Shown: positions 1-64,000 of the stretch, piece after piece | Position numbering within the stretch: the stretch's first letter is position 1 | Layout: each line of letters begins with the position of its first letter | Source of the DNA: a virus | Reading direction: 5' to 3' (one strand) | Virus record (IMG/VR): IMGVR_UViG_3300018080_000129 | Span: 39,501-103,500 of that record | DNA: 64,000 nucleotides | The notes under the pieces: model-generated | Seen by the model: the letters and a program-made list of their open reading frames with translations, nothing else | The model's database searches: none | Told to the model about the DNA's origin: nothing | Program-made: the position numbers and the translations under genes

Positions 1-446
1 TTCGGAACCACTGCCAGCGTTATATGAAAATCGTGGTCTCCGTGTACCAAAGGCGTCAATCCGTACTTCTTTCTCAACGCCTCAAGCTCTGGACTCTTAC
101 ACTGGACAAATACGACCTTTTCCATCTCGTCCCAACCTTCAGGGTCGCAAGACTCGATGTTGCCCAATGTGAACCCGAATTCCTGACCATCTTCCTCAAT
201 GTTCTCCTTGCCTACCTCTTCAAGCTCCTCGTCCGTCATCACTGAAATATGAGGAGCATCGTCCGGCTTCTGCATCCCATCTTCCTGAATCGCCTTGTAA
301 ATCGGCTCTACAAAGCCCTCAGGAACCTCCAGAATGGCATACGAACCACCCTTCTGGTTGCAGGTGAACTTCCCTTTCATAGGAATATTCTTATGTTCTA
401 TAATAGTATCGCCAGCTAAGCGTAGGGCAAGCTCATTGACGTTCAT
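1..446 (-). CDS. 2H phosphoesterase family protein (runs off the window edge; not in ORF track)
   Basis: ATG at 446 overlaps the stop of the upstream gene (ATGA). Translation MNVNELALRLAGD...DAPHISVM...DHDFHITLAVVP contains both HxS/T motifs about 70 aa apart. Confidence 0.8.
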   Translation of the reverse strand, partial: MNVNELALRLAGDTIIEHKNIPMKGKFTCNQKGGSYAILEVPEGFVEPIYKAIQEDGMQKPDDAPHISVMTDEELEEVGKENIEEDGQEFGFTLGNIESCDPEGWDEMEKVVFVQCKSPELEALRKKYGLTPLVHGDHDFHITLAVVP

Positions 447-901
447 TTCCGTCTCTCAGCATTTTCCTGAACAATGCCAATATAATCCTCAATCAGTTCT
501 TCCATATCCTTAGCAATGACCTTGGAAGTCCTGTCGGGATTCTTCATCAGCATCTTCTCGTGATAAGTATGGTCGCCATGACCCGCCGTCGAAACGGAAA
601 GGAAATACTCACCATCGTCATCCGTAATGTAGCCACCGGACGCCCGAAGCACTAACGGAATCGTCCCGCCGCCACCATAAGGATTTGGAATGTCCAAAAT
701 GAACTCGACAACACCCGTGTTCTTATCCACGCTGCCTCTGCCTCTCAATTTGGCAGGCTTGAACTTTCTGACAGCAGCAGCCAAGTCTTTGCGAAAATGA
801 GGCAAAATTTCCTTAACAAAGTAATCAGCCGTGCTCCCTGCCTCCACCTTGGCAAGAAGAACACTGGCCGCTACCCGACGAGCTATTTTTGCTTCGTTCA
901 T
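443..901 (-). CDS. hypothetical protein with N-terminal amphipathic leader
   Basis: ORF track 443..928. Likely start MNEAKIARRVAASVLLA at 901, coupled to the upstream stop. Confidence 0.7.
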   Translation of the reverse strand: MNEAKIARRVAASVLLAKVEAGSTADYFVKEILPHFRKDLAAAVRKFKPAKLRGRGSVDKNTGVVEFILDIPNPYGGGGTIPLVLRASGGYITDDDGEYFLSVSTAGHGDHTYHEKMLMKNPDRTSKVIAKDMEELIEDYIGIVQENAERRK

Positions 902-1281
902 TAGATGACTCCCATTACCAACATCCATGAAGGTGAACCATCAGGGCCAAAACCATCCGGCTCCGTCCTCTTGCCGGTAATCGTTTTTGCAATAGCATCG
1001 TTCGACCACTTCTCCATCGTGCGAACCGACGGCGGTTTCGTAAACCCGCGAAGCTTCTTGTAAGCTCCCGACGGATTCAATGAAAGCGTCCTGCCCAATC
1101 CTTCAATGTCCAAAGTCAAAAAGTAAGGATACTTCTCGGAAAAGTCAACCTGTACCCTCGCACCTTTCGGAATCACCGTGCCGTCCTTCAAAGTGCTTTC
1201 CTTGATGGTCGTGGTGCTCTTCCTCGCCAAAAGCCGCTTAGCCCAAACGGAAACGCACTTGGCTATTCTGGCTTCGTTCAC
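901..1281 (-). CDS. hypothetical protein with N-terminal amphipathic leader
   Basis: GTG at 1281 after GGGGGAG RBS, overlapping the upstream TGA. Begins (M)NEARIAKCVSVWAKRLLA. Confidence 0.7.
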   Translation of the reverse strand: MNEARIAKCVSVWAKRLLARKSTTTIKESTLKDGTVIPKGARVQVDFSEKYPYFLTLDIEGLGRTLSLNPSGAYKKLRGFTKPPSVRTMEKWSNDAIAKTITGKRTEPDGFGPDGSPSWMLVMGVI

Positions 1282-1823
1282 TCGTACTCCCCCTTCTGTT
1301 GCTGCTGCTCTGCCCACTCGTAAAAATCTCCCCATGTCGTGAACAGAAACTTCTCATTCGCCGTGTCGTAAACAATCGTGGCATCATACGTGTCGCCCAT
1401 GTTCACAAAAGTGCCCACGGCGTCCTGCCAGAACCTGTCAACATAAGCACCCTCAAGCGTGATTGCCTCGACACCAAAACCGCCAATCAACTTGTCAATC
1501 TCGTGCATAATTCTCTCGGCCCGATTGCGACTGGCCCGACGAGACATCAACTTGAAAACCTGCTTGGCAACATCTTCATCAATTTGAAACTCGCGCATCA
1601 TCTCTTTGATGCTGACACGAGCGAAAACCACCTTCGCCCAAAGCTCGACGTTCGCAACTATGTCTCTCATGTTCTTCTTCTCTCTTTTCCGCATGGGACA
1701 CAAGCCAAGCTTCGTACAAAAATCACCAAGATAATGCCGTCTCCTTTTCGGAACTTTCGTCCCCGTCCCCGGCGTGGGAACTGGAATCACAGCAGTTGGA
1801 GCGGCTTCATCTTGAGCTTTCAT
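1278..1823 (-). CDS. hypothetical protein
   Basis: ORF downstream of a late-promoter-like motif. An alternative start at 1670 gives MRDIVANVELWAKVVFA. Confidence 0.65.
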   Translation of the reverse strand: MKAQDEAAPTAVIPVPTPGTGTKVPKRRRHYLGDFCTKLGLCPMRKREKKNMRDIVANVELWAKVVFARVSIKEMMREFQIDEDVAKQVFKLMSRRASRNRAERIMHEIDKLIGGFGVEAITLEGAYVDRFWQDAVGTFVNMGDTYDATIVYDTANEKFLFTTWGDFYEWAEQQQQKGEYE

Positions 1824-1869
1824 TTTCAGACACTTTTAGCCACAAAATTACAGTACAATCCATCTACAC

Positions 1870-1893
1870 TATAAAGAGAATATAAAAGAATTG
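1870..1893 (-). promoter_or_regulatory. putative phage late promoter (motif copy)
   Basis: CAATTCTTTTATATTCTCTTTATA on the minus strand; the motif recurs 7 times, always intergenic and upstream of a gene block. Confidence 0.65.
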
Positions 1894-1918
1894 TGAATGC
1901 AAGGAAGGAAAGAAAATG

Positions 1919-3919
1919 CTACTTCCGAAAGACGTGAATCGGCTCGTGTTTGAAAGACTTTGAGTAAGGAGATGAAAGTTTCATAAGATGAGTACAAAAA
2001 AGCTGTAAACCTATACCTTTAATGTATTTAAGGAGGTCATCAGAGATTGGATAATGCTTTTTGTCTATTCTGATGTTTGCCACGTTGAGAACCAGATAAG
2101 CACCCTTCCTGAGCAGGTCAAAAGATTTTCTTACCAGCACGAAAAAGAACTTCTCCAACCATTCTTCGTAAGTCTCATATCGCACATCACTGAGCTTCTC
2201 ATCCGTGCCATAAATCTCTTTGCAAAAATACGGAGGAGAAGTAAATACGAGGTCAAATTCCTGCTCCTTTTTCCAGTCTTCAAAGGAGGCATAGACTATC
2301 TTTGCATCTTTCCCTTCGATGTCCCTGCTTAGGATATTCCTCATGTGCTTCAGACCAGCAACAGTATCCGCGTTGGCATCTATACCTACATACGATTTGG
2401 CTTTCTCTGATACAAAGAAGCCAAGCAATCTTCCTCCATAACCACTGCAAGGGTCAAGCACACTGCCGCCATCCGTACAATAAGTATCATAGACTGCCTT
2501 CGCAATTGCAGGACGAAAGGTATGAACTCCCCCACAAATTTGGAGTTCCGCTCTCAAGGCAGCATCCGAAACCGATTGTCTATATTTGATGCAATCTTTG
2601 ATGATGTGTTTCAATCTATTACGATTTCGAAAGACCTGATATGGACTCTGCCCACCCTTCCTCCTTGCCTTCCAAAACTCCGAAAAGTTCGAAACACAGT
2701 AACTGCTTCCCTGCGTATGACCGACTGGCACTTCATCCTCCAGTTTCAGAACTGAACTCTTCAAGGCTCCTATTTCCTTCAATCGTTTCTTTTTCTTGTA
2801 GACAGGATATGGAAAACCCGCTATCTGCCAGTAATCCACAAGGTCATCAATCTGTTTCTCCTTTTCTTCTTCACTCAAAAGAACATGCCTGCTAACGCTA
2901 AAATCCTTCAACACTGTAGCCAATGCCGGTCGAGAAAAGTGAGGAAGCCCAAAACGCAAGCTCAATGGAATTTTGTATGACATGGAAGGATGAACATGTT
3001 TTCCGATAACGGAAAAAAATCTGTCTTTGTTGTGAATCCAGAGAATCGTTATGTTATCTTCTGGTCTTGGACGACATTCAATATCCAGAGAGAAACGCTC
3101 GTTTAGCACATCGGCAATGGCTTCATAATCAGTAAAACATGTAGCCAACGTGAAAACTCCATCCAATGTTGCGTCAGCAAGATGTCCATCGTCCATATAC
3201 CAGACAGCCAAAGAAAGAGGAGTAAGTGTTTCTATCAAGCCTTCCGGTAGTTTCTTTTTGCCATCAGAGTAAAAGGAATGATAGAGTGCTACAAAGACAG
3301 GATGAAAATGGCAACGCAGAGACACACCCTTGGCTACTCGACCATCCTTCAAAATCTTTCCTTCTCTGCCAATCTTTCTTGAGAAAGGATGAAGAACCGA
3401 CTGTTTCCAGCAAAGATACTCTCTTTGCTCCGTAGAATGCGATTCTGAATATCGAGCGGAATCACCTGCCTTGTTCAAAGAAATGCACCCATCTCCCAAA
3501 AGAGAACCCATCAAAACTTCTTTCTGCGCCTGCGTCAGTTCAGAAGGCAGTGATGACCGTTGTCTTGAAGCTTTGCTTATTGGAGCAATTCCAAAATCCT
3601 GTCTCATTCGCCTAATCAGTATTTTACTGCATCCGAACAACTTCGCAAGTTTTCTTTCTCCATCCTTTCGATAAAGCTCCCCAAATTCCTCTGCTGACAC
3701 TTCTCTGATGTCTCTTAAACCCTTCAGCTTTGCTCGTCCTGCAACTCTATCCACAGACTTCATCGTCTGGATACCATACTTCTTCCTGAAATAAGCTACG
3801 CCCTCGCCAGTCAAGCCAAATCTCTTGCCAATCTCGCTGTCACTGAGGAAAAGCTCCAGATAGAGATGCCGAATGGTCTCTTCGTCCAGTCCATGTTCCT
3901 TGTGCGTCAACCTGCCCAT
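1919..3919 (-). CDS. HTH + LAGLIDADG endonuclease fused to an amino-DNA methyltransferase
   Basis: N-terminal HTH-like repeats, LMGSLLGDG and LAVWYMDDG LAGLIDADG motifs, then motif I VLDPCSGYGG and motif IV FTSPPY. Confidence 0.8.
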   Translation of the reverse strand: MGRLTHKEHGLDEETIRHLYLELFLSDSEIGKRFGLTGEGVAYFRKKYGIQTMKSVDRVAGRAKLKGLRDIREVSAEEFGELYRKDGERKLAKLFGCSKILIRRMRQDFGIAPISKASRQRSSLPSELTQAQKEVLMGSLLGDGCISLNKAGDSARYSESHSTEQREYLCWKQSVLHPFSRKIGREGKILKDGRVAKGVSLRCHFHPVFVALYHSFYSDGKKKLPEGLIETLTPLSLAVWYMDDGHLADATLDGVFTLATCFTDYEAIADVLNERFSLDIECRPRPEDNITILWIHNKDRFFSVIGKHVHPSMSYKIPLSLRFGLPHFSRPALATVLKDFSVSRHVLLSEEEKEKQIDDLVDYWQIAGFPYPVYKKKKRLKEIGALKSSVLKLEDEVPVGHTQGSSYCVSNFSEFWKARRKGGQSPYQVFRNRNRLKHIIKDCIKYRQSVSDAALRAELQICGGVHTFRPAIAKAVYDTYCTDGGSVLDPCSGYGGRLLGFFVSEKAKSYVGIDANADTVAGLKHMRNILSRDIEGKDAKIVYASFEDWKKEQEFDLVFTSPPYFCKEIYGTDEKLSDVRYETYEEWLEKFFFVLVRKSFDLLRKGAYLVLNVANIRIDKKHYPISDDLLKYIKGIGLQLFCTHLMKLSSPYSKSFKHEPIHVFRK

Positions 3920-3952
3920 AATTGACCTTTCCTGAATATGTTACGCTATCAT

Positions 3953-3981
3953 ATTATACTCTGAAACCATAGAAAAGTCAA
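3953..3981 (-). promoter_or_regulatory. sigma70-type promoter
   Basis: TTGACT-17 nt-TATAAT upstream of the 3919 start. Confidence 0.75.
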
Positions 3982-4039
3982 GTGGTTTTTCTACAAAAAA
4001 CCAAAAATAGTATTTACCCAAAGAACTGACAAGTTAGAC

Positions 4040-4077
4040 AAAAAAAGAACTCCCCAAGATTTCTCTTGAGGAGTTCT
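4040..4077 (-). terminator. intrinsic terminator after major capsid gene
   Basis: AGAACTCCTCAAGA-GAAA-TCTTGGGGAGTTCT followed by a T run. Confidence 0.8.
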
Positions 4078-4132
4078 AAACTGACGTGAGCTTCTGCTCT
4101 ACAAAGCTTAGTTATTACTCGTCATAAGTATC

Positions 4133-4987
4133 TTATACGCGAGTAATTACAAGTCTCTGAAGAGCGTATGGGTTGTACGCCCCAATCCCAAGATTCTCAA
4201 AGATTGAGAACCCGATGAGACGGTTTTTCGGGTCATCCGCAGACAGAACCGTAAGCTCGGTTCTGACAGGAATGCGTCCGAAGAATTCCGGCTCACCGCA
4301 GACGTACACGGTTCCCTCAGTGACGATACGCGAAACAATGAGCTTCGCGCCCCACAGAGTTGCCATCAAGCCAGTTTTCAGCAAGCTGGCCTGCGTCTCG
4401 ATGTCCAAGGTATCTCTGTCCCACTTACGCAGGTCAGCATAGTCCTTGGCATTCATAAAGACGTTGGCGACTCTCATGTCAGTGCGCTCGACGTTCGCGA
4501 AAGCGTCGGCCAGCGCATTGGCCGTGAGGTTGCCCGTTACCGGAATGTCGGGATTCGGGTTAGTGGGGTCAGCCGCCAGTGCATCCATGACGGCAAAAAC
4601 CTTGCGGTCTTCTTCAGCCTGAATTTCGCTCTTAGCAAGGTCAACGCTTCTCTCGATGAGGTCGAACCGACGAGCCTTGATTTCCGTCAACTGGATTTCA
4701 GGGTTCGAGGCAACTTCAAAGAGCGGGAACAGAACTCTCTTTGGCTTTGCGACTGCGACAATGTTTTCACCCTCTTCACCGACCACATAGGCCGTGATGT
4801 TCGGGTCTTTGTCGTAAATCGGCAGTGCGCCATCGGGAAGCTGTTCGACGTAGAACGCTTTGCGTCCTACGGAAGTGTAGTCCCTGCGCCGACGCAAAGG
4901 CTGAATCATGGAGGCCGCAAGACGCTGCCTACCAGCGGCAGTCTTGATGAACTGACTGATAATCTCCTGCTTCGTCTGATTATCCAT
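4133..4987 (-). CDS. major capsid protein (probable HK97 fold)
   Basis: 284 aa, strong RBS, last gene of the scaffold-decoration-capsid block and followed by a terminator. C-terminal segments (VFMNAKDYADLR, LWGAKLIVSRIVTEGTVY) resemble HK97-type capsids. Confidence 0.8.
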   Translation of the reverse strand: MDNQTKQEIISQFIKTAAGRQRLAASMIQPLRRRRDYTSVGRKAFYVEQLPDGALPIYDKDPNITAYVVGEEGENIVAVAKPKRVLFPLFEVASNPEIQLTEIKARRFDLIERSVDLAKSEIQAEEDRKVFAVMDALAADPTNPNPDIPVTGNLTANALADAFANVERTDMRVANVFMNAKDYADLRKWDRDTLDIETQASLLKTGLMATLWGAKLIVSRIVTEGTVYVCGEPEFFGRIPVRTELTVLSADDPKNRLIGFSIFENLGIGAYNPYALQRLVITRV

Positions 4988-5058
4988 TACTCTTTACCTC
5001 CTTTTTCCAGTTTGCATCTTCTTTCTTCTGTTTCACTGCATTCTTACACACACCTGAC

Positions 5059-5553
5059 TTAGATGCGCATATCCAATCCGAGGGTCGGCGACGTAACGGT
5101 CGGAGCCTTCGTGCAGATACCGATAACGACTTGGCTGGTGCTCACTTCGTTCGTCAGGAAGCCCTGAGCGGACGAGTAGAGTTTCTCACCGACTGCATAG
5201 GTGAGGTCGCCGCTATCATCGTTTTTACGGGTTTCGTACACATCGACTTCAACAGACGCATGCGCCTTCATCACAGTCACCTTGCCAGAAACCACGGCGG
5301 GAGCATTTTCAAAAGCGGCTCCAGCGGCATCATTAACAAAGAGACCGACCGGCATGAGAGTCATGTTACACGGCACGACGGTGTAGTCGTTTCCAGCCGA
5401 CACAGCCGCCACAGAGCCGCCCAACACGCCTCTCGGAGTGTTGACACTCAACGTCGTATTCGTATTGACGCCATAGTTTGCTTTGGTGTAGCAGACATCG
5501 GCCAATACCGGAATCGCGTTGAGATGTCCACGAATAAGAATCGTTAGAGCCAT
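5059..5553 (-). CDS. head decoration/cement protein (probable)
   Basis: Small Gly/Ala/Val-rich beta protein immediately upstream of the capsid gene, with motif YAVGEKLYSSAQGFLT. Confidence 0.6.
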   Translation of the reverse strand: MALTILIRGHLNAIPVLADVCYTKANYGVNTNTTLSVNTPRGVLGGSVAAVSAGNDYTVVPCNMTLMPVGLFVNDAAGAAFENAPAVVSGKVTVMKAHASVEVDVYETRKNDDSGDLTYAVGEKLYSSAQGFLTNEVSTSQVVIGICTKAPTVTSPTLGLDMRI

Positions 5554-5588
5554 CTCAAAACCTCCTTTGTTCGAGAAAACCGTTCACC

Positions 5589-6710
5589 TTACTTGAAGAC
5601 CGAACTCACGTCAGGAGCATCATCCCAAATCTTGCTAATGTCATTGGTGGACATATCGCTGGCAACCTTGACCTGCCCGCCGAGTGACTTAACGCCTTGT
5701 TTCTTTGCAGCCTTTTTGGACTTCTTGGAAGACATTTTGGTATTCTGGTTTTCGTCCTGCGCCTTTTCTTCTTCCTCATCCTGCGCCTTTTCTTCTTCCT
5801 CGTCCTGAGCCGTTTCTTCCTCTTCATCCTGCGAGAAGAGCTTGCCCAAGAGTTTTTCGGATTCGCTGCTGATTTCCTCGCTGCCTTCGGTGATGGAGTT
5901 AAGCTCGATGTCCATATCTACGCTGCTTTTCTTTTCTTCCTCTTCCTGAGCTTCTTCCCCAACATCCTCGTCCTTTTCAACAGCTTCGTCTTCGTCCTGA
6001 GACTTCTTCTTGGACGCTTCCTTCTTCTCTTCTTCGTCCTGAGCAGTCTCTTCTTCCTTCTTCTCTTCTTCATCCTGCGCGGTTTCTTCCTTCTTCTCTT
6101 CTTCGTCCTGAGCAGTCTCTTCTTCCTTCTTCTCTTCTTCGTCCTGAGACTTCTTGGACTTCACGCAGGCTTCTTCATCCTTATCTTCTTCATCTTGAGC
6201 GGTCTCTTCCTTCTTTTCCTCTTCGTCCTGCGCGGTTTCTTCCTTCTTCTCTTCTTCGTCCTGAGCAGTCTCTTCTTCCTTCTTCTCTTCTTCGTCCTGA
6301 GCCGTCTCTTCCTCTTCATCCTGCGAGTAGACGGTTTCGGTTTCAGAGAAGCGTTCCAGCGACTCATTCAGGCCTTTGTTGCCAAGCTTCATAAAGGTAC
6401 GGGCTTGGGCTTCGATAACGTCCTCATCCACCTTATCGCCAAGCAGCAGCACAGCCAGACGTACAGCCTTGGAAGCCGCAGCGCGAATGCTGGCGACGGT
6501 CGGAATACCAAAGCCGATTTCGTCGCGCTTTTCATTCTTCCACTCGTGACGCATGTCGGGGAGCGGATGATTCACGACTTCTTCCCAATTGTCATATTGG
6601 TCACGTTTTTTGAATTTGCGACCGGGCTGATTAACAGTGCCGGGATAAGGAGTGTCGTCTTCGACGGCTCTTCTACGCCGTCTCTGTGTCAGTCTGACTC
6701 TTCTTCCCAT
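5589..6710 (-). CDS. acidic scaffold-like protein
   Basis: Arg-rich N-terminus, long (TAQDEEEKKEEE)n region, C-terminal ISKIWDDAPDVSSVFK; position before decoration and capsid genes. Confidence 0.6.
   Translation of the reverse strand: MGRRVRLTQRRRRRAVEDDTPYPGTVNQPGRKFKKRDQYDNWEEVVNHPLPDMRHEWKNEKRDEIGFGIPTVASIRAAASKAVRLAVLLLGDKVDEDVIEAQARTFMKLGNKGLNESLERFSETETVYSQDEEEETAQDEEEKKEEETAQDEEEKKEETAQDEEEKKEETAQDEEDKDEEACVKSKKSQDEEEKKEEETAQDEEEKKEETAQDEEEKKEEETAQDEEEKKEASKKKSQDEDEAVEKDEDVGEEAQEEEEKKSSVDMDIELNSITEGSEEISSESEKLLGKLFSQDEEEETAQDEEEEKAQDEEEEKAQDENQNTKMSSKKSKKAAKKQGVKSLGGQVKVASDMSTNDISKIWDDAPDVSSVFK
5745..6325 (-). repeat. coding tandem repeat of 24-36 bp units (AQDEEEKKEEET)
   Basis: Imperfect repeats of tcttcgtcctgagcagtctcttcttccttcttc on the + strand. 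Confidence 0.85.
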
Positions 6711-6742
6711 TATCCAATCTCCTTTCACAAGAAACGAGTGTC

Positions 6743-7387
6743 CTACTTCCTCAGGCCGATACTCTTATCCAGAGCATCCGACAGTCTATCAATACGCAAA
6801 GCCAGCCGCTTGTCGCCTTTCTTCTCAAGATAGTCGGCAACTCTGTCCAGCCGTTGCGTGGCAACTTTGACACGGGCCACGAAAGCGTTTTTCGGCTCAA
6901 CGGTTTTCACCTTGGAGCCTGCCGCTTCTTCAACCTCATCGAGATAATCTTGAGTGATTTGGTCTTCAACACCGGGGGATTTTTCGCTGCTGCGCGTCTT
7001 GCGACGTTTTGCGGCTCTGTTCCGTGCGCTACTGATGATGTCTTCAGCTTCTTCCTCATCCTCGACTTCTTCAAGCTCTTGGCTAAGCTCTTCAATCTGA
7101 GAAACCAAGTCTTCGTCCTGACCGACTTCAATCTCTTCCTCTTCTTCGAATTCTTCGTCCTGCGCCTTGATTTCTTCCTCTTCGTCTTGGCCTAATTCGA
7201 TTTCGTCTTCCTCTTCTTCAAGTTCTTCGTCCTGTGCCGTGATTTCTTCCTCTTCTTCTTCTTGAGCCTCAAGTTCTTCTTCTTCGTCGTCTTGTGAGAG
7301 CCTTTTTTCCATTGCCTTGATTTCATGCAGCAGGGAGTCACGCTCATCTTCGTAACTCTCGGTGCTTCTCCGTCTTCTCGGTCTCAT
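6743..7387 (-). CDS. second acidic scaffold-like protein
   Basis: Repeats of (A/S/G)QDEEE, with a C-terminal amphipathic helix pair RLDRVADYLE...LALRIDRLSDAL. Confidence 0.55.
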   Translation of the reverse strand: MRPRRRRSTESYEDERDSLLHEIKAMEKRLSQDDEEEELEAQEEEEEEITAQDEELEEEEDEIELGQDEEEEIKAQDEEFEEEEEIEVGQDEDLVSQIEELSQELEEVEDEEEAEDIISSARNRAAKRRKTRSSEKSPGVEDQITQDYLDEVEEAAGSKVKTVEPKNAFVARVKVATQRLDRVADYLEKKGDKRLALRIDRLSDALDKSIGLRK

Positions 7388-7466
7388 TAAACTACCTCCT
7401 TTTGAACTGCGACAAACAAGAAAGAGACGAATATATTCCGTGTGGAGAAACTACGCTACCCAATAT

Positions 7467-7490
7467 AATAATGAAATGATAAAAAAATTG
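7467..7490 (-). promoter_or_regulatory. putative phage late promoter (motif copy)
   Basis: CAATTTTTTTATCATTTCATTATT upstream of the scaffold/capsid block. Confidence 0.55.
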
Positions 7491-7587
7491 TTCAAAATAA
7501 ATCACAGTGTAAAATACAATGTAAGTTGGTGTGAATAAACACTTTAATGTGTGGAAACCTGCCAAAAATTATCGGTGGCTGGTTTTT

Positions 7588-8046
7588 TTATTTGCAAATT
7601 TTCCTACGGCATCTTCGGCCTGTAAGTTCGTGCAGTTTCACGCCTTCCTGTGCTTCGTTCCACAGGAAGGCACGGTATCCCTCCTCAAGAATCAGCCGCA
7701 GGCCGCTACGAGTGTAGCCTTTTGCAATGGCGACACCTTCCACGTTGTTCCAATGTTTGGTTTGCTTTCCAACTGTCTTCAAAACCTCCACTGCTTTCTT
7801 GATTTGTCCGAGAACGATATGGTCAGCTTCCTCATGGCTCTTGAGTTCGAGAACATAGAGAGTCGTATCCTTCTCAGGACAGGCAAGATTCATCTTATCT
7901 TGGAAGACCAAATCCACACGGTCATCGGAGACAGGACAGACGGGATATTCTGTGCCGCGAATAAATATAGAATTCAACTTAAGAGCGTTTTGAAGAATGT
8001 GAGGATTGCGCCACAGGAGTGTGAGCATTCGCTCATGCTCGGTCAT
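7588..8046 (-). CDS. PD-(D/E)XK nuclease-like protein (NucS-like C-terminal domain)
   Basis: DRVDLVF...YVLELKS...IVLGQI pattern. Confidence 0.6.
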   Translation of the reverse strand: MTEHERMLTLLWRNPHILQNALKLNSIFIRGTEYPVCPVSDDRVDLVFQDKMNLACPEKDTTLYVLELKSHEEADHIVLGQIKKAVEVLKTVGKQTKHWNNVEGVAIAKGYTRSGLRLILEEGYRAFLWNEAQEGVKLHELTGRRCRRKICK

Positions 8047-8279
8047 TACAAACCAATCTCCTTAGGGTTAATTTTGAAACGAGCCATCGACTTCTTGATT
8101 GATTTCATCATGTCCGCATAAACATCCGGCATCGTCTTATGAATGTTGTATTTTTTGGCATCTTCCAACCATTTCTTTATGCCGCGAACATGCCCTTCTT
8201 TCGTGTCATAAGGGTCTGACACTGCTATCAATTCCTTTGCAATCCTCAATAATTCTCTTGCTACTTGCTTATTATTCAT
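8046..8279 (-). CDS. hypothetical protein with N-terminal amphipathic leader
   Basis: MNNKQVARELLRIAKELIA; AGGAG RBS. Confidence 0.75.
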   Translation of the reverse strand: MNNKQVARELLRIAKELIAVSDPYDTKEGHVRGIKKWLEDAKKYNIHKTMPDVYADMMKSIKKSMARFKINPKEIGL

Positions 8280-8290
8280 TGTTTTCTCCT

Positions 8291-8602
8291 CTATACATCC
8301 TCCGCACCATCGAACTCATCCAGCTTCTTCAATTCGGTATAGACAAAGTTCCGGTAATGCACATCCGTCTCGTCAATGGCATAAGAGAAATCGCCAAATG
8401 CGATGAACTCGTTCTGCCCGAACTGGTAATTCTTTACCGTTAGCGGCCTCTTACCGTTCTGCCGAGCGGCTGCATTGTGGTAAACCGCCACCATTATCAT
8501 TCCCTTGGCGTCTGTGTAAATCTGATTGGTTCCAATTATACGCCAGTAAGCTTCGGAATGAGTCACACCAAAATCGTCATCGTAAGAAAGCTGCAAAGCC
8601 AT
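8291..8602 (-). CDS. hypothetical protein
   Basis: RBS plus ORF within the operon. Confidence 0.7.
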   Translation of the reverse strand: MALQLSYDDDFGVTHSEAYWRIIGTNQIYTDAKGMIMVAVYHNAAARQNGKRPLTVKNYQFGQNEFIAFGDFSYAIDETDVHYRNFVYTELKKLDEFDGAEDV

Positions 8603-8615
8603 GTCCTTGTCTCCT

Positions 8616-10904
8616 CTAATAATGTCCGTAAAAGTCTGCGGCTACCCGTTTCGCCATTGCCTGCCTGCGAAGCCGTTTCATTTCCTTCAACGTCACGCGC
8701 AACGCAAGCATTCCACTTTTATCCGCTACTCTCATGTGCTCCAGATTCTCGAATATTTCCTCAATCGTCCTATTTGGAATTGCAAGAATGCTGGCAGCCT
8801 TTTTCTCGTCCTCAAGCTGGCTCACAAAATGATTCAGCACCGCTCCCTTGAAAGCTGGTTTGGCTACCCAGGAAGCTTCAATGAATCTGAGAGACTCAGG
8901 GTCGCCTACCAGTTTGCCAGTCGAATCCTTATACGTCCTGCCGCAAAGCTCCGCAACAATGCGCTTCTTGCCGTCCTTGTCCGTGTAATAAGAAAGAAGC
9001 TCCGTCTTCAAATGGATACAGGTATCATCGTTGTCGGTAAACTCTTTGCCACACTTCGAGCACGTCACAATATGGGCAAGGCAGTTTTCGGCTCCAATAC
9101 CGCCACCAACTGTCAGACTGTGTTCTTCTTCTACTTCAAGACAATACACATACATCTTCTCGTTTACATCACTTATAGGTCGAACCTGTTCCACCTTTTT
9201 GATTCGACACATTACAAAATCATCCGATAATTGTTTGTGGAAACGTTTGTGTATTTTCCTTGGGTCGCCATCTGCCCAACGAGTCGTATATGGCGTTACT
9301 TTGCAAACAACCGAAGAAGGCACCGTGATATAATGTGCGGCTCTGTGCGCAACAATTATATCGCCCTGTTTTGTTTCGTGTGCTTCGTTGACCTTCCAAG
9401 AATGATACACACCTATCCGAGTAAGCATTAAACTCAATTGGCTGGCAAGTTTTGGACTTACAGTGGCACCAACAAGCCGTCCACGATTCTTCTTATCCAA
9501 ACAACCATCGCCATCAAACCAAGCACCTACAAGCGCACGAATAGCTGGAAGAGGCCACGAAACTACATCTTCAGTAACTTCTTTACCCCAAGAATAATGA
9601 CCACCATGATTCTTAAACCAATTCACAACATCTTCATTCCAGGCCGTTCGAATTTGACATTGTTTTGATTTTTTCCGCACATACAAAGAAGCGTTGACGT
9701 TAAATTCCTCCTTCAACAATTTTTGCGTTTCTCTTGCAAGCGTTTCTCTTTCGTCAATACTATAAGAAAATTCAACACAACGATATTTTCCCTTCTGTTT
9801 TACAAGATTTCCTTCGGCAAGATATAATCCCAAAAGCCTTGCTTTACCTGTCGAAATACTCTCCGAAGAAATCTCGTACTTACAAGGCATTGTAAGAAAA
9901 TCGCCTTTTTCAAGTTTACATGCTTCTTTCCAACTGAATTTTGGTTTTAATGCTTCTTTTAATGCTGCTTGACGTTGTTGCTTTTTCTCTGGACTATATG
10001 TAATCATAGGATTAAGAATACGAAGTTGATGTCCAGAAAGAAATGCCGCTTGAATAGTTCTACGAGATTTTTCTGCATTGTCCTCTAAGGGCAAGCCACA
10101 ACCACAACTACATTCATCTCGTCTTGTCAACGCCCAAAACTTATGATTTCCAGTACAAATAATTGGGTCAGGCCTTCCATCTATCCAAATCTTATAAATA
10201 TCACCGAACCAATGCGTTTTAATAGGACGTGTTACTTCACGAGCAAAACCACGATGCGTAATGACCTTCTCGCCCTTTTCAACCGTCTCAATAGACTTTT
10301 GAGTTCCATCAGACATTGTAACTAATGTGCCTCTTTGAAAACAACCCATCGAAAGCGTGTCCATCTCGCTGGACTCTATCCTTCTTATGAGGTCAGAATG
10401 CCTGCGATTCGTAGCGACAAGAATGTCTACATACTTGACATTCGCCTTCTTGCCATTCTTACCGACATAGATAACAGGCCGGACAACGGCATCCAGAATT
10501 TTTCCCTTGGAAAGTTCTGGAACCTGAATATGTTCTTCATAGTTTTCCGCACCAATGAAAGAGCGAAAAGTGGCAAGAAGAACAGGCTCCGTCCAGCCAT
10601 TGCCATTGTTATTGATAAGCTCATCACAGGGAGGAATAATGCGATAGCCGTCATCTTCGACGTTGACCGAACTGATAATCGAACAATGAGTGAAAAGATA
10701 ATCGCTAAGATTATACTTGCTCCAGTCAACTTCTATCTTCCTATCGCTGGCAATGCGCATATTGCCTCTGGTGAGCGCAAGCCAGTCTCTTTCAGGATGC
10801 CGAAGAACCTGAACCACGGGCGCATTGATGTCAAAGGCCCGCGATTTCTGACTGGCAATCAGAAGACATTGGTTGGAAGTGCAGCGTCTTTGCATGTTAT
10901 TCAT
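8616..10904 (-). CDS. probable prohead maturation protease containing an intein
   Basis: Extein has N-x-N-G-N-G-W, EH, GKILDAV, TLSMG|C...TCSKCG...CIHL and FIEASWVAKPAF motifs. Located between portal and scaffold genes. Confidence 0.65.
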   Translation of the reverse strand: MNNMQRRCTSNQCLLIASQKSRAFDINAPVVQVLRHPERDWLALTRGNMRIASDRKIEVDWSKYNLSDYLFTHCSIISSVNVEDDGYRIIPPCDELINNNGNGWTEPVLLATFRSFIGAENYEEHIQVPELSKGKILDAVVRPVIYVGKNGKKANVKYVDILVATNRRHSDLIRRIESSEMDTLSMGCFQRGTLVTMSDGTQKSIETVEKGEKVITHRGFAREVTRPIKTHWFGDIYKIWIDGRPDPIICTGNHKFWALTRRDECSCGCGLPLEDNAEKSRRTIQAAFLSGHQLRILNPMITYSPEKKQQRQAALKEALKPKFSWKEACKLEKGDFLTMPCKYEISSESISTGKARLLGLYLAEGNLVKQKGKYRCVEFSYSIDERETLARETQKLLKEEFNVNASLYVRKKSKQCQIRTAWNEDVVNWFKNHGGHYSWGKEVTEDVVSWPLPAIRALVGAWFDGDGCLDKKNRGRLVGATVSPKLASQLSLMLTRIGVYHSWKVNEAHETKQGDIIVAHRAAHYITVPSSVVCKVTPYTTRWADGDPRKIHKRFHKQLSDDFVMCRIKKVEQVRPISDVNEKMYVYCLEVEEEHSLTVGGGIGAENCLAHIVTCSKCGKEFTDNDDTCIHLKTELLSYYTDKDGKKRIVAELCGRTYKDSTGKLVGDPESLRFIEASWVAKPAFKGAVLNHFVSQLEDEKKAASILAIPNRTIEEIFENLEHMRVADKSGMLALRVTLKEMKRLRRQAMAKRVAADFYGHY
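9084..10343 (-). mobile_element. intein with LAGLIDADG homing endonuclease (420 aa)
   Basis: Starts CFQRGTLVTMSDG, block B CTGNHKF, LGLYLAEG and AWFDGDG motifs, ends VYCLEVEEEHSLTVGGGIGAEN followed by Cys+1. AT-richer than its flanks. Confidence 0.85.
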
Positions 10905-11629
10905 CCCACATAAGCCACTACGTCATAACGAGATAGAGGCTCATCTATCGAACCCGCTCCTCCCGCCACGACCGTTCCATAAAGCTTGTTCTCCCTACCT
11001 CTATTATTCAGAAAGGGAATCTCGAATGTCCAGACCTTTCCGTTCGGCACACCTTGGTCATTGTGTCGGTACTCCGCGCTGGTTACGTAGGAAGGAATGT
11101 CGGCCTTCTCAAGAGCCTTCCAGACTCTTTGGATGCCTTGCCACGACTCATCACTGAAAATACCTCTGGAAACGCTACCAATGAGCCTGTTGACGATGCG
11201 TTTCGCCGTCTGCTTGCTTTTCCCATCAAGAGGATTCGGATTTTCTGCTGCTTTTTTCTGATACTTCTTGGGCAGAAGATGCTCGTACTTTCCTTCTTCC
11301 GCTTCCTCTTCAAATCTGCTTACGAGGTCTTTGGCAAGTTCTGTTCGCGTAGCCTTATCTGCCAATTCATGCCATTTCTGGCCTCTGATTTTGTTCTCTT
11401 CGACGTATTGTTTCGCAGCACGTTCGGTCAGATACATCATCAACTGGACGGCTCTTCTGGAGTCATAAACACCACGGGCCATCTTCGTGATGAGATTCTT
11501 GGCATACTCTTCCCACACCCTCTTGGGCATCTTTCCCCGAATGAAAGCATCGAGTTCGCCTACCATCGGCTTATCAACAGCCAAGATTTCTCGCGCTATC
11601 CTCAGCAGTTCACGCACGTGAAAATTCAT
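10901..11629 (-). CDS. hypothetical protein with N-terminal amphipathic leader
   Basis: Likely start MNFHVRELLRIAREILA after GGGAG RBS. Confidence 0.7.
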   Translation of the reverse strand: MNFHVRELLRIAREILAVDKPMVGELDAFIRGKMPKRVWEEYAKNLITKMARGVYDSRRAVQLMMYLTERAAKQYVEENKIRGQKWHELADKATRTELAKDLVSRFEEEAEEGKYEHLLPKKYQKKAAENPNPLDGKSKQTAKRIVNRLIGSVSRGIFSDESWQGIQRVWKALEKADIPSYVTSAEYRHNDQGVPNGKVWTFEIPFLNNRGRENKLYGTVVAGGAGSIDEPLSRYDVVAYVG

Positions 11630-11645
11630 GTTCGAACTCCCGCTT

Positions 11646-12002
11646 TTAGGGCTGAAAAACATTGGCGGCAACCATATTGCTCATGTTGCCGTATTTTCTG
11701 TTGCCCGTGGCTGTAAAGAGCGTATCACAATAGCCTTTTTCGCAGGCATCTTGAACTGGAATCTTCATCAGGTCGCGTCCGATAATCGAAATCTGTTCCC
11801 CGATGAGTTCGACATTGTTCAGGGTGCCATTGTTCTGGCTGTTACGGGTAAGCGGTTCCTGCAACCAAGTGCGGCTGGTAAGCATGTTCGTCTTGAACGT
11901 GTTTGCCGCTGTCAGTTCAGCACCTGTTGCGGGATTGTAGCGCAGGGAACGGCCAACCGCATACACCCATCTGGCGTATTCCCAATTATCAATGCCCGTC
12001 AT
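11646..12002 (-). CDS. hypothetical virion-associated protein
   Basis: RBS AAGGAGGAG; ORF within the late operon. Confidence 0.65.
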   Translation of the reverse strand: MTGIDNWEYARWVYAVGRSLRYNPATGAELTAANTFKTNMLTSRTWLQEPLTRNSQNNGTLNNVELIGEQISIIGRDLMKIPVQDACEKGYCDTLFTATGNRKYGNMSNMVAANVFQP

Positions 12003-12214
12003 TGAGACTCCTCCTTGTGATTTCCATTCGTTGCTTCAATCTTCTTTTCAAGCTTTTTCACACCCGAACGCAGTGACATTGCCGTGCCGCCGCCGAGAAT
12101 GACCAGCAGCGTTTGAAAAGTCGCATCGTCGATAATCCCGAAATGTTTCAAAACCGCCGCGACTATTACCAGCAATGCCAGAATGTAGGTTCGATAGCCT
12201 GAGAGCTTGTCCAT
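11999..12214 (-). CDS. small two-TM membrane protein (holin-like)
   Basis: LSGYRTYILALLVIVAAVL...TLLVILGGGTAMSLRSGVKK, basic C-terminus. Confidence 0.5.
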   Translation of the reverse strand: MDKLSGYRTYILALLVIVAAVLKHFGIIDDATFQTLLVILGGGTAMSLRSGVKKLEKKIEATNGNHKEESQ

Positions 12215-12250
12215 GTTACACTCTCCCCACATCTTCGTGAGATGTGATTA

Positions 12251-12508
12251 CTAAGAACCAATCTTCGAGTTGTTGGAACCCGGATTGAACGCGCCGAGAA
12301 CGGGAACATTCCGGTTCGTGTTCTTGCCGACGTTTTCTGTTCCGAGATAGTCCTTGTCAATCGTCGGCTGCTTTCTGGCGGCTGCCGGATAAGTCGTAAA
12401 GACATTAGGCGGCAGTGCCACTGCGTTGTTTTTGAAGAATGCCAGTTCGTCTTCACGAACGCGACCGGCAATCACTTGCTGATACCTTCTGCTGTAAGCC
12501 ATTTTCAA
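12251..12508 (-). CDS. hypothetical protein
   Basis: ORF with AAAGGAG RBS. Confidence 0.65.
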   Translation of the reverse strand: MKMAYSRRYQQVIAGRVREDELAFFKNNAVALPPNVFTTYPAAARKQPTIDKDYLGTENVGKNTNRNVPVLGAFNPGSNNSKIGS

Positions 12509-12567
12509 GCTCCTTTCACGTAATCAGAGAAAGAACAATATCACGCTTCATATTGTCCCAACTTACT

Positions 12568-12828
12568 TTAGTTAGGAACACCTTCCTTACGTTTCTTGAT
12601 ATAACCACACATCCGATGCGCGTTTTCCTGAGGAAAACCTTTTTCCTTCATAAAGTAGTTCACGCAGCCACCGAACTTGCTTGGCTTGCCTACGCCCGGA
12701 GCATTCTGGCTCTTGAACTCTTCGGGGCTTTTCATGTATCGCTTGTCAAACGCACCCTTGAGTTCTCTGGCTACGAGCAAATCCTTCGCGATAGCCAGAA
12801 GTGCTCTCGCCACTTTCACCCTGTCCAT
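12568..12828 (-). CDS. hypothetical protein with N-terminal amphipathic leader
   Basis: MDRVKVARALLAIAKDLLVA after AGGAGG RBS. Confidence 0.75.
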   Translation of the reverse strand: MDRVKVARALLAIAKDLLVARELKGAFDKRYMKSPEEFKSQNAPGVGKPSKFGGCVNYFMKEKGFPQENAHRMCGYIKKRKEGVPN

Positions 12829-12839
12829 TGTGCTTCCTC

Positions 12840-13148
12840 CTAATCTATTGAATCTACAGAACCTCTTCGGGTTTTGCACTCTGCTGTTACAACCAGCAGC
12901 TTATCTGTCGTTATCTTCCAGCCGCATTTGGGACAGATGTAGATTTTGTTCTTGCGCGTATAGGGCTGCAAATCCATTTCTTTCTTGCATCGGGGACAGT
13001 TCATAACACCAAGCTCATTCTCCGAGCGAGTTGTCCTGTAGATTCTGTCCCGCTCCGCATGATAAACAGCCCTGCGAGTGCGGAGACTGGCAAAACGGCC
13101 ACCAGAAAGCCTGTTGGTAAGTCTCTGAATTATTTCTCTCTCGTTCAT
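12840..13148 (-). CDS. zinc-ribbon protein
   Basis: CPRC...CPKCGW motifs. Confidence 0.65.
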   Translation of the reverse strand: MNEREIIQRLTNRLSGGRFASLRTRRAVYHAERDRIYRTTRSENELGVMNCPRCKKEMDLQPYTRKNKIYICPKCGWKITTDKLLVVTAECKTRRGSVDSID

Positions 13149-13155
13149 AAAGTCA

Positions 13156-14256
13156 TCAGCCAATATCTTCTGGCGGGTAGTCAAGAGCCTGCTTCACAGT
13201 AGAAAAGAACTCACTTACTTGGCTTACCGGCCCTTTTTTACTTTCGAATTGACCGAATTCTCCCTTGAATTCACCTGACTTCATTTTATCCATAAAACCT
13301 TTTATCTTCGATGTCCAAGGTGCCTTAACGTTCTTGAGGGCCTCGCCAAATTTCTCGAAATTCTTCTTTGTGGGAGACATCTTGGAAATACTCAAAAGCT
13401 TCTTGACATTCGGGTCTTTGTCTACTGTCGCATGTTCTTTCTTACGATGACCAAGAATGCTATCAAAGAAATCATCAGAAGCATCACTGAATTTTTCCTT
13501 CTTTTCAGGAGCCTTCTTTTCTTTTACCTTTTCCTTGACCTTCTCTTTCACCTTCTCCTTGGTCTCTCCCTCTCCTTTTGCGGGAGCTTCTGTCTTCCTG
13601 AACTTCGGCTTTATCTGAGTGCCAGGATGTTCCTTCTTGTATTTCTTCCACTCCTCTTGAGACCACTCATAATCAGGACTGTGCTCCTTCTGAGCATCCC
13701 TTCGGCTCTTCAAAGTTGCGAAACAAGAGCCTGTCTTGGGTTCCTGAACTCCAGCCTCTTCATAACTCTCATCATGCAGGTCATCTGCTAAATCCTGCAT
13801 GATGGAAAAGCCGCCGCCTCTCGGCTCATCCATTCCATGTGTCTCAGGGTCTCCCACATACTCATCCGTTGGAGCACCTTCTTCTTTTTCCTCCGTAGCC
13901 GCCAAAAACTTGCGTCCTCGGCCTGCCATGCGACGATTTCTGTAACCGTAAGTATCTTCAGTTCCGGCAGTCAATCTCTCTTGCAATTCCTTTCTAATTT
14001 CATCTTCGATGTCCAAGGCCAAAAGAACTTCTTCGGGGTCATGTTGTACGACAGGCCCGCCTCCCCACGCAACATAAACCTTGTTCTCTTTCGGTTCGAT
14101 TCTCCTGACGATTCCGTAGAAACTCGAATCGCCTTTGGAGGAAGCGACGAAAGGCTTTACTATATCATCTACTCTAAACGAGTAAATGATGCCAGAAGCC
14201 TCAGAACGAGAGTAACTGCTTCCTCGACGTATTCTCATTTTCCTTCTCCTTGACAA
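13156..14256 (-). CDS. hypothetical protein (SH3-like N-terminal region, charged low-complexity C-terminus)
   Basis: Long ORF downstream of a late-promoter-like motif. Confidence 0.7.
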   Translation of the reverse strand: MSRRRKMRIRRGSSYSRSEASGIIYSFRVDDIVKPFVASSKGDSSFYGIVRRIEPKENKVYVAWGGGPVVQHDPEEVLLALDIEDEIRKELQERLTAGTEDTYGYRNRRMAGRGRKFLAATEEKEEGAPTDEYVGDPETHGMDEPRGGGFSIMQDLADDLHDESYEEAGVQEPKTGSCFATLKSRRDAQKEHSPDYEWSQEEWKKYKKEHPGTQIKPKFRKTEAPAKGEGETKEKVKEKVKEKVKEKKAPEKKEKFSDASDDFFDSILGHRKKEHATVDKDPNVKKLLSISKMSPTKKNFEKFGEALKNVKAPWTSKIKGFMDKMKSGEFKGEFGQFESKKGPVSQVSEFFSTVKQALDYPPEDIG

Positions 14257-14270
14257 ATGCTTTCATACCA

Positions 14271-14294
14271 TATAAGGCATTTATCAAAAAATTA
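14271..14294 (-). promoter_or_regulatory. putative phage late promoter (motif copy)
   Basis: TAATTTTTTGATAAATGCCTTATA. Confidence 0.55.
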
Positions 14295-14301
14295 TCACTC
14301 C

Positions 14302-14712
14302 TCAGGTAATTTCAACCGGATACTTCAGAACAGGATATTTCCTGTCTGTAATAGCTACATTCCTGATATTCCTCAATGCAAAACTCTTCACATGACGAGC
14401 CTTAACATCCTGAGCGTACAGCATTTTTCTCCTGCCAACCTTGAGCTTCCGATACCTCCAACTCATCGGAGCCACAATGTACTTTTTCAACTCTCCCGTG
14501 GTTGTCTTAACGTACTTGATGATAATCTGTCTTTCCCTGAGAGCCGCTTCGCGTATCGCCAGACGCTTATTGCGCATGGCATAAAGAGTGCCACGAACCT
14601 TTACTGGCCTCGTTCTGACTGGCTTTCTTCGAGCAGCTTTTGCTTCCTGTTGCTTGATGAAATCTGCCCGACTAATTCCTGTCTTGATGAATTCCTTGAT
14701 GTCGCGAGGCAT
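14302..14712 (-). CDS. WYL-domain-like protein
   Basis: IIIKY...IVAPMSW...LYAQD...KSFALRNIRNV matches the WYL pattern (I.Y...V.P....L.A....R.F.L.RI). Confidence 0.55.
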   Translation of the reverse strand: MPRDIKEFIKTGISRADFIKQQEAKAARRKPVRTRPVKVRGTLYAMRNKRLAIREAALRERQIIIKYVKTTTGELKKYIVAPMSWRYRKLKVGRRKMLYAQDVKARHVKSFALRNIRNVAITDRKYPVLKYPVEIT

Positions 14713-14732
14713 CTAAAACCCCATCTCATATT

Positions 14733-15035
14733 CTACGAGTCGTGACGATTTGCGTAAGCAGAAGCCATTGGCATTCCAACCTCCACCAGAATCTCCTCTT
14801 CGTTCATCCGCGTGTTTTCCTGATAATCATTCGCGTTCGGATTGGGAATCATGTCGGCAGTATTGGTAGACCATGATGCGCATTGCGTTCCGACATTCGT
14901 GTTCGGCCAATTATTATCCCAACGCATGAACCAGTAAAGTGCTCGGCAGTAACCTTTGTGAACGCAAGTGGTGCAGCCTTGCCCTTGCGGACGTTTCGTT
15001 GTTCCCGTCTCAGGGTAGGGAAATTCGAAGGTCAT
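14733..15035 (-). CDS. hypothetical Cys-motif protein
   Basis: CTTCVHKGYC...C. Confidence 0.6.
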   Translation of the reverse strand: MTFEFPYPETGTTKRPQGQGCTTCVHKGYCRALYWFMRWDNNWPNTNVGTQCASWSTNTADMIPNPNANDYQENTRMNEEEILVEVGMPMASAYANRHDS

Positions 15036-15283
15036 TCCTCAAACGCCTCCAAAGCCTTGGCTACGTCTGCGATGTAAGGAGCAATTGCTGTCTCCATCAA
15101 ATCCTTGACTTTTTCCAAGGCCTGCTTCTCCAATTCGTTTTCCGGCTTGACAAGAGACAGAGACTCATCAATCGCCAAAACAGATGCGATGATGTTATCG
15201 ACCGCTTCATCGACAATCACAAGCGGTTCTTTCTCCTCCTGCGCCAGTTCCGTCGCAATTTTCTCGGCATTATCTGCATCCAT
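15032..15283 (-). CDS. hypothetical protein
   Basis: ORF after a late-promoter-like motif. Confidence 0.65.
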   Translation of the reverse strand: MDADNAEKIATELAQEEKEPLVIVDEAVDNIIASVLAIDESLSLVKPENELEKQALEKVKDLMETAIAPYIADVAKALEAFEE

Positions 15284-15318
15284 AATATTCCCTTTCGTAG
15301 ACTTTCAAGAGCCTACAA

Positions 15319-15342
15319 TATAATGGGAATATAAAAGAATTA
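15319..15342 (-). promoter_or_regulatory. putative phage late promoter (motif copy)
   Basis: TAATTCTTTTATATTCCCATTATA, directly after a terminator. Confidence 0.65.
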
Positions 15343-15346
15343 TCAC

Positions 15347-15374
15347 AAAAAAAGCCCTTGCAAAAGCAAGGGCT
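15347..15374 (-). terminator. intrinsic terminator
   Basis: AGCCCTTGC-TTTT-GCAAGGGCT followed by a T run. Confidence 0.75.
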
Positions 15375-15407
15375 ACCGACAAACGACTACACCCGCAACA
15401 CGAGGGG

Positions 15408-15647
15408 CTAATCAGGCCTGTCGTCGGGGTCTTTCTCTGTATCTAAATCCCTATCTTTTGGGGTTTTACGCTTTGTCCTGTACCGTTCCTTGACATCATC
15501 TCTTGGAGGTTTGAATTCAGGTTCGCGGTCTCTGCCTTTGGAAGCTCCTCCCGTGTCGGACATCAGGTCTTTGTCCTTGCGCTTGACCTGAAGCCCTCTG
15601 ACTGCCCAACGGAGAACTTTCGCTACTATCCTTTTTTCATCTACCAT
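15408..15647 (-). CDS. hypothetical basic protein
   Basis: ORF after the portal gene. Confidence 0.6.
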   Translation of the reverse strand: MVDEKRIVAKVLRWAVRGLQVKRKDKDLMSDTGGASKGRDREPEFKPPRDDVKERYRTKRKTPKDRDLDTEKDPDDRPD

Positions 15648-15656
15648 GACATGTCC

Positions 15657-17780
15657 TTAGCTGAATGCAACGTCTTCTGTTTCCTCATCCACTTCTTCTT
15701 CTGCTGGCTTTTCTTCTTCGGCGGCTGATTCTTCCTCCTCTTCTGGAGGCGTCTCTTCCTTACTTTCTTCTTCGGCGGCTGCTTCTTCGCCTTCTCCTTC
15801 AGCCGGAGCCTGCTCACTCATTTTCTCTTCAATAGCTTGGTCAATTTGTTCATCTGTGGCATCTTCAGGAAGTTCCTCGGCGACTTCTTCGGCTATTTGT
15901 TCCTCATCTGCTGCCGGTTCTTCACCAAAGCCTCCACCGAAACCGCCTCCCATACCTTCTTCTCCCTCAGCAGCTTTGAGTTCCAGCTTGAGATACTTGG
16001 CTGTCTTCTCAACAAGATTACTGCGTTCGCCAAGCTGTGCGCCAACCGCGTCATTCATGGTTTCAACGGCACGATTGAAAGTCGGGTCTTTGACGGTGAA
16101 CAAGTCGTCATAAATCTGGTCATGGATGGCTTCGGTATTGAGATTGAACAACTCATAGATGATGTCGATGGGCAAACTGCCCTTCTGGTAAAGCTGGAAG
16201 AGACTGTCAAAGACTTCCTGATTGTCCCTGATGGTGAGCCTGTTGAACCCAAGCTTCGGATACCAATACTGCTTGATTCCATTGGCGTCTTCCTCATACC
16301 AACCCTTCTTCTCGGCAACAGGCTCGAAGAGATATTTCTCCACAAATCGCTGTAACTGTTCGCGGGTAATCAGGAACATCGTGTTCAGGATTTCCACGGT
16401 AATCTTGTTGCCGCTAAACGTTCCTTCTCCCGTCAGCAATTCCCGCGTTACCCCCAAAGCGGCAAAAACCTGATTCTCGATATTCTCGTATTCGGCAGAA
16501 AGGTCGAGCAGTCTTCCTTCCGCGCCGATTTGTTCCCAATCCCACTCATAGTTCGTAACAATGGAATAATCAGGGTCAAGATAGGAGAGGTCAAGCTGTG
16601 CTCTCAAATCATCAAGCTGGTCGTTCGTCAGCAGCGGAGCCTGCACCTTGTTTTTTGGCGTCATGTTTCGACTCGCCAAGCTCAACTGCGTATAACGATA
16701 ATGCTCCTTCTGAAGCATCGGAACCAGAATTCTTTCAAGAACAGAAGCTCCTAAATCAAGATAAGGAGAACGTCTACGGCCCATGTGATAGACATACGAA
16801 CCAGTAGAAGGGTCGCTGTCCATGACAATACAGCCATGCTTTCTGACCATATCCTTAATCTCTTTTGGGATATGCTCCACAATCTCCGAATAAATGCTGT
16901 TATCGCTGCAAAGGTCTGGATAGCCCTGTCCATTGAAATAATTCTGAATAAGCTGAATAAGTCGTTCCGGTCTGTATTCCACTCTTGCAATTTCAGAGAA
17001 CGGGTACTGAAAAATATCGACTTCTTCAGGCGGCAAAATGGTAATCTTCGACCACATTTCCATCTTGTCGTCCCACTCAATAAAAGCAAATACGTTTCCA
17101 ATCATGTTGTGTTCCCACAACATTTCCTGCAAGCGCGAAAAAAGGTCAATCCGGTCAACCATGTACCGATAGAAATCGTAAATCTGTTGCTTCTTTTTCT
17201 TGCCAATCTTTTCAAGCTTGGGCATATTGAGTGTAATTCTGCTCATCGGCAGGTCAGTCAAAAGCTCCAATGCTCTTCCCACATAAGCGTCAGAACGTGC
17301 CCAATAACGATACCATGAATACTTCTCTTTCAGCGTGACAGGCCAGTACAACACGCCTCCATTTTGCTGATTCATCATCACAAAATAGGGAGGAATATCA
17401 GCCGTGCCTGAAGTCTGATTCAAACCATCTGCATAAGAGGTTCTGTAAGAAGACAAGTAGCCGGTCTGATTATAGCTGGAAAGAGGAGCATTCTGCAACA
17501 TCATGCCTGCGCTTCTCTGCCTGAATCCGAAGCCGCCTGCTCCAGTAGTGATAAACTCTTGCTTCCTCGCCATTATTGTTTTTGTTGTATCCACTTTTCC
17601 CGTAGTGACGCGAGGCCTCTTGACGCCGCCCTTTATAATATCGTTTTGCGTAACAGGCATACGTTGAATAGAAGCCGTTCTCTGACGTTGAACAGGAGCC
17701 GTTTTCTGCCGTTGAACGGAAGCCGTTTTCCGACGGCCTTTCGCAGAAGACTTCTTTTGAGCCGCTTTCTTCTTAGCCAT
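15657..17780 (-). CDS. portal protein (probable)
   Basis: About 700 aa, downstream of terminase. Helical core with GNVFAFIEWD and YHMGRRRSPY..LGASVLERIL, acidic C-terminal tail. Confidence 0.7.
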   Translation of the reverse strand: MAKKKAAQKKSSAKGRRKTASVQRQKTAPVQRQRTASIQRMPVTQNDIIKGGVKRPRVTTGKVDTTKTIMARKQEFITTGAGGFGFRQRSAGMMLQNAPLSSYNQTGYLSSYRTSYADGLNQTSGTADIPPYFVMMNQQNGGVLYWPVTLKEKYSWYRYWARSDAYVGRALELLTDLPMSRITLNMPKLEKIGKKKKQQIYDFYRYMVDRIDLFSRLQEMLWEHNMIGNVFAFIEWDDKMEMWSKITILPPEEVDIFQYPFSEIARVEYRPERLIQLIQNYFNGQGYPDLCSDNSIYSEIVEHIPKEIKDMVRKHGCIVMDSDPSTGSYVYHMGRRRSPYLDLGASVLERILVPMLQKEHYRYTQLSLASRNMTPKNKVQAPLLTNDQLDDLRAQLDLSYLDPDYSIVTNYEWDWEQIGAEGRLLDLSAEYENIENQVFAALGVTRELLTGEGTFSGNKITVEILNTMFLITREQLQRFVEKYLFEPVAEKKGWYEEDANGIKQYWYPKLGFNRLTIRDNQEVFDSLFQLYQKGSLPIDIIYELFNLNTEAIHDQIYDDLFTVKDPTFNRAVETMNDAVGAQLGERSNLVEKTAKYLKLELKAAEGEEGMGGGFGGGFGEEPAADEEQIAEEVAEELPEDATDEQIDQAIEEKMSEQAPAEGEGEEAAAEEESKEETPPEEEEESAAEEEKPAEEEVDEETEDVAFS

Positions 17781-18246
17781 TATCAAATCCTTCGTATTGT
17801 TCAACGTGTCTGCTGTTCAGCTTCGTTTCCAGAAGACCCCTATGAAAGGCCATCATCATGCGTTCAAGCCGCCCTATTCGCGTTCTGACATAGGGATGCT
17901 CTTTGAACTCCGTTTTTATCTTCTCGGTCTCCTGAGCCAACTTGACAACGCCTTGCGCCATTTCGTCCAGACGCTTATTGAGAGAAAGGGCCAGTTCCAT
18001 TTTCTTTTTTAGCTCTTCTTCTTTTTGTTGCTCTTCCGCAGCCTTTTTCCTACTTTTCTTTTTTGACTTCTTTTTGGTTTTTTGTTTTTCTTGTAGTTGT
18101 TTGGCAAGTTCCATCCTTCTTTTGGCTTGCTCGTTGGCAATCAAAATAGGATGACCAGGAGGCAAATCAGGCTCTTTCTTCTCGTTCTCGGCCAGCATTT
18201 CCTCCGCTTGCTTGATGCTCTTGAGCAAATTAACGTCTACTTTCAT
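17773..18246 (-). CDS. hypothetical coiled-coil protein
   Basis: ORF within the operon. Confidence 0.65.
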   Translation of the reverse strand: MKVDVNLLKSIKQAEEMLAENEKKEPDLPPGHPILIANEQAKRRMELAKQLQEKQKTKKKSKKKSRKKAAEEQQKEEELKKKMELALSLNKRLDEMAQGVVKLAQETEKIKTEFKEHPYVRTRIGRLERMMMAFHRGLLETKLNSRHVEQYEGFDNG

Positions 18247-18267
18247 TCGACTATTCCCTTCATATTA

Positions 18268-18879
18268 TCATGTCACTGCCGCACAGCAAATGATGTAGTT
18301 TCCTTCGTCATCCGAGGAATATCGAGCGACAACGTAATTTGTCCATGTATGGCTCACGGTTTCCTTTTCTGAAGTCAAAAGACCATTCTCGCTTACGTAG
18401 AGTTTATCTCCCGGATTATAGACTAATGCGGCTCCAGTCCCAGGATTATGTCTCTCTTGCTTATTATACACTTCAAAGACATAAAACTTGAAAAAACCTG
18501 TAGGAGGCACACACATCGTACAGACGCGACTGCCTATCTTTTGAACAAGACCCTGCTGGTCAAACTCCAAAGACAAGCCCGCGTCCATACCTGTCCAATC
18601 AAAATGAAAATCTCCTCCCGCCCTTTGAAGCTTATCCAACCTCCACATATCGCTCTGAAGTTCTATAGCCTGCTTATGTTGCGGGCCATAAAGCAAGAAA
18701 CCCGCAATCACACCCGTTCCATCGCTTCTTTCGACAGATGCAATGACACCTGTAAAAGTGGGAGCAGTAGAGGAATATTTCACCCATGTTCCTGCAAGCC
18801 ATCCTTGCGCAAAATCGCTTCCGACAGGCTCAACGGGTATATCCTCACCGGACTTGAGAAGATAAACTTGGTCGCCCAT
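18268..18879 (-). CDS. possible second decoration-family protein
   Basis: LVYNPGDKLYVSENGLLTSE resembles LTYAVGEKLYSSAQGFLTNE of 5059..5553. Confidence 0.5.
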   Translation of the reverse strand: MGDQVYLLKSGEDIPVEPVGSDFAQGWLAGTWVKYSSTAPTFTGVIASVERSDGTGVIAGFLLYGPQHKQAIELQSDMWRLDKLQRAGGDFHFDWTGMDAGLSLEFDQQGLVQKIGSRVCTMCVPPTGFFKFYVFEVYNKQERHNPGTGAALVYNPGDKLYVSENGLLTSEKETVSHTWTNYVVARYSSDDEGNYIICCAAVT

Positions 18880-21800
18880 TTATCTGCTAATCCTAACTCT
18901 GCTTCTTGCCAAATGTTTGATTTTATCGGGAATCTTTCTCTTCTCGATTTCTCCATGTTTTCTCATCCTGTCCATTCGGAAAGTGCTCATGGTCGCGTTT
19001 TTAGCCGTCGCACCCATGCCACCATACGTCGAGCCATCCCTGCTGATTCCCAAGCTGACGTACTCAGGCCTTTCTCTTGTGGTGTTGTAGACTTCATAGA
19101 CGGCTCTGACAAAAGCATCCGATATATCGTCATGTGCTCCCCGCTTGTTGGGAGCGCGAACGAGAATTTTGTTTCGACTTTTTTTCTCTGCTTCCAGAGA
19201 GAGCAATTCTGGAACCAGAACAGGATGGTCAAATAGTTCAACCAGACCATCCATGTAAAGCATTTTGACAATCTGGTACATGTCATTGTTCAGCTTGTCC
19301 GTCACGCTCTCCATGCGGAATTGCTTCAAATTCATATTGTGAAGAATCTCAAGCAAACTGTAGCCGTTCCACTGGTCGAACCAACCGCTCTTGCAGGGCC
19401 ACCATTTGCAAAGCTCTTGAATCTCTTTGGCAACTTCCTCGACGCTCAGAATGTCCCTGTTGGACATCCTGCCACAATCTTTGTAGAGAGTTCTTTCGCT
19501 GTCCCAAACATCCGAAGAGGCCGAGTAAAAAACCTCCGCATAGTCTAAAATGACTTTCTTGCTTTTCCTGTCTCGATGAACGATGGTGATTGCCGTGCCG
19601 TCATTCTTCAATCCCATGTCAATGCCCATGAAATATTCTGTACCCGGCACTCCTCTGGTGGGAGGGTTCTTGATAGTGATGCACTTCCTGAAAGCATCCT
19701 CGTCCTCAATCCAAGCAACAATGTTATCGCTGAATTCGCCGCCATACTCGCACATGAACTGATGATTATTTCGCCTTCTCTCGGTCTTCAACAATACGGA
19801 ATCGACCTCTGGATTCATCAGAGCCGAGTAAAATTTCATCATCAGTGTGACATCTGTCTCTTCATAGCTTTGAACGTATCTATCCCAAAACGCGCCATAT
19901 TTCGCGTAAGGAGAAGAAATGCAGATAACCTTGCCGTCCTGCCTGAAAGTAGCCGTAGAAGGCGTCAAAGCCTTGTAAATCTCCTGCCCCGAAAACCGCC
20001 CCGCGTTGCTAATGAAGAACGCCATCTCGTCCATGATAACACAAATGGCGTTATGACCACGTAAACCATTGGAAGCGCAGCCTCCAGCAATGGCAACAAG
20101 GCTGGCTGGCTTCTTAGCTTTAGTTGATTTCAGGTCGGCATCTGTTTGCAGATTGAAATACTGCTGCGTAGCGTTTTTGATACGCCCTCTAAAAAAGCTG
20201 CAAGATGTAGCTGCATTTTGAGCCATACCAAAAAGAATCTGCGCCTGCTCATCCGTAGGAGCGACATTCATCACGGCAATTTTGCTTTCAGGCTGGAAAC
20301 CATAGTATTTTGAAGGGTCTCCACGCTTGAGCAGCTTATAAAGCTCATAATCACTAATCCATGAGCAAAGCGAACTATTATGAGACAACAAATCTCCACC
20401 AATAATATGCGTTCCTTTCACGTTCAAATCAATAGTTGGCAGTTCACCCACGTCTTCTATCTTTTTAACCTTGTCCCAATATACATCGGAAGTTCCAAAT
20501 GAGTAAACAAACTTGTCTCCTAAATTCTGTCCGTACATCGCCACTTTTCTTCTACTCGGTGAATATCCAAGTCTCAACTTTTCCTGCTGATAATGTCCAT
20601 GAAAACCATGCACATCGGCATTCGTTAAGCCTTTTCTTTTTTGAACTTTCTTGATATATTTCCATATTCCTCTTGGCACTGAAAAAAACTCATTCTTAGA
20701 TAACACACGCTTGGAAACAACAGAAAGAACCTTCTGCAAAGCCTTCTCTTTCGTGTAAATACCAATCTCTCGCGCAAAGGTGATTATTGAATCAGAAGAT
20801 TGAATCTCCAAAAAATAACTGTCGAAACTCTTACCATTGCACTTGGTCTTTTTCGGTCTGAGTATAGAATGAATTCCAAATTTCAAAAGCAAATGCCTGA
20901 CATCATCTATGAGCCGGTATGAAGATGAACAATAACCTACACTGACTTTTGAAAGAGAATGACTCTTCCGAGCAACTTTTTCCACGGTAGCCCATCCATC
21001 ACAAGCAAATAAACGCGAAAGAAATGCAGAAATCTCTCCACGACTACCTCTCAAAATACATTTAGGAACTCTTTTCTCCACAGCTTTATGACCATGACAA
21101 TCATGCCTTTTAAGCCATTTTACAAAAAGGTTATCTCTGCTGCCGTCCTGAGCTTTCTTACCTGAATCTTTCACTACCTGATAATGATTGCAGTAGTTTT
21201 TTCTATTGTAAATCTTCAGATGATATTTCGGGAAATTAACAGTAATGAGCTTACCAAATTCCGCAGCCTGTCTCTTACTCGCGCTAACAAATGTTGCCGA
21301 TTCAGTAGTAGCTCCATCTCCCTGTAAATATCCAAGTAATTTTGCTTTGTCGATACCAACATTGCCTTCTCCGAACAAGGAGTTTTCCTTTGCAACCGCT
21401 ATTTTATCGCCAATTTTGACATCAGACAGCTTAACAAATTGAGGTTCTTCCCAATCATCACGCCAAACAAGATAAGGATGATTCAGAGAAGATATTTCCG
21501 CAATGCCTCTCTTTGTTTGAATGCGTCGGCAGGCTCTAATTCCATTGTGCCATATTGAGAAGTCATAGGTAATATTTCGTTTCAGATAACGAGGGTCATA
21601 GGTAATTATTCCAACTCTCTCATTCTTTTGTTTCCTACACAGAAGTTCTCCAAACTCCATAGAACCTTTAGTTGTGGCAACAATATCTTTCTCGTATCGG
21701 CACTTCCCACCGCGCCTGCCCGCTACGAGAATAAGCTGTCTGAAGTTCTTTCCCGACAATTCCGTTGTATTGATTCTGCCTTCATTCCAAAGCCAGTCCA

Positions 21801-22053
21801 AAAACTCGGTTTCAGTGAAACGATAGAGAACCTTGTCATTGACAACATTGGGTACGACAATCGTTTTGTTTTTGTCATCTAACTCCAGACCATAGAATGC
21901 CTTCACAACGAATCCCTGGACTGGACGAGGAGTGACATTCAACCCCCAAGGAGAAGTAATAAAAGTCATCGCATCGACAACATCTTCCGTATTGCCGGAG
22001 AGAAACGACTCGGCAAGCTGTTTCAAGGAATCGTCTTTTTTGGCCGTTACCAT
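18880..22053 (-). CDS. terL: terminase large subunit containing an intein
   Basis: Walker A AGRRGGK|S split by the intein, Walker B VIMDEMA, CISSP motif, nuclease YFMGIDMG...HDDISDA. Confidence 0.92.
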   Translation of the reverse strand: MVTAKKDDSLKQLAESFLSGNTEDVVDAMTFITSPWGLNVTPRPVQGFVVKAFYGLELDDKNKTIVVPNVVNDKVLYRFTETEFLDWLWNEGRINTTELSGKNFRQLILVAGRRGGKCRYEKDIVATTKGSMEFGELLCRKQKNERVGIITYDPRYLKRNITYDFSIWHNGIRACRRIQTKRGIAEISSLNHPYLVWRDDWEEPQFVKLSDVKIGDKIAVAKENSLFGEGNVGIDKAKLLGYLQGDGATTESATFVSASKRQAAEFGKLITVNFPKYHLKIYNRKNYCNHYQVVKDSGKKAQDGSRDNLFVKWLKRHDCHGHKAVEKRVPKCILRGSRGEISAFLSRLFACDGWATVEKVARKSHSLSKVSVGYCSSSYRLIDDVRHLLLKFGIHSILRPKKTKCNGKSFDSYFLEIQSSDSIITFAREIGIYTKEKALQKVLSVVSKRVLSKNEFFSVPRGIWKYIKKVQKRKGLTNADVHGFHGHYQQEKLRLGYSPSRRKVAMYGQNLGDKFVYSFGTSDVYWDKVKKIEDVGELPTIDLNVKGTHIIGGDLLSHNSSLCSWISDYELYKLLKRGDPSKYYGFQPESKIAVMNVAPTDEQAQILFGMAQNAATSCSFFRGRIKNATQQYFNLQTDADLKSTKAKKPASLVAIAGGCASNGLRGHNAICVIMDEMAFFISNAGRFSGQEIYKALTPSTATFRQDGKVICISSPYAKYGAFWDRYVQSYEETDVTLMMKFYSALMNPEVDSVLLKTERRRNNHQFMCEYGGEFSDNIVAWIEDEDAFRKCITIKNPPTRGVPGTEYFMGIDMGLKNDGTAITIVHRDRKSKKVILDYAEVFYSASSDVWDSERTLYKDCGRMSNRDILSVEEVAKEIQELCKWWPCKSGWFDQWNGYSLLEILHNMNLKQFRMESVTDKLNNDMYQIVKMLYMDGLVELFDHPVLVPELLSLEAEKKSRNKILVRAPNKRGAHDDISDAFVRAVYEVYNTTRERPEYVSLGISRDGSTYGGMGATAKNATMSTFRMDRMRKHGEIEKRKIPDKIKHLARSRVRISR
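20377..21702 (-). mobile_element. intein with LAGLIDADG homing endonuclease (442 aa)
   Basis: Starts CRYEKD, block B SLNHPY, LGYLQGDG and LFACDG motifs, ends DLNVKGTHIIGGDLLSHN followed by Ser+1. Confidence 0.9.
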
Positions 22054-22658
22054 TAGCTGCCTACTTTCAAGGCATGTTCAATTTCTTCCTTGACCTCGCG
22101 CTTCCAATCAATCAGTTCATCCCCAAGCATTCGAAAAAACACATCACGCTGCTCGTCTGAATACTTCAAGTGAAAAAGAACTTTTTGCGCTTTTTCCATG
22201 AAGTATTTGAAAATGACAAGCATCGAAGGAGACTCAACATTGACACCGCTCTGGTGCTCTTCCGTTTGTTTCGATTGAACGGTCTTGAAGACCCTCTCAA
22301 GAACCTCGGCTCTTTTGGACGAGATGATAGTCGCATCCCTGAGTGCGCCATTTCTCGTGGCAATAAGCTCATTGCCAAGAAGATTATCTGTCTCCTTAAT
22401 AACCTCTTCGATAATTACTCGGAGGAGACTATTATAATCCTCTTTTCCCTGTTTGTGGAGCCGCTCGATGAGACCTTCGGCTCCCTCATGGTAGTCTCTG
22501 ATGAGCTTTCTTCGATGCTCCAGCATGTTTTCAACAGGGGCGGGCACATTATTGCTCGGCCCTTCTGCCGTAGCGTCCACCTTGACCACATCGAACGTCT
22601 CGTCTGCGTCTACAAATTCATCTTCTTCGGGCATGGGAGATTCCTCATTCAAAATCAA
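22053..22658 (-). CDS. helical protein, candidate terminase small subunit
   Basis: Position (coupled to terL) and size only. Confidence 0.35.
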   Translation of the reverse strand: MILNEESPMPEEDEFVDADETFDVVKVDATAEGPSNNVPAPVENMLEHRRKLIRDYHEGAEGLIERLHKQGKEDYNSLLRVIIEEVIKETDNLLGNELIATRNGALRDATIISSKRAEVLERVFKTVQSKQTEEHQSGVNVESPSMLVIFKYFMEKAQKVLFHLKYSDEQRDVFFRMLGDELIDWKREVKEEIEHALKVGS

Positions 22659-23865
22659 AGCTTGAGGTTATATCCACGTCAACCTCTTTCTGCTTCGCTT
22701 TTTTCTCTTCAAGCCTGAGTTGGTCACTGCCTTCGAATTCTTTTTCCACGAAGACATGAGGTTCAATATCCAAATATTTGCTCGTTTTGGCTGTTTCGTT
22801 CATCTCCTCGTTCGGAATAGTACCAGGCTCGAAGTCCTCGAAATCAAGGTCTTCTTGCGAACCAAAAGTAATGTTTTCATCAGCTACTTGTGGAGCACCC
22901 TCAAACGAATCGAAACCAGATTCTTGCTTGGCTGGAAGCTTGTCCACGTCTTTCAACTGCGATTCCATATCAGCATCCGAAAGCGCAACTTTCACTTCCT
23001 CTTTCTTCTTCCTTGGTGCGTCCAAATCGACACTCATCTCGGACTTGATATGGAATTTCGACGAATCCACCTGTTGCACAACAGGCTTCACTTCAAACTG
23101 TTTCTTATGTATCAACCGAAAAGCTTGGCGCACTTTTTCATAAGCATTCTTGTTTCGTAGAGAACGAACCACCTTCGCTTCTTCTTCCGTAAGCTTGCCG
23201 GTTGTCACCAAGTCCACAAGCGTCTCGTCCATTTCATCATCATGCAAATCTTGCTGGCCGGAAAGCAAGGGTCTTCCAAGCCGGACACAGAACGGACGAA
23301 ACTCTTTCTTCGGGCCTTCATCTGCGAAGAACCCATCAATAGAGGCCGTTTTCATCTCGGACTCGGTATTGATAGCCGTTTTCCCAAGAAAGCTGCAATC
23401 CGCACATCGAGTGTGCATCAGAACAAACTTCAGAAAACGCTTATTCTCCGAAGAAGCGACAACCTTTTTAACCTCACGGCAATCCTTCAAATCGCGACAA
23501 TCCAACGCAACGCAGCCCGTAATGCCTTCCTCGTCAAGCAAGGGCTTCAGTTTGGAAACGGCAGCCTTAATGCTTTGCCTGTCAAATTGTTGAAAGAGCC
23601 GTTTGACAAGTTGCCTCCCCATGTGTCCTTGATTCATCAAGAAACGCGCTGCGACAACAATCGCTGTCGAGGGGTCTTCCTTGGCTTCTTTGAGTATTTC
23701 CTCGTTGTATTTTGGCTCGATGTCTCCATAGCCAAATTCCAATTCGAGGTCATCCTTCTTGTTCCAGTCCTTGCCTGTTGGCTCAAACGTTTCTATGTCA
23801 TCCAGCCAAGTATGGTTGGACACAGAGCCATCTCTCAGCATATCCGTGAGGTTCATGCCGTCCAT
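22645..23865 (-). CDS. hypothetical protein (Cys motifs, acidic C-terminus)
   Basis: 406-aa ORF with AGGAG RBS. Confidence 0.7.
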   Translation of the reverse strand: MDGMNLTDMLRDGSVSNHTWLDDIETFEPTGKDWNKKDDLELEFGYGDIEPKYNEEILKEAKEDPSTAIVVAARFLMNQGHMGRQLVKRLFQQFDRQSIKAAVSKLKPLLDEEGITGCVALDCRDLKDCREVKKVVASSENKRFLKFVLMHTRCADCSFLGKTAINTESEMKTASIDGFFADEGPKKEFRPFCVRLGRPLLSGQQDLHDDEMDETLVDLVTTGKLTEEEAKVVRSLRNKNAYEKVRQAFRLIHKKQFEVKPVVQQVDSSKFHIKSEMSVDLDAPRKKKEEVKVALSDADMESQLKDVDKLPAKQESGFDSFEGAPQVADENITFGSQEDLDFEDFEPGTIPNEEMNETAKTSKYLDIEPHVFVEKEFEGSDQLRLEEKKAKQKEVDVDITSSFDFE

Positions 23866-23874
23866 TTTACTCTC

Positions 23875-24129
23875 CTATTCTTCCAAGTCTTCCTCGGTCA
23901 AAATGTCGCTTCCAAACACCGGCTCGATGGATTTTTCATCCTCCGATATTTTCCAGAGAGCTTGAGTCGCTTTATGAACAAGAAGGTTCTCGCCTGCGGT
24001 AATGAACATGGTTCTGGCCTTCTTGTTATTTGGAAGGCGAGTGACGAATCGTTTGTGATGCTTAATCGTCTCGTCAATTCCAATAGAGCTATGCCACTGA
24101 ATATCATTGAGATTGAAGCCATCAGCCAT
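23875..24129 (-). CDS. hypothetical protein
   Basis: First gene after a late-promoter-like motif. Confidence 0.7.
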   Translation of the reverse strand: MADGFNLNDIQWHSSIGIDETIKHHKRFVTRLPNNKKARTMFITAGENLLVHKATQALWKISEDEKSIEPVFGSDILTEEDLEE

Positions 24130-24180
24130 GAGTATTCTCCCTGTTTCTATGTTCTCGATATAGTATCTATGCTTCTACAT

Positions 24181-24205
24181 AATAATGGCAAATATAAAAG
24201 AATTG
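24181..24205 (-). promoter_or_regulatory. putative phage late promoter (motif copy)
   Basis: CAATTCTTTTATATTTGCCATTATT upstream of the terminase/portal block. Confidence 0.65.
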
Positions 24206-24225
24206 TTGAAAAAGAAGAGGGAGGC

Positions 24226-24804
24226 TCAGGCCTCATAGATGCGCCTGACAATATTGAGATTTTTTCGAATCGCTCTGAATATTTCATAGACATCCCAATG
24301 CCCCAAGGTTTCCATGCGCTTCAAAATCTTCTCAAACCTATATCTGACACGGAGTTGTGGACATTTCAACACGATGGCAGTTTGCGTAAGCGACGTTGTG
24401 TAGAACATGGCCGTCATAATCTCAAGACTATGGGCGTCGTAGTGCTCCGATTTCGTAAGAAGAAAATCCAAGAAAATGTCCGAGACGGAGTGCAGGTAAT
24501 AGATGAATTCCAGCCTGCGCCGAATGCGTTTGATGTCATAACACAGCGATGGCTGGCTGCGCTGGAGAATCTGCTGAACCGCTCGTTGCTTTTTCTTGGC
24601 AACGAATATCAGGTAAAGGATGTCCCTGTCTTTGTCATTCAAGAAACGAAAAATACTGTCGAAATCACTTAACTCATCGGGTTCGAAGACGGGAATGCTT
24701 ACCTTTTCTCGTAACGGTTCTTCTTTTCCAGCGTTTAGCGTCTCTATGTTTTGACCGATGTACTTTATCTTCAGCTTCACGTTCAAGCATCCTGATATAA
24801 GCAT
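24226..24804 (-). CDS. sigma-70 region-4-like tandem HTH regulator (start uncertain)
   Basis: LNDKDRDILYLIF...KQRAVQQILQRSQPSLCYDIKRIRRRL, then a second HTH SLTQTAIVLKCPQLRVRYRF. Confidence 0.5.
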   Translation of the reverse strand: MLISGCLNVKLKIKYIGQNIETLNAGKEEPLREKVSIPVFEPDELSDFDSIFRFLNDKDRDILYLIFVAKKKQRAVQQILQRSQPSLCYDIKRIRRRLEFIYYLHSVSDIFLDFLLTKSEHYDAHSLEIMTAMFYTTSLTQTAIVLKCPQLRVRYRFEKILKRMETLGHWDVYEIFRAIRKNLNIVRRIYEA

Positions 24805-25396
24805 GAACCGCCACCATTGAGAGTGTATCTACCATCACAGGTGTGCGGCCTGTCTTACCCGGCTTTTGAAACTCCAAAACTACAGGCACCCTCAAGTCGG
24901 CGAACAAGCTCTTCTCGAAAACCAAATCATTGCGATGAATAATCTCGGTGAAACATCTGGTATAGAAGCGAAAAAAAACCTTGTATTTGTCATGCTGACG
25001 TTCGCTAACGACAATCCCCCTTAAGCCTTGCAAATAGCCCGACCGGACAATCACAATGTCACAGAAGTGAAGCCTCTGAAAGAATGAACCATCCACAGAA
25101 ACCTGAAATCGCTTGATTTCCTGAGATGGAACAAAATGAGGCTTATCGAAGGATTGAACGACGTTGGCTATGATAGGACTTTGCTTGAGGTCTCTGACAT
25201 GAGAAAAATAGTTCTGGCACTTCAGAAAAACACACAAGGTATGCGAGAATTCTTCTCCCGTATCCTCACCGACAACAATGAGGTCAAGGAAGTCGGAGCC
25301 GAAAATCCTTTCAGCTTCTTTTCCTATCTTCTCTTGAAGACCTGTATATTTCGTTTGCTGTAGATTGACATCTACGCAAATCCACTGTGCTGTCAT
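24674..25396 (-). CDS. NusG-like (NGN + KOW) transcription factor
   Basis: N-terminal W motif, VFL...V...I NGN-like segment, KOW-like DIVIVRSGYLQGLRGIV. Confidence 0.55.
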   Translation of the reverse strand: MTAQWICVDVNLQQTKYTGLQEKIGKEAERIFGSDFLDLIVVGEDTGEEFSHTLCVFLKCQNYFSHVRDLKQSPIIANVVQSFDKPHFVPSQEIKRFQVSVDGSFFQRLHFCDIVIVRSGYLQGLRGIVVSERQHDKYKVFFRFYTRCFTEIIHRNDLVFEKSLFADLRVPVVLEFQKPGKTGRTPVMVDTLSMVAVHAYIRMLEREAEDKVHRSKHRDAKRWKRRTVTRKGKHSRLRTR

Positions 25397-25402
25397 TCGG
25401 TT

Positions 25403-25864
25403 TTACCACCATCCGAAAGCGATAAGGCTTCTGAGACTTCTCAAGCAATTTTGACAGGCTTCCTTTAATCTTTTCAGGCGTTTCTTTTTCTCTGACAATT
25501 GCTTGCCGTCTGCCTGTAGTACCCAAAGCAATACTGCCAGCTTCGGATATTCACTTCCACAGCGGGATGGTTCCCGAATCACTTGCTCAAACTCTCTCCG
25601 AACGGACTCCTCCGTGTTTGCACACTGAAAATGAACGCAATTCTTTGCTGCCTTCTCGTCATTGCAGACGAATACAAACTGCCTGCTTTGTTTTCTGACC
25701 TCTTCATTGTGGCAAAAACCAATATTGCCGCTGCCCTTTACTCGATGCCTTTTGTTATGAATGCAATTCAGATAATTTTTACAGAGATACTTCGCCCTTC
25801 GCTCCCGAAGCCTTCGCTGACACAATTCTTTGAATCGCTCCAGAATTTCCTGATTATTTCGCAT
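25403..25864 (-). CDS. hypothetical Cys-rich protein
   Basis: ORF coupled to its neighbours. Confidence 0.6.
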   Translation of the reverse strand: MRNNQEILERFKELCQRRLRERRAKYLCKNYLNCIHNKRHRVKGSGNIGFCHNEEVRKQSRQFVFVCNDEKAAKNCVHFQCANTEESVRREFEQVIREPSRCGSEYPKLAVLLWVLQADGKQLSEKKKRLKRLKEACQNCLRSLRSLIAFGWW

Positions 25865-26516
25865 CTTGTTCCAACTTCTCTATCATCTCCTCAACGTGCC
25901 GGTTGAGGTATCGCTTTCCTCCGAGCCAGTACACAGCGACATCAATGTGAATGCCACGTTTTTTGCATTGCCCGACAGTCAAATGCCTGCCTTCTTTCAG
26001 TACGGCCTCAATATAGTCTTCAAGCTGCCTTCTGATGTAGAACCTTTTGATAAACTGTCTGATAGGTTTCCAACCGCCAAAATGCTTATGGATTTGCCAA
26101 AAAGATGGGAAAATGTCAGGTCTTTCCTTGTAATGCCTTATGTATTCCTTCTTGCTCTTGATACGCGCTTCGATACACAACCTCGCCAGATATTCCGGCG
26201 TAATACTGCGCATCCTCTTCATAACTTCGTCTGCTGGATTGCCTTCACAAAATGCTATAGCGGTAGCCCTGCCCCACGAACCAAAATGCTTTTGATAGTC
26301 ATAGACTTTTGGTTCTGTGTACTTTGCCCTAAGAACCTTGGAACTCCTGACATTGTTCTCACGAAGAAATTCAATTAGTTCCGCTTTCGTCCATGTCCTT
26401 TCGCGTTGTCGGGAGTGCTTCTTCTTGTTTTTCTTTTGTTTCCTCTTAAGGTACTCCCGTCGCTGCTCAGGAATCATGCCGAGAAGCTTCTCATAATTGA
26501 ACTTAGGCCTCGACAA
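25854..26516 (-). CDS. basic protein with HFG(S/G)W repeats (homing-endonuclease-associated repeat-like)
   Basis: YQKHFGSWGRA and IHKHFGGWKP. Confidence 0.5.
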   Translation of the reverse strand: MSRPKFNYEKLLGMIPEQRREYLKRKQKKNKKKHSRQRERTWTKAELIEFLRENNVRSSKVLRAKYTEPKVYDYQKHFGSWGRATAIAFCEGNPADEVMKRMRSITPEYLARLCIEARIKSKKEYIRHYKERPDIFPSFWQIHKHFGGWKPIRQFIKRFYIRRQLEDYIEAVLKEGRHLTVGQCKKRGIHIDVAVYWLGGKRYLNRHVEEMIEKLEQDAK

Positions 26517-27042
26517 GCTCCTTCTCCTTCACTTCGACATTCTCAATGGACTCCTTTGTTACTGCGCTCCGAGGATGATTCTTTTCACTTTGTTTCTTAG
26601 CCTTCTTTTTCTTGCCCTCAAAAACGTCCTTGGCATCGTCGTTCTCCATCCAATTGGGAACACCCCCCGTGATGGCGAACTCCTCTGCAAAGAGTTCATA
26701 ATCAGGCTTGCGCTTCTTGCCGTATTGCTTCGAGCCTTCGTCAAAACCGCCTTCAGGAATAGAGCACATGACGTGAAAAACAGCCAAGTTTTTCTTCTTC
26801 TGAGAGAGAGCACCCCAAAGCTTCTCAAAAACTTCCACGACATACGTCTTGTCACAGTAAACATCCCTTGGATAGCCCACGGGCACCAGCCGAATTGGTT
26901 TCTTGCTTTTCTTTTTCTTGGTAACGACACAGCCCAATCGGTTCAAATCAAAGCCTGGGAAAATATTCGGGTAAGCCTCAAGAATAGCCTCCATAATGTC
27001 CACAATCTCTGGAGAAACGGTGTAATCCACAAACCTTGCCAT
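26503..27042 (-). CDS. putative phage metallopeptidase-like protein (degenerate motif)
   Basis: W..LS...K.LAVFHVMCSI...PD.E.F.E pattern, with HELxH degenerated. Confidence 0.45.
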   Translation of the reverse strand: MARFVDYTVSPEIVDIMEAILEAYPNIFPGFDLNRLGCVVTKKKKSKKPIRLVPVGYPRDVYCDKTYVVEVFEKLWGALSQKKKNLAVFHVMCSIPEGGFDEGSKQYGKKRKPDYELFAEEFAITGGVPNWMENDDAKDVFEGKKKKAKKQSEKNHPRSAVTKESIENVEVKEKELVEA

Positions 27043-27044
27043 TG

Positions 27045-27413
27045 CTATCTCCTTTTCAATTCGCTCCTTCTCTGAGCTTCCTTGACCATCCCGTCAAAAT
27101 CTTCTTCCTTCCTATTATCCTTGAGCTTCTCCGCATAGGGAAGCTCAACAGTTATCCCCTCTTCAGGCAACATTCTGATTTGGAAGTTTGCCAGCATGGT
27201 ATGGAAAGCAATAGCTGCATCAAGCCACACTTTCACAAGCTTGTTTTCGCCACTGTCCTGATTCCAGAGCCGCCGTATCGCATCCTTGATTCGAACGCTC
27301 CACTCGCCTATGTTCTCCGTCGTGACTTCGACTGGCACTTCCAGTATCTCGTCATACTCCTCGCCCACGTGCTTGTCTCTTGTCATGTCGTTCATAATGA
27401 GAAGCGATTTCAT
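27045..27413 (-). CDS. hypothetical protein
   Basis: AAGGAGG RBS. Confidence 0.7.
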   Translation of the reverse strand: MKSLLIMNDMTRDKHVGEEYDEILEVPVEVTTENIGEWSVRIKDAIRRLWNQDSGENKLVKVWLDAAIAFHTMLANFQIRMLPEEGITVELPYAEKLKDNRKEEDFDGMVKEAQRRSELKRR

Positions 27414-27638
27414 AGTACCCTCCTTGTAGGTATATGCTTTTCAACCTATTATATCACGCAGACAAGCTTTTTTCAAGCTTTTTTGGATTTTTTTGAGGAG
27501 TGTTCTTTTCGCCACCGCTTCAGGAGCCGAGGCTTATAGGCTCCAGCAGCAATGACATCCTGCGGCCTGAAAACGGCATGACATCGAACACAACGCCACA
27601 AACCATGAAACAAAGGCACAGCGAAATGATTGCATTTC

Positions 27639-28856
27639 TTAGGCTGGAACTGCGGTATTGTCTTCAATTTTGATATGTCTCCCCCAGGGATACGGAAATT
27701 CGTGACGACTCAATTCAGTCGTCAAAACCCACAGGATAGGAATACGATACTTTGTCTCGATTTTCGGCGCATAGAAGTCCGTGAAGTAAATCAGGGCATC
27801 ATAGTGGCCCTCTACTTCTTTCAGGACAGGCTCCAAATCGGTGCCGCCACGCCCTGTCACTTCACCCGTAAACTTGCCCTTGAACTTGTAGACCTTGTGA
27901 ATGGCACAATCGCACTCGTAAATCGTTACAAATGCGCCGTTCTTGTGAATCCAACGAATCTCATTGAAGAAAAGAACAAGCTGAGAATCGCTGATGCTGC
28001 CAGAAGTATCCACCCCAACCGCCAGATTCAGAACATCCTCCTTTCGAGTACCCGGTCTCGTCCCGAACCGCTTGCTCTGCCGCTTCATAGTGTAATCCAG
28101 ATTGCTTTCCGTGGCCGTGGCACAGAACATCCGAAGCACCTTCTGCCACGGAACAATTTGTTTGCGCCTCCTGAGAATGTCGTCAATCTGTTCGATGACT
28201 TCTGCGGGAATGTTGCCATATTCCTTGTTGCAAAGCTCCTTGGCCTGCCTCACAATATCCTTCACGAGTTCCTTCAGAATCGGGTCTTTCGCGGCCTCTT
28301 CCCAAATACTGTGCGACTTCATGGCGTCAGAGAACAAACCGCCCAAACCAAAAGCACCCTTGCTGCAATCGTCCTGAAACTGTTTGTTGTCTCTCAAATG
28401 AGAGTAATACCAGTACGCGGATTCGTGCTTCGGAAAGCCATAACGCTGCGGTAGACACGGGCCAGAGTCTTTCATTGACGGCAGATTTTCCTCGCGAATG
28501 CAGGAATTGACCACCAAATCGACCGCAACCGAACCACGAAGATGGTCACTGAAATGTAAGGCCAGATGGTCAAACACGAGATGCAAGACTTCATGCTCCA
28601 ATAGGCCCAAGCTCCAATTCCAAGCCTGCTCCTTGCTGTTGGCTTCCTTGAACATCTTCTGGACATAATCCTCATTCACGAAAAGCTTGACCAGAAGCTC
28701 ATCCCGATTCTTACCTACAGCCATTGTCGGAATCTTCGGGTTCTCGCCTTTGATATAGACCTTGCTAAGTTGCGAGAGAATATGGCCGTAGAAAATCTTG
28801 TGCCGAATCAAATCGACAATGGCATTGACAATAACTTTCTTCACTTCGATTGACAT
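27639..28856 (-). CDS. metallopeptidase + VWA-like protein (DUF2201 family)
   Basis: LEHEVLH, AVDLVVN, DTSGSI MIDAS, GRGGTDL.PV, IYFTD. Confidence 0.85.
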   Translation of the reverse strand: MSIEVKKVIVNAIVDLIRHKIFYGHILSQLSKVYIKGENPKIPTMAVGKNRDELLVKLFVNEDYVQKMFKEANSKEQAWNWSLGLLEHEVLHLVFDHLALHFSDHLRGSVAVDLVVNSCIREENLPSMKDSGPCLPQRYGFPKHESAYWYYSHLRDNKQFQDDCSKGAFGLGGLFSDAMKSHSIWEEAAKDPILKELVKDIVRQAKELCNKEYGNIPAEVIEQIDDILRRRKQIVPWQKVLRMFCATATESNLDYTMKRQSKRFGTRPGTRKEDVLNLAVGVDTSGSISDSQLVLFFNEIRWIHKNGAFVTIYECDCAIHKVYKFKGKFTGEVTGRGGTDLEPVLKEVEGHYDALIYFTDFYAPKIETKYRIPILWVLTTELSRHEFPYPWGRHIKIEDNTAVPA

Positions 28857-29257
28857 CTTGTTTCTCCTAAAGGCAGAATAATGGAACCTCCGCGTTCTTC
28901 CTTAGGCTCCGGCAGCAGTAAAGAGTTCGGTTCCTCACAACGAGCCTTTGCCACTTTGATAACTCTCTCATCCTTGCAACCCATGAGAATCTTGCCCAAA
29001 TCCTCAATAGGTGCCTTCTCAGCCACCACCAGATGATGGCCGGTACGAGCACTCTCTGGTAAAAAATCCTTGTAGTGCTCTGGCGGCAGATGATAATCTT
29101 GTATCATGTCCCAAAAGTCAGCGGCTTCACGAGCCTCTTCTGGAGAAAACTCCTGTCCTCTTACTTCCTTCCAAGCACCCGCGCCTGTAAGATTCTGCAA
29201 TCTCTTTTTGACCTCTTCCTCGATTTGCTGTTGCCGAGAAGGTTGAGACTGGCTCAT
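28841..29257 (-). CDS. hypothetical protein
   Basis: ORF with RBS. Confidence 0.6.
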   Translation of the reverse strand: MSQSQPSRQQQIEEEVKKRLQNLTGAGAWKEVRGQEFSPEEAREAADFWDMIQDYHLPPEHYKDFLPESARTGHHLVVAEKAPIEDLGKILMGCKDERVIKVAKARCEEPNSLLLPEPKEERGGSIILPLGETRCQSK

Positions 29258-29730
29258 GCTTTCTCCTTGAAAAACATCCGGCTCATAATCCGATTCTCGC
29301 CAAACCTGTCCTCAACGAGATATTTGTCATTGAAATGGGGCTGGCCCAAGTATTCACAGTCCACGTCAAAATACTCTTCAAGACCTTGGTTACAAACACA
29401 GATAAGTGCTCTCTGAAGGTTGTTGCGTCCGCGTTTCACAGGCACATGCAGCGACTCGAATGTCTTGCCTTTCTCCTTGCAGAGCCATTCGTATGCCTTA
29501 TCTTTGGCCTTCCATCTGAGTTTGCAAAAGACGCGCTTCCGCACCTTCCATCTCTTACCCCAAAGAGATAAAATGAAAGCTACATATTTTCCATTGCTGC
29601 ATTTCTCAGTTGTGTAGCAGTAATGTTTCTTGCCACTATAGGAGTGCCAGTAACGCCACGCTGGAAGAAAGCCAACATCACAAAAGCCTTCCCGAACTGC
29701 CTGATTCGTTGTATTAAATGCGTCTTTCAT
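29254..29730 (-). CDS. hypothetical protein
   Basis: ORF after a terminator. Confidence 0.6.
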   Translation of the reverse strand: MKDAFNTTNQAVREGFCDVGFLPAWRYWHSYSGKKHYCYTTEKCSNGKYVAFILSLWGKRWKVRKRVFCKLRWKAKDKAYEWLCKEKGKTFESLHVPVKRGRNNLQRALICVCNQGLEEYFDVDCEYLGQPHFNDKYLVEDRFGENRIMSRMFFKEKA

Positions 29731-29773
29731 ACCCCTTTATACGTCATCCGCGAAGATTTTCAGCGGAAAAAAT

Positions 29774-29800
29774 AAAAAAAAGCCGTCTCGAAGGACGGCT
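29774..29800 (-). terminator. intrinsic terminator
   Basis: AGCCGTC-CTTCGA-GACGGCT followed by a T run. Confidence 0.7.
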
Positions 29801-29823
29801 TTAATTTCTTGAAATATAGATAC

Positions 29824-30363
29824 TTACAGCATAGAACTATCCTGAGGGATGATTTCCTTGTTGCTCTCTATCCTCGGTAATCCAAGCGCATCGGCAAATT
29901 CTTCAACCGGAGTCTGCCCCTTGATGAAAACCTCCGCTCCAGGGATTCTTCGCGGAAGTTCCCGCGCCTTATTGATGTGACCTGTCGAAACGATGAATGG
30001 AACCTCCCGACAGTTTGTTCTTATCCAGTCAATCAAGTTCTCGCCACTCTCCCCGTTCTCCAAGCTCAAGTCTATGATAATGACACGAATGTCATCTTTG
30101 CCGCGCCTTTCAATTTCCTTCTTGGCCTCTTCGATAGTGTCAACCGCAACGACAGGAATGTCGGCATGTCTCGATTTCAGCAGATACTCCAATATTGTGA
30201 CCTGCTTTGGTTCGTCATCAACAAACAGTATGATACCTTTTCGTTTTAGTATCTTGTACCGCCTTGACTTTCTGAAGTAATTTTGAAGCTGCCGATTGGC
30301 CTCGACCATCATCTCTCCAGCCCTAAAAAGATTTGTATCTTCCGCTTTCATTTTCGGATTCAT
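29824..30363 (-). CDS. response regulator receiver-domain protein
   Basis: ILFVDDE, IIIDLSL, IVSTG, FIKG. Confidence 0.8.
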   Translation of the reverse strand: MNPKMKAEDTNLFRAGEMMVEANRQLQNYFRKSRRYKILKRKGIILFVDDEPKQVTILEYLLKSRHADIPVVAVDTIEEAKKEIERRGKDDIRVIIIDLSLENGESGENLIDWIRTNCREVPFIVSTGHINKARELPRRIPGAEVFIKGQTPVEEFADALGLPRIESNKEIIPQDSSML

Positions 30364-30367
30364 TTTC

Positions 30368-30736
30368 TCACTCCTTTTCAGGAAGACGTGCATATTTACA
30401 TGCAAGAATCGTCTTATCCATTTCCCTCATTATCCTCTGAGCGTCCTCAAAGACCTTCTGAGCCTCCACACTGGTCTTCGTCATCTCTTCAATCACTTCT
30501 CCGTTATCGCGAAAGAGAGCAATAAACTGCTCGTGTCTCTCTTCCAGCAGTTTTCCGTAAGATGCGCTCTGTGTCCTCAACTCCGTTGTGAATTTCTCCA
30601 CAAGCTTGTCATACTTTCTCGACGAATGAATGTAAAGGGCTACCAGCAATACAAAGAGTATGCCGCAAACACCATACATTCCATAAACTTCGAGAAGTTT
30701 TGAAACAGGAATCACGGCCTCTGTTATGTCAGGCAT
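30368..30736 (-). CDS. single-TM + coiled-coil protein (BhlA-like holin candidate)
   Basis: YGMYGVCGILFVLLVALYI followed by a coiled coil. Confidence 0.45.
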   Translation of the reverse strand: MPDITEAVIPVSKLLEVYGMYGVCGILFVLLVALYIHSSRKYDKLVEKFTTELRTQSASYGKLLEERHEQFIALFRDNGEVIEEMTKTSVEAQKVFEDAQRIMREMDKTILACKYARLPEKE

Positions 30737-30737
30737 T

Positions 30738-31097
30738 TTATTTTCCTTTCTCGCTCAACAGTTGCTTAATTCTCTCAATGAGGTCAAAGAGGTCAAAAGG
30801 TTTCACAATCCTTTCTTCGTGTCGAATATCTTCCGGCACTGTATCGACTGCCGTAAGAAAAATCTTAACAGGAACCGAAGGCAACCTGTCCAATTCCCTT
30901 GCAAAATCATTTCCCAACATCTTCGGCATGAGCAAATCAATGAGAGCCAAATCAAATGGCTCTTTCTGATGCTCTGTAAGAGCTTTATATCCATCATCCG
31001 TGTCAAAAACATCGTAGCCTTTGAGCCTCAACGCTCTGGCTACAATTGCACGATACTTATCTTCGTCGTCAACAAATACGATGCGTGGCTGTTTCAT
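30738..31097 (-). CDS. single-domain response regulator (CheY-like)
   Basis: VFVDDE, DLALIDLLMPKMLG, IFLTA, KPF. Confidence 0.9.
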   Translation of the reverse strand: MKQPRIVFVDDEDKYRAIVARALRLKGYDVFDTDDGYKALTEHQKEPFDLALIDLLMPKMLGNDFARELDRLPSVPVKIFLTAVDTVPEDIRHEERIVKPFDLFDLIERIKQLLSEKGK

Positions 31098-32806
31098 TGC
31101 TGTTTCTGCTTGAGAAGAGATACAATTTTCTCGAACAAATCAAAGAGGTCAAATGGCTTATACATCTTTTCATCACAAGGAAGACCAATCAATTCTTTGC
31201 TTTCCAAGGCTCCCGTGATGACTATTTTTGCGGGAGGATTTGGCAAATTGTTCAGCCTCTTTATGACTTCTTGCCCTGACATTTTGGGCATTGCCAAATC
31301 GACTATTACCAAATCAAACGGCCTCTTGCCGTGCTCTACCAAAGCCTTTTGACCATCATCCGTGACGAAAACATCAAAACCCTTCTGCTCCAACACCATA
31401 GCAATGAGATGCCGAACATCCTCTTCATCATCAGCAATGAGTATCCGCTGCCCATGCCCTTTGAACCTCGCATCATTCAAAAGCCTCTCTCTAAAAACAG
31501 CCTCGGACATCTCAGTTTTCGGAAGCCATATCGTGAAGGATGTTCCTTTGCCCACTTCGCTTACTACTTCTATTTGCCCGTCGTGATGCTTTGTCACAAT
31601 CGTATGAATGACCGCCAGACCCAAGCCTGCTCCGCTTACCTTCGCCTGTTCCTTGTTTCGGGCATAAACTCCTTTTGTCGAGAAAAAGGGTGTGAAAAGA
31701 TGCGGAATATCTTCCTTGGGAATTCCACAACCTGTATCCGTAATTCTGATAAATGCCTTGTCCTCTGTCTCGCCTGTCTCAATAGTAACAAGCTTCTCTT
31801 CTGAATTTATCATAGCATGTTTGGCATTGATAATCAAGTTCACTATCACATGAGAAATCTTCGACGTATTCGCCTTCGCACATGCTTGCTTCATCCGGTA
31901 ATCGACATTGATGTGATTCAGAGAAAGTTCCTTCTTCATCATGTTCATCACTTCAAGCACAAGGTCTGAAAGCATGACTGCCCGCAAGTCATTCTTCGCT
32001 TCACTCGTGAACGTCAGCAAATCCTTCGTGATATTCGCTCCCCTCTCGATAGCCTTCTGAACAATTCTCAATTGCTCTGCAACCTGTGCATCCACTAAAC
32101 CCGGTGTTGCCAGAATGATGTCAATATGACCTTTCGTAATAGCATTGATATTGTTGAACTCGTGAGCTACACCGGCAGAAAGAATGCCCACAGCCGCAAG
32201 CCGCTCGTTTCTTATCATTGTCTCTTCTGCTTCTTTCCTCTGTGTAATGTCTACCATCGTTTCTATCAAGGAAGTCCTGCCTTCTTCGAGTTCGACTCTC
32301 ACTGCGCTTTTCAAGAGACAGACAACGCTGCCGTCAGCCCGAACAATTTGCTGCTCGAAGGCTTCCATCTCTCCATGATTGCCATTTTGATAGTAAGGAC
32401 AAGAATCCTCACTTTTGCAGAATTCACTGCATTGAGAGTGCAACAGTTCGTCTTCCGACACTCCCAACATCTTGCAGGCTGCCGGATTTGCAAAAAGAAC
32501 CGTTTTGTTCCTATCGTCAATAATCATAATGCCCGCCGACAAAGAGTCAAGCGTAAGATGGATTCTCCTATCCTTACTGGAAATCAGATTCTTTATGAAA
32601 CGGGAAAGAATCAAAGTATCGGAATCCCTTTTGGCAGAGACAGAACGTATTCTTGTGAAAAGCCAGAAACTGATGGCACTCCAGAAAACAAAACAAAGCA
32701 ACGCATAGGAAGGATGACAGGTATGAATAGCCAAACCTCCCAAGAAGAGCGTAAACAGTGCAAAATAAGCGAGATAAAGTCGTTTCATAATACATACCAT
32801 TGTCAA
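31094..32806 (-). CDS. hybrid sensor histidine kinase (TM-PAS-HisKA-HATPase-REC)
   Basis: 2 TM; PAS (FANPAACKMLG...DITQRK); H box AGVAHEFNN; N box NLIINAKHA; G1 DTGCGI; F box PFFSTK; G2 GAGLGL; C-terminal REC. Confidence 0.92.
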   Translation of the reverse strand: MTMVCIMKRLYLAYFALFTLFLGGLAIHTCHPSYALLCFVFWSAISFWLFTRIRSVSAKRDSDTLILSRFIKNLISSKDRRIHLTLDSLSAGIMIIDDRNKTVLFANPAACKMLGVSEDELLHSQCSEFCKSEDSCPYYQNGNHGEMEAFEQQIVRADGSVVCLLKSAVRVELEEGRTSLIETMVDITQRKEAEETMIRNERLAAVGILSAGVAHEFNNINAITKGHIDIILATPGLVDAQVAEQLRIVQKAIERGANITKDLLTFTSEAKNDLRAVMLSDLVLEVMNMMKKELSLNHINVDYRMKQACAKANTSKISHVIVNLIINAKHAMINSEEKLVTIETGETEDKAFIRITDTGCGIPKEDIPHLFTPFFSTKGVYARNKEQAKVSGAGLGLAVIHTIVTKHHDGQIEVVSEVGKGTSFTIWLPKTEMSEAVFRERLLNDARFKGHGQRILIADDEEDVRHLIAMVLEQKGFDVFVTDDGQKALVEHGKRPFDLVIVDLAMPKMSGQEVIKRLNNLPNPPAKIVITGALESKELIGLPCDEKMYKPFDLFDLFEKIVSLLKQKQQ

Positions 32807-32821
32807 TATATCTTCCCACTT

Positions 32822-32845
32822 TATAAGGGAATTATCAAGAAAATG
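32822..32845 (-). promoter_or_regulatory. putative phage late promoter (motif copy)
   Basis: CATTTTCTTGATAATTCCCTTATA just upstream of the kinase, after a hairpin. Confidence 0.5.
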
Positions 32846-32914
32846 TAAATGTAAAGGCCCTCTCCAGCATAGCCAGAAAGGGCCTTAACTTGTTGAACGA
32901 AAATGATTTGGTTC

Positions 32915-34033
32915 CTACCCTGTCGGAAGTCCTTTCAAGAAGCCGTCAGCATCACTCTCCAAAAGCTTCACGCCGCCTTCCTTGACAATCCTCTTAAACT
33001 GTTTCCTGAAGACGAAATAGAGCCTGATAACCGCCGATTCTTTCTCTTGCCATCCGTCCAGACCAAGACTATCGGTCTCCAATTCCTGCCTGATTTCAGC
33101 ACCGGCTCCAACAGAAACCGTTTCGCTCTTCGTTTCCTCTGCTGGCTCTTCCATAGAAGAAAGGTCAGCATTGGAGGCATAGACCTGTACTGAATCCTCA
33201 GGAACGCCACCTGCTGACATGCCTCGAATGCCGCTAAGCGAAGAACAGAATATCTGACCCGGTTCCATAGTCGAATTCCACAAGGGAACTTCTCCAGCCG
33301 ATGTACTATCTGTAAGAGAAGCTCCTTTCTTCCAACCAATTTTCTTTGAAACTCCTGCAATCAAATCGCTCCCATAACTACTCTTATAAGTTGCGTAACC
33401 TCTGAGAATAGTCTTCGGTGGAGTGCGCGGGTTCTTCGGCCTGAAAAAAGCAAAACCAAAAGCAGGCACCGTATTCTCTTTGCCGATAACCAGACTGGCA
33501 ATGTCTCTCTCATCTTCATCAGTAAAGAAAAACTGCCTTACCTTGCCATCTGGCTGCCTGAATCCGTCCCACCAGAGCGTATTCGGGTGGCAGACATAGT
33601 TCTGTGGAGGCCATTCGTAGCCACACTCTTCACAAAGACGAGCATGAGAAAAAGGTTTGCCGTGAACAGGGCACTTATCCGCGAACTGCTGAAGCTGCAT
33701 TCCTTCCAACTTCATTCCCGTAATAGGGTTCATGCCTTTGCAGGAAGGCACTACAGCCACATTGTAAGCGTCATTCATTGTCCAGTCAAACCAAAGACCT
33801 TGATTCACTGCTGCTGGTACAACATAAGTTCCCGCCTCTCGAATCCAATCCTTTGGTGCCGCTGGCAAAGCAGCAATCGGAAAAACAGGAATGGGCATAC
33901 CGGGAGGTAGCACATGAGCATTACCTGTGTCCTTAAGCCGTTCTGCGCACATCAATCGAGCTTTGAAACCCGCATGTTCCATTACTTCTACAAATCCTTT
34001 ATCCTTCGTGATTTCTCTTGCATACGAAATCAT
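32915..34033 (-). CDS. hypothetical protein with Zn-binding insert
   Basis: 372 aa; CPVH...CEECG. Confidence 0.7.
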   Translation of the reverse strand: MISYAREITKDKGFVEVMEHAGFKARLMCAERLKDTGNAHVLPPGMPIPVFPIAALPAAPKDWIREAGTYVVPAAVNQGLWFDWTMNDAYNVAVVPSCKGMNPITGMKLEGMQLQQFADKCPVHGKPFSHARLCEECGYEWPPQNYVCHPNTLWWDGFRQPDGKVRQFFFTDEDERDIASLVIGKENTVPAFGFAFFRPKNPRTPPKTILRGYATYKSSYGSDLIAGVSKKIGWKKGASLTDSTSAGEVPLWNSTMEPGQIFCSSLSGIRGMSAGGVPEDSVQVYASNADLSSMEEPAEETKSETVSVGAGAEIRQELETDSLGLDGWQEKESAVIRLYFVFRKQFKRIVKEGGVKLLESDADGFLKGLPTG

Positions 34034-34572
34034 AATTTATTCCTTTCGTTATGAAAAACAATTAGTCTGCAAAATTCAACTAATTGTTCATCTGTGTAAA
34101 TATTCTTAGCCTGATTCACAAAATGCCAAACCAATCTAACATTACCAAGATGATAACCTTTCAAACTATCTATCCTATCAATGGACGGTTTATTGTAAGC
34201 CCTTGAATTGGCAGTATAGTCCATTGGCTGTCCTGTCATTGCACACAAACCCTTTTGCTTGTTCCATAGGCTTATAACATCCTCTTTCGTCAAATTACAC
34301 TCGTATCTCTTTCTACAACCTATCAGAATAACGCTTAACCATCCCTTGAATGTCTTTGTCCATTTCTTATTCCACTTTCGATGATTTTCGTATTCTTTAC
34401 TACCTTTCGGTCTTTTAATGGGTCTGGAAGGATATAATTCTCTTTGTCTCACATTATAACAACTTCTACATTTTGCTCCAAGACCATCCCTATTTCGAGG
34501 GTCTTTTGTAAATAAATCTGCGGACTTTGCAATTCCACATTTCTTGCATATCTTGGTAATGATAGGTGCCAT
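34030..34572 (-). CDS. HNH-like homing endonuclease
   Basis: CKKC...CRSC, then CAMTG...SIDRIDS.KGY..GNVRLV...VN.AK. AT-rich relative to its flanks. Confidence 0.75.
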   Translation of the reverse strand: MAPIITKICKKCGIAKSADLFTKDPRNRDGLGAKCRSCYNVRQRELYPSRPIKRPKGSKEYENHRKWNKKWTKTFKGWLSVILIGCRKRYECNLTKEDVISLWNKQKGLCAMTGQPMDYTANSRAYNKPSIDRIDSLKGYHLGNVRLVWHFVNQAKNIYTDEQLVEFCRLIVFHNERNKL

Positions 34573-34635
34573 CTTTCCTGACCTTTTTTCAAAAAGGAGG
34601 GAGAAGTTTTGAGGCTCCTCCCCCAATCTCATCTC

Positions 34636-35610
34636 TTAGTACCGTCTGCTGCCAGGACGCATCGGGTCGGAAGAACCCGATTCATCCACAGACGTGCGAA
34701 GCTTGAGGCTCGGAAGATTATCTTCCGATTTCAATTCCTCGAAGCGCAAAGCCACCTTTGGATAATCCTCTTTGAGTCCCTGAATCCCATACTGCCTTGC
34801 GTCGTTGATGAATTGGCGCAGATAGGCACCATTGGGAACTTCTCCAGCCTGCTCAACCAAACGAGCGAACTGGAGCACTTCATAGTTGGATATATCCCAA
34901 ACATGACCGCACTCATCGCAATAGCCGTCAATCAGAATGACATCTGGATGAAAAGGACAGCGGAACAGAACCAAAGAAGGAAAGTGACCAGCCTTGTAGA
35001 GTCTTTTCAGGCAGTCACCCACCTTGTAATGAACAGGAGGTTTCCCACGACGAGCATACTTCAACATGCTCAAACTGGCACCCACATCAACGATGCCTTC
35101 TTGCTCGTTCTGGAAAATGATGAACGCAGCACCTTTAGCCCGTTTGTCCAGAGCATCTACAATGCTGGTATCACATACAGGATTGTAAGCTTCAAGCAGT
35201 TCCTTGTCACTCCATTGACCGATAGGACGCTGTGCCTGAATCGCCTCAGCCACCTTGTCCATCGCTGTCTTTGGAGTTTCTTCCCTGCCTTCCTTGCCTT
35301 TGAGAATCGCCCAAATCGCCGCAAAACGGGCTTCGGGAATCTTCGGGTCGCCATCTTCGCAAAAATACTTTCTGGCTGTTCCTTCCTTCGTCGAGTCAGA
35401 AACCAGAAGCTCATGGCTCACATCATCCTGATAAATGCCGAGTTGTGAAAGCCTGTCCCAAATGAGTGTCACGGAATATGCCTCAACGGTCATTACCTTT
35501 TCACCTGACAATCCAGCAGCACATTCTTGCACTTGCGGCACGGCTTCAAGAAGTTTTGCGGCTTCAATGACTTTGGAAACGAGAGCTTCAGAAGTGAGAT
35601 TCGTAGACAT
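34636..35610 (-). CDS. hypothetical protein with Zn ribbon
   Basis: Start after AAAGGAG; CPFH...CDEC. Confidence 0.7.
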   Translation of the reverse strand: MSTNLTSEALVSKVIEAAKLLEAVPQVQECAAGLSGEKVMTVEAYSVTLIWDRLSQLGIYQDDVSHELLVSDSTKEGTARKYFCEDGDPKIPEARFAAIWAILKGKEGREETPKTAMDKVAEAIQAQRPIGQWSDKELLEAYNPVCDTSIVDALDKRAKGAAFIIFQNEQEGIVDVGASLSMLKYARRGKPPVHYKVGDCLKRLYKAGHFPSLVLFRCPFHPDVILIDGYCDECGHVWDISNYEVLQFARLVEQAGEVPNGAYLRQFINDARQYGIQGLKEDYPKVALRFEELKSEDNLPSLKLRTSVDESGSSDPMRPGSRRY

Positions 35611-35785
35611 GATACATACTCCTTTCACGCACTGTTTGTTTTGGCCTCCCCATTCTCCGACCCACAATGGTCAGGAAGGTTCAGCCAAACAGTTTTGCCA
35701 CGTCAAGGCTGTGGCTACGCCTGCATACAAATCTTGTCCAACGGTTTCTCGATAAGCAGCCTCCTTTCTATTAAAGTTCAAACTC

Positions 35786-35813
35786 ATTATACCCTGCAAA
35801 CGACAAATGTCAA
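35786..35813 (-). promoter_or_regulatory. sigma70-type promoter
   Basis: TTGACA-16 nt-TATAAT. Confidence 0.7.
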
Positions 35814-35834
35814 GAACTTTGTTGACAAAATTCC

Positions 35835-35866
35835 AAAAAAATTCCCGCCCATTTCTGAGCGGGAAT
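35835..35866 (-). terminator. intrinsic terminator after TROVE gene
   Basis: ATTCCCGCTCAGAAATGGGCGGGAAT followed by a T run. Confidence 0.75.
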
Positions 35867-35885
35867 CACCGGCAACAGCGTATTT

Positions 35886-37685
35886 TTAGAACTTCTGGCG
35901 AATCTGCTCGATGGTGGGAATCTCTTCCTCAGCCATCACGCCTTCGGTCTGCAACAGCATTTGGATGATTTTCTCGCTGAAACCTCCAACGAGATTGACC
36001 TTCTCCTTCTTTTCATCTACAATACTGTCACCATAACCATGCAGATTGACAGAGTGCAGCCACGTATTGGCAGACTGCTTGCTTCTTTTGTAACGCTGCC
36101 ATGCGTCTGCCACATTGCTGCTGCTGCCACCATACCCATAACCATAACCGTCCGTCCAGCACTGCATATCGCTGAGCAGAATAATTCGGTCAGGATGCGC
36201 ATTCTTCCTAATCAAATACTCAAAGCAAAGATGTCCATTCGTGCTGCATCCATTCGTATTGGCATTCGCCAGCTTCTTTACCATCTCCATCACGCTCGTG
36301 CGCTTCGTGTAGGAAACAGGCGCAACAGCCGTGGCGAATGCGGCCACAATGGACTTCTCCGAACGCTTCGCACAAATTGCCGCCAGTGTGTTCGCAGCGT
36401 TCTTGCAGGACATCTTGCTTCTGTCTGACACAGCAGACTCCATCGAGCCACTGTTATCCGCGAAGACTGCGGTCTCGCCAGTCAGAAAAGGCACGTTCTC
36501 GCAAGCCGCCTCAGCCGCATCCTCGATGGCTTCCAGCACAGTCTTCAGCTTGGAGTCATCAATCGTTTCCCGCTCATCCTCATAGCCGTAACCGTAGCCA
36601 TGCTGAGAGCCAAAACCCTGAAGCATCTCGTAAGCCATCGTGAAACGGAAAGGCAATTGCTTGCTCCGCAGCACTTCTTCCTTGTCCGACAACTTCTTCG
36701 CCACAGCGTCGATGACTTTGGAACTTACATCTGTTTTCATCAAGTTCCGCAGATTCCGCAAAAGGGCCATATACCCGACCAGATTCTTCTCAATCAGGTA
36801 TTCCCATACTTCGCGCTTGGTTTTGTCATCGCGGCCAAACTGAGAAAGCACAACTTCCCAATTCGCCAATGACTTCGCAACAAGCTCCTTGGCCTTTTTG
36901 TCGAATTTCTCCTGCTTCGTCATTTCCCTACGAGCGAAAGCGACAGGAGTTCCCTCTTCGTCCACTTCGCCTTTGATGAAATACTTGCAAACCGCATCAG
37001 GAAGAGGATAATCCTTCTTTCTCTTCCTCACAAGCCGGAGTACATCCTTGAAAGTAGGATAGCCAGGGCTATCATACTTCATCAGGCCGCGCTCATTGAA
37101 CTTGTGAAGAGCGTCTCCAATTCCACGGCTCAAGCAGTTCTTGAGGCTCTTGCTGCCAAAGAAATACTTGTGCAGGGCCACGACCGTCTTGACCTCATCA
37201 GGACGCCGGATAATTTTCGTAGCATACTGGCGCACATACTCCTGACAATTCTCATGGGCCGAAGCCAGCACGAGAAGAACTTGAGGAGTGAGACGAATGT
37301 TCATCTCATTGCGCAGCCAGTTCGCGATTGCCAGCGCGTCACGGGGATTCTCCGTACCCATGATGTCTACCGCCGTAGCGATAACTTCCTGAGCCACGTC
37401 GTCCAAATCACCAGCATCGACAAACTTGGCCTTTTCCCTGACAATGCGCAGCCTCTCAGCCAACTTGGAGTATTTTCCAGCCGCCCCCCTCTTCGCCACA
37501 ACGGAATCACCATTGTAGTATCGAGGTTCGGAAAAAAAGGAGCCTCCCGTCATGGTAATCAGCTTCGTAGCAGGGCACTGAATCTCAAAAGCCACACCGC
37601 CTGCCCTGTTGACTGTGGCATTCGCAGCCTTCGAAGCTTTGTTCTTACCAACTCTCGACTTTAGTTTCTTCTTCATTGTTCCCAT
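35886..37685 (-). CDS. TROVE-domain RNA-binding protein (Ro60/Rsr-like) with vWA domain
   Basis: VNRAGGVAF, LRNEMNIR, IIRRPDE, GYMALLRNLRN, SKQLPFRF, MIDAS DNSGSM, IILLSDMQ, VNLHGYG, GFSEK. Confidence 0.9.
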   Translation of the reverse strand: MGTMKKKLKSRVGKNKASKAANATVNRAGGVAFEIQCPATKLITMTGGSFFSEPRYYNGDSVVAKRGAAGKYSKLAERLRIVREKAKFVDAGDLDDVAQEVIATAVDIMGTENPRDALAIANWLRNEMNIRLTPQVLLVLASAHENCQEYVRQYATKIIRRPDEVKTVVALHKYFFGSKSLKNCLSRGIGDALHKFNERGLMKYDSPGYPTFKDVLRLVRKRKKDYPLPDAVCKYFIKGEVDEEGTPVAFARREMTKQEKFDKKAKELVAKSLANWEVVLSQFGRDDKTKREVWEYLIEKNLVGYMALLRNLRNLMKTDVSSKVIDAVAKKLSDKEEVLRSKQLPFRFTMAYEMLQGFGSQHGYGYGYEDERETIDDSKLKTVLEAIEDAAEAACENVPFLTGETAVFADNSGSMESAVSDRSKMSCKNAANTLAAICAKRSEKSIVAAFATAVAPVSYTKRTSVMEMVKKLANANTNGCSTNGHLCFEYLIRKNAHPDRIILLSDMQCWTDGYGYGYGGSSSNVADAWQRYKRSKQSANTWLHSVNLHGYGDSIVDEKKEKVNLVGGFSEKIIQMLLQTEGVMAEEEIPTIEQIRQKF

Positions 37686-37727
37686 GACTGTCCTCCTTTC
37701 ATCTCATCTCTGGCTATAGTGCCTTCC

Positions 37728-37763
37728 AAAAAAAAATGGGAAACACTCAGAGAATGCTTCCCA
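37728..37763 (-). terminator. intrinsic terminator inside the TROVE 5' leader
   Basis: TGGGAAGCATTC-TCT-GAGTGTTTCCCA followed by T9. Confidence 0.8.
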
Positions 37764-37813
37764 CTGCGTCCCGCCAGCAGACAGAATCTAATGGCGGCAA
37801 TGAAAAGAAATCT

Positions 37814-37881
37814 GAGTACCAATAAGCGCAGTAGCGGTTTCTTTCTCTATGATAGAAGTATGCCACTGCTGGAGCGTACTC
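37814..37881 (-). ncRNA. Y-RNA-like motif, copy in TROVE leader
   Basis: GAGTAC-GCTCCA-GCAGTGGC-ATACTTC...GCTACTGC-GCTTATTG-GTACTC; same scaffold as the three copies at 51874-52439. Confidence 0.7.
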
Positions 37882-37912
37882 TTTTCAATCCACACACTTT
37901 TATAAGTGCGAC
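37882..37912 (-). CRISPR. solitary type I-C-like CRISPR repeat
   Basis: GTCGCACTTATAAAAGTGTGTGGATTGAAAA: 5' GTCGCAC, hairpin, 3' GTGGATTGAAA. Confidence 0.65.
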
Positions 37913-37928
37913 TCTATATTAACGTAAT

Positions 37929-37956
37929 ATTATACAGCAGAGTTCGAACTTTTCAA
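37929..37956 (-). promoter_or_regulatory. sigma70-type promoter
   Basis: TTGAAA-16 nt-TATAAT; predicted start about 10 nt before the repeat. Confidence 0.6.
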
Positions 37957-37976
37957 CAGAAAAAAATCTCTTTTTA

Positions 37977-38867
37977 TCAAATAAACTTCAGCATGTGTTC
38001 TAACCTGTGTGTGTATAGATGCTTATGAATCACATCTTCGTAGCTCTTTTCTGCTAATTTTTCACGCTGCGCTTCGTTCTCAAGATAGAAACGAATTTTT
38101 TCTGCCCATTCCAAAATCACCTGCTCGATGTTTGAACTACTCGGAAGAGTCGTCTCGGCAATGAAATTCGCACCATGAATGTCCTTCAGCCCCTCACGAT
38201 ACGCCTGTATTTGAAAAGCTCCCGTTGCAGGAACATCGAACGTGCGGCACGGACAACCAAAAACCAACGAAGGGTTATATTGGTCTCCATCCTGCATTGG
38301 CGCAATCATTACTCGCGTCTGGTTGTAGAGAAGATTTATCTCGCGGTCGCTCATGCTCATTGAAAAACTGAATCTGCAATTCGGAAAAAAGCGACTGATT
38401 TCCTGAGCAAACCGAACCCTCCAAGGATGTGCGGCTCCAATCATTGCAATGTCATATCGTTTTTTGCATCTCGAAATCTGAAAGTAAGTCATCGGGTCGG
38501 CAGCAAGCGGAAGATACTCAACATGGTCTCCGTAGCCATGCGTTTTTGTATAAGAGAAATGCCTGTCCACCAGTTTCGTAATCCTACCTATTCTCTCTTG
38601 CCAGTGAGGAATCTCGTCATTATGCGTCCAGACAAAGAATTTGCATCGCTTTCTGAACCGTTCGACAAGAGAAGGTGTCAAGCCAAAACCCGCTGAACTG
38701 ATAACTACGTCCAGACCCAAAGGCATTTCTTGCGCTTGAACACCGCCCATAGAACCAATATAAGTCAATTCGTGCCCTTCTACCAGCACCGCATTGCCAA
38801 GAAATTCGGCAACGTAATCGGCACCATTGTTCTCCGTGACACCCGAATACATCACGCCAATTTTCAT
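37977..38867 (-). CDS. GT-B glycosyltransferase (CgeB-like)
   Basis: Start MKIGVMYSG; YLPLAADP, RTFDVPATGAFQI, HLYTHRL. Confidence 0.75.
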   Translation of the reverse strand: MKIGVMYSGVTENNGADYVAEFLGNAVLVEGHELTYIGSMGGVQAQEMPLGLDVVISSAGFGLTPSLVERFRKRCKFFVWTHNDEIPHWQERIGRITKLVDRHFSYTKTHGYGDHVEYLPLAADPMTYFQISRCKKRYDIAMIGAAHPWRVRFAQEISRFFPNCRFSFSMSMSDREINLLYNQTRVMIAPMQDGDQYNPSLVFGCPCRTFDVPATGAFQIQAYREGLKDIHGANFIAETTLPSSSNIEQVILEWAEKIRFYLENEAQREKLAEKSYEDVIHKHLYTHRLEHMLKFI

Positions 38868-39859
38868 AGCAACTCCGAAAGAATCTTGTCTTCCACAAAC
38901 ACATGTTCCATTATCTCGTTCGGCTTGTTCATCACACAGCGGGGGCAATCTTCTATGTCTATCTCCGCAATTGCTCTTTTGTGCTCTTCGCTTCCCCAAA
39001 TGTCCTCCAATGCAAGATGATACAGGTCTCCGAAACGAAGGAACACATCTTGACAGACAATCAGTTCACCTGTTGCTGTCACTACACCATGCAAAGGAGA
39101 AGCTAAGCATTCCCTGTATTGCCTTTCACTCCAGTAACCATCAAACTTCTCTGAAATTGAGAAGAGCTTTACCTTCGTCAGCTTTTTTGCCGCCTCACAA
39201 AGATGATAAGCTGGCTCGATAATAGCCCGTACTTTCTCGTCCTGTCCCTTATCTCGAAAGTAAGCAGGGCGAATGTGAACGAAATCCGCTCCAAGCTCAT
39301 CAGCCAGCTTGCAGAACGAAAAAACATCCTGCCAATTATCATAACTCAAAACAAAGCCGAGTCCAAATGCAAGTCCCTTGCACCACATTCTCACATTGCG
39401 AATGTTTTCGACAATCTTGTGGAAACTATGAGTCCCTGTAATCAACTCGTGTGTTTCGGCGGTTCCGGCATTCAAACTCACACGCACTCGATTGAACATT
39501 GAAGCAATTTCCGGCGTCAATGCAATCCCATTCGTCGATAGCACCTTGAATCCATCAAAATACTTTACGTGAGATAGATAAGGATATAGAGTCGGTTCTC
39601 CTCCCCCGCTGACATGAATCGACTTGATGCCCATTGAATTTGCAGAAGCTATCAATCCCTGAAATACACTATCGCTGAGAGAAAATTCCTTCTTCTGCTC
39701 CTCTTTCATAATACAGAAATTGCAGTTCGAATTGCACCTGTTCGTAGGATAGATATGAAGAACTACAGGCGACTTGAAACGACCTTCCAAAATTGCTCTG
39801 CATTTATCAGCATAGAGCAACGTCTTCCATGAATTGAATTCATCAAACGTGTTGCTCAT
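38864..39859 (-). CDS. radical SAM protein with SPASM/twitch domain
   Basis: CNSNCNFC, SGGGEP, C-terminal C...G.LIVC...CPRC. Confidence 0.9.
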   Translation of the reverse strand: MSNTFDEFNSWKTLLYADKCRAILEGRFKSPVVLHIYPTNRCNSNCNFCIMKEEQKKEFSLSDSVFQGLIASANSMGIKSIHVSGGGEPTLYPYLSHVKYFDGFKVLSTNGIALTPEIASMFNRVRVSLNAGTAETHELITGTHSFHKIVENIRNVRMWCKGLAFGLGFVLSYDNWQDVFSFCKLADELGADFVHIRPAYFRDKGQDEKVRAIIEPAYHLCEAAKKLTKVKLFSISEKFDGYWSERQYRECLASPLHGVVTATGELIVCQDVFLRFGDLYHLALEDIWGSEEHKRAIAEIDIEDCPRCVMNKPNEIMEHVFVEDKILSELL

Positions 39860-42800
39860 TTATCATCCTCTCAAGAAATTCCTTCTGCCCTGAAGTTTCC
39901 GCATTGTAAATCACAGTTGGCAAATGAGTCACAGCCCATCTGACACCAGCATCCAGCCAACGTTTCACGAATTCCCAATCGTGACAATAACCTCCCTCAT
40001 TTCTGTCTTTCCACCAACCGAACCTTTGAATCAGGCTTTTCCTGTGCAGAAGACAAGACGTATCCACTTTGCCAAAAGCTGGCTGCTCAAAAATCAATGG
40101 CTTCCCATCTACTGACATGGAAGAAACAACAAATTCCACATCGTTTGCCTGAGCTATTTGCATAAGGCTTGACAAATGATTCGGCTGCCATTCATTGTCG
40201 TCATCCAGATAAGCTATCCATTGTCCAGCAGCCAGCATGATAGCATAGTTCCTCGGAACTGCGCCACCTGCTCCATGATTCTTTGGCAGATTGAATCGTC
40301 GCTCCGCAGACTCCAATGTTGGACAGTTATCGCCCACCACAACAGTATCAATCGCCAGATAATCCTGTTTTTCGATGGATGCCAGAGCCTTTTCGAGCAG
40401 TTCCTTCCTATTGTATGTCGGCACCACAACGGAAATGAGCGGCCCCAAATAGACCTTCTTGATTCTTTCGTCGTCTCGATGCTCATAGTTCAGGACAGGA
40501 AATCCCTTAGCGTCAGGATGATTCAAAGGAGCATCTTTATCTCCATACTCTCTTGCCTTCTGGTGCCGTCTTTCTTTAGAGTGCAGTTCCAAGATATGCG
40601 TATTCCGAGCATTCATAATAAGGGCCTGAGCATGAGAACCTATCAACTTCTCATGGACTGGAAATACCCATCGTATTTCAGGCTTGCTGCGGAACAAAAA
40701 TGGTTTTGCTACCCACTCCGTTTCCGAGCCGTCATAATTCCTTGACCACAACGGAGCATAATAAATGTCATACGGGGCCTGAAACATTTCCCAAAAATGC
40801 CTGAGCGTGTTCGTGTCAAGACGCTCATCAGGGTCTATCATAACAATCCAGCCAACAGAATCATCACGAAAAATATCAAGTGCCATGTTTCTTCGTTGGC
40901 TATACGATTCAATCTTTCCCTCTTCAACAATTACAGATACACTTAACCCATTGCCGTTCTGCTGCCTCAGCCACTCAACAGTTCCGTCATCCGAACCATT
41001 GTCAAGAAAACAGAAATCATTTGTAATACTCTTGAACTGCTCGATGAACTCCGGCAACGCTTTCTTCTCGTTGTATGTCAAAGCAATCACTCGAACATGA
41101 GAACGCTTTTCACGGTACTTCCTCTTGTTCTCTTTCATAACTTCGAAAACATCCAGTTGATTCTCCTTGAACGAGCTATGTCCTTCGTGATATAGCCAAG
41201 CTCCTCCTATTACACGACATTTCAAGCCAAGATAATGCCGCATCTTGAAACAGAAATCGTCATCCTCAAACGTTGTCAGCCGCGTATCGAAGCCGCCAAT
41301 TTCCTCGAAAGATTGCTTGCGCATCAGCATACAAAAGCCAGAAAGCGTCTCCAAATCGTGCGTTGGTCTGATAACATGCTTTTCAATATTACCTTGCGGA
41401 TATTTGGCCTCATTCGAATAAGGCCCGACCACACCTACATAGGGGTTCTCGACAAGCTCTTTTTCAAGCTTCTCCAGCAACCCTTCTTCCACCACTGTGT
41501 CGCTATTCAGAAGCAACAACAATTCATTACTCGTCTCCATTACGCCACGATTTACACCAGCAGAAAAACCAATGTTCATCTCAAGCTGAATCACCTTATC
41601 AGCTTTCAAGCAGTCAAAATGCTTGCCATTCTGGACAAGTACAACCTCGACATCGGGATAACATTTCTTGAGAGAATCAATGCACTTCTGTGTGTGCTCC
41701 TCTGTATTCCAGTCCAGAATCACAGCAGAAATGCCCTTCTTGAAGGATTCCGTCACAGACTTCTTCTGCGACTGATTCATGCGCTTCGTGTTGAAGTCGA
41801 TAAACTCCTTCTCGTAATTTCTTCTGCCCAATGCCAGATGGTCTTGAATTGACTTATTGCGAGTGAACGTTGTGTTCGACCAACTATCAAGAAAGCGATA
41901 GAGATAGAGCATCCTGTCCAGATGCAGACACTTCGAGTAGAGAAAGAATCTCGCATACACGTCCCAATCATCGGCAATCGGCAAGTTGCGGTTGTAGCCT
42001 CCAAGCCGCTTCAACTCGCTGGCTCGGTAAGCCCGCAAATGATTCGGCCCCACAGTCAGGAACCAGCCGAATTGCTGGAAGTGGTTCGGGCCAAAACGGT
42101 CATAGATGTCTGGATTCATACACTCCAGATACGTCTTTCCCCGATAAACTGTCTCCCGATACCGTGTCTTCCAAAAATCATCCGTGAATTGATGAGGCTT
42201 GCCATCTTGAAAAAATGAGGCGCAGTTCGAATAGACGAAACCGACTTCAGGATTCTCATCAAATGCCTTCCTGACTTCAGCAAGACAATTATCCGTCAGC
42301 ATGTCGTCATGGTCAAGCTCAACAAGATAGACGCCATTCGCAAGGCGCGTAGCAATATCCTTGACGGCTCCTATTTTGCCGCTGTGTTTGATTCTGACAG
42401 GATGCACCCGATGGTCTTCACTGGCAATCTCCATCAATTTTTCCCAAGTGCCATCCGTGCTCTCGTCATCGACAACACTCCACTCCCAATTCGTATAGGA
42501 TTGTTCTTTCAAAGAAACATAAGTATCCCGCAGGAAATCACCCGTATTGTAGCTTCCCGTGTAGACTGTGACAAGCGGATTGGTCTTCTGGTTTGGATGC
42601 TCAGCCCAAAGCAAGGAAGCATAGCAAGATTCTACGGCATTGATTACTTCTTCATCGGTCGCGCCACTCTTGACATGAATCCATCTTTTGCGCAACTCGA
42701 AATCAGCGACGTTGAGCGCACCGGGTATAAAGTCCGAGGAGACAATGACATCCGGCACAAATTGCGCAACATCTGACATGAGACTTGCGATACGATTACA

Positions 42801-42869
42801 GACCCTGACCTCGTAAGGCACATTCCAAGCTTTACCAATGAAATAAACTTTGATTCCCGCTGTAGGCAT
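39843..42869 (-). CDS. multi-domain GT-A (family 2) glycosyltransferase
   Basis: Several GT2 modules: VDDESTD/LDHDD; LLNSD/EDDDF; DNGSDD/IDPDE; VVPTYNR/YLDDD. Confidence 0.9.
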   Translation of the reverse strand: MPTAGIKVYFIGKAWNVPYEVRVCNRIASLMSDVAQFVPDVIVSSDFIPGALNVADFELRKRWIHVKSGATDEEVINAVESCYASLLWAEHPNQKTNPLVTVYTGSYNTGDFLRDTYVSLKEQSYTNWEWSVVDDESTDGTWEKLMEIASEDHRVHPVRIKHSGKIGAVKDIATRLANGVYLVELDHDDMLTDNCLAEVRKAFDENPEVGFVYSNCASFFQDGKPHQFTDDFWKTRYRETVYRGKTYLECMNPDIYDRFGPNHFQQFGWFLTVGPNHLRAYRASELKRLGGYNRNLPIADDWDVYARFFLYSKCLHLDRMLYLYRFLDSWSNTTFTRNKSIQDHLALGRRNYEKEFIDFNTKRMNQSQKKSVTESFKKGISAVILDWNTEEHTQKCIDSLKKCYPDVEVVLVQNGKHFDCLKADKVIQLEMNIGFSAGVNRGVMETSNELLLLLNSDTVVEEGLLEKLEKELVENPYVGVVGPYSNEAKYPQGNIEKHVIRPTHDLETLSGFCMLMRKQSFEEIGGFDTRLTTFEDDDFCFKMRHYLGLKCRVIGGAWLYHEGHSSFKENQLDVFEVMKENKRKYREKRSHVRVIALTYNEKKALPEFIEQFKSITNDFCFLDNGSDDGTVEWLRQQNGNGLSVSVIVEEGKIESYSQRRNMALDIFRDDSVGWIVMIDPDERLDTNTLRHFWEMFQAPYDIYYAPLWSRNYDGSETEWVAKPFLFRSKPEIRWVFPVHEKLIGSHAQALIMNARNTHILELHSKERRHQKAREYGDKDAPLNHPDAKGFPVLNYEHRDDERIKKVYLGPLISVVVPTYNRKELLEKALASIEKQDYLAIDTVVVGDNCPTLESAERRFNLPKNHGAGGAVPRNYAIMLAAGQWIAYLDDDNEWQPNHLSSLMQIAQANDVEFVVSSMSVDGKPLIFEQPAFGKVDTSCLLHRKSLIQRFGWWKDRNEGGYCHDWEFVKRWLDAGVRWAVTHLPTVIYNAETSGQKEFLERMINEQHV

Positions 42870-42938
42870 AACAAAGGCACCTTTCCTCTCAGGTGCCTTA
42901 TTATACCCTGCTTGGCATGATTTTTTGGAAGAAATCTC

Positions 42939-43130
42939 TCAACGCATCATTCCATCAACGGTGCCCTTAACGGCTTTCAGCTTTCCTCCTTCAACTTTCC
43001 ACATAAAGCCAGCAGGAGGCGTAGGCACAACTGCTCCTGAAGGAAGCTTGATTGAAACTGCAATTACATTGCCCTCAAAATTGCTAATCATGTCGATGTC
43101 GGCTTGTTCAGTCGGCACGAACTCAGTCAT
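42939..43130 (-). CDS. hypothetical protein
   Basis: Coupled to the upstream gene. Confidence 0.55.
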   Translation of the reverse strand: MTEFVPTEQADIDMISNFEGNVIAVSIKLPSGAVVPTPPAGFMWKVEGGKLKAVKGTVDGMMR

Positions 43131-43533
43131 TGTCCACCTTTGTTTCTTTCAGTTGACCCCAAAGAAAATGTCCGCAAACCACTCCCACTAACAAAGGGAC
43201 AACGGGATGCGTTTCCAGCCAAGCCCTGAAGATATTTTCGCCTGTCTTCAAGACCGTTACAATATCCCACACGAGCCAACACGCAGTAACAGCAAGGAGG
43301 ATTGGAATTGTCAGCCATCGCGAAGATTTCTTTTCCAATGTCCAAAAGATATGACCCATCAAACCACCAGCAGCAAATGGAACAACACAGAAACGCCCTG
43401 CCCATGAAAGCACTATTTCACTTATTGTGTCTCCAGAAGCATCATTAACAGCCACTACAATATCCCAAGCGATAAGACCAAACAGAAATGCCAGAAAGAT
43501 GTATGCAGTGAGCTTTCTTTTTCCTTCAGCCAT
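43123..43533 (-). CDS. four-TM membrane protein with internal duplication
   Basis: WDIV...PF..G...GHIFW occurs twice. Confidence 0.7.
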   Translation of the reverse strand: MAEGKRKLTAYIFLAFLFGLIAWDIVVAVNDASGDTISEIVLSWAGRFCVVPFAAGGLMGHIFWTLEKKSSRWLTIPILLAVTACWLVWDIVTVLKTGENIFRAWLETHPVVPLLVGVVCGHFLWGQLKETKVDND

Positions 43534-44294
43534 CAGTAGTAATACTCCATAATTACACCTATCTCTTTCCCCTCGCCGCTATTGTTGTTCTTGTACTTCA
43601 CCTGCAAAATCGTATTTGCGGGCCAATAGAATCCTTTGATGGCATTTTCCCCCAACTCAATGATACTATTGTTCACGATTTTGATGAGATGCACAAAGCA
43701 TACCGTCATTTGGACATACGTTGGACTGCTTGCCGAAAACGAATGTGTTGTGGCTGTTTGAACTGTGATTTTGTTTGTGTCAGCATCTACATCCAATACC
43801 ATGCCGCAATTATCCTGATTCACGCCGTCATAGAGTTTAACTTCAGCACCAGTGAAGATGTTATTGATGACAGTTTCCGAAACGCTTATCTCCGTCTCCT
43901 CCGCTGTAACGTCGGAAGTAATGATTCCAATAATCGTGTCCGGCGACATGTGGCAGGACATTTCGTCACCCACACAAGCGTCCTGTAAATACACAGTTCC
44001 TTTTTTGACAGTTACATCCTTTGGCATACTAAAGTTGAATATTTGCCAATCCGCGCCCGTCGTTGGAGTAATGAGAAACTGCTTAGCCTGATACCGTTCC
44101 CCTGTTGGATTGTTTTCTTCAATCACGTTTGCCTTGACAATCTCCTCATCAACATAATCAATGATAGTGACTGAATCAAGGTCGATTTCGTGCTCTGTAT
44201 TATGATAACACGCCGTTGGAGCAATTGTTCCCCAACCCGTGACATTCGTCTCTTCGGTGTAGCAGTAAAGCCGGTATTCGTTGACTCGTGTCAT
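43533..44294 (-). CDS. putative fibre-associated structural protein
   Basis: N-terminal YRLYC.TE...PT.C..N..H.ID..S module shared with 44482..44967. Confidence 0.55.
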   Translation of the reverse strand: MTRVNEYRLYCYTEETNVTGWGTIAPTACYHNTEHEIDLDSVTIIDYVDEEIVKANVIEENNPTGERYQAKQFLITPTTGADWQIFNFSMPKDVTVKKGTVYLQDACVGDEMSCHMSPDTIIGIITSDVTAEETEISVSETVINNIFTGAEVKLYDGVNQDNCGMVLDVDADTNKITVQTATTHSFSASSPTYVQMTVCFVHLIKIVNNSIIELGENAIKGFYWPANTILQVKYKNNNSGEGKEIGVIMEYYY

Positions 44295-44306
44295 CTCTCT
44301 ATTTCC

Positions 44307-44967
44307 TTATGCAAATCCTATAAGAATATCGGTGACATAAGCGGTCTGACCTTCCTGCGCAACCGCCATTTGAACCTCAAGAATCGCTTCCGAGGCAGGC
44401 CAATTGCTTGTCGTTCCATCTGTGTAAATACCCTGAGAAGTAATGTTTGTCTTCGAGGCTATCGTATTGTTGTTTGTCACGTCACGAATACGAATTGCCA
44501 TCGCCCTGACTCGGCCCACAATGAAACTTCACTCCAATGGGCGTTCCTACTCTGTTTGTTCCACAAAAAACTATTGAGCGAATCACAGTGTATGTAGTGG
44601 CATCAGCGACCTTCGAATATTCCTTATCCAATGACCCGCATGGAATGTGAAGTGCTTGTTGAACCTGTAATACCCACCTTGCAGCACCCGACGCATTATC
44701 TGTGCAAATGAACTCCTTGTCATTACTTGTATTCAACCATCTTGAACCAACGCCATAACCGTCATTGATGTCATCATTTACAGTCGGGTCAGTCGTTGCT
44801 TCAAGATTGTCGAGGCATAATTCTTCGAGCACAACTTTGCTATTCGCATCAACTTCATGTGCTGGATTCACAGGACACTCGGTTGGTGGAGTATCGAGAA
44901 TCGTGTAGCCTTCTCGTTGACCAACTTCAGTCTCGCAATAGATTCGATATTTCTTTTTGCAAGCCAT
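44307..44967 (-). pseudogene. fibre-associated gene split by a frameshift near 44480-44525
   Basis: Overlapping ORFs 44482..44967 and 44307..44519 together rebuild a domain homologous to the collagen protein C-terminus (GTN...DVTNNN.IAS...N.PA..AI.E.Q). Confidence 0.6.
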
Positions 44968-44969
44968 GA

Positions 44970-47900
44970 TTAGAAGAACCTAAATGAATGGAGTCTTGCT
45001 TTTGAAGAACCACCAGCATCCTTCATCACCTGAATTTCAAAAATTGCTGCATCTGCTGGCAGGTTCGTCAACGTTGTGTCTTCATAAATTGCCATTACAT
45101 CTGATGTCCAAGAAATACTGGCAATCTCATTGTTATTTGTCACGTCATAAACTCGAAGCGTTACTGTTCCACTTGTTCCATTTCTTGAAGCAATAATGTT
45201 CATCGTAGTTGCTGTAACTTCGTTTGTCCCATTATACCAAAATTCTGCCGCTGCTTGCCATGTTGTAGAATTATACTCAACATAAGCTGTTGATGAAGTA
45301 TAGAACGACGTGCAAAACAAAGCACGTGAGTAAGACAAATCAGTGCCTTGATAACCCTGATTGCCTTGGTTGCCCTGCCAACCCTGATTACCTTGAAATC
45401 CTCTAAAACCTTGCCAACCTTGGAATCCTCTAAAACCTTGCCAACCCTGATTTCCTTGAGGGCCAACAATTCCTTGCCAACCTTGATTCCCCTGATAACC
45501 AATATCACCCTGCCAACCTTGCGCTCCCTGATTTCCAGTCTCACCTACTTCGCCTTGGAAACCTTGCCAACCTTGATTTCCTTGAGAACCCGTATCGCCT
45601 ATATTACCTTGCGGCCCTTGCCAGCCCTGATTACCCTGTACGCCATCAGAGCCTATGTCACCTTGTGGCCCCTGTACGCCATCGGCTCCCACGTCACCCT
45701 GCCAACCCTGATTTCCTTGGACACCAGTGTCACCGATGTCACCCTGATTTCCCTGATAACCAATGTCACCCTGATTTCCTTGAACGCCAGTATCACCAAT
45801 GTCACCTTGCGGCCCTTGTACTCCTATTTCTCCTTGTAAACCTTGCCAGCCTTGATTTCCTTGATTACCCTGAACACCATCAGAACCTATGTCACCCTGT
45901 GGCCCTTGAACACCGTCAACCCCAATGTCGCCTTGTGCGCCTTGATAACCAATATCTCCTTGATTACCTTGATTGCCTTGGACACCGATTTCGCCTACAT
46001 CTCCTTGGAATCCTTGGTCGCCTTGATAACCTATGTCACCCTGCCAACCCTGATTGCCTTGAACCCCCGTATTACCAGTGTCACCCTGAAGTCCTTGCCA
46101 ACCTTGTGGCCCCTGAACACCATCAACACCGATGTCACCTTGCCAACCCTGAACACCTTGTACGCCTGTTTCACCTACATCGCCCTGATTTCCTTGGCGT
46201 CCCTGATTCCCTTGCGTTCCATCAATACCTTGGTCGCCCTGCCAACCCTGATTACCCTGAAAACCAACATCTCCCTGATTTCCTTGGACACCAGTTTCGC
46301 CTATGTCACCTTGCGGCCCTTGAACGCCGTCAACACCAATGTCACCCTGTGGCCCTTGGACGCCAGTATCACCTATATCACCTTGTGGCCCTTGTGTGCC
46401 CGTGTCACCAGTGTCACCCTGAAGCCCTTGCCAACCCTGTGCGCCTTGCAAACCAGTATCGCCAACATTACCCTGATTGCCTTGCGCACCCTGAACACCT
46501 GTATCGCCAGTGTTTCCTACATTTCCTTGTGGGCCTTGAACACCCGTATCACCAGTATTTCCTACTTCACCTTGTGGGCCTTGTACTCCCTGAACACCAT
46601 CAGAACCAATATTGCCTTGCCAACCTTGACTGCCTTGATTTCCTTGTACGCCGTCAGAGCCGATGTCACCTTGTGGGCCTTGAACACCGTCAACACCGAT
46701 GTCTCCCTGCCAGCCCTGATTGCCTTGTACGCCGTCAGCACCAACGTCTCCTTGGAATCCTTGGTCGCCTTGATAACCTATATCACCTTGCCAACCCTGA
46801 TTTCCTTGAACACCCGTATCACCAGTATCACCCTGTAAACCTTGTGGGCCTTGGAAACCAATATCGCCCTGATTGCCTTGGACACCATCTTGTCCTACAT
46901 CACCCTGCCAACCTTGAACACCTTGGAAACCAGTATCGCCCACATCGCCCTGATTTCCCTGTACGCCTTGAACACCGTCAAGACCAATCGCACCTTGAAA
47001 TCCTTGACGACCTTGATTTCCTTGTGGGCCTATATCTCCTATGTCACCCTGATTGCCCTGAACACCGTCATTACCCTGCGGCCCCTGAACACCGTCAGCA
47101 CCGATGTCACCTTGGAATCCTTGTTCGCCTTGCCATCCTTGTGGGCCTTGCCATCCTTGCGGTGAGTAACCCTGTGGCCCCAAGTAACCCTGATTGCCCT
47201 GATAACCTTGAGAGCCAACATCACCCTGAAAACCTTGCGTTCCATCAATACCGGCAGGCCCTTGAGAACCCTGATTTCCCGTCCCTTCAATACCTTGTGG
47301 GCCTATGTCACCCTGCCAGCCCTGATTGCCTTGGACACCCGTATCACCAGTATCACCCTGTAAACCTTGTGGGCCTTGGAAACCAGTATCACCAACATCC
47401 CCCTGATTACCTTGGACACCCTGAATCCCTGTGTCCCCTACCGCACCTTGACTTCCTTGGCGTCCTTGATTTCCTTGAACTCCATCTTGTCCTACATCAC
47501 CCTGCCAACCTTGAACACCTTGTACGCCGTCAGCACCAATATTTCCTTGTGGCCCTTGAACTCCATCAGCACCAACATCACCCTGTGGCCCTTGAACACC
47601 GTCAATACCGATGTCTCCCTGTGGCCCTTGAACCCCGTCAATACCGATGTCACCTTGAGGCCCTTGAACTCCATCGGCACCGATGTCTCCCTGTGGCCCC
47701 TGAACACCGTCAATACCGATGTCTCCCTGTGGCCCCTGAACACCGTCAATACCGATGTCACCTTGATTTCCCTGTGCGCCCTGAACGCCAATTCCAATTG
47801 CGCCTTGCCAACCTTGCCAACCCTGATTACCCTGAACACCATCCTGTCCTACGTCTCCCTGCCAACCTTGAGCACCTTGAAGACCAGCAGAGCCTACATC

Positions 47901-50036
47901 GCCCTGATTTCCTTGGCGTCCCTGATTCCCTTGCGTTCCATCAATACCTTGGTCGCCCTGCCAACCTTGAACACCCTGTACGCCATCAGAGCCTATGTCA
48001 CCTTGTGGCCCCTGTACGCCATCGGCTCCCACGTCACCCTGTGGCCCTTGAACACCGTCAGAACCCGTGTTTCCTTGAAATCCTTGGTCGCCCTGCCAAC
48101 CTTGAACACCCTGTACGCCATCAGAGCCTATGTCACCTTGATTTCCTTGGAAACCAGTCTCTCCTTGCACACCCTGAACACCAGTATCGCCAATGCTACC
48201 TTGAAAACCTTGACGGCCTTGCGCACCTTGGTTTCCAGTAACACCTACAGCACCTTGATTACCTTGCGCCCCTTGTACGCCATCAAAGCCAATGTCACCT
48301 TGGAATCCTTGTGCCCCTTGTACGCCGTCAAAACCTATATCTCCCTGATTGCCTTGGTTGCCCTGAACACCATCAATGCCTTGGTCGCCCTGCCAGCCCT
48401 GTGCGCCCTGAACACCTGTTCCCTGATAGCCCTGTGCTCCTTGGAAACCAATATCACCCGCGACACCCTGATTTCCTTGAACACCATCGACGCCAATATC
48501 TCCCTGCCAACCTTGAACTCCTTGCGCTCCAGTATCGCCAATGGCTCCCTGATTACCCTGACGACCTTGAAAACCATCGGCACCATCTGCACCAATATCT
48601 CCCTGATTACCCTGATTTCCCTGAACACCATCGACACCAATGTCTCCTTGTGGGCCTTGAACACCATCAGAACCGATGTCTCCCTGTACGCCCTGAACAC
48701 CATCGGCTCCGATGTTTCCTTGTGGGCCTTGAACACCATCGGCTCCGATGTCTCCTTGTGGGCCTTGCCTTCCTTGCGCTCCTGTGTCACCCGCGTTACC
48801 CTGAAATCCCTGACGACCCTGATTGCCTTGAACTCCGTCGGCTCCGATATTCCCCTGCGGGCCTTGCCAACCTTGAGGAGAGTATCCTTGTGGCCCTAAG
48901 TAACCCTGATTGCCCTGATAACCTTGTGAACCAACATCGCCCTGAGCACCCTGCGTTCCATCAATACCGGCAGGCCCTTGAGAACCTTGCTGTCCTATGC
49001 CAACATTACCCTGATTTCCCTGTGGGCCAAGGTCGCCAACATCTCCTTGATTTCCCTGTACCCCATCATTACCTTGCGGGCCGACATCTCCAAGACCCTG
49101 CCAACCTTGAGCACCTTGAACTCCATCAACGCCTATATCTCCTTGCGGGCCTTGAACACCGTCAACACCGATGATTCCTTGATTGCCCTGCCAACCTTGA
49201 TTTCCTTGAGCACCTGTCTGCCCGACGTTTCCTTGGCTCCCCTGCCATCCCTGAACACCCGTGTCGCCAATGGCTCCCTGATTGCCTTGCCGTCCCTGAT
49301 TTCCCTGAACACCATCCGCTCCAGTGTTTCCTTGCGGGCCTTGAACGCCATCGACGCCAACCGGCCCCTGCCAACCCTGATTTCCCTGCGCTCCGAGAGT
49401 GCCCGCCCCATAATCGTACCAGATAACATCCAGAAAATGATTCCAATCGAGGTTTTTGAACATCCTCGATACAGCAACAAAAGCAAGGTCGATGTCGGCA
49501 GTCGAAGTGAAATTGTAAGCGGATTCAACACCGCCATTCCACGTGTACCAGCCTATCGTGTAAGTGCCAGCAGCGAAACTCAAACGACCGTAAACCGCAT
49601 TACCGCTGCCGTCGGTTATCGGGTCGCCGGAATCATGGTCTCGAATGAAAATACGATAAGCTCTGGTCGAGTCAACGATGACGCCTTCAACCGTCGAGGA
49701 ACCTTGACCATTGTTATGATTCGTGATGCCTTTAATCGCACCATCAAACACGGTCGTGCTGGTTCCCGCTCCTATCGTGACGTTCTCAAAAGCGGCTTGA
49801 TGCAACGCCTCCATCAGGAACTTGTCAGCCAGTTCCTTCATGGAAAGTTCGGCAGGGTCATACCAATCGGGTTCTCCAATGAGATTTTTCAGGAGTGTGC
49901 GCAAGACATTCAAGTCGCCTTCAATATTGACTTGGCCTTCCGCGACAGCCACAGTATGAACGGCTGCAATCGTGTCATCGTAAGTTGCCGAAGCCGCAAC
50001 CTGAATTGCCTGTCTGAGAATGCTCGTATCACCCAT
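44970..50036 (-). CDS. collagen-like fibre protein (1688 aa)
   Basis: About 1350 aa of near-continuous Gly-X-Y (GxQ alternating with GD[IVT]) between globular N- and C-terminal domains. Confidence 0.9.
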   Translation of the reverse strand: MGDTSILRQAIQVAASATYDDTIAAVHTVAVAEGQVNIEGDLNVLRTLLKNLIGEPDWYDPAELSMKELADKFLMEALHQAAFENVTIGAGTSTTVFDGAIKGITNHNNGQGSSTVEGVIVDSTRAYRIFIRDHDSGDPITDGSGNAVYGRLSFAAGTYTIGWYTWNGGVESAYNFTSTADIDLAFVAVSRMFKNLDWNHFLDVIWYDYGAGTLGAQGNQGWQGPVGVDGVQGPQGNTGADGVQGNQGRQGNQGAIGDTGVQGWQGSQGNVGQTGAQGNQGWQGNQGIIGVDGVQGPQGDIGVDGVQGAQGWQGLGDVGPQGNDGVQGNQGDVGDLGPQGNQGNVGIGQQGSQGPAGIDGTQGAQGDVGSQGYQGNQGYLGPQGYSPQGWQGPQGNIGADGVQGNQGRQGFQGNAGDTGAQGRQGPQGDIGADGVQGPQGNIGADGVQGVQGDIGSDGVQGPQGDIGVDGVQGNQGNQGDIGADGADGFQGRQGNQGAIGDTGAQGVQGWQGDIGVDGVQGNQGVAGDIGFQGAQGYQGTGVQGAQGWQGDQGIDGVQGNQGNQGDIGFDGVQGAQGFQGDIGFDGVQGAQGNQGAVGVTGNQGAQGRQGFQGSIGDTGVQGVQGETGFQGNQGDIGSDGVQGVQGWQGDQGFQGNTGSDGVQGPQGDVGADGVQGPQGDIGSDGVQGVQGWQGDQGIDGTQGNQGRQGNQGDVGSAGLQGAQGWQGDVGQDGVQGNQGWQGWQGAIGIGVQGAQGNQGDIGIDGVQGPQGDIGIDGVQGPQGDIGADGVQGPQGDIGIDGVQGPQGDIGIDGVQGPQGDVGADGVQGPQGNIGADGVQGVQGWQGDVGQDGVQGNQGRQGSQGAVGDTGIQGVQGNQGDVGDTGFQGPQGLQGDTGDTGVQGNQGWQGDIGPQGIEGTGNQGSQGPAGIDGTQGFQGDVGSQGYQGNQGYLGPQGYSPQGWQGPQGWQGEQGFQGDIGADGVQGPQGNDGVQGNQGDIGDIGPQGNQGRQGFQGAIGLDGVQGVQGNQGDVGDTGFQGVQGWQGDVGQDGVQGNQGDIGFQGPQGLQGDTGDTGVQGNQGWQGDIGYQGDQGFQGDVGADGVQGNQGWQGDIGVDGVQGPQGDIGSDGVQGNQGSQGWQGNIGSDGVQGVQGPQGEVGNTGDTGVQGPQGNVGNTGDTGVQGAQGNQGNVGDTGLQGAQGWQGLQGDTGDTGTQGPQGDIGDTGVQGPQGDIGVDGVQGPQGDIGETGVQGNQGDVGFQGNQGWQGDQGIDGTQGNQGRQGNQGDVGETGVQGVQGWQGDIGVDGVQGPQGWQGLQGDTGNTGVQGNQGWQGDIGYQGDQGFQGDVGEIGVQGNQGNQGDIGYQGAQGDIGVDGVQGPQGDIGSDGVQGNQGNQGWQGLQGEIGVQGPQGDIGDTGVQGNQGDIGYQGNQGDIGDTGVQGNQGWQGDVGADGVQGPQGDIGSDGVQGNQGWQGPQGNIGDTGSQGNQGWQGFQGEVGETGNQGAQGWQGDIGYQGNQGWQGIVGPQGNQGWQGFRGFQGWQGFRGFQGNQGWQGNQGNQGYQGTDLSYSRALFCTSFYTSSTAYVEYNSTTWQAAAEFWYNGTNEVTATTMNIIASRNGTSGTVTLRVYDVTNNNEIASISWTSDVMAIYEDTTLTNLPADAAIFEIQVMKDAGGSSKARLHSFRFF
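45345..49400 (-). repeat. collagen Gly-X-Y coding repeat with internal block duplications
   Basis: 9-bp periodicity; the block GSQGPAGIDGTQG...GYLGPQGYSPQGWQGPQG appears twice (about 47140-47280 and 48860-49000). Confidence 0.9.
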
Positions 50037-50039
50037 AGC

Positions 50040-50525
50040 TTATTTCTTCATATAGCCGCACATGACCCAATCACCAGGGCTTGTGTAAGCTTGCTTGAGT
50101 TCAAATGTCTGGTCGTCGAGAATGATAAACCCGTCGTCGTTGTCTTGAGAAAGTGTCAATCCGCGCAAAGCCACCGTCAACGAATCCACGTAGAACTTAT
50201 CGGGAGTCTGGAATCGTTTTCCGGCAATGATAGTCGTCAGTTCGCTCGGCCCAACCCAAACAAGATTGGCTCCAGTAAATCCACCCGGCATCGTATCACC
50301 GCTGACCGACTCAGGAATCGTCTCTTCCAACACACAAAAGCGAGTGAAGACTGTGCCGATTCTGAAATGATAGACTTTGCCGTTAATGATGACTCTATCC
50401 GTATTCTCGGCTTCGTAGATGATTGCTCCCTCGTAGAGCATGAAATTATCTTCATTCGGGTTAATCGCTTTTATCCGTATCGACTCACCGAGATAAAAGT
50501 CCTGAATCACTCGCCATTTTCTCAT
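50040..50525 (-). CDS. hypothetical structural protein
   Basis: First gene of the fibre operon. Confidence 0.65.
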   Translation of the reverse strand: MRKWRVIQDFYLGESIRIKAINPNEDNFMLYEGAIIYEAENTDRVIINGKVYHFRIGTVFTRFCVLEETIPESVSGDTMPGGFTGANLVWVGPSELTTIIAGKRFQTPDKFYVDSLTVALRGLTLSQDNDDGFIILDDQTFELKQAYTSPGDWVMCGYMKK

Positions 50526-50600
50526 AGTTTGGCCGCTCTTTTCCTTCCAAGAGTCTGCCGGTACGGAGACACAGTTTCCCTACACACTATCTCCTTACAA

Positions 50601-50625
50601 TATAAGGTGGAATATAAAAGAATTG
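50601..50625 (-). promoter_or_regulatory. putative phage late promoter (motif copy)
   Basis: CAATTCTTTTATATTCCACCTTATA upstream of the fibre operon. Confidence 0.65.
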
Positions 50626-50694
50626 TGAAAATGGCAGACGGGGAATAGCAAAAATCCCCGTTGCCTAATTGGATGCCTATAGGCGTGTTAGAAC

Positions 50695-50721
50695 AAAAAA
50701 AATCAGGCCGAAGCCTGATTT
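50695..50721 (-). terminator. intrinsic terminator closing the RNA operon
   Basis: AAATCAGGC-TTCG-GCCTGATTT followed by a T run. Confidence 0.8.
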
Positions 50722-50794
50722 AGTTTGGACGAGCAGCCCCAACCATTCGCTCACGTCCTCTCCCGACATTGAACATCGGGTCTTACCACGAAAC

Positions 50795-50887
50795 TGGTAG
50801 CGGAGACAGGAGTCGAACCTGCTATCTTCGGCTTATGAGACCGACATGGTTAGAGGAAATTTCCTCGTTCCGTTCCACTCCTCCGCA
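50795..50887 (-). tRNA. tRNA-Met(CAU), initiator-like, with enlarged D-loop (93 nt)
   Basis: Acceptor TGCGGAG/CTCCGCT plus ACCA, anticodon arm TCGGT-CTCATAA-GCCGA, T arm GCAGG-TTCGACT-CCTGT, 25-nt D-loop. Confidence 0.8.
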
Positions 50888-50893
50888 TCATTG

Positions 50894-51262
50894 TCATTCT
50901 TCCACAACCTTGCAGACTAACTTTTGCACTTTCACTTTGGGAGTCCCTTCCTCACCAAGATACTTCTCTCTCAGTCCTTCCATTTTCGTGCGATACTTAT
51001 AGGCAGGGGCACCGTAGCCTGCATACCTTTCCAATCCCTGCCTGTGTGCGCTTCCTCGAATCTCATGGTAGAAATTGATGAGAGCCGTAATCTCAGCCGC
51101 CATCTCCCAAGGCTGTTGAAACCGATAGCCTTCAATCTTATGCTCTGACTTCTTCGGCTTTACCACAACCACCATGTTATGGAAGCGTATCTTGTTCTCT
51201 TTCTGAAAGAGGGCTGCCTGCTTGATTTCTTCCTTGACCTTCCGAATCGTTTCTCTATCCAT
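50894..51262 (-). CDS. hypothetical helical protein downstream of the Pth-like gene
   Basis: AAGGAG RBS; start MDRETIRKVKEEIK. Confidence 0.7.
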   Translation of the reverse strand: MDRETIRKVKEEIKQAALFQKENKIRFHNMVVVVKPKKSEHKIEGYRFQQPWEMAAEITALINFYHEIRGSAHRQGLERYAGYGAPAYKYRTKMEGLREKYLGEEGTPKVKVQKLVCKVVEE

Positions 51263-51317
51263 GACTTGTCTCCTTATGGAAATTGATTTTGTTCTGACCA
51301 TTACCGCAAGAAACAAA

Positions 51318-51350
51318 TCATGGAGGCGAACGTGTGCATAGCTACAACAT
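51318..51350 (-). other. amber-interrupted mini-ORF M-L-(TAG)-L-C-T-R-S-P-P-stop
   Basis: AAGGAGG 8 nt upstream of ATG TTG TAG CTA TGC ACA CGT TCG CCT CCA TGA. Confidence 0.5.
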
Positions 51351-51353
51351 AGC

Positions 51354-51680
51354 TCAGCCCTCCTTCCATACTTTGAATTTTGAAAGAACATTACGCCTGT
51401 CCGAGTCGATAGGTTCGGTGGCAAGCGCAGTCGCCTGACAATCCAAGTCAGGCTCACAAAACATCACCGTCCTGATGTCTTGATGGCGTAGGTAGTATTC
51501 AATTCTCTTGAGATGTTCTTCGGCCTTTGCCTCGCAGATAACGACCGAAGAGATTGGGTCTGTCTCCTTGCAGAACTTCTTGCCCGATTCGTGCGCTGCA
51601 TGTACCGCTTGGCAAAGCTGAACGGCGACCGGCAGGTCTTTTCGGACAAAGACGAAAAAGTGTTTCTGTACCTACGACAT
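51354..51680 (-). CDS. Pth2-like peptidyl-tRNA hydrolase with in-frame TAG at codon 3 (not in ORF track)
   Basis: AAGGAG RBS, then MS*VQKHFFVFVRKDLPVAVQLCQAVHAAHESG...VVICE...FCEPDLDCQATALATEP...LSKFKVW. VRxDL, QxxHA and EPD...TA are Pth2-fold motifs. Confidence 0.75.
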
Positions 51681-51697
51681 TTTTCTCTCCTTTCAAA

Positions 51698-51774
51698 TGG
51701 TAGCGGGAGTCGGATTCGAACCGACGACCTTGAGGTTATGGGCCTCACGAGCTACCAGACTGCTCCATCCCGCA
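51698..51774 (-). tRNA. tRNA-fMet(CAU)
   Basis: TGCGGGATGGAGCAGTCTGGTAGCTCGTGAGGCCCATAACCTCAAGGTCGTCGGTTCGAATCCGACTCCCGCTACCA; 1:72 mismatch, initiator-type D arm. Confidence 0.92.
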
Positions 51775-51788
51775 CCATTCCAATCAAA

Positions 51789-51862
51789 TCTCTCACTGGC
51801 CGAAGATAACCATCTCAGGCGTGTGAGGAGGACGAAAGAGAGGAGTATCAACCAGTGAGAGA
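51789..51862 (-). ncRNA. stem-loop RNA with pyrimidine-rich loop
   Basis: TCTCTCACTGGTTGA...TCGGCCAGTGAGAGA 15-bp closing stem. Confidence 0.5.
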
Positions 51863-51873
51863 AAGTAAAAGAA

Positions 51874-51969
51874 GATTCAGTACCGATGGTCGAAGAGAGA
51901 ACATACGTGGTAAACCACGTCTCAATATAGATTGAATTGAAGTAACTCTCTTCTGGAGCGTACTGACTC
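51874..51969 (-). ncRNA. Y-RNA-like motif, copy with two small hairpins
   Basis: TCAGTAC-GCTCCA-GAAGAGAG-TTACTTC...CTCTCTTC-GACCATCG-GTACTGA. Confidence 0.7.
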
Positions 51970-52005
51970 CTTTCTTTTCGCTTCACCACACTTTCACTTT
52001 TCTTT

Positions 52006-52037
52006 CTTTCAACCCACACTTTCGCAAGGAAAGTGAA
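52006..52037 (-). CRISPR. solitary type I-C-like CRISPR repeat
   Basis: TTCACTTTCCTTGCGAAAGTGTGGGTTGAAAG: 32 nt, 7-bp hairpin, 3' TGGGTTGAAAG tail. Confidence 0.45.
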
Positions 52038-52043
52038 AAGAAA

Positions 52044-52180
52044 GCCGATACCAATAGTCGCAAAGAGAAATTTTACGTGTGCTATCTTTTACACTACTCC
52101 CCATCAAAGTTGGGGAGGCAGGAGTTGCACCTGCACCACGTCCGTATGATGGAAGTAACTCTTCGCTGGAGCGTATCGGT
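52044..52180 (-). ncRNA. YrlA-like Y RNA with circularly permuted tRNA domain
   Basis: Shared scaffold enclosing T arm GCAGG-TGCAACT-CCTGC, loop-closed acceptor stem CTCCCCA/TGGGGAG, TA linker and D arm GTG...CAC. Confidence 0.8.
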
Positions 52181-52201
52181 TTCCTGTGCTATAAAAGAAC
52201 T

Positions 52202-52439
52202 TTCGATACCTAAGGTCGAATAGAGGATTACGCTACACAGCGTAGTGCCGTCTCTCCAGCAATGTCACCGTTCTTTCACGGTCTGTCGTCGGATACTTTG
52301 ACCCGCAGTCAGCGAAACTTTCCTCGCAGCCATCATGGGTTTTAGCCCATGAGCAAAGCCCGTCTTTCCGAGCATGTCAGGAGTTCCACTCCTTTTCACA
52401 TAATCAATGTGAAGTATCTCTACTCTGGAGCGTATCGAA
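52202..52439 (-). ncRNA. Y-RNA-like motif, copy enclosing nine hairpins
   Basis: TTCGATAC-GCTCCA-GAGTAGAG-ATACTTC...CTCTATTC-GACCTTAG-GTATCGAA. Confidence 0.7.
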
Positions 52440-52489
52440 GCGTTCTTTGTTTTCAAAGAGCGTTTATCCCTCTATCTCTTGTACGTCAT

Positions 52490-52518
52490 ATTATACCATT
52501 TTCGACAGACTTTTTCAA
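52490..52518 (-). promoter_or_regulatory. sigma70-type promoter of the RNA operon
   Basis: TTGAAA-17 nt-TATAAT with extended -10 TG. Confidence 0.75.
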
Positions 52519-52526
52519 GTTTTTTT

Positions 52527-52557
52527 CAAAAAAAACCCCGACTGTGTGTCGGGGTCA
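52527..52557 (-). terminator. intrinsic terminator
   Basis: GACCCCGAC-ACACA-GTCGGGGTT followed by a T run. Confidence 0.8.
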
Positions 52558-52641
52558 TGCTCGGCTTTAGGGGTGGGAACCGAGCAATTGAGAAGGGAGA
52601 AGAGGGTAAAACGCTTTGCTAAAACATGTTATGATTCCTTT

Positions 52642-53706
52642 TCAAGATACAAAACTGACAACTTTAAGCAAGGAAGAACAATCTGCCTTGCCACTAACCC
52701 TGCCACTCTCCCATTGAATAGCATCTGGAAACATCTTCTTCAAACCAAGAAAAACCTTCTTGTTTATCTCGAAGAAGCTCTCATCAGGATACTGCTCATG
52801 GAAAAGTTTCAACTTGGCCGTCTTCTTTGGATGTCTCCAGCCGGTAATCTCGACGTATAGTTCAAAGTCAGGCAAGTAAAGGTCGGGCAAGTATGAATCT
52901 ACTGTTTCCCCCGCTTGCCGCAAATAGAACTTTCTCGGTTCGTAGAGATACTTGATGCCAAAATATTTCAGAAGGCGACAAACATCGGCCTCCCAAGTGG
53001 AGCGAACGAAATGACCAATGTCTAAACGATAGCCTGACTTTCCAACTCCAGAACCCTTAGCTGGCTTGTGACCAACTATCTTTTTCGCTTGCGCTGCTAC
53101 CTTCTTGCTTGTCTCCTTCGTTAAACCTTTATTCCAAGGGCCACCATGCTTTTCAGCATTAACTTTGCCACCTTGAGAAGACCAACGCTTTCGCTGCTCC
53201 TTAGTATATCTCCTGTTAATTGTTTTTCTTGCTTTTCGAGCAGACTCCTTTGTAGTTTTCGGCAAAGAAAGAGCCTGCTGTTTCAACCGTCCAGCATATT
53301 CAGAGTCGTTCTTGATTCTTTCACGTTTTGCCTTGGATATTCTCTCAGCCCAATCCTTGCTCTCTTTCGGGCACTTCTTGTGCCACAACGAGATTTTCTT
53401 ACCTCGCTGCTTTTTCTCCTTCGCGGAGAGTCCAGCATGATACTCCGTCATATACTGGCATCGAATTTCCGCAAGACCCTTATTCATACACTCCGAGGAA
53501 CAATATGTCCTTCCTTTTCTTACCTCACAAGGACGAACCTGAACCATCTTGCCACAATATTTGCAAGTGAATGTCGCTCTCTTAATCTTCGCCAAGCCAG
53601 TGCATTTGAAAGAACAATACTTGCCAAGACCCTTCGCAACTTTGTAACGCAGGGCCTCAAATTCTTTACCGCAATAATGACAGTTGACTTTGACAAGACC
53701 TGACAT
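52642..53706 (-). CDS. putative homing endonuclease (Zn-finger repeats, NUMOD3-like, PD-(D/E)XK)
   Basis: CxxC...YCSxxC twice, PWNKGLTKET, RSTWEA...YEP...YLPDLYL...YVEITG. Confidence 0.75.
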   Translation of the reverse strand: MSGLVKVNCHYCGKEFEALRYKVAKGLGKYCSFKCTGLAKIKRATFTCKYCGKMVQVRPCEVRKGRTYCSSECMNKGLAEIRCQYMTEYHAGLSAKEKKQRGKKISLWHKKCPKESKDWAERISKAKRERIKNDSEYAGRLKQQALSLPKTTKESARKARKTINRRYTKEQRKRWSSQGGKVNAEKHGGPWNKGLTKETSKKVAAQAKKIVGHKPAKGSGVGKSGYRLDIGHFVRSTWEADVCRLLKYFGIKYLYEPRKFYLRQAGETVDSYLPDLYLPDFELYVEITGWRHPKKTAKLKLFHEQYPDESFFEINKKVFLGLKKMFPDAIQWESGRVSGKADCSSLLKVVSFVS

Positions 53707-53721
53707 ATTTTTATCCTGAAA

Positions 53722-54159
53722 CTACTCCTTAATTTTAGGAGTATGAGTCTCAAGCCACTTCTTTGACCTCCACATTGTCGTCATGTAAATTCTGTCGGCC
53801 AGCGACCCGCACACGGCTCCAACATCGTCAAAATGAGGTTTAAGTTTCTTCATACACTCCGTAACCTTATGTTCCGCATTTCCTGTCAGTGTTTTCCAGA
53901 ATTTCACCAGACTTTTCCTCGTCCAGCCCTTCGGCAATTTGCTCCAAGGCTTCTTCGCAGTCCTCACTATCTCATCAATCAACGCATCCTCCTGAGCTTG
54001 AATGATGATGGAAGCTCTCAATCCCTTCCATTTCTTCTGCCGAATTTTCTCAGCGCAGTCAGGGCAGAAAAGCTCAACCTCGTCAGCCGTCAAAAGTCTG
54101 TCAGGGTCGGCCAGAATCAAGTCCTTGGCAATGTCTACGAGTTCCTCAGTTACATTCAT
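53722..54159 (-). CDS. hypothetical protein with N-terminal amphipathic leader
   Basis: MNVTEELVDIAKDLILA; CPDC. Confidence 0.7.
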   Translation of the reverse strand: MNVTEELVDIAKDLILADPDRLLTADEVELFCPDCAEKIRQKKWKGLRASIIIQAQEDALIDEIVRTAKKPWSKLPKGWTRKSLVKFWKTLTGNAEHKVTECMKKLKPHFDDVGAVCGSLADRIYMTTMWRSKKWLETHTPKIKE

Positions 54160-54160
54160 C

Positions 54161-54502
54161 TCATGTCTCCTGACCATTTTTCAATATCAGAAATGGCGTA
54201 TCGTTCAAGGCCACTTCCAATGTTTCCTTGATGGCCTCTTTCAGATTCCAAGCGACCTCTATCGTAACTTCTGCTTTGAAGTTTACGCTATTATCTCTCT
54301 CGTCATAGCCAGCATTCCGAATTCCGTTGACCGTGACTTGAATGCTGTCCATCTCAAGAAGCAGGTCAAAATTAGTGTTGACATAAAGTTGAGCCTGATT
54401 CTTGACCAGCCTGTGAACCAACATCTTCAACATGTTGTCGGGAAGTTCGCCACCCGTTTCAGGAATAGTACCGTTCACTTCCCTCTTCAGTTTTACGTTC
54501 AT
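54161..54502 (-). CDS. hypothetical protein
   Basis: ORF within the operon. Confidence 0.6.
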   Translation of the reverse strand: MNVKLKREVNGTIPETGGELPDNMLKMLVHRLVKNQAQLYVNTNFDLLLEMDSIQVTVNGIRNAGYDERDNSVNFKAEVTIEVAWNLKEAIKETLEVALNDTPFLILKNGQET

Positions 54503-54788
54503 TTGCTAATTTCCTAATCTCTTTCATAGGATTGTATTTTCCTTCGAGTTCAAGGTGGTACTTCTCATCGCGAATAAGCCAGAAATCCTCAGCAATGTAA
54601 GCAAATACCTTGCTGAGCTTCTCGGCTATGTGCTTTGTTATTCTCTCCCTGCCCGTCATAATGGCGCGAAGCTTGCTTGGTTTCATGCCAAGTCTTTTTG
54701 CCAGCATTCTTCCTGAAATCCTCTTGGCTTTCATCTCCTCCTGAATGGTTTCGCCCGGAGGAGATACGTATGTCGGCCTCGCTGCCAT
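54459..54788 (-). CDS. HigA-family XRE HTH (antitoxin-like)
   Basis: SPPGETIQEEM...LAKRLGM...IMTGRERIT..IA.KLSKVF....FWL....KY.L. Confidence 0.8.
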   Translation of the reverse strand: MAARPTYVSPPGETIQEEMKAKRISGRMLAKRLGMKPSKLRAIMTGRERITKHIAEKLSKVFAYIAEDFWLIRDEKYHLELEGKYNPMKEIRKLANERKTEEGSERYYS

Positions 54789-54817
54789 TGTTTGATTCTC
54801 CTATACTAATATAAGCT

Positions 54818-55180
54818 TTATAAAAGATTTGTCAATACTTTTTCCATTCGATTCCAATCGCAAGGCTTGGGTACAACGGATAGAACATTCTTAATCACCT
54901 TTATCCTGCTCTTGTTCCTTTCGTTGACAAATGCAGTAACAAAAACGATGGGAGTCTGATTGCCCTGCCGCCTCAGGTCTTCAGCAAAAGTAATCCCGTC
55001 CTTACCCGGCATATTGATGTCCAGAGAAATCAAGTCAAAACTCGAATCCTCAAGCTTCTTTTCCGCTTCGCTCACAGAATTGACCTCGACTGCCTCCATG
55101 CCAAGAGTTCCAAACTGGTAAGATAATACCTCCGTAATCGAAGGCTCATCATCCACAACAAGAACTTTCTTTGCATCCAT
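54818..55180 (-). CDS. single-domain response regulator
   Basis: VLVVDDE, DLISLDINMPGKDG, IVFVTA, KP. Confidence 0.9.
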   Translation of the reverse strand: MDAKKVLVVDDEPSITEVLSYQFGTLGMEAVEVNSVSEAEKKLEDSSFDLISLDINMPGKDGITFAEDLRRQGNQTPIVFVTAFVNERNKSRIKVIKNVLSVVPKPCDWNRMEKVLTNLL

Positions 55181-55308
55181 GAAAAGCCCCTAACAGTGAA
55201 AGGAAGGGCCTCTCCCTCTACTATTATACACAGACGATAAAGGAAATGTGAAAAGAAAAAGGGAAGCCATTCAAAGCTTCCCAAGGTATGCTTTTAGAAA
55301 AGTAGTGC

Positions 55309-56184
55309 TTAAAAAATTAGAGCACCACTCTTCTGCCAGTCATAGCGCAAGTGATTATCAGGGCAGAAAATCAACTGCCGAATCTCTCCATCCTTGCTCG
55401 GATAGGTCAGGCAATTGTTCAGGCAGACATTCTGGTCGTTCAAGTCATAGACGACGGCTCCATGCGGCAATCGAAGCAACTCCGTCCCTTTCTTGCACAG
55501 AAACTCCTCCAGTCCGGCTTCCGCAGAACAAACCTTATGCTTGTCCACCCATTGTTTGACATGCTGACCTTTCCATGTTTCTTCCGGCTCCCCAAGTTCG
55601 CGCACTGTCAACTGGTCAACCTTCAAATCCCTACAAACCTCAACAAGCTTCTTCAGGCGGTCAACATTGTCCACATGGCCCTTGCAAATGACACAGGAAA
55701 CGCGAACCATGAAACTATGCTGCTTGAGAATTCTGCATGATTCGTTCCAGTTGAATTTCGGTTTGTTGTCCGTCATCAAACGAGCATTGTTCTCAGGCTC
55801 GATGTCTCCTATCGAGAGACACACAGAAGTCAGACCAAAATATTTCCAAGTCTCCAGATAACGATTCTGGAAATCATCATCCTCGAAAACAATGCCATTG
55901 GTCTGCAACTCGATAAGAGGAAACTCATGCTGGCGCAAGACAGAAAGAAATGTCGTAATCTGCTGTGGAAAAAGAGTAGGCTCACCTTTGCCGGTGAAAA
56001 GGGCGGTTGTGATACCATGTGCTCTTGAATACCTACAAGCCGCTTCGAATGCTCTCCAATCGACAACTGGAAGCTCTTTCTCCATGCCAAAGCTTGGCGT
56101 CATCTTCGAGACGCAATAAGGGCATCTGGCGTTACAAGCGCGTGAACCTGTCACAATGGAAAGAGTTGTCGCCTCAATTTTCAT
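55309..56184 (-). CDS. radical SAM protein
   Basis: CNARCPYC, TGKGEP, ELQTNG. Confidence 0.88.
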   Translation of the reverse strand: MKIEATTLSIVTGSRACNARCPYCVSKMTPSFGMEKELPVVDWRAFEAACRYSRAHGITTALFTGKGEPTLFPQQITTFLSVLRQHEFPLIELQTNGIVFEDDDFQNRYLETWKYFGLTSVCLSIGDIEPENNARLMTDNKPKFNWNESCRILKQHSFMVRVSCVICKGHVDNVDRLKKLVEVCRDLKVDQLTVRELGEPEETWKGQHVKQWVDKHKVCSAEAGLEEFLCKKGTELLRLPHGAVVYDLNDQNVCLNNCLTYPSKDGEIRQLIFCPDNHLRYDWQKSGALIF

Positions 56185-56196
56185 TTGCTTCTGCCT

Positions 56197-56484
56197 TTAC
56201 TTCACAAAGCCAATTTTGCCTTTTGGTGCCTCTGGAGTATTCCAAACTCGATGCTCATCCAATTGTGCCTTCATCGGTTTGCGAAGGTCATAAACCTCCA
56301 TGACCCGCTGCATATTCTTGCCATTATATTCTTTTACTTTCTGAAGGCATTCCGCATCGGTAGCCACGTAAGTAGGATAGTCTTCGTGGTCAAAACCATC
56401 ACAGACCACAATCAGGTATGCCTGTTTCTCTTCCTTGCCTCTTTCAAACCAGCCTTGAATATCTTCTCTTGTTGTAGCCATCAT
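56197..56484 (-). CDS. hypothetical protein
   Basis: ORF with RBS. Confidence 0.7.
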   Translation of the reverse strand: MMATTREDIQGWFERGKEEKQAYLIVVCDGFDHEDYPTYVATDAECLQKVKEYNGKNMQRVMEVYDLRKPMKAQLDEHRVWNTPEAPKGKIGFVK

Positions 56485-56505
56485 ATTGTCCTTGTAAGGA
56501 AAACT

Positions 56506-57141
56506 CTAAATCGCAGCCAACAATTTAGCCACTGAGAACCTTGTATTCTTGTTCACCCTGATTCTTACAACCTTCCAGCCTTTTGATTCTGCAAATTCAT
56601 CCTTCTCTGCATCTTTCTGTGCCATAACAGTCCACTCATGGTCTTTGCCGTCAAACTCCAAAAACAATTTCCTATCTGGCAAAGCTAAATCAAAGACATA
56701 TCGACCAAGAGGATACTCTGGCTCGAATCTTTCTCCTCTTGATAGAAAAAATTTCTTCAACTCTTCATACTTCCAAGACTCCCTTGTTCTTAAACCCTTC
56801 GCAATGACAGCTATATCGTTAATTGCTCCAACATTCTGAGAACCCATCTCACGAGCTTTCTCCCTGCGATATTTGGTCACACTACCCGCAGAAGCACACC
56901 CTCTCGAACAAAACGTAGCCTCTGTTTTGCCCGTTCTTGTCTTAAAAGATTTGTCGCAGTAAGGACATGTCTTCTCTATCTCTCTTGTCCTGTTCTCGCG
57001 ATTATCATTACCGTACTTAGCAGAGCAAGAACGAGAACAGAAAAATCTTTCCCTACCTTTTCTTACTTGCCGGTTATATTCTGCCTTGGAAAGAAGAAAA
57101 GGCTTAGAACAATAGCTGCATTCAAGAGGAACACTACTCAT
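56506..57141 (-). CDS. Zn-finger + DUF559/Vsr-like endonuclease
   Basis: CxxC...FCSRxC twice; YVFDLA...LEFDG..H....D..KD......GWKVVRI. Confidence 0.8.
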   Translation of the reverse strand: MSSVPLECSYCSKPFLLSKAEYNRQVRKGRERFFCSRSCSAKYGNDNRENRTREIEKTCPYCDKSFKTRTGKTEATFCSRGCASAGSVTKYRREKAREMGSQNVGAINDIAVIAKGLRTRESWKYEELKKFFLSRGERFEPEYPLGRYVFDLALPDRKLFLEFDGKDHEWTVMAQKDAEKDEFAESKGWKVVRIRVNKNTRFSVAKLLAAI

Positions 57142-57159
57142 CAATTTCTCCAAAGAAAA

Positions 57160-57515
57160 TGGTGGAGGCGGCGAGGAGTCGCACCTCGCGTCCAGTGGTG
57201 CTCTCGATAGGGCGTCTACACGCTTATCCAGTTGATTCTATATCTCGGCTCATCTGGCAAGCCTCAGGCGGCTGTTTACCCGCCACGTCAGGCCGTCTTT
57301 CCAGCCTGCCAACCTGTCTTTCCAAGCTGCCAGCCCTTGTGTCGTACCCTATTCCCGCTTACTAAGGACGAATCTCAACGGTTTTGGGGCTGCCTAAGCA
57401 GCGATTCTGTAGGAGTTGCCAAGTAAATGGCATAGTCGGCTTTTTACGAGGCCAACCGACCAACCTCGACGTGCAGCCATTCTCGATACGCATCCTGTCG
57501 ATACTACGCGCCCCC
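57160..57515 (-). ncRNA. ssrA: tmRNA
   Basis: 5' GGGGGCG...TCGAC; 3' GCGAGG-TGCGACT-CCTCGC-CGCCTCCACCA with G3:U70; internal tag frame GNSYRIAA* at 57394..57420; 356 nt. Confidence 0.92.
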
Positions 57516-57522
57516 AATTGTC

Positions 57523-57551
57523 GTTTCAATCCACGCCCTCACACGGGCGAC
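57523..57551 (-). CRISPR. solitary type I-C-like CRISPR repeat
   Basis: GTCGCCCGTGTGAGGGCGTGGATTGAAAC (29 nt), ending 7 nt before the tmRNA. Confidence 0.65.
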
Positions 57552-57585
57552 TAACGTTTACTCTCACGCGCCTTAAAAAGGAAAA

Positions 57586-57815
57586 GAAAAGTAAGGAAGA
57601 TAGTGGTGTTTCATCATCGACGCATCCGTTGGAGGATTTTCAACCTCTTTTGCTCCATTGCTTTTTTTACTAAATCAATGCCGTCTTTCCGGCTGTCAGC
57701 GAGACTAAATATCTCGCTTACCAATAATTTTTTTAGAGCAATGGAGCTTATTTCACGGATAAGCAAAAGCCCTTCGCTAACTGCTCGAAGCGTCTCCCAC
57801 CTACCCTACACTCTC
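57586..57815 (-). ncRNA. structured RNA resembling the 23S rRNA L1 stalk (H76-H78)
   Basis: GTGTAGGGTAGGTGGGAGAC...GTCGATGATGAAACACCAC flanking nested stems. Confidence 0.6.
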
Positions 57816-57881
57816 CCAACCCACGCTTGCAATCATGGGCTGTCCTTTTCTTACCCCTCTATACGGATTTCTCGACAAATT

Positions 57882-58202
57882 TCAACATCTTTTTTTGATT
57901 TTTTCGAAATCGAACGCTTCAATTTTAGCCTTCAGCCTATGACAGAGCTTCGGGTTCATCTTCCCTTGAAATGCCAGAAGAACCGTTGTCCAAAAGTAAG
58001 TACATTCGTCAAGGGCAAATCCCGAAACATGACAGGTCGCATGAGCCGCCACTTTGTTCCTTTTGCAGAATTGGGAAAGAACTCCCTCCACATGCTTTTC
58101 AATAGCAGCCGTCACCACATGCCTGCAATACGGGCCATTGAGAATACCCGCTATGGTCTCATAAGTTCTGCAAGCTTCGCAGTTTTCGTATTCATTGTTC
58201 AT
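57882..58202 (-). CDS. hypothetical Cys-rich protein
   Basis: ORF coupled to the upstream gene. Confidence 0.55.
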   Translation of the reverse strand: MNNEYENCEACRTYETIAGILNGPYCRHVVTAAIEKHVEGVLSQFCKRNKVAAHATCHVSGFALDECTYFWTTVLLAFQGKMNPKLCHRLKAKIEAFDFEKIKKRC

Positions 58203-58422
58203 TCAACTTGTGCTCCAAGTAAAAAGGACAGTAGTCAGGCGGCTCATTCCGCACCTTCCGCATCTTCTCTCTGATGCTCAACGTTCCATCCCACGGAGGA
58301 CACAGCACAAAACCAAAATTGATTCGACCATGCTTGCCGCTCCACCATCTTTCTTTGTAGCTGTCCCACTGCGCTCGATTCGATTGAGCGAAACAACGAA
58401 CACAAAATTCCTTCGTCAGCAT
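58192..58422 (-). CDS. small Cys-rich protein (paralog of 58416..58673)
   Basis: L.KE.C..C...V.CP...P..CPFYLE. Confidence 0.65.
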   Translation of the reverse strand: MLTKEFCVRCFAQSNRAQWDSYKERWWSGKHGRINFGFVLCPPWDGTLSIREKMRKVRNEPPDYCPFYLEHKLNEQ

Positions 58423-58673
58423 TGCCTTTTAAGCTCCTGCTCCAAGTAAAAGGGGCAATCCAATGGTGTCTCCATGCTGACAGGAATCTCGTCACCTTTG
58501 TCGGGACAGTAAGGGCAATAAACCGCCCCATGCTGTTCATAAAGCATCTCGAAAATCTGTTCATGGTCTTCGTTGGAAATGCCGAATTTTTCTGCAATCT
58601 CGGAATCATCATTGAAGAAATTCCGAGCACAGCAACGGCATATTTCCTTGTCCAGAGCTAATCGACATCCCAT
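58416..58673 (-). CDS. small Cys-rich protein (paralog of 58192..58422)
   Basis: LDKEICRCC...VYCP...PLDCPFYLEQ. Confidence 0.65.
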   Translation of the reverse strand: MGCRLALDKEICRCCARNFFNDDSEIAEKFGISNEDHEQIFEMLYEQHGAVYCPYCPDKGDEIPVSMETPLDCPFYLEQELKRQC

Positions 58674-59284
58674 GTGGAAGGCTCTTTCCTTTTCTCGGAA
58701 TCATAAATTGCATAGAGGTCGTCTTCGCTGCCGCTGACAGGCTTGACCATAACGGATTTGCCCTGCCGATTCAGACGCACCACTTCGAAGTAAATCCAAT
58801 CCTCAGGAAGCTCCTCTCTGCAAAAGCAGGTCATGCCCTTGGTTCCTTCTTCGATAGGTGTGGCGACAGGAAAAGAACTGCCGTTCTCGAATACAGCCTT
58901 GAAAACAAGGTCGCCGGAATCTGTTTCATCGAATACGGAATCGACCAACTTGGAAGGATAGCCGGAAGTATCTACTTCTCTGAGAATCTTCGTGCCGACC
59001 TCAAAACGACTCGGTGGAAATGACCTTCTTTGCTCCCCTCTATCGTCTCTCTGGAATCTTTTCTTGAATCCTGCCTTCAATTCCTCGCTGAAATTCCTGC
59101 ACATAGTTTGAAGCTCTTTTTCCTCCATTGATTCAAACACCATTGCCATGCCATCAAGCTCCGAAGCACGTCGCGCCCGAAATTTACCATATTGCTCTTT
59201 ACCTGCGCGGTACACTCCACTCACCAATTCTCTCAGTTTCTCTTTCTCGCTCATCTGTTTTTCCTTTCCAATAGAACTGTCCAA
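58658..59284 (-). CDS. hypothetical protein
   Basis: 208-aa ORF. Confidence 0.65.
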   Translation of the reverse strand: MDSSIGKEKQMSEKEKLRELVSGVYRAGKEQYGKFRARRASELDGMAMVFESMEEKELQTMCRNFSEELKAGFKKRFQRDDRGEQRRSFPPSRFEVGTKILREVDTSGYPSKLVDSVFDETDSGDLVFKAVFENGSSFPVATPIEEGTKGMTCFCREELPEDWIYFEVVRLNRQGKSVMVKPVSGSEDDLYAIYDSEKRKEPSTWDVD

Positions 59285-59343
59285 TAGGCTCCCTTCCTAT
59301 TATCCGAGCCATTCACAAAAATAGTAAATGTCAAAGAGCGAAA

Positions 59344-59676
59344 TCAATCCAAGGAATAATACGCCATCATGTCATGCGTCTCAGAAATCTCCTCCCGATT
59401 CCACTGGATGTTTATTGCATCCTCATACGGCCTGAAATTCTCTGGAGTCTGCGTTTGAAACACCCATGTCTTCAGTTCTCTGTCAAAAACCCTGAGCGGA
59501 TGCTCATGGACGCCCTTAGGATGGGTCTTACATATCTCCAGAACGGCCAAAGCCGTCTTTTTTGGGCTTCTAAACTCGCATTGATAACCATAATGTGGCA
59601 ACACACTAAGAGGTTGCCAAGGCAGTCGCCCTCTCAGGCTCACCTGCAACTCGTATCTCGGTTGTTTCTTTGCCAT
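59344..59676 (-). CDS. hypothetical protein
   Basis: Likely start MAKKQPRY within ORF 59344..59790. Confidence 0.55.
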   Translation of the reverse strand: MAKKQPRYELQVSLRGRLPWQPLSVLPHYGYQCEFRSPKKTALAVLEICKTHPKGVHEHPLRVFDRELKTWVFQTQTPENFRPYEDAINIQWNREEISETHDMMAYYSLD

Positions 59677-60454
59677 CTTCCTTATTATACCTTTCTTTGG
59701 CTCTTCTTTTCCAGATTTTCTTGAAATGTTTCTTGAGCGACTTATACTCGGCCACGCTGCCACATAACCAGAGATTGTCAGGAGAATCATTAGCTACGTT
59801 TCCATCTTTATGAAAAATGCGTTCCTGTGTCTTGAGCTTCCGCTTTATCATCTGTTCCATGACTTTTCTCGACCGTGACCGATAGCCTTTCTTTCGTTTG
59901 TCAAAAACGAGGACATGCCCTGTCTCTGTCTTGATTGTTCCTCTGGCAAACACCTTTCTGACCTCCAAATTGTCAGACGAATCATCCGTATTGTCGCCGT
60001 TTTTGTGGAACACTCTCTCTTCTTCTATGAGTTTACGACCGAGCTTCTGCTCCATTATCCAGCGGGATTTCATTACCCATTTTCTCCCGACCTTGACATA
60101 CCGATAGCCATGCGACCCAACACGTTCAGAAAGTTCTTCCTTACACTTGACGTGCGGAATGTCGATTTTTAACCGATATGCCAGATTGTAAATAGTCGAA
60201 ACACTATGGCCCATCGCTTCGGCAACTTCCTTAGCTGTCAATCCTTTTGCAATATAGCCCTCGATGAGTTCACGCTTTTGAAGAAGCCTCATTGCCATCA
60301 GCTTCTTCCCATCATAGCCATACTGCGTTGTTATTTGACGCACCCATTCTCTTGTGACGCCAAAATTCCTTGCCGTCTGCGAGTGGCTACAAGTTTCCAT
60401 AAGGTCTTCTATGACAGCTTGATGATACTTTCTCTGCTCCTCACGACTCTTCAT
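59606..60454 (-). CDS. HTH + two degenerate HNH-like domains
   Basis: Two HTH segments; GY..V...R.IMEQ.LGRKL..EERVFHKNGD..DD..DNL occurs twice. Confidence 0.7.
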   Translation of the reverse strand: MKSREEQRKYHQAVIEDLMETCSHSQTARNFGVTREWVRQITTQYGYDGKKLMAMRLLQKRELIEGYIAKGLTAKEVAEAMGHSVSTIYNLAYRLKIDIPHVKCKEELSERVGSHGYRYVKVGRKWVMKSRWIMEQKLGRKLIEEERVFHKNGDNTDDSSDNLEVRKVFARGTIKTETGHVLVFDKRKKGYRSRSRKVMEQMIKRKLKTQERIFHKDGNVANDSPDNLWLCGSVAEYKSLKKHFKKIWKRRAKERYNKEDGKETTEIRVAGEPERATALATS

Positions 60455-60731
60455 TCCGCAGGCTCCAAAGATACTATGCTGCCATCCAGCCCTATGAAAA
60501 ACAGACAGTCAAAACCGCTGGTGCTCAGTTTACCTGCTGGTCGAGAACATTCACGAGAGCCTCAATAGCGCGGCTCACGCTCCTATTTCTCCGAACCTTG
60601 TTCAACTGAGCCTGCTCCAGAATAATGCCTTTGAATCTCGCATACTTGTCTACAGGCACTGGAGACCTTTTCACCTTATTTCTTTTCATATTTTCCCCCT
60701 TCTCATTAAGGCCCCTCTTCGTTTCCCCCTT

Positions 60732-61088
60732 TCATAGCTCAATCTGGTTAGACACGTCAAACACGAAATATATGTGAATGCCAAAGCTGGCTTCGGCTTC
60801 GTACATGACCTGCCTGCCGCACTTCGATTCATACCATGTCTCGTAGACAAAAGTACCCTTCTTGCCCTCCAACTCATCCATTTCTTCAGAGAACAGAAGT
60901 TCTTTGTCTTCGGCCCATACTACTGTTCCGTTGCCTGAGTTCTGAAGCCAGCGAAACATAGTCAGGTCAAGTACCGCGCTGCTCCCAATATGCTCATCTG
61001 ACAAACCAAAACGTTTGAAGATTTCTCCCTTTACATCATCCGAGAAACGAATCAGAGAAGCATCATCCTTAGTCTTGAAACTACTCAT
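60732..61088 (-). CDS. hypothetical protein
   Basis: ORF after a sigma70 promoter. Confidence 0.6.
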   Translation of the reverse strand: MSSFKTKDDASLIRFSDDVKGEIFKRFGLSDEHIGSSAVLDLTMFRWLQNSGNGTVVWAEDKELLFSEEMDELEGKKGTFVYETWYESKCGRQVMYEAEASFGIHIYFVFDVSNQIEL

Positions 61089-61120
61089 GGTGTCTTTCCC
61101 TTCCAAGCCCTCTTGCTGTT

Positions 61121-61148
61121 ATTATACCACTCCCTTCACAATTGTCAA
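61121..61148 (-). promoter_or_regulatory. sigma70-type promoter
   Basis: TTGACA-16 nt-TATAAT with extended -10 TG. Confidence 0.7.
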
Positions 61149-61183
61149 GTCCTTTCTCAACATTTTCCACACTTTTTCCACAG

Positions 61184-61639
61184 TTATTCAACAGCGATTT
61201 TCAGCCCTCGAAATACCGCCGCGAAACCAGCAAAATTGCCTCCATCTGCCTTGTGCTTGCGTAAAAAGGCCGCAATCATCATTCCTCCGTCCGTCATCTT
61301 CACAAACCCATTGATGGTGCTCAGAATCTCCACAAGACCCGCTTCTTCGAGGTCTTCGAGACAATCCCAATCATCATGTTGAGGAAGTCTTCGTGTCTTG
61401 TCGGTTGTATCGTTTTCTTTCCAGTAACCGCCCAGTCTTGTACCATAATCCTCTTCCCAAGCCCCTACGTGACTACGAGCACCGACCGGAAGAGGACAAT
61501 GACTCTCAGACTGCCTGTTGATTCTCATCTTGGCGAAATCAATCTCGCCCACTCCCTTCTTACCATCCACACAAATGCACTCGATGTAGGCCAGTAAGCT
61601 CCAGTGGTCTTTGCCAAAATCCTCAATCTTGACTGCCAT
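61184..61639 (-). CDS. hypothetical protein
   Basis: AAGGAG RBS. Confidence 0.7.
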   Translation of the reverse strand: MAVKIEDFGKDHWSLLAYIECICVDGKKGVGEIDFAKMRINRQSESHCPLPVGARSHVGAWEEDYGTRLGGYWKENDTTDKTRRLPQHDDWDCLEDLEEAGLVEILSTINGFVKMTDGGMMIAAFLRKHKADGGNFAGFAAVFRGLKIAVE

Positions 61640-61650
61640 GATACGCTCCT

Positions 61651-62787
61651 TTAATAGTAAAGCCCAATTCTGCCATATTTTTTTCTCTTTTCCTTGCTTG
61701 GCTCATTATGATGTGCCCACCACCAGAATCCCGTCTGGCTTGCCACCATGACGACAATAAGCACGATATAAGACCAGAGAGGCGGTTCAATGGAAATGTA
61801 ATTGAACTTATCCCATTCCTTGATGATGTAATTCTCGTAAACTTCCTTTTCGATTTTCGGAATAAGCTCCGTATTGACGTTGTTTTGAAGTAGAATTGTT
61901 TCGAGATTCCGCTTGACGATTTCCTGTTCTGTCCAACCAAAGACGTAACTCCATGTGGTTTTGTCGCCATCCGAGCCAAAGCAAAGCACAAGGTCGTTCT
62001 TCTTGCCACCAAACCACGCTGCTTCCTGCCAGAAGCCCATCTGCTTATCCTGATTGCCAAACCCAACCAGTATGACATTGACTTTTTTGGTCGGGCCGAG
62101 CCGTGAATTCATCCTATCCCATTCGAGAAGATTCACACGGCTGGCTGTTCCTAAGAGTCGATTCGAGGCCCTCCAGTCCTTGTTCGCAGGATACCCGTAA
62201 ACCTTGACATCCTTGGGAACCTTGGCAAAGGTAAAGACAGACGGAGCCGCCTTGACTCGATTGTGCCACGTGTAGGTTTCGATAGTAGGATAGACATAGC
62301 CCGTATTGTTGTGGGCAACATAATCGTTTCTATCGCCGCCATCAAAACCAGGGCGGTATCCTTGTACTGTTTCAATCTTATCCCCAAAATTCTTAACTAT
62401 TTCGTCAAAGAAACTCTCAGTTATTTCCTTGACGGCTTCTTTTGTGCCATAGCTAATGTCACACGTCCAGTGTTTCCGATGAGTCCTGTGCTCCGTCGTG
62501 TAGTAAATCTCCGTCCGCTGATTTTTTCCACTACCGACCGTGCGCATGTGCATCTCCTGATATTCCTCAATCCATTTCGGATGATGAGTCGTTTTCACAA
62601 TCTGGCCCGACCATGTTTCCACGTCGGTCGTCAAACCATGAAAGGCAATCAGATGGCAGATGCCCGACACCGCAAAACCGACAACACTGCCAGCCACCCA
62701 TTCCCACCAGACAACTTCCTTGCTGCGTATCCAGCAGAACGCTCCGACCGCAAGAGGAATACAAGCGAACAGGTAAAAGAAAAGCAT
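61651..62787 (-). CDS. membrane protein (2 N-terminal TM, large soluble domain, C-terminal TM)
   Basis: Hydrophobic segments at both ends. Confidence 0.7.
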   Translation of the reverse strand: MLFFYLFACIPLAVGAFCWIRSKEVVWWEWVAGSVVGFAVSGICHLIAFHGLTTDVETWSGQIVKTTHHPKWIEEYQEMHMRTVGSGKNQRTEIYYTTEHRTHRKHWTCDISYGTKEAVKEITESFFDEIVKNFGDKIETVQGYRPGFDGGDRNDYVAHNNTGYVYPTIETYTWHNRVKAAPSVFTFAKVPKDVKVYGYPANKDWRASNRLLGTASRVNLLEWDRMNSRLGPTKKVNVILVGFGNQDKQMGFWQEAAWFGGKKNDLVLCFGSDGDKTTWSYVFGWTEQEIVKRNLETILLQNNVNTELIPKIEKEVYENYIIKEWDKFNYISIEPPLWSYIVLIVVMVASQTGFWWWAHHNEPSKEKRKKYGRIGLYY

Positions 62788-62788
62788 C

Positions 62789-63115
62789 CTACTGTCCTTT
62801 CTCGAACCCTGTTTTCTTGCCTTCAGCATCAACAGGGTCGCCACTATCGCTCAAACGACATTCGTTTGGATTATGACCCTTCACGATGAAAAGACTTCTC
62901 AGCACCCTCAACAGATGAAAGCGAGGGTCATTTGACTTCAAATCCGTATTTGTCATTATGTAGTAAATGACCGCACAAAAATCATCCATCGTGAAAGAAA
63001 CTTCCACCTGACTGTCTGGAATGTTCAGAGTAATATCGGGCATTCCTACAATCCCTCCCCAACTCTTGAATTCCATGCCGTCAGGCTTGCTTCCCATCAC
63101 CAGAGTCAGACTCAT
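62789..63115 (-). CDS. hypothetical protein
   Basis: Coupled ORF. Confidence 0.55.
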   Translation of the reverse strand: MSLTLVMGSKPDGMEFKSWGGIVGMPDITLNIPDSQVEVSFTMDDFCAVIYYIMTNTDLKSNDPRFHLLRVLRSLFIVKGHNPNECRLSDSGDPVDAEGKKTGFEKGQ

Positions 63116-63681
63116 TTCTTTTCGTCCTTTTTCTGAAATACCTCTGTGTCATCGTCTACGCCCGTCTGCATAGCTGCCTTAGCACGGGTCGAAGTAACAA
63201 TGGTAATCGAAATCTTCTGCCTTCCGAGGATGCCGCAAACCATGCTCGAAGGAAACTTGTCCAGCAGATTGTCGTGCTCTCGTTTCAAATCGACAAGTTC
63301 CTTCTGACGCATTGTCCAACGGTCGCGAGAGCCGGTAATGATGTTCTGGAGATTGTTGAACGTGCTCGTGTCCACGTTCGGCACGGACTCCTTAATCCAA
63401 AGAGCCAAAGAGCCTCCAGACTGGCTACCGCCACGGGCCTTTGCGTGTTCATTGAAGATTTCCTTGAGCGATTCGACCTGTTTGTCCGTCACCTGAGCCG
63501 ATTGCCCAATTTTCTTGACCATGTTGTCGAACTCACTCTCGTTGTCCGTGTGCTTCGCGCTGATGGTATTGCGAAGCCCCACTTCCCTGTTGTGGACACT
63601 GACACCATAGATGCCACAAATGAGAACCGTAATTACCAGCACAACCACAACACCGGCTGCTACCATACATCCTTTGCTCAT
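63112..63681 (-). CDS. LemA-like single-TM helical protein
   Basis: N-terminal TM, then N.EV.L...I...KR.H.NLL..FPS. Confidence 0.5.
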   Translation of the reverse strand: MSKGCMVAAGVVVVLVITVLICGIYGVSVHNREVGLRNTISAKHTDNESEFDNMVKKIGQSAQVTDKQVESLKEIFNEHAKARGGSQSGGSLALWIKESVPNVDTSTFNNLQNIITGSRDRWTMRQKELVDLKREHDNLLDKFPSSMVCGILGRQKISITIVTSTRAKAAMQTGVDDDTEVFQKKDEKK

Positions 63682-63704
63682 TTTCTTGCTCCTTTCTAAT
63701 AGTT

Positions 63705-63944
63705 TCATTCTTCTGAATACACTTCGTCAAGATACTCCTGCCAACATCTTTCTTCTTCCTCGGACAACTTGAACCCAAGAGCTTCAATGTCCTTTTTCAT
63801 TTGCAACATGCCTTCCTTCGCTTGCTGCTCATAATCCCTGACTTCGAAAGGACTCATGTCCAGCACAAGATAGCCAATGCCACGAAAGCTTTCTGTTAGC
63901 TGGAGAATGTCCTTCCATGACTTGGGAGCAGGCATCTCGACCAT
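63705..63944 (-). CDS. hypothetical protein
   Basis: ORF. Confidence 0.55.
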   Translation of the reverse strand: MVEMPAPKSWKDILQLTESFRGIGYLVLDMSPFEVRDYEQQAKEGMLQMKKDIEALGFKLSEEEERCWQEYLDEVYSEE

Positions 63945-64000
63945 TTTGTCTTTCTTCGGGTCATACGAAGAGACACAGCTTATCTTTCCCGCATCGTAGA

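What the first reader, a model, noticed from the sequence alone, without database searches (positions are those of the whole stretch)
51874..52439. Modular family of Y-RNA-like ncRNAs: one conserved scaffold, swappable cargo, plus a phage Ro60/TROVE gene
Seen: four minus-strand elements (37814-37881, 51874-51969, 52044-52180, 52202-52439) share stem1(..TAC)-GCTCCA-stem2(8 bp)-WTACTTC-[cargo]-stem2'-8 nt-GTA..stem1'. Stem2 covaries: GCAGTGGC/GCTACTGC, GAAGAGAG/CTCTCTTC, GCGAAGAG/CTCTTTGC, GAGTAGAG/CTCTATTC. The loops GCTCCA and TACTTC are invariant. Cargo differs: minimal loop, two hairpins, permuted tRNA, nine hairpins. Known: Ro60/Rsr binds Y RNAs through a terminal stem, and a second module tethers effectors (PNPase in Deinococcus). 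Inference: the phage Ro60 (35886-37685) uses a panel of adaptor RNAs with a non-canonical binding site, so one protein could form several different RNPs.
Basis: partly seen in the sequence, partly recalled or inferred. Interest (0 to 1): 0.92.

Follow-up and report, generated by a model that had tools for sequence, protein, structure and literature searches.

The report
Phage Ro60 partner RNA family
A large uncultured phage encodes a Ro60-type RNA-binding ring protein and six small RNAs that share one conserved two-stem "handle" but carry different inner parts; this is a new sequence variant of the known Ro60/Y-RNA particle, not a new kind of system.

Summary
All four minus-strand elements exist as described. 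Two more copies lie upstream in the same 103.5-kb phage contig, inside a tRNA array.

Both stems covary strongly. Across 50 family members, 96% of cells pair and 14 of 14 pairs show compensatory changes. The loops (G)CUYCA, UACUUC and GAYUWUYG stay conserved.

The gene at 35886-37685 is a true Ro60: Pfam TROVE plus vWA_Ro60, and a full-length predicted fold match to Xenopus Ro60.

The same handle lies upstream of the TROVE gene, on the same strand, in all 17 loci of the closest phage clade. It matched 23 of 49 TROVE-bearing phage records and 0 of 49 control phage records.

Weaker versions, with AGUGCA or GGCGACA in the 5' loop but the same UACUUC, sit beside TROVE genes in more distant phages, including CcrColossus and phiLo, and in bacteria. 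So the handle is a clade-specific variant of the YrlA/YrlB-type scaffold in which the canonical CGAA motif is replaced.

Cargo falls into three recurring classes: minimal, tRNA-like, and arrays of short hairpins with SRAAGA loops. That hairpin also occurs in the phage's tmRNA.

Phage Ro60 with phage Y RNAs is already published (2014, 2025), and this scan has reported similar handle-and-cargo arrays on other DNA. Binding and function are untested.

The parts
35886..37685 (-). Ro60/TROVE protein gene (599 aa): HEAT-repeat ring plus vWA domain with MIDAS residues
   Evidence: Pfam TROVE E 1.3e-24 and vWA_Ro60 E 1.9e-11. It matches phiLo Ro60 chains 9KOP and 9L5Y by sequence. The AF2 model (pLDDT 77.6) best matches Xenopus Ro60 1YVP, TM 0.76 over the full length. 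D410, S412, S414, T482 and D506 are invariant in 18 homologues.
37814..37881 (-). Copy A: minimal-cargo Y-like RNA, 129 nt upstream of the TROVE start codon
   Evidence: Exact motif. R2 scores it 68.3 bits. Fold -24.2 kcal/mol, z -3.85.
37929..37956 (-). Sigma-70-like promoter for copy A (TTGAAA, 16 nt, TATAAT)
   Evidence: Matches 11 of 12 consensus positions.
37735..37765 (-). Intrinsic-terminator-like hairpin with U tract, between copy A and the TROVE gene
52490..52518 (-). Sigma-70-like promoter (TTGAAA, 17 nt, TG-TATAAT) ahead of D-C-B-tRNA-Met, just after the upstream gene's terminator-like site
   Evidence: Matches 11 of 12 positions. No convincing terminator site follows before the tRNA; the only hit is copy B's own second hairpin.
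52202..52439 (-). Copy D: handle plus 185-nt cargo of nine hairpins, five of them with GAAAGA-type hexaloops
   Evidence: Exact motif. R2 34.8 bits, E 3e-6. Folds. The same cargo class occurs in L105, L107, L108 and G008.
52044..52180 (-). Copy C: handle plus a degenerate permuted tRNA-like cargo (T-arm, closed acceptor-like stem-loop, D-like arm without GG)
   Evidence: R2 53.3 bits. The T-arm and acceptor-like stem match Rfam Tymo_tRNA-like at 26 bits, below threshold. Fold.
51874..51969 (-). Copy B: handle plus two-hairpin cargo
   Evidence: R2 51.7 bits. Fold z -4.24.
51698..51774 (-). tRNA-Met, on the same strand downstream of D-C-B. In relatives a tRNA-Met-like gene begins about 7-12 nt after the minimal Y-like copy.
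   Evidence: ARAGORN and Rfam. Synteny in L104, L105, L108, L111 and L114.
57160..57515 (-). Phage tmRNA. It is syntenic with the Y-like/TROVE cluster in relatives and carries two copies of the G-GAAAGA-C hairpin found in copy D.
   Evidence: Rfam tmRNA 88.4 bits. Hairpins at 57289-57329. tmRNA lies upstream of the Y-like RNAs in L105, L111 and L114.

Best explanation
These are phage-encoded Y RNAs, the small-RNA partners of the phage's own Ro60 (TROVE) ring protein. Each RNA pairs its 5' and 3' ends into stem1. An asymmetric internal loop follows (5' GCUCCA, 3' G-N-Y-U-W-U-Y-G), then an 8-bp stem2 and the junction UACUUC. This constant handle is the inferred docking site for Ro60. The variable interior projects from it and determines what else the particle binds or imitates. 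Cargo is minimal in A and E (YrlB-like, possibly only gating the ring), tRNA-like in C and F (YrlA-like), a two-hairpin module in B, and an array of SRAAGA-loop hairpins in D. Copy A has its own promoter directly upstream of the Ro60 gene. The other copies sit in transcription units shared with tRNAs and are probably released by tRNA-processing enzymes such as RNase P acting on the adjacent tRNA. Shown here: the structure, its conservation, its covariation, and its genomic linkage to TROVE. Inferred: Ro60 binding, processing, and the role of each cargo. The likely biological role is RNA surveillance or repair during infection, or countering host attack on tRNAs.
For: Structure: 96.1% of cells pair and 14 of 14 pairs carry compensatory changes across 50 members, against 39-52% paired in slid controls (six own copies). 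The unpaired motifs are near-invariant: UACUUC 98-100%, CUUCA 70-98%, and the 3' loop bases G1, U6 and G8 at 82-100%.
Linkage: every one of the 17 closest TROVE loci has at least one copy upstream on the TROVE strand, most within 500 nt. The covariance model R2, built here from 20 handle copies, matched 23 of 49 TROVE phage records and 0 of 49 control phage records. A scan starting from the RNA motif found true copies only in TROVE contigs, plus one 24-kb tRNA-array fragment estimated at 7% of its genome.
Homology to known Y RNAs: copy F and the tRNA-like copies in relatives give sub-threshold YrlA hits. The same two-stem handle with UACUUC lies beside TROVE in CcrColossus and in Clostridia, Phycisphaerae and Zixibacteria genomes upstream of the gene, and in phiLo just downstream of it.
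Genome-specific 5'-loop variants are shared by all paralogues of a genome although their stems and cargo differ. The variants are GCUCCA in all 6 copies here, GUACA in G015, and AGUGUA in G021. This pattern fits one common protein partner.
The protein has the Ro60 fold. Published precedent: phiLo Ro60 binds two phage Y-like RNAs and host PNPase (PMC12135203), and YrlA genes lie beside rsr in 22 phages (PMC4201824).
Against: There is no expression or binding data for this uncultured phage. No copy reaches Rfam's YrlA gathering score: F scores 31.3 against 69 bits, and C has no hit. The GNCGAA/CGAA motif implicated in Ro60 recognition is absent. Five of the six copies lie 14 kb or more from the TROVE gene, next to tRNAs rather than TROVE. 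The control phage set was not matched for tRNA-rich jumbo phages. Alignments fitted to a covariance model lean towards that model's structure.
Confidence: 0.8

Rival explanations
1. The elements are structural punctuation of phage tRNA operons. On this reading they are processing or stability elements, or decayed and rearranged tRNA genes, that work without Ro60, and their nearness to TROVE reflects only shared placement in an RNA-gene island.
For: Copies E and F, and many copies in G008, G014 and L300, lie between tRNAs with short U-rich linkers. B, C and D precede tRNA-Met. C and F contain tRNA-like arms. L300 has two copies and no TROVE in its 24 kb.
Against: Minimal copies have no tRNA-like part, yet keep the same handle and sit directly upstream of TROVE in nearly every clade member. 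The handle loops are conserved as sequence, which plain spacers would not require. Bacterial TROVE genes outside tRNA arrays carry the same handle upstream. L300 covers only 7% of its genome.
Confidence: 0.08
2. The RNAs are free-standing anti-defence decoys: tRNA mimics that absorb host anticodon nucleases, hairpin arrays that sponge a host RNA-binding protein, and CRISPR-repeat fusions that trap Cas proteins. Ro60 would be at most a chaperone.
For: The cargo includes tRNA-like domains. Multivalent hairpin arrays resemble protein sponges. Type I-C-like solitary repeats abut copy A and precede copy B (the repeat identity rests on my memory). The contig is rich in tRNAs, a tmRNA and an RNA ligase.
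Against: This does not explain why very different cargos keep an identical handle, or why handle variants track the TROVE clade. It overlaps with the best explanation and does not exclude it, since Y RNAs are known tethers.
Confidence: 0.08
3. Copy A is chiefly a cis-acting leader or attenuator of the Ro60 gene, and the other copies are paralogues without a shared trans function.
For: The order is promoter, copy A, strong terminator-like hairpin, then the TROVE start codon.
Against: In relatives a tRNA often separates the nearest copy from TROVE. Five other copies with the same handle lie far from TROVE. Y RNA genes upstream of rsr are the known arrangement (PMC4201824, PMC12135203).
Confidence: 0.04

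Closest known systems
Bacterial and phage YrlA/YrlB Y RNAs with Rsr (Ro60) (Chen et al. 2014, PMC4201824; Rfam RF02553)
   Same: They are encoded beside rsr/TROVE on the same strand. The ends pair into a stem with an asymmetric internal loop, a second stem follows, and YUAY comes after it. One class carries a permuted tRNA-like domain (T-arm, closed acceptor-like stem, D-arm) and another class is short and lacks it. Several occur per genome.
   Different: The GNCGAAN0-1G motif is absent and is replaced by (G)CUYCA. No copy reaches the Rfam gathering score. There are 6 copies here and at least 10 in relative G008. Most are dispersed in tRNA arrays far from the gene. Some carry large non-tRNA cargos of 145-255 nt.
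Thermus phage phiLo Ro60 with Yrl1 and Yrl2 (NAR 2025, PMC12135203; PDB 9KOP, 9L5Y)
   Same: A phage-encoded Ro60 with several phage-encoded Y-like RNAs next to the gene. The protein fold is the same. The paper shows RNA binding and recruitment of host PNPase.
   Different: The proteins are about 24% identical. According to the paper the phiLo RNAs carry the CGAA motif. No tRNA-like or hairpin-array cargo is described there.
Deinococcus radiodurans Rsr-Yrn1-PNPase (RYPER) and metazoan Ro60-Y RNA particles
   Same: The modular logic is the same: a conserved stem binds Ro60 and the other module tethers an effector. The related locus L115 has GGUCCA, which resembles the metazoan GGUCCGA.
   Different: The effector partners here are unknown. 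Cargo diversity within one genome is much larger.
Handle-and-cargo RNA arrays beside Ro60-like/DUF2828 proteins reported by this scan on other phages (for example e1-5935525, e1-5924251, e1-5635721)
   Same: One shared handle, variable and often tRNA-like cargo, and a linked Ro60-like ring protein.
   Different: Here the protein is a canonical Pfam TROVE plus vWA_Ro60 protein. The handle sequence (CUYCA ... UACUUC) differs from the motifs quoted in two of those notes (YACAGC, CWGCAA). I did not check those notes.

Membership tests
Y RNA (Ro60-associated small RNA, functional class) | Encoded adjacent to a Ro60/TROVE gene, on the same strand | tested here: met
   Copy A ends 129 nt upstream of the TROVE start codon. 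All 17 closest loci have a copy upstream on the same strand.
Y RNA (Ro60-associated small RNA, functional class) | The 5' and 3' ends pair into a long stem, interrupted by a conserved loop or bulge that holds the Ro60 site | tested here: met
   Two covarying helices flank a conserved 6 by 8 nt internal loop.
Y RNA (Ro60-associated small RNA, functional class) | Physically bound by Ro60 | not testable with these tools
   This needs EMSA, RIP or a structure. The only support here is co-occurrence and genome-specific handle variants.
YrlA (Rfam RF02553) | Scores at or above the family gathering threshold (69 bits) | tested here: not met
   F scores 31.3 bits. C has no YrlA hit at E<=10. None of 47 TROVE phage records exceeds the cut-off.
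YrlA (Rfam RF02553) | tRNA-like domain with T-arm, closed acceptor-like stem and D-arm | tested here: met
   Met in F, which has canonical T and D loops, and in C in a degenerate form. Absent from A, B, D and E.
YrlA (Rfam RF02553) | GNCGAAN0-1G motif near the 5' end (Chen 2014) | tested here: not met
   All six copies read (R)UAC-GCUCCA-G at that position. CcrColossus keeps GGCGACAG at the aligned position.
YrlA (Rfam RF02553) | Conserved YUAY following the second stem | tested here: met
   WUAC is present in all copies as part of UACUUC, 98-100% conserved in 50 members.
Ro60 / TROVE protein | TROVE HEAT-repeat ring plus C-terminal vWA domain with a MIDAS site | tested here: met
   Both Pfam domains exceed their cut-offs. 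Foldseek's top 12 hits are all Ro60/Rsr chains, TM 0.65-0.77. The DxSxS, T and D residues are invariant.

The most novel reading that the evidence does not exclude
The clade-specific handle (CUYCA in place of CGAA, identical in every paralogue of a genome) may act as an orthogonality code. It would let the phage Ro60 load only its own RNAs and not the host's Y RNAs. The cargo panel would then couple that one ring protein to several processes. The hairpin-array cargo shares a G-SRAAGA-C hairpin with the phage tmRNA, which could recruit an unidentified hairpin-binding factor to both and link Ro60 surveillance to ribosome rescue. Copies fused to type I-C-like CRISPR repeats could bring in or trap Cas proteins.
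Probability: 0.2. Interest if true: 0.75.

Novelty: new variant of a known kind. Interest (0 to 1): 0.5.

Why it matters
Ro60/Y-RNA particles are conserved from bacteria to humans, but what decides the function of each Y RNA is poorly understood. This phage clade offers a natural panel. It has one Ro60, six to ten RNAs with an identical handle, and three recurrent cargo classes, one of them previously undescribed as far as my searches reached. That makes two things directly testable: handle recognition (CUYCA against CGAA) and cargo-specific partners. The work also yields a covariance model that finds Y RNAs which Rfam's YrlA model misses in every TROVE-bearing phage record tested.

Tried and rejected
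An exact-motif scan of IMG/VR (ACGCTCCA-N8-WTACTTC) gave 96 stretches. Outside the own contig these were chance matches or one recurrent coding sequence, and none had credible matching 3' strands.

The search for related loci with the single TROVE protein found nothing. An alignment of homologues was needed.

The contigs of the 90%- and 61%-identical TROVE proteins could therefore not be examined.

MAFFT misaligned the 3' halves of copies with unequal cargo. I therefore bootstrapped from A and E (model R1) to a 20-sequence model (R2).

The Rfam Y_RNA and YrlA models gave no threshold-level hit. The hit of C's cargo to a tymovirus tRNA-like element reflects only a similar T-arm and acceptor-like stem.

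A CsrA-sponge reading of D's hairpins was considered. I did not adopt it because several loops lack GGA. The resemblance to lambda boxB is from memory and was not tested.

No RtcB gene is present in the contig.

The two Wolin-lab reviews (PMC10870794, PMC6047535) are not held.

Full report
**Context.** The window is bases 39501-103500 of a 103.5-kb IMG/VR viral contig, estimated 31% complete, so probably part of a jumbo phage. Genes and RNA genes in the region run on the minus strand. Rfam and ARAGORN find a tmRNA (57160-57515) and a tRNA-Met (51698-51774).

**Observation.** GCTCCA-N8-WTACTTC occurs exactly four times in the window, always on the minus strand. It occurs six times in the contig and never as the reversed control.
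- The two extra copies lie about 17 kb before the window, between tRNA-Trp and tRNA-Glu. E is minimal (G000:C1:22183-22258). F carries a tRNA-like cargo (G000:C1:22034-22171).
- On the six copies, 98.9% of stem cells pair and 8 of 15 pairs change on both sides. Slid controls pair at 30-51%.

**The protein.** ORF 35886-37685 matches Pfam TROVE and vWA_Ro60 above their cut-offs. It matches the solved phiLo phage Ro60 by sequence. An AF2 model (pLDDT 77.6) has Ro60 and Rsr chains as its twelve best PDB matches, with TM up to 0.77 over the full length. The MIDAS residues are invariant among 18 homologues. Homologues at about 50% identity are numerous on large metagenomic contigs. No cultured phage exceeds 30% identity.

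**Relatives.** An alignment-based search found 440 viral contigs that encode a TROVE relative, of which 80 were fetched.
- A descriptor scan and a covariance model built from A and E found the same handle on the TROVE strand, upstream of the gene, throughout the closest clade.
- The second model (R2, from 20 sequences) matched 23 of 49 TROVE-bearing records at E<=1e-3 and 0 of 49 control phage records.
- In the closest clade R2 matched 13 of 16 records. The three misses have long cargos, which the descriptor or a smaller search then found.
- Copy numbers are high: at least 10 in G008, and 5 each in G011, G014 and G015.
- On 50 members, 96.1% of cells pair and all 14 pairs show compensatory changes. 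Slid controls pair at 39-52%.
- The consensus is stem1, (G/A)CUUCA, G-N4-G-R-G, W-UACUUC, cargo, C-Y-Y-N4-C, G-(A/C)-Y-U-W-U-Y-G, stem1'.
L300 is a 24-kb fragment at 7% completeness that holds 31 tRNAs, with two copies in the same position as E and F.

**Relation to known Y RNAs.** Rfam's YrlA model scores F at 31.3 bits through its tRNA-like domain. It gives only sub-threshold hits in all 47 phage records, and several of those hits coincide with tRNA-like-cargo copies.
- The YrlA consensus has the same layout: stem, a 5-nt by 8-nt internal loop, a 7-bp stem, then CUAC.
- In more distant TROVE phages the handle keeps UUACUUC and a similar 3' loop, but its 5' loop reads AGUGUA or AGUGCA. Bacterial TROVE loci in Clostridia, Phycisphaerae and Zixibacteria show the same.
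- CcrColossus reads GGCGACAG at the aligned position, which is the canonical CGA-type motif, followed by UUACUUC.
- The handle here is therefore a diverged member of the YrlA/YrlB scaffold, with the 5' loop changed from a CGAA type to CUYCA.
- Within one genome, all paralogues share the same 5'-loop variant despite different stems and cargo: GCUCCA six times here, GUACA in G015, AGUGUA in G021. I read this as co-evolution with one protein partner (inference).

**Cargo classes.**
- Minimal, 56-76 nt in total, with a short purine-rich (GAAA) apical segment that can pair with the CUUC of UACUUC.
- T-arm or full tRNA-like, 109-167 nt.
- Large, 187-317 nt.

Within the large class, copy D and the copies in L105, L107, L108 and G008 consist of four to six tandem 4-6-bp hairpins with hexaloops of the type G/C-R-A-A-G-A, mostly closed by G-C. 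A strict version of this hairpin occurs four times in the contig against 0.69 expected. All four are in RNA genes: one in D, two inside the tmRNA, and one at 57680-57693. In relatives it occurs only in the RNA-gene zone upstream of TROVE. Its binding partner is unknown.

**Expression signals and synteny.**
- A near-consensus promoter (52518-52490) follows the terminator-like site of the upstream gene and precedes D, C, B and tRNA-Met. The scan's only terminator-like hit between them is copy B's own second hairpin.
- Copy A has its own promoter (37956-37929) and is followed by a terminator-like hairpin before TROVE.
- In relatives the order is tmRNA, sometimes a ribozyme-like element, large Y-like RNA, minimal Y-like RNA, a tRNA 7-12 nt downstream, then TROVE.
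- In this phage about 14 kb of glycosyltransferase, radical-SAM and other genes separate the cluster from copy A and TROVE.
- The tight tRNA junctions suggest that the tRNA-processing machinery releases the RNAs. This is an inference. Chen et al. showed RNase P cleavage of a YrlA (PMC4201824).

**Literature.** YrlA-type RNAs next to rsr were reported in 254 bacteria and 22 phages (PMC4201824). A 2025 study showed that Thermus phage phiLo Ro60 binds two phage-encoded Y-like RNAs and assembles with host PNPase (PMC12135203). A jumbo-phage survey notes TROVE proteins with a tRNA-like partner (PMC7824862). I found no paper describing the CUYCA handle, the hairpin-array cargo, or families of 6-10 paralogues. 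This scan has logged similar handle-and-cargo arrays beside Ro60-like proteins on other DNA. It has none for this clade.

**Verdict.** The feature is real and the Y-RNA reading is well supported by comparative evidence. It is a new sequence variant and an expanded form of a known system. Binding, processing and the role of each cargo remain to be shown.

Noticed in passing
window 37882-37912 and 52006-52037 (minus strand): Hairpin-plus-GGAUUGAAA elements resembling a type I-C CRISPR repeat (my recollection of the repeat consensus) lie directly 5' of copy A and about 36 nt before copy B. L103 has GAAUUGAAAU immediately 5' of its TROVE-proximal copy. They could be solitary-repeat anti-CRISPR RNAs or 5' processing sites.
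   Followed up: partly
window 57289-57329 and 57680-57693 (minus strand): The G-GAAAGA-C hairpin of copy D recurs twice inside the phage tmRNA and once in the RNA region just upstream of it. The tmRNA of relative L111 also carries two (7884-7919).
   Followed up: partly
L340:6337-6400 (Thermus phage phiLo, just downstream of the Ro60 gene): R2 gives a weak hit (22.3 bits, E 9e-4) with a two-stem handle and GUACUUC. This may be a third Y-like RNA beyond the two reported upstream of the gene in PMC12135203.
   Followed up: no
L105:7400-7476 and L114:8681-8751: Related phages have a twister-P5 ribozyme match at threshold (38.0 against 37.6 bits) near the tmRNA, and an HDV-like ribozyme match (37.8 bits, below the 44-bit cut-off) starting right at the tmRNA 3' end.
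   Followed up: no
window 51790-51865 (minus strand): Between copy B and tRNA-Met, a 10-bp long-range stem (CUCUCACUGG / CCAGUGAGAG) encloses about 45 nt. This is another structured spacer of unknown role.
   Followed up: no
L300 (IMGVR_UViG_3300017991_000384), 1-12000: A fragment of another jumbo phage carries 31 tRNA genes in 12 kb. Two Y-like copies lie between tRNA-Val, tRNA-Glu and tRNA-Asp, syntenic with E and F of this contig.
   Followed up: partly
G000:C1:5854-6435 (outside the window, minus strand): An RNA ligase (Pfam PF09414, E 2.5e-26) is encoded in the tRNA-rich part of the contig. No RtcB gene was found.
   Followed up: no
L345 (Phycisphaerae MAG, 351-kb contig), L344, L366, L351, L372: Bacterial TROVE genes have one or two Y-like RNAs with an AGUGCA...UACUUC handle directly upstream. 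They score well below Rfam's YrlA-style expectations, so many bacterial Y RNAs of this handle type may be unannotated.
   Followed up: partly

What the first reader, a model, noticed from the sequence alone, without database searches (positions are those of the whole stretch)
52044..52180. Circularly permuted tRNA mimic (YrlA architecture) inside one copy
Seen, 5' to 3': ACGTG, T arm (GCAGG TGCAACT CCTGC), acceptor stem closed by a 7-nt loop (CTCCCCA ACTTTGA TGGGGAG), TA, D arm (GTG...CAC), ACGT. There is no anticodon loop and no CCA; the scaffold stem takes the place of the anticodon arm. Known: this is the topology of bacterial YrlA Y RNAs, which is the strongest support for calling the family Y RNAs. 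Inference: an elbow mimic or decoy for tRNA-targeting enzymes or toxins.
Basis: partly seen in the sequence, partly recalled or inferred. Interest (0 to 1): 0.75.

Follow-up and report, generated by a model that had tools for sequence, protein, structure and literature searches.

The report
Phage Y RNA with tRNA-shaped module
This is a real small RNA gene of a known kind: a YrlA-type Y RNA, the partner RNA of the ring protein Ro60, which carries a sealed, back-to-front tRNA look-alike and sits in a large uncultured phage that also encodes Ro60 and five sibling RNAs.

Summary

**Anatomy.** A 7-bp terminal stem, an asymmetric internal loop and a 7-bp second stem form a "handle". The handle carries a 4-bp closing helix, a T arm, a 7-bp acceptor-like hairpin closed by a 7-nt loop, UA and a D arm. 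There is no anticodon loop and no free CCA.

**Statistical support.** A strict search for this permuted layout hits once in the window and never in 200 shuffles.

**Comparative support.**
- Twelve such RNAs from this phage and three related Ro60-encoding phage records show compensatory changes in 24 of 30 pairs.
- The Levitt 15:48 pair covaries in all nine that could be parsed.
- A model built from them also finds Ro60-adjacent RNAs in bacteria.

**Genomic context.** The record is a 103.5-kb fragment of a large phage with 30 tRNAs and a tmRNA. It encodes an intact Ro60 (TROVE+vWA) and six RNAs with this handle, one of them directly upstream of Ro60.

**Classification.** YrlA-type Y RNAs, including phage ones, were described in 2014, so this is a new member of a known kind.

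**Two local twists.**
- This copy has a G55/A18 elbow, which real tRNAs of this phage and of other fetched contigs also use.
- Its variable and T arms closely match a tRNA-Ile(UAU) on a metagenome contig.

The decoy idea is untested. This scan has reported similar phage Ro60 RNA arrays on other DNA.

The parts
52045..52179 (-). Y-2, the finding: a complete YrlA-type Y RNA made of a handle plus a sealed permuted tRNA-like module
   Evidence: Own model R1 scores 117.9 bits. Rfam YrlA aligns full length at 20.1 bits. Fold.
52159..52179 (-). 5' half of the handle: stem 1 strand (52179-73), conserved loop GCUCCAG (52172-66), stem 2 strand (52165-59)
   Evidence: Shared by six copies in the record. 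Both stems covary.
52045..52067 (-). 3' half of the handle: stem 2 strand (52067-61), 9-nt loop beginning CGAC (52060-52), stem 1 strand (52051-45)
52135..52158 (-). UUACUUC (the YUAY motif plus UUC), a variable-arm-like hairpin, the 5' strand of the closing helix (ACGU, 52141-38) and the variable loop ending in U48 (52135)
   Evidence: MFE fold. Closing helix present with different sequences in 8 of 8 parsed relatives. About 31/36 identity to the variable arm plus T arm of a tRNA-Ile(UAU) on a metagenome contig.
52118..52134 (-). T arm: 5-bp stem, loop UGCAACU (U54 G55 C56 A57 A58)
52097..52117 (-). Acceptor-like stem of 7 bp closed by the loop ACUUUGA
   Evidence: The same loop occurs in sibling Yc. 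The same heptamer follows the acceptor stem of the tRNA-Ile(UAU) genes in L272 and L264.
52075..52096 (-). U8-A9, D arm (4-bp stem, loop AAAAGAUA) and the 3' strand of the closing helix (ACGU, 52078-75)
52490..52518 (-). Sigma-70-type promoter (TTGAAA, 17 nt, TATAAT, with TG upstream) in front of the RNA operon
   Evidence: 11 of 12 consensus matches. It is preceded by the terminator of the upstream gene at 52556-52534.
52203..52438 (-). Y-3: the same handle carrying a 185-nt multi-hairpin cargo
51877..51966 (-). Y-1: the same handle carrying a short 39-nt cargo
   Evidence: R1 scores 51.8 bits.
51698..51774 (-). tRNA-Met(CAT), last gene of the operon
37813..37882 (-). Y-a: a minimal Y RNA with its own promoter and terminator, about 130 nt upstream of the Ro60 start codon
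   Evidence: R1 scores 48.4 bits.
35886..37685 (-). Phage Ro60 gene, 599 aa, with TROVE and Ro60-type vWA domains
   Evidence: More than 350 homologues. Matches the solved Ro60 of Thermus phage phiLo, 9KOP/9L5Y.

Best explanation
Y-2 is a YrlA-type Y RNA.

**Shown**
- It lies in a promoter-led minus-strand operon in the order Y-3, Y-2, Y-1, tRNA-Met.
- Its 5' and 3' ends pair into a conserved two-helix handle with an asymmetric internal loop.
- The handle carries a closed, circularly permuted tRNA-like domain: closing helix, variable loop, T arm, sealed 7-bp acceptor stem, U8-A9, D arm.
- Every helix and the Levitt 15:48 pair covary across related phages.
- The same phage encodes an intact Ro60.

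**Inferred**
- The handle binds the phage Ro60 ring. This is by analogy with Xenopus, Deinococcus, Salmonella and Thermus phage phiLo.
- The L-shaped module at the far end is the effector end. It most likely tethers Ro60 to a protein that reads the tRNA elbow or the T/D arms. The best-precedented partner is the host 3'-5' exoribonuclease PNPase, giving a RYPER-like particle that degrades structured RNA. Alternatively the RNA gates access to the Ro60 ring.
- The six handles with different cargos would give one Ro60 several alternative adaptors.

**What is special about Y-2**
- Its elbow is the G55/A18-G19 variant rather than U55/G18-G19.
- It therefore cannot receive pseudouridine 55.
- It may be read by a different set of partners than its canonical sibling Yc.
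- With a 7-bp acceptor stem, discriminator A and a tRNA-type trailer in the loop, it may also be cut there by RNase P or Z, as Mycobacterium smegmatis YrlA is.
For: **Architecture**
- Sequence and MFE fold.
- Rfam YrlA aligns end to end.
- Strict layout 1 hit against 0 in 200 shuffles.

**Comparative**
- Alignment of 12 tRNA-like Y RNAs from four phage records: RNAalifold recovers stem 1, stem 2, T, acceptor and D helices. 24 of 30 pairs show compensatory change.
- 93.8% of cells are paired against 68% in shuffles, with 0 of 500 shuffles reaching this. Slid controls give 40-50%.
- Levitt pair is A:U in 5 and G:C in 4 of the 9 cleanly parsed sequences. Closing helices differ in sequence.

**Family and context**
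- Six handle copies in the record.
- One copy sits directly 5' of the Ro60 gene.
- Ro60 has TROVE+vWA domains.
- Ro60 homologues at about 50% identity in 15 IMG/VR records have the same handle upstream on the same strand.
- Model R1 finds the family in 13 of 15 records.
- R1 also finds Ro60-adjacent, same-strand RNAs in Clostridia, Bacteroidota, Bacillus, Limnohabitans and other bacteria at 50-89 bits.

**Elbow variant is natural**
- Two tRNA-Lys of this phage have G55 together with A18-G19.
- Among 226 tRNAs in the fetched loci, 21 UGC-loop and 2 AGC-loop tRNAs have AG and no GG in the D loop. 141 UUC-loop tRNAs have GG.

**Precedent**
- PMC4201824: YrlA in 254 bacteria and 22 phages, modified by TruB and DusA, and RNase P cleavage of a 7-bp-stem YrlA.
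- 10.1101/312249: crystal structure showing the L-shape.
- PMC12135203: phage Ro60 + Yrl RNAs + host PNPase complex in vitro.
Against: - No expression, end-mapping, binding or probing data exist for this uncultured phage.
- Y-2 lies 14.4 kb from Ro60, not within the roughly 4 kb typical of published YrlA genes.
- The published 5' motif GNCGAAN0-1G is replaced by GCUCCAG.
- The Rfam YrlA score is far below the cut-off.
- The MFE fold prefers a variable-arm hairpin that competes with the closing helix.
- The PNPase partner is pure analogy. In D. radiodurans, deleting the T arm did not change complex assembly (PMC4201824).
- The tRNA sample behind the elbow statistic is biased, because many loci were fetched with a T-arm pattern.
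Confidence: 0.75

Rival explanations
1. Decoy or sponge. The sealed tRNA-like module titrates a host factor that recognises the tRNA elbow or T/D arms, such as a defence nuclease, a modification enzyme or RNase P. This would protect the phage's 30 tRNAs. Ro60 would only stabilise the RNA.
For: - The phage invests heavily in tRNAs and a tmRNA.
- Y RNAs are embedded in, or co-transcribed with, tRNA genes.
- Y-2 shares the unusual G55/A18 elbow with the phage's own tRNA-Lys genes.
Against: - There is no anticodon loop and no free CCA. The targets of anticodon nucleases and of toxins acting on the 3' end are therefore absent.
- The conserved Ro60-type handle and the Ro60 gene point to an RNP, not a free decoy.
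- No defence or toxin partner is identified.
Confidence: 0.12
2. Processed two-piece RNA. RNase P and/or RNase Z cut the acceptor loop, as in M. smegmatis YrlA. This yields a nicked tRNA-like body with a trimmed, CCA-tailed 3' end, and that processed form is the active species. This adds to the Ro60-partner role and does not exclude it.
For: - The acceptor stem is 7 bp, and the loop starts with a discriminator-like A.
- The loop ACUUUGA is identical to the sequence following the acceptor stem of the tRNA-Ile(UAU) genes in L272 and L264.
- RNase P cleaves the 7-bp-stem YrlA of M. smegmatis, and CCA is then added (PMC4201824).
Against: - Most YrlA RNAs are thought to stay closed (10.1101/312249).
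- Loop length and sequence are not conserved in relatives, ranging from 4 to 34 nt.
- No processing data exist.
Confidence: 0.2
3. Evolutionary relic. A decaying remnant of a tandem tRNA duplication, carried along in the operon without a function of its own.
For: - The variable arm plus T arm are about 86% identical to a tRNA-Ile(UAU) on a metagenome contig.
- The T and D loops depart from the canonical tRNA consensus.
Against: - All 30 consensus pairs are intact in Y-2.
- The Levitt pair, U8, A14, A21, U54 and A58 are kept.
- The loop changes are the coordinated G55/A18 combination used by working tRNAs.
- The handle is intact and conserved.
- Homologous tRNA-like Y RNAs persist in related phage records whose Ro60 proteins are only about 50% identical.
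Confidence: 0.04

Closest known systems
YrlA (Y RNA-like A) of bacteria and phages; Rfam RF02553; Chen et al. 2014 (PMC4201824); structure 6CU1 (10.1101/312249)
   Same: - A terminal stem with an asymmetric internal loop.
- The YUAY motif after the second stem.
- A variable arm or loop, then T arm, closed acceptor-like stem, UA, D arm and closing helix, in that order.
- Levitt-pair covariation.
- Same strand as a Ro60 gene.
- Some members lie next to tRNA genes.
- Already reported in phages.
   Different: - The 5' loop motif is GCUCCAG, or GCUUCAG in relatives, not GNCGAAN0-1G.
- The Rfam score is 20 bits against a cut-off of 69.
- It lies 14.4 kb from Ro60.
- The elbow has G55 and A18 instead of U55 and G18.
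- It is one of six handle-sharing RNAs with different cargos.
Thermus phage phiLo Ro60 with Yrl1 and Yrl2 (PMC12135203; PDB 9KOP, 9L5Y)
   Same: - A phage-encoded Ro60 with more than one Y-like RNA encoded upstream.
- The Ro60 of this window matches that protein by sequence (E = 5e-12).
- That system provides the precedent for recruiting host PNPase.
   Different: - The phiLo RNAs were defined by a stem-bulge-stem and a CGAA motif. In the passages I read, no tRNA-like module is described for them.
- The present phage has six RNAs in three places in the genome.
Deinococcus radiodurans Yrn1 with Rsr and PNPase (RYPER)
   Same: A Y RNA with a Ro60-binding stem and a T-arm-like effector end that tethers an exoribonuclease.
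   Different: - Yrn1 has the arms in a different order.
- It lacks a full D arm.
- It keeps both strands of the metazoan-type Ro60 site (PMC4201824).
Tymovirus tRNA-like structure (Rfam RF00233)
   Same: The same T arm loop UGCAACU. It is the best sub-threshold Rfam match over the T arm region (26.2 bits).
   Different: - The score is below the cut-off of 40.
- The viral element is a 3'-terminal, aminoacylatable structure with a free CCA and an anticodon-domain mimic.
- The match here rests on the T arm only.

Membership tests
YrlA-type Y RNA (Chen 2014; Rfam RF02553) | 5' and 3' ends pair into a long stem interrupted by an internal loop (the Ro60-binding module) | tested here: met
   7-bp stem 1, a 6-7 / 8-9 nt internal loop, and a 7-8 bp stem 2. 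Both stems covary in 12 sequences.
YrlA-type Y RNA (Chen 2014; Rfam RF02553) | T stem-loop, then acceptor-like stem-loop, then D stem-loop, enclosed by a closing helix, with no anticodon loop | tested here: met
   Sequence. Rfam YrlA alignment over positions 1-114. Covariation. Strict-pattern test.
YrlA-type Y RNA (Chen 2014; Rfam RF02553) | Tertiary-fold signatures: UA between the acceptor and D arms, a pyrimidine ending the variable loop, and a covarying Levitt 15:48 pair | tested here: met
   Y-2 has UA, U48 and A15. Across relatives the pair is A:U in 5 and G:C in 4.
YrlA-type Y RNA (Chen 2014; Rfam RF02553) | Conserved YUAY after the handle | tested here: met
   UUAC at 52158-52155. The extended motif WUACUUC is present in all six copies and in relatives.
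YrlA-type Y RNA (Chen 2014; Rfam RF02553) | 5' motif GNCGAAN0-1G, the proposed Rsr contact | tested here: not met
   The conserved 5' loop is GCUCCAG here and GCUUCAG or ACUUCAG in relatives. Ro60-adjacent bacterial RNAs found with R1 also vary at this site.
YrlA-type Y RNA (Chen 2014; Rfam RF02553) | Nearly invariant tRNA-like T and D loops (U54 U55 C56 R57 A58; G18 G19) | tested here: inconclusive
   Y-2 keeps U54, C56, A57, A58, A14 and A21 but has G55 and a single G in the D loop. The same combination occurs in bona fide tRNAs. Sibling Yc is canonical.
YrlA-type Y RNA (Chen 2014; Rfam RF02553) | Encoded on the same strand as, and within about 4 kb of, a Ro60 (TROVE) gene | tested here: inconclusive
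   The strand is the same. Y-2 is 14.4 kb from the Ro60 gene. Family member Y-a is about 130 nt upstream of it.
YrlA-type Y RNA (Chen 2014; Rfam RF02553) | Score at or above the Rfam gathering threshold (69 bits) | tested here: not met
   20.1 bits; it was not listed in the whole-window scan. Ro60-adjacent bacterial YrlA-like RNAs also reach only 35-45 bits, so the model is narrow.
YrlA-type Y RNA (Chen 2014; Rfam RF02553) | Physical binding to Ro60; modification by TruB or DusA | not testable with these tools
   This needs EMSA or co-purification and modification mapping. Pseudouridine 55 is impossible in Y-2 because position 55 is G.
tRNA | Anticodon arm and a free acceptor end | tested here: not met
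   There is no anticodon loop and the acceptor stem is closed by a loop. ARAGORN and Rfam tRNA do not call it.
Tymovirus-type tRNA-like structure (RF00233) | Score above the gathering threshold (40 bits), 3'-terminal position, CCA end | tested here: not met
   26.2 bits, driven by the T arm. The element is internal and has no CCA.

The most novel reading that the evidence does not exclude
The six handle-sharing RNAs may be a set of interchangeable adaptors for one phage Ro60. Y-2 would be the adaptor carrying an 'orthogonal' tRNA elbow (A18 with G55), which the phage also gives to its own tRNA-Lys genes. On this reading the variant elbow is a deliberate recognition code. It would be invisible to, or selectively read by, a host or phage factor that inspects tRNA elbows. 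Y-2 would then couple Ro60-directed RNA decay or protection to that factor.
Probability: 0.12. Interest if true: 0.65.

Novelty: new member of a known kind. Interest (0 to 1): 0.35.

Why it matters
It adds a well-supported, covariation-backed example of YrlA-type tRNA mimicry in a clade of large uncultured phages.

- These phages carry several Y RNAs with one handle and different cargos, spread between the Ro60 gene and tRNA operons.
- Rfam's YrlA model misses this clade, and it also misses many Ro60-adjacent RNAs in bacteria.
- The near-identity of part of Y-2 to a class-II-like tRNA on a metagenome contig, including that tRNA's 3' trailer, gives unusually direct sequence support for the idea that YrlA modules arose from tandem tRNAs.
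- The G55/A18 elbow shared with working phage tRNAs is a small structural lead that can be tested.

None of this changes what is known about how Ro60-Y RNA particles work.

Tried and rejected
- **Handle pattern in IMG/VR.** It gave 64 loci, nearly all conserved coding sequence without a closing stem. I rejected them as chance matches.
- **Single-protein Ro60 search of viral contigs.** It found nothing. The alignment-based search worked.
- **The look-up of encoding contigs.** The 90%-identical Ro60 contig and other close relatives could not be fetched, so conservation of Y-2's odd loops in near relatives is untested.
- **Rfam YrlA hits in the tRNA arrays.** Most are adjacent tRNA pairs, not Y RNAs. 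Only those with a handle were kept.
- **T-arm pattern in viral contigs.** Screening with R1 gave no Y-2-like RNA.
- **T-arm pattern in metagenomes.** It returned real tRNAs with the same T arm, not Y RNAs.
- **RtcB, the partner operon in Salmonella.** It is absent from this 31%-complete record, which is uninformative.
- **Alternative identities.** Permuted tmRNA and the tymovirus TLS were considered and rejected on score and anatomy.
- **Literature search for an A18/G55 elbow.** I found no description.

Full report
**What is there**

The window is bases 39501-103500 of a 103.5-kb IMG/VR virus record estimated at 31% complete. All the features below lie on the minus strand.

Reading 52179 down to 52045 gives, in order:
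- a 7-nt stem strand;
- the loop GCUCCAG;
- a second 7-nt stem strand;
- UUACUUC;
- a small hairpin;
- ACGU;
- a three-base variable loop ending in U;
- a T arm with a 5-bp stem and loop UGCAACU;
- directly abutting it, a 7-bp hairpin closed by ACUUUGA;
- UA;
- a D arm with a 4-bp stem and loop AAAAGAUA;
- ACGU again, which pairs with the first ACGU;
- a 7-nt linker;
- the partner of stem 2;
- a 9-nt loop;
- the partner of stem 1.

There is no anticodon loop and no free CCA. ARAGORN and the Rfam tRNA model do not call it. No ORF of 60 aa or more spans it.

**Is it more than chance?**

- A strict scan for the permuted layout found one hit in the 64-kb window on both strands, at 52079-52134 (-). 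It found none in 200 dinucleotide-preserving shuffles.
- The whole RNA folds at -48.9 kcal/mol with z = -3.55. The MFE structure contains the handle, T arm, acceptor hairpin and D arm.
- The MFE prefers a variable-arm hairpin over the ACGU:ACGU closing helix. The comparative data below favour the closing helix.

- Rfam holds a YrlA model, RF02553 (114 positions, cut-off 69 bits).
- At the gathering threshold it finds nothing in the window.
- Searched on the 166 bases alone, it aligns from model position 1 to 114 at 52042-52179 (-), with each arm in the expected place. The score is only 20.1 bits, E = 0.035 for that small search.
- A second permuted tRNA-like RNA, Yc, lies at record positions 22035-22170 (-), outside the window. 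It scores 31.3 bits and has canonical T and D loops.
- Most other YrlA sub-threshold hits in this record and its relatives are simply neighbouring tRNA genes.

**Family and genomic context**

The record encodes an intact Ro60 at window 35886-37685 (-).
- It is 599 aa with a TROVE domain and a Ro60-type vWA domain.
- It has hundreds of homologues.
- It matches the solved Ro60 of Thermus phage phiLo by sequence.

Six RNAs in the record share one handle: stem 1, GCUCCAG, a 7-bp stem 2, WUACUUC, then the 3' strand of stem 2, a 9-nt loop beginning CG, and the 3' strand of stem 1.
- Three are in this operon, behind a near-consensus sigma-70 promoter at 52518-52490.
  - Y-3 carries a 185-nt multi-hairpin cargo.
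  - Y-2 is the finding.
  - Y-1 carries a 39-nt cargo.
  - tRNA-Met(CAT) follows them.
- One minimal copy, Y-a, has its own promoter and terminator about 130 nt upstream of the Ro60 start codon.
- Two copies, Y-b and Yc, sit in the array of 29 tRNA genes. Yc ends about 5 nt before tRNA-Glu.

**Relatives and covariation**

- An alignment of Ro60 homologues retrieved 15 IMG/VR loci at about 50% protein identity.
- Most of these loci carry the same handle upstream of Ro60 on the same strand, with GCUUCAG in the loop. In several it is followed by a tRNA-Met-like gene.
- Searching the whole records found further tRNA-like Y RNAs in three of them.
- Twelve such RNAs were aligned.
  - RNAalifold recovered stem 1, stem 2, the T stem, the acceptor stem and the D stem. 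24 of 30 pairs show changes on both sides.
  - 93.8% of cells form pairs, against 68.1% in column shuffles. None of 500 shuffles reached the observed values, and sliding the partners by 1-3 columns dropped pairing to 40-50%.
- In the nine cleanly parsed sequences the Levitt pair is A15:U48 five times and G15:C48 four times. The closing helix is present with different sequences each time.
- A covariance model built from this alignment (R1) scores Y-2 at 117.9 bits. Y-2 was one of the training sequences, so this score is by construction.
  - R1 also finds the short-cargo copies, and it finds the family in 13 of 15 records.
  - Run on bacterial Ro60 loci, R1 finds RNAs on the Ro60 strand next to the gene in Limnohabitans, Clostridia, Bacteroidota, Bacillus and others, at 50-89 bits. 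Many of them have the same UACUUC and CGAUUUU features.
  - Those bacterial RNAs reach only 35-45 bits on Rfam's YrlA model.
- The phage family is therefore homologous to the broad Ro60-adjacent YrlA family. The Rfam model is too narrow to serve as a membership test.

**The odd loops of Y-2**

- The cleanly parsed relatives have T loops starting UUC and D loops with GG.
- Y-2 has UGCAACU and AAAAGAUA.
- Numbered as a tRNA, it keeps U8, A14, A21, U54, C56, A57 and A58. It has G at position 55 and, most simply, A18-G19.
- This is not decay.
  - Two tRNA-Lys genes of the same phage have G55 with A18-G19.
  - Among 226 distinct tRNAs in all loci fetched, 21 with UGC T loops and 2 with AGC have AG and no GG in the D loop.
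  - 141 with UUC have GG, and only two UGC tRNAs have GG.
  - The sample is biased by my pattern searches, but the association is clear.
  - One tRNA-Arg has exactly the D loop of Y-2.
- Y-2 therefore carries a natural alternative elbow. One consequence is that TruB cannot make pseudouridine 55 in it.

**Origin**

- A metagenome scan with the T arm and acceptor-loop pattern returned real tRNAs.
- A 91-nt tRNA-Ile(UAU) with a long variable arm matches Y-2 at about 31 of 36 positions across the variable arm and T arm.
- That tRNA is followed by the same ACUUUGA that closes the acceptor stem of Y-2 and Yc.
- The loop therefore looks like a discriminator base plus a tRNA 3' trailer. This fits the published idea that YrlA modules derive from tandem tRNAs (10.1101/312249).

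**How it most likely works**

Shown:
- the anatomy;
- the conservation of the helices;
- the tertiary-pair covariation;
- the co-occurrence with Ro60.

Inferred from Xenopus, Deinococcus, Salmonella and phage phiLo (PMC4201824, 10.1101/312249, PMC12135203):
- The handle binds the phage Ro60 ring.
- The L-shaped module is the effector end. It tethers Ro60 to a protein that reads the tRNA elbow or the T/D arms, most plausibly host PNPase, or it gates the ring.
- Several cargos on one handle would give one Ro60 several adaptors.

However, without an anticodon loop or a free 3' end, it can only concern factors that read the elbow or the arms. Cleavage in the acceptor loop by RNase P or Z is a reasonable additional possibility, given the 7-bp stem (PMC4201824).

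**Comparison with what is known**

- YrlA RNAs with exactly this topology were reported in 254 bacteria and 22 phages in 2014 (PMC4201824).
- The L-shape was solved in 2018 (10.1101/312249).
- A phage Ro60 with two Y-like RNAs and host PNPase was characterised in 2025 (PMC12135203).
- Differences here:
  - the loop motif of the handle;
  - the distance from Ro60;
  - the number and variety of sibling RNAs;
  - the G55/A18 elbow.
- This scan has already reported similar phage Ro60 RNA arrays on other DNA.

**Verdict**

The YrlA reading is supported, the decoy inference is untested, and this is a new member of a known kind.

**Limits**

- There are no expression or binding data.

Noticed in passing
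window 52203-52438 (-), and L077, L079, L080 upstream of Ro60: Y-3 carries a 185-nt cargo of about seven short hairpins, several with GAAAGA-type loops. Long-cargo Y RNAs with similar GGAAAGAC or GCAAAGAC hairpins recur upstream of Ro60 in related phages. This is a conserved third cargo class of unknown role.
   Followed up: partly
G000 7465-7540 and 10261-10336 (-), outside the window: Both tRNA-Lys genes of the phage have T loops starting AGC (A54 G55) and D loops with AG instead of GG. From memory, some phage tRNA-Lys variants evade host tRNA-Lys-cleaving defences. Whether this elbow serves that purpose is untested.
   Followed up: partly
tRNAs in loci L252-L280 and others: There is a strong association between G55 (UGC T loop) and A18-G19 (AG and no GG in the D loop): 21 + 2 against 141 canonical tRNAs among 226. 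This suggests a covarying 18:55 tertiary pair. My literature search found no description. The sampling is biased.
   Followed up: partly
L272 4847-4937 (+), L264 146-236 (+), L267 1201-1291 (-): 91-nt tRNA-Ile(UAU) genes with a long, class-II-like variable arm. They have no encoded CCA and a conserved 3' trailer CUUUGAC. They sit in phage-like tRNA arrays next to YrlA-like RNAs.
   Followed up: no
window 52006-52037 (-), 37882-37912 (-): Hairpins followed by GGNUUGAAA(A)G lie just 5' of Y-1 and Y-a. Another first-reader note calls these CRISPR type I-C-like solitary repeats. Rfam listed no CRISPR repeat family here at E up to 10. I did not test the idea further.
   Followed up: no
L076, L077, L083 about 9100-9900 (+); window 51698-51966 (-): A short-cargo Y RNA followed within about 10 nt by a tRNA-Met(CAT) gene is a conserved pair upstream of Ro60 in relatives. 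In this phage the pair (Y-1 plus tRNA-Met) has moved 14 kb away from Ro60. The tRNA has an unpaired 1:72 position, which from memory is an initiator-like trait.
   Followed up: partly
G007 (IMGVR_UViG_3300029288_000063, 253 kb): 22 matches to model R1 at E <= 0.01. These include at least five tRNA-like and several short Y RNAs in clusters around 106-109 kb and 124-126 kb. This is far more Y RNAs than any published genome I know of.
   Followed up: partly
window 57160-57515 (-); 44970-50036 (-): The phage carries a tmRNA gene (88.4 bits) and a 1688-aa protein made almost entirely of collagen triple-helix repeats.
   Followed up: no

Follow-up and report, generated by a model that had tools for sequence, protein, structure and literature searches.

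The phage locus

The stretch analysed here, which we call the window, comprises 64,000 nt and covers positions 39501-103500 of IMG/VR record IMGVR_UViG_3300018080_000129. The phage record is 103.5 kb long and about 31% complete as estimated with CheckV, and is therefore a fragment of a very large phage. Its minus strand carries an element that resembles the L1 stalk of 23S rRNA, flanked by a small ORF on one side and by the phage tmRNA on the other (Table 1). The element lies upstream of the tmRNA, as a first-pass annotation had stated, and is on the same strand at a spacing of 76 nt. A solitary CRISPR-like repeat sits between the two RNAs, 7 nt ahead of the tmRNA 5' end, and two further CRISPR-like repeats were seen in that first reading to precede other noncoding RNAs in the window.

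Scans for promoters and terminators called neither at the element, and no credible promoter separates it from the tmRNA; the sole promoter-like site found spans the 5' end of the tmRNA. Element and tmRNA are probably carried on one transcript, and the U-rich tail that follows the closing helix of the element may mark an RNA 3' end. As regards a coding function of the region, which the first-pass annotation had named as a reason to abandon an RNA reading, neither of the two overlapping ORFs has a Pfam match above noise. The neighbouring 106-aa ORF has no relatives that could be found in IMG/VR.

A radical SAM protein is encoded near the element, and a protein 75% identical to it (P0002) is encoded on a contig of 4.5 kb. 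More than 1,000 homologues were found at about 45% identity, many of them in records labelled as MAGs of Nanoarchaeota, Woesearchaeota or Patescibacteria; these records may be phage contigs that were binned wrongly, or they may be a clue to host range. Among the large minus-strand ORFs of the window, two contain inteins that bear LAGLIDADG domains, a third is a fusion of LAGLIDADG with a DNA methylase, and the ORF at 35886-37685 encodes a Ro60/TROVE protein.

Table 1. Positions in the window of the L1-stalk-like element, its parts and neighbouring features
Feature	Position	Strand	Basis or remarks
L1-stalk-like element	57595-57817	-	
Small flanking ORF	57882-58202	-	
Overlapping ORF	57603-58274	+	
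Overlapping ORF	57614-57766	-	
Phage tmRNA	57160-57515	-	Rfam RF00023, 88.4 bits
Solitary type I-C-like CRISPR repeat GUCGCCCGUGUGAGGGCGUGGAUUGAAAC	57523-57551	-	Rfam CRISPR-DR9, 21.4 bits, E 0.036, below gathering score
Pyrimidine/U-rich tail UUACUUUUCUUUUCCUUUUU	57575-57594	-	similar tail 3' of H76 in other phage modules; not called by terminator scan
H76-like closing helix, 5' strand GGGAGA	57812-57817	-	pairs with UCUUCC; 6/8 aligned H76 positions paired
H76-like closing helix, 3' strand UCUUCC	57595-57600	-	folding and alignment
Loop A UGUAGGGUA (23S 2111-2119)	57802-57810	-	8/9 identical to universal UGUAGGAUA; one change, A2117G
H77, 5' strand GGUGG	57797-57801	-	5/5 paired with CCACU, one G-U
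H77, 3' strand CCACU	57602-57606	-	pairs with GGUGG
GA bulge (2125-2126)	57795-57796	-	A2126 invariant, G2125 nearly so, in 16 aligned L1 stalks
H78 base, 5' strand GACGC (P1)	57790-57794	-	five Watson-Crick pairs with GCGUC
H78 base, 3' strand GCGUC	57619-57623	-	pairs with GACGC
Distal loop B GAUGAUGAAACA (2162-2173)	57607-57618	-	12 nt; T-loop 2 UGAAA, platform A2169; U2172C
Branched 166-nt insert replacing distal H78	57624-57789	-	MFE and constrained folds
Predicted hairpin Pa	57786-57761	-	MFE/constrained folds
Predicted helix Pb AUCCGU/ACGGAU	within insert	-	MFE/constrained folds
Predicted 11-bp helix GCUCCAUUGCU/AGCAAUGGAGC	57747-57737 / 57662-57652	-	MFE/constrained folds
Predicted hairpin	57718-57698	-	MFE/constrained folds
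Predicted hairpin GCCGGAAAGACGGC, GAAAGA loop	57693-57680	-	MFE/constrained folds; GCCG-GAAAGA-CGGC
Predicted hairpin, UUGAAAAU loop	57647-57632	-	MFE/constrained folds
Second (proximal) loop-B copy AUCCGUGAAAUA	57749-57760	-	38 nt after GGGAG, the canonical spacing
GAAAGA hexaloop of tmRNA, AGGCUG-GAAAGA-CGGCCU	about 57288-57305	-	
GAAAGA hexaloop of Y-RNA-like cargo	about 52360-52370	-	
Radical SAM protein	55309-56184	-	
Large ORFs	1919-3919, 8616-10904, 18880-22053, 35886-37685	-	

Architecture of the element

Read 5' to 3', the element has the order (G)UGUAGGGUA-GGUGG-GA-GACGC-(166 nt)-GCGUC-GAUGAUGAAACA-CCACU and is closed by GGGAGA/UCUUCC. Every string quoted in the first-pass annotation was recovered on the minus strand, both the outer blocks (GUGUAGGGUAGGUGGGAG-ACGC at 57811-57790 and GCGU-CGAUGAUGAAACACCAC at 57623-57603) and the inner 11-bp stem with the hairpins AGCGAGA..UCUCGCU, GCCGGAAAGACGGC and GAGG..CCUC. 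The MFE fold of the region reaches -80.3 kcal/mol, with z = -4.0.

The H76-like closing helix is short, and a mismatch of G57811 opposite A57601 adjoins the junction. Loop A contains platform residue G2112 and T-loop 1, AGGG(U)A, with A2114, G2115, U2118 and A2119 kept. The distal loop B is identical to that of E. coli at eight of 12 positions, with differences at 2164-2166 and 2172, and its C2172 pairs with G2117. Both T-loop-forming segments are kept, AGGG(U)A and UGAAA, as had been supposed in the first reading. Of H78 only the base is retained, GACGC/GCGUC, with UUCGAG and GGAU beside it. The ribosomal form of this helix, about 35 nt of hairpin that include a UUUGAA/GGA internal loop, is absent, and the 166 nt found in place of the remainder agree with the large insert that had been noted. 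The GAC/GUC form of the H78 base also occurs in Actinomycetota and in several phage modules described below.

Match to the bacterial L1 stalk

The reference was E. coli rrlH read against the Rfam consensus structure, in which H76 spans 2093-2110/2179-2196, loop A 2111-2119 (UGUAGGAUA), H77 2120-24/2174-78 (GGUGG/CCACC), the bulge G2125 and A2126, H78 2127-2161 and loop B 2162-2173 (GACCUUGAAAUA). The gene reads GUGUAGGAUAGGUGGGAGGC...GCCGACCUUGAAAUACCAC, as given in the first-pass annotation, and the match of the 5' block to E. coli at 17 of 18 positions was confirmed. Its description of the conserved blocks as H76-78 holds in part: the blocks comprise loop A, H77, the GA bulge, the H78 base and loop B, and H76 proper is, by the Rfam consensus structure, a variable helix outside them. 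These blocks are almost invariant across bacteria, as judged from 13 L1 stalks of seven phyla drawn from rRNA-bearing plasmids.

A gap-free, two-block PSSM trained on 14 other L1 stalks, the element being excluded, gave the element 47.9 bits, against 8.9 bits for the next real match in the window. Maxima in 200 shuffled windows were 15.1 +/- 3.3 bits, the highest being 26.2, and the combined pattern had 0 expected matches in 100 shuffles. The likeness to the L1 stalk is far beyond chance.

Covariance models were less straightforward. The model R1, built from the 13 bacterial rRNA stalks, had no match in the window at E<=10, and the comparison with Rfam and the LSU model, proposed in the first-pass annotation, likewise returned no match for the element in the window at E<=10. 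We attribute these misses to the penalty for a gap of about 180 nt; the tests failed nonetheless. R1 scores drop with gap length, from about 76-81 bits at 38-39 nt to 31-38 bits at 58-100 nt. A second model, R2, was trained on phage and bacterial stalks without the element and with distal H78 left unstructured; it ranked the element first in the window (17.6 bits, E 0.007), but through an alignment with the proximal copy of loop B.

Other searches placed the element outside known families. Rfam assigned it none at E<=10, in the window or in the region, and blastn against 50,697 phage records gave no match. A blastn search of the same records with a module of canonical size (L051, see below) returned contaminating 23S only. 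A 23S rRNA gene (RF02541) was excluded, with no LSU match in the region or in the whole 103.5-kb record. With no LSU rRNA in the record, the element does not belong to an rRNA gene, and with an ORF and a tmRNA as its flanks it is the free-standing copy of an rRNA fragment that the first reading had proposed.

The insert and a second copy of loop B

No homologue of the 166-nt insert was found and its fold is without covariation support, so the helices listed in Table 1 are a prediction only. A GAAAGA hexaloop hairpin closed by G-C in the insert has counterparts in the tmRNA and in a Y-RNA-like cargo RNA; the stems differ among the three RNAs, and the shared hexaloop may be a common protein-binding site.

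The insert also contains a proximal copy of loop B that was absent from the first reading. It is the best loop-B PSSM match of the entire window (17.26/17.45 bits) and is followed by AGCU, CCAUU, G and CUCU, of which CCAUU could pair with GGUGG using two G-U pairs. Both R1 and R2 align the 5' half to this proximal copy and not to the distal 3' half. The distal half offers perfect helices and the compensating C2172, and its fold is favoured by about 22 kcal/mol in secondary-structure energy (-81.1 for the distal fold versus -58.6 for the proximal state). When the distal fold forms, most of the proximal copy is hidden inside helices Pb and Pc; folded by themselves, the first 100 nt favour yet another structure. 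The second copy leaves the true fold of the element ambiguous. It may be a remnant, may provide an additional T-loop or may represent the alternative state of a switch. An origin of the two copies by tandem duplication of the whole module was rejected, the halves scoring 14 versus a shuffle mean of 16.6.

Two alternative 3' halves could in principle make the element a sensor that mimics rRNA. The single L1 5' half would close with either loop-B/H77 3' half, and free uL1 or tRNA would set read-through into the tmRNA: uL1 or an uncharged tRNA-type elbow would bind the proximal head, which is of canonical size, as it emerges from the polymerase, and the distal closing helix and U-tract would be blocked. 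Such a device would be riboswitch-like and made from a ribosomal domain, and we regard it as a long shot.

Stand-alone L1-stalk modules in other phages

The first-pass annotation had suggested a search for homologues in phage genomes. When IMG/VR was scanned with degenerate patterns, either of the 5' block or of both blocks together, the matches comprised contaminating genuine 23S as well as isolated H76-H78 units in phage contigs (L049/L052/L054, L050, L051/L053, L055, L056, L062 and L065). With one more that was found with model R2 (G002/L088), the further stand-alone modules number eight. R1, which knows bacterial rRNA only, scores these modules at 30.8-80.8 bits and finds exactly one per record. 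The Rfam LSU model matches L050 and L051 above gathering, covering only model positions of about 2129-2212. Most modules have 38-39 nt between GGGAG and UGAAA; this spacing is 58 nt in L062, 100 nt in L055 and 180 nt in our element. Since L055 and L062 also carry inserts in H78, this helix is the tolerated insertion site.

One module came from a complete phage of 117 kb (G002), where it was found with R2. This phage is related to ours, as seen from a radical SAM protein of 40% identity, and the module lies upstream of the radical SAM gene on the same strand in both phages, by about 2.1 kb in G002 and 1.4 kb here. The G002 module has loop A UGUAGAGUA, loop B GUCAAUGAAACA, a U-rich tail and an H77 of GUCGG/CCGAU in which two pairs are doubly compensated. 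It is likely an orthologue of the element. Among five related phages that were searched, four have no module, and the module is dispensable on that account.

Other candidates were set aside. Two-block matches with gaps of 150-195 nt in IMG/VR, metagenomes and genomes consisted of one chance match in coding sequence and two assembly chimeras of real 23S; 5' blocks of the G2117 type, other than that of L062, were look-alikes in coding sequence. An exact scan of IMG/VR with GTAGGGTAGGTGGGAG returned only reverse complements of tRNA 3' ends.

Most of the modules keep company with tRNA genes. Five of them (L050, L056, L062, L051 and L055) lie in tRNA arrays and have tRNA-type neighbours on their own strand. 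L062, L050 and L056 are directly upstream of tRNAs, L062 with an 11/12 sigma-70 promoter 25 nt upstream of it and three tRNAs directly downstream. In L051, L055, L049 and L065 a tail is followed by a promoter or an ORF and not by a tRNA; in L051 the tail is U-rich and precedes a perfect promoter for the next gene.

This arrangement bears on the possibility that the element is a cis-acting leader of the tmRNA. Its head would dock the tRNA-like domain of the tmRNA downstream and so aid folding or RNase P processing, or the element would be a two-state attenuator: the one 5' half would pair with one or the other 3' half, and the choice would determine if the closing helix and U-tract form ahead of the tmRNA. 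The closeness of the tmRNA, the shared strand, the lack of a credible promoter in the interval, the combination of one 5' half with two loop-B copies (the proximal being the better match and at canonical spacing), the U-rich tail after the closing helix and the three modules directly upstream of tRNAs all speak for a leader. However, the proximal state is the less stable by about 22 kcal/mol and the first 100 nt prefer another fold, modules of canonical size show no alternative pairing, and the four modules that do not precede a tRNA indicate that the class can act away from tRNA genes. We consider a leader unlikely.

Several observations were made beside these modules. In the L049/L052/L054 phage the pyrimidine tail 3' of the module (CCUUUCCUC) and the Shine-Dalgarno sequence (GAAGGAGG) of an ORF starting about 25 nt further on are complementary to each other, a hint that the module controls translation in that phage. 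In the L055 module (4977-5097, minus strand) the 100-nt H78 insert contains GGAGGGAGAC...GUC...CUGAACC, which is like a degenerate nested H77/GA/H78 core. In phage G004, one of the spacers that separate the tRNAs of its array (L038, 1501-1586, plus strand) resembles H78 alone; it has an AUGAAG...UGGAG internal loop and no loops A and B, and its R1 score of 21 bits is marginal. Directly upstream of the tmRNAs of G004 and G003, huge phages related to this one, is a conserved stretch of about 300 nt (L040/L041, about 1000-1500; for example AUCGAGGGC..UUUGGAAGC..CCAUAAAUCGUAGCAAGUA) that has no Rfam match and may be another noncoding RNA.

To our knowledge the L1 stalk is known only as a part of the ribosome, and a literature search for phage or stand-alone L1-stalk RNAs found no paper. 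The stand-alone phage modules are apparently an undescribed set, of which the element is an insert-bearing, tmRNA-linked variant.

Covariation and the tertiary fold

Covariation was analysed in 16 aligned L1-stalk sequences. Pairing holds in 100% of cells for H77, where G002 has double changes, and in 97.8% for the H78 base; H76 has double changes at seven of its eight pairs. Position 2113:2170 is U:A in 14 sequences, the element among them, and C:G in the other two. Position 2117:2172 is A:U in 13 sequences and G:C in three (the element, L062 and G002), and one-sided changes never occur. The observed values were reached by none of 500 shuffles, and sliding the partner columns destroyed the signal.

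Since A2117G and U2172C recur together in L062 and G002 and never one-sidedly, the two departures of the element behave as a compensated pair, a feature not seen in the first reading. We take 2117:2172 to be a pair in the solved crystal structures of the stalk; a literature search for the A2117:U2172 pair found no confirming paper. The compensation points to selection on the three-dimensional fold, and L1-stalk copies are maintained by structural selection in several large-phage lineages.

The same data bear on whether the element is a functionless relic, that is, a decaying scrap of host 23S rDNA or a chance likeness. The lack of an insert homologue, the four relatives without a module and the silence of Rfam would suit a relic. 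Chance is nevertheless excluded by the shuffles and the PSSM. The element consists of the H76-H78 unit alone, with cleanly bounded helices; H76 and H77 differ between independent phage modules, with compensating changes; the two deviations from the universal core are compensatory and common to two other modules; and strand and position agree with the tRNA and tmRNA genes. A relic is highly improbable in our judgement.

Binding surfaces and possible function

In the ribosome, the L1 stalk and uL1 grip and eject E-site tRNA. The double T-loop core of such elbow-binding RNAs consists of six residues, AGNNA...UGNNA, and a 2112:2169 purine platform stacks on the G19:C56 elbow of tRNA; H78 does not interfere with the loop-loop fold (Lehmann et al. 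2013, PMC3664808). All six core residues are present in the element, AGGG(U)A ... UGAAA, as is a purine:purine platform made of G2112, penultimate before T-loop 1, and A2169, the centre of T-loop 2. Protein uL1 touches H77, the junction and basal H78 with its domain I and loop B with its domain II, and the distal part of H78 is not contacted (Hu et al., PMC5689012). The first-pass annotation would have given up its reading if homologues had lost the L1-stalk blocks; the parts contacted by uL1 persist in the element and in all phage modules, including those in which other sequence stands in place of distal H78.

T-box Stem I has no H78, and the GA bulge and basal H78 are therefore dispensable for elbow docking. 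The GA junction and basal H78 stay conserved in the modules, and consequently we read uL1 binding as retained. Searches of the phage record found no uL1 gene (Ribosomal_L1) and likewise no rpl gene; the partner would therefore be a host protein. The first reading had put forward three functions, a uL1 sponge, an elbow clamp and a decoy; conservation of both the uL1 surface and the elbow platform fits a sponge and a clamp alike and does not tell them apart.

A pure sponge would only bind free host uL1, with no docking of tRNA elbows, and would relieve the translational repression of the L11 operon by uL1 or give rise to uL1-poor ribosomes. In its favour, no part of the phage modules is conserved more strictly than the uL1 contact surface, and the record has no uL1 gene, so that the partner would be a host protein. 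However, the modules lie consistently beside tRNA or tmRNA genes, a setting suggestive of tRNA biology, and a sponge would need no more than a minimal operator of the mRNA type, whereas the entire double T-loop platform is kept, including G2112 and A2169. A pure sponge seems to us rather improbable.

The reading we favour, and hold with moderate confidence, is that the element is a stand-alone L1-stalk-head RNA, one of a set of large-phage modules, and would work as a free L1-stalk RNP that docks tRNA-type elbows. The element would be co-transcribed from the minus strand with the downstream tmRNA, and an RNase P cut at the tmRNA 5' end would release its RNA. Host uL1 would be recruited through H77, the GA junction, basal H78 and loop B, and the resulting RNP would dock elbows by stacking on the G2112:A2169 platform. 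The docked RNAs could be tRNA, the tRNA-like domain of tmRNA and the phage's YrlA-like RNAs, and the purpose could be to hold or chaperone such RNAs or to divert uL1 and deacylated tRNA from host ribosomes.

A separately encoded L1 stalk among phage tRNA and tmRNA genes would imply that a piece of the ribosome serves phages as a free RNA or RNP tool that either handles RNAs of tRNA shape or captures a ribosomal protein, and this would be a new form of viral intervention in translation. To the set of modules the element adds that H78 tolerates very large insertions, that a module can be tied to a tmRNA and that the tertiary pair 2117:2172 covaries from A:U to G:C, as evidence of selection for the three-dimensional fold. 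It is also a small, natural L1-stalk construct for binding and structural work.

Comparison with known systems

The closest counterpart is the bacterial 23S L1 stalk itself (H76-H78, E. coli 2093-2196; RF02541 about 2129-2212). Shared with it are loop A (8/9), the 5-bp H77, the GA bulge, basal H78, a 12-nt loop B with UGAAA, the residues G2112 and A2169 and the pairs 2113:2170 and 2117:2172. In contrast with the ribosomal stalk, the element lies outside rRNA, its H76 has only about 6 bp, and a branched domain of 166 nt stands in place of distal H78 (about 30 nt); it also has A2117G with U2172C, changes at 2164-2166 of loop B and a second loop-B copy in the insert.

With the other phage modules the element shares the isolated H76-H78 unit, one per record, tRNA-type neighbours on the same strand and the pyrimidine/U-rich tail, as well as inserts in H78 (L055 and L062) and the G2117:C2172 subtype (L062 and G002). 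It differs from them in having the largest insert seen (180 nt from GGGAG to UGAAA versus 38-100) and the shortest and least regular H76, and it alone is directly upstream of a tmRNA and has a second loop-B copy.

The double T-loop module of RNase P and T-boxes (PMC3664808) has the same AGNNA...UGNNA core and purine:purine platform, and the expected function is likewise stacking on the tRNA G19:C56 elbow. However, the strand topology of the element and its three-way junction with H78 are those of the ribosome, and the specifier loop, K-turn and antiterminator of T-boxes are absent. The Rfam search matched neither T-box (RF00230) nor RNase P, the T-box not even at E<=10.

Finally, the uL1 operator in the mRNA leader of the L11 operon, a mimic of the 23S site, is also a non-ribosomal RNA that presents a uL1 site of the H77/H78 type. 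Operators of this kind are minimal (a helix and an asymmetric loop, with a short J2-1) and precede rplK/rplA, whereas the element has both loops A and B in full and stands ahead of a tmRNA.
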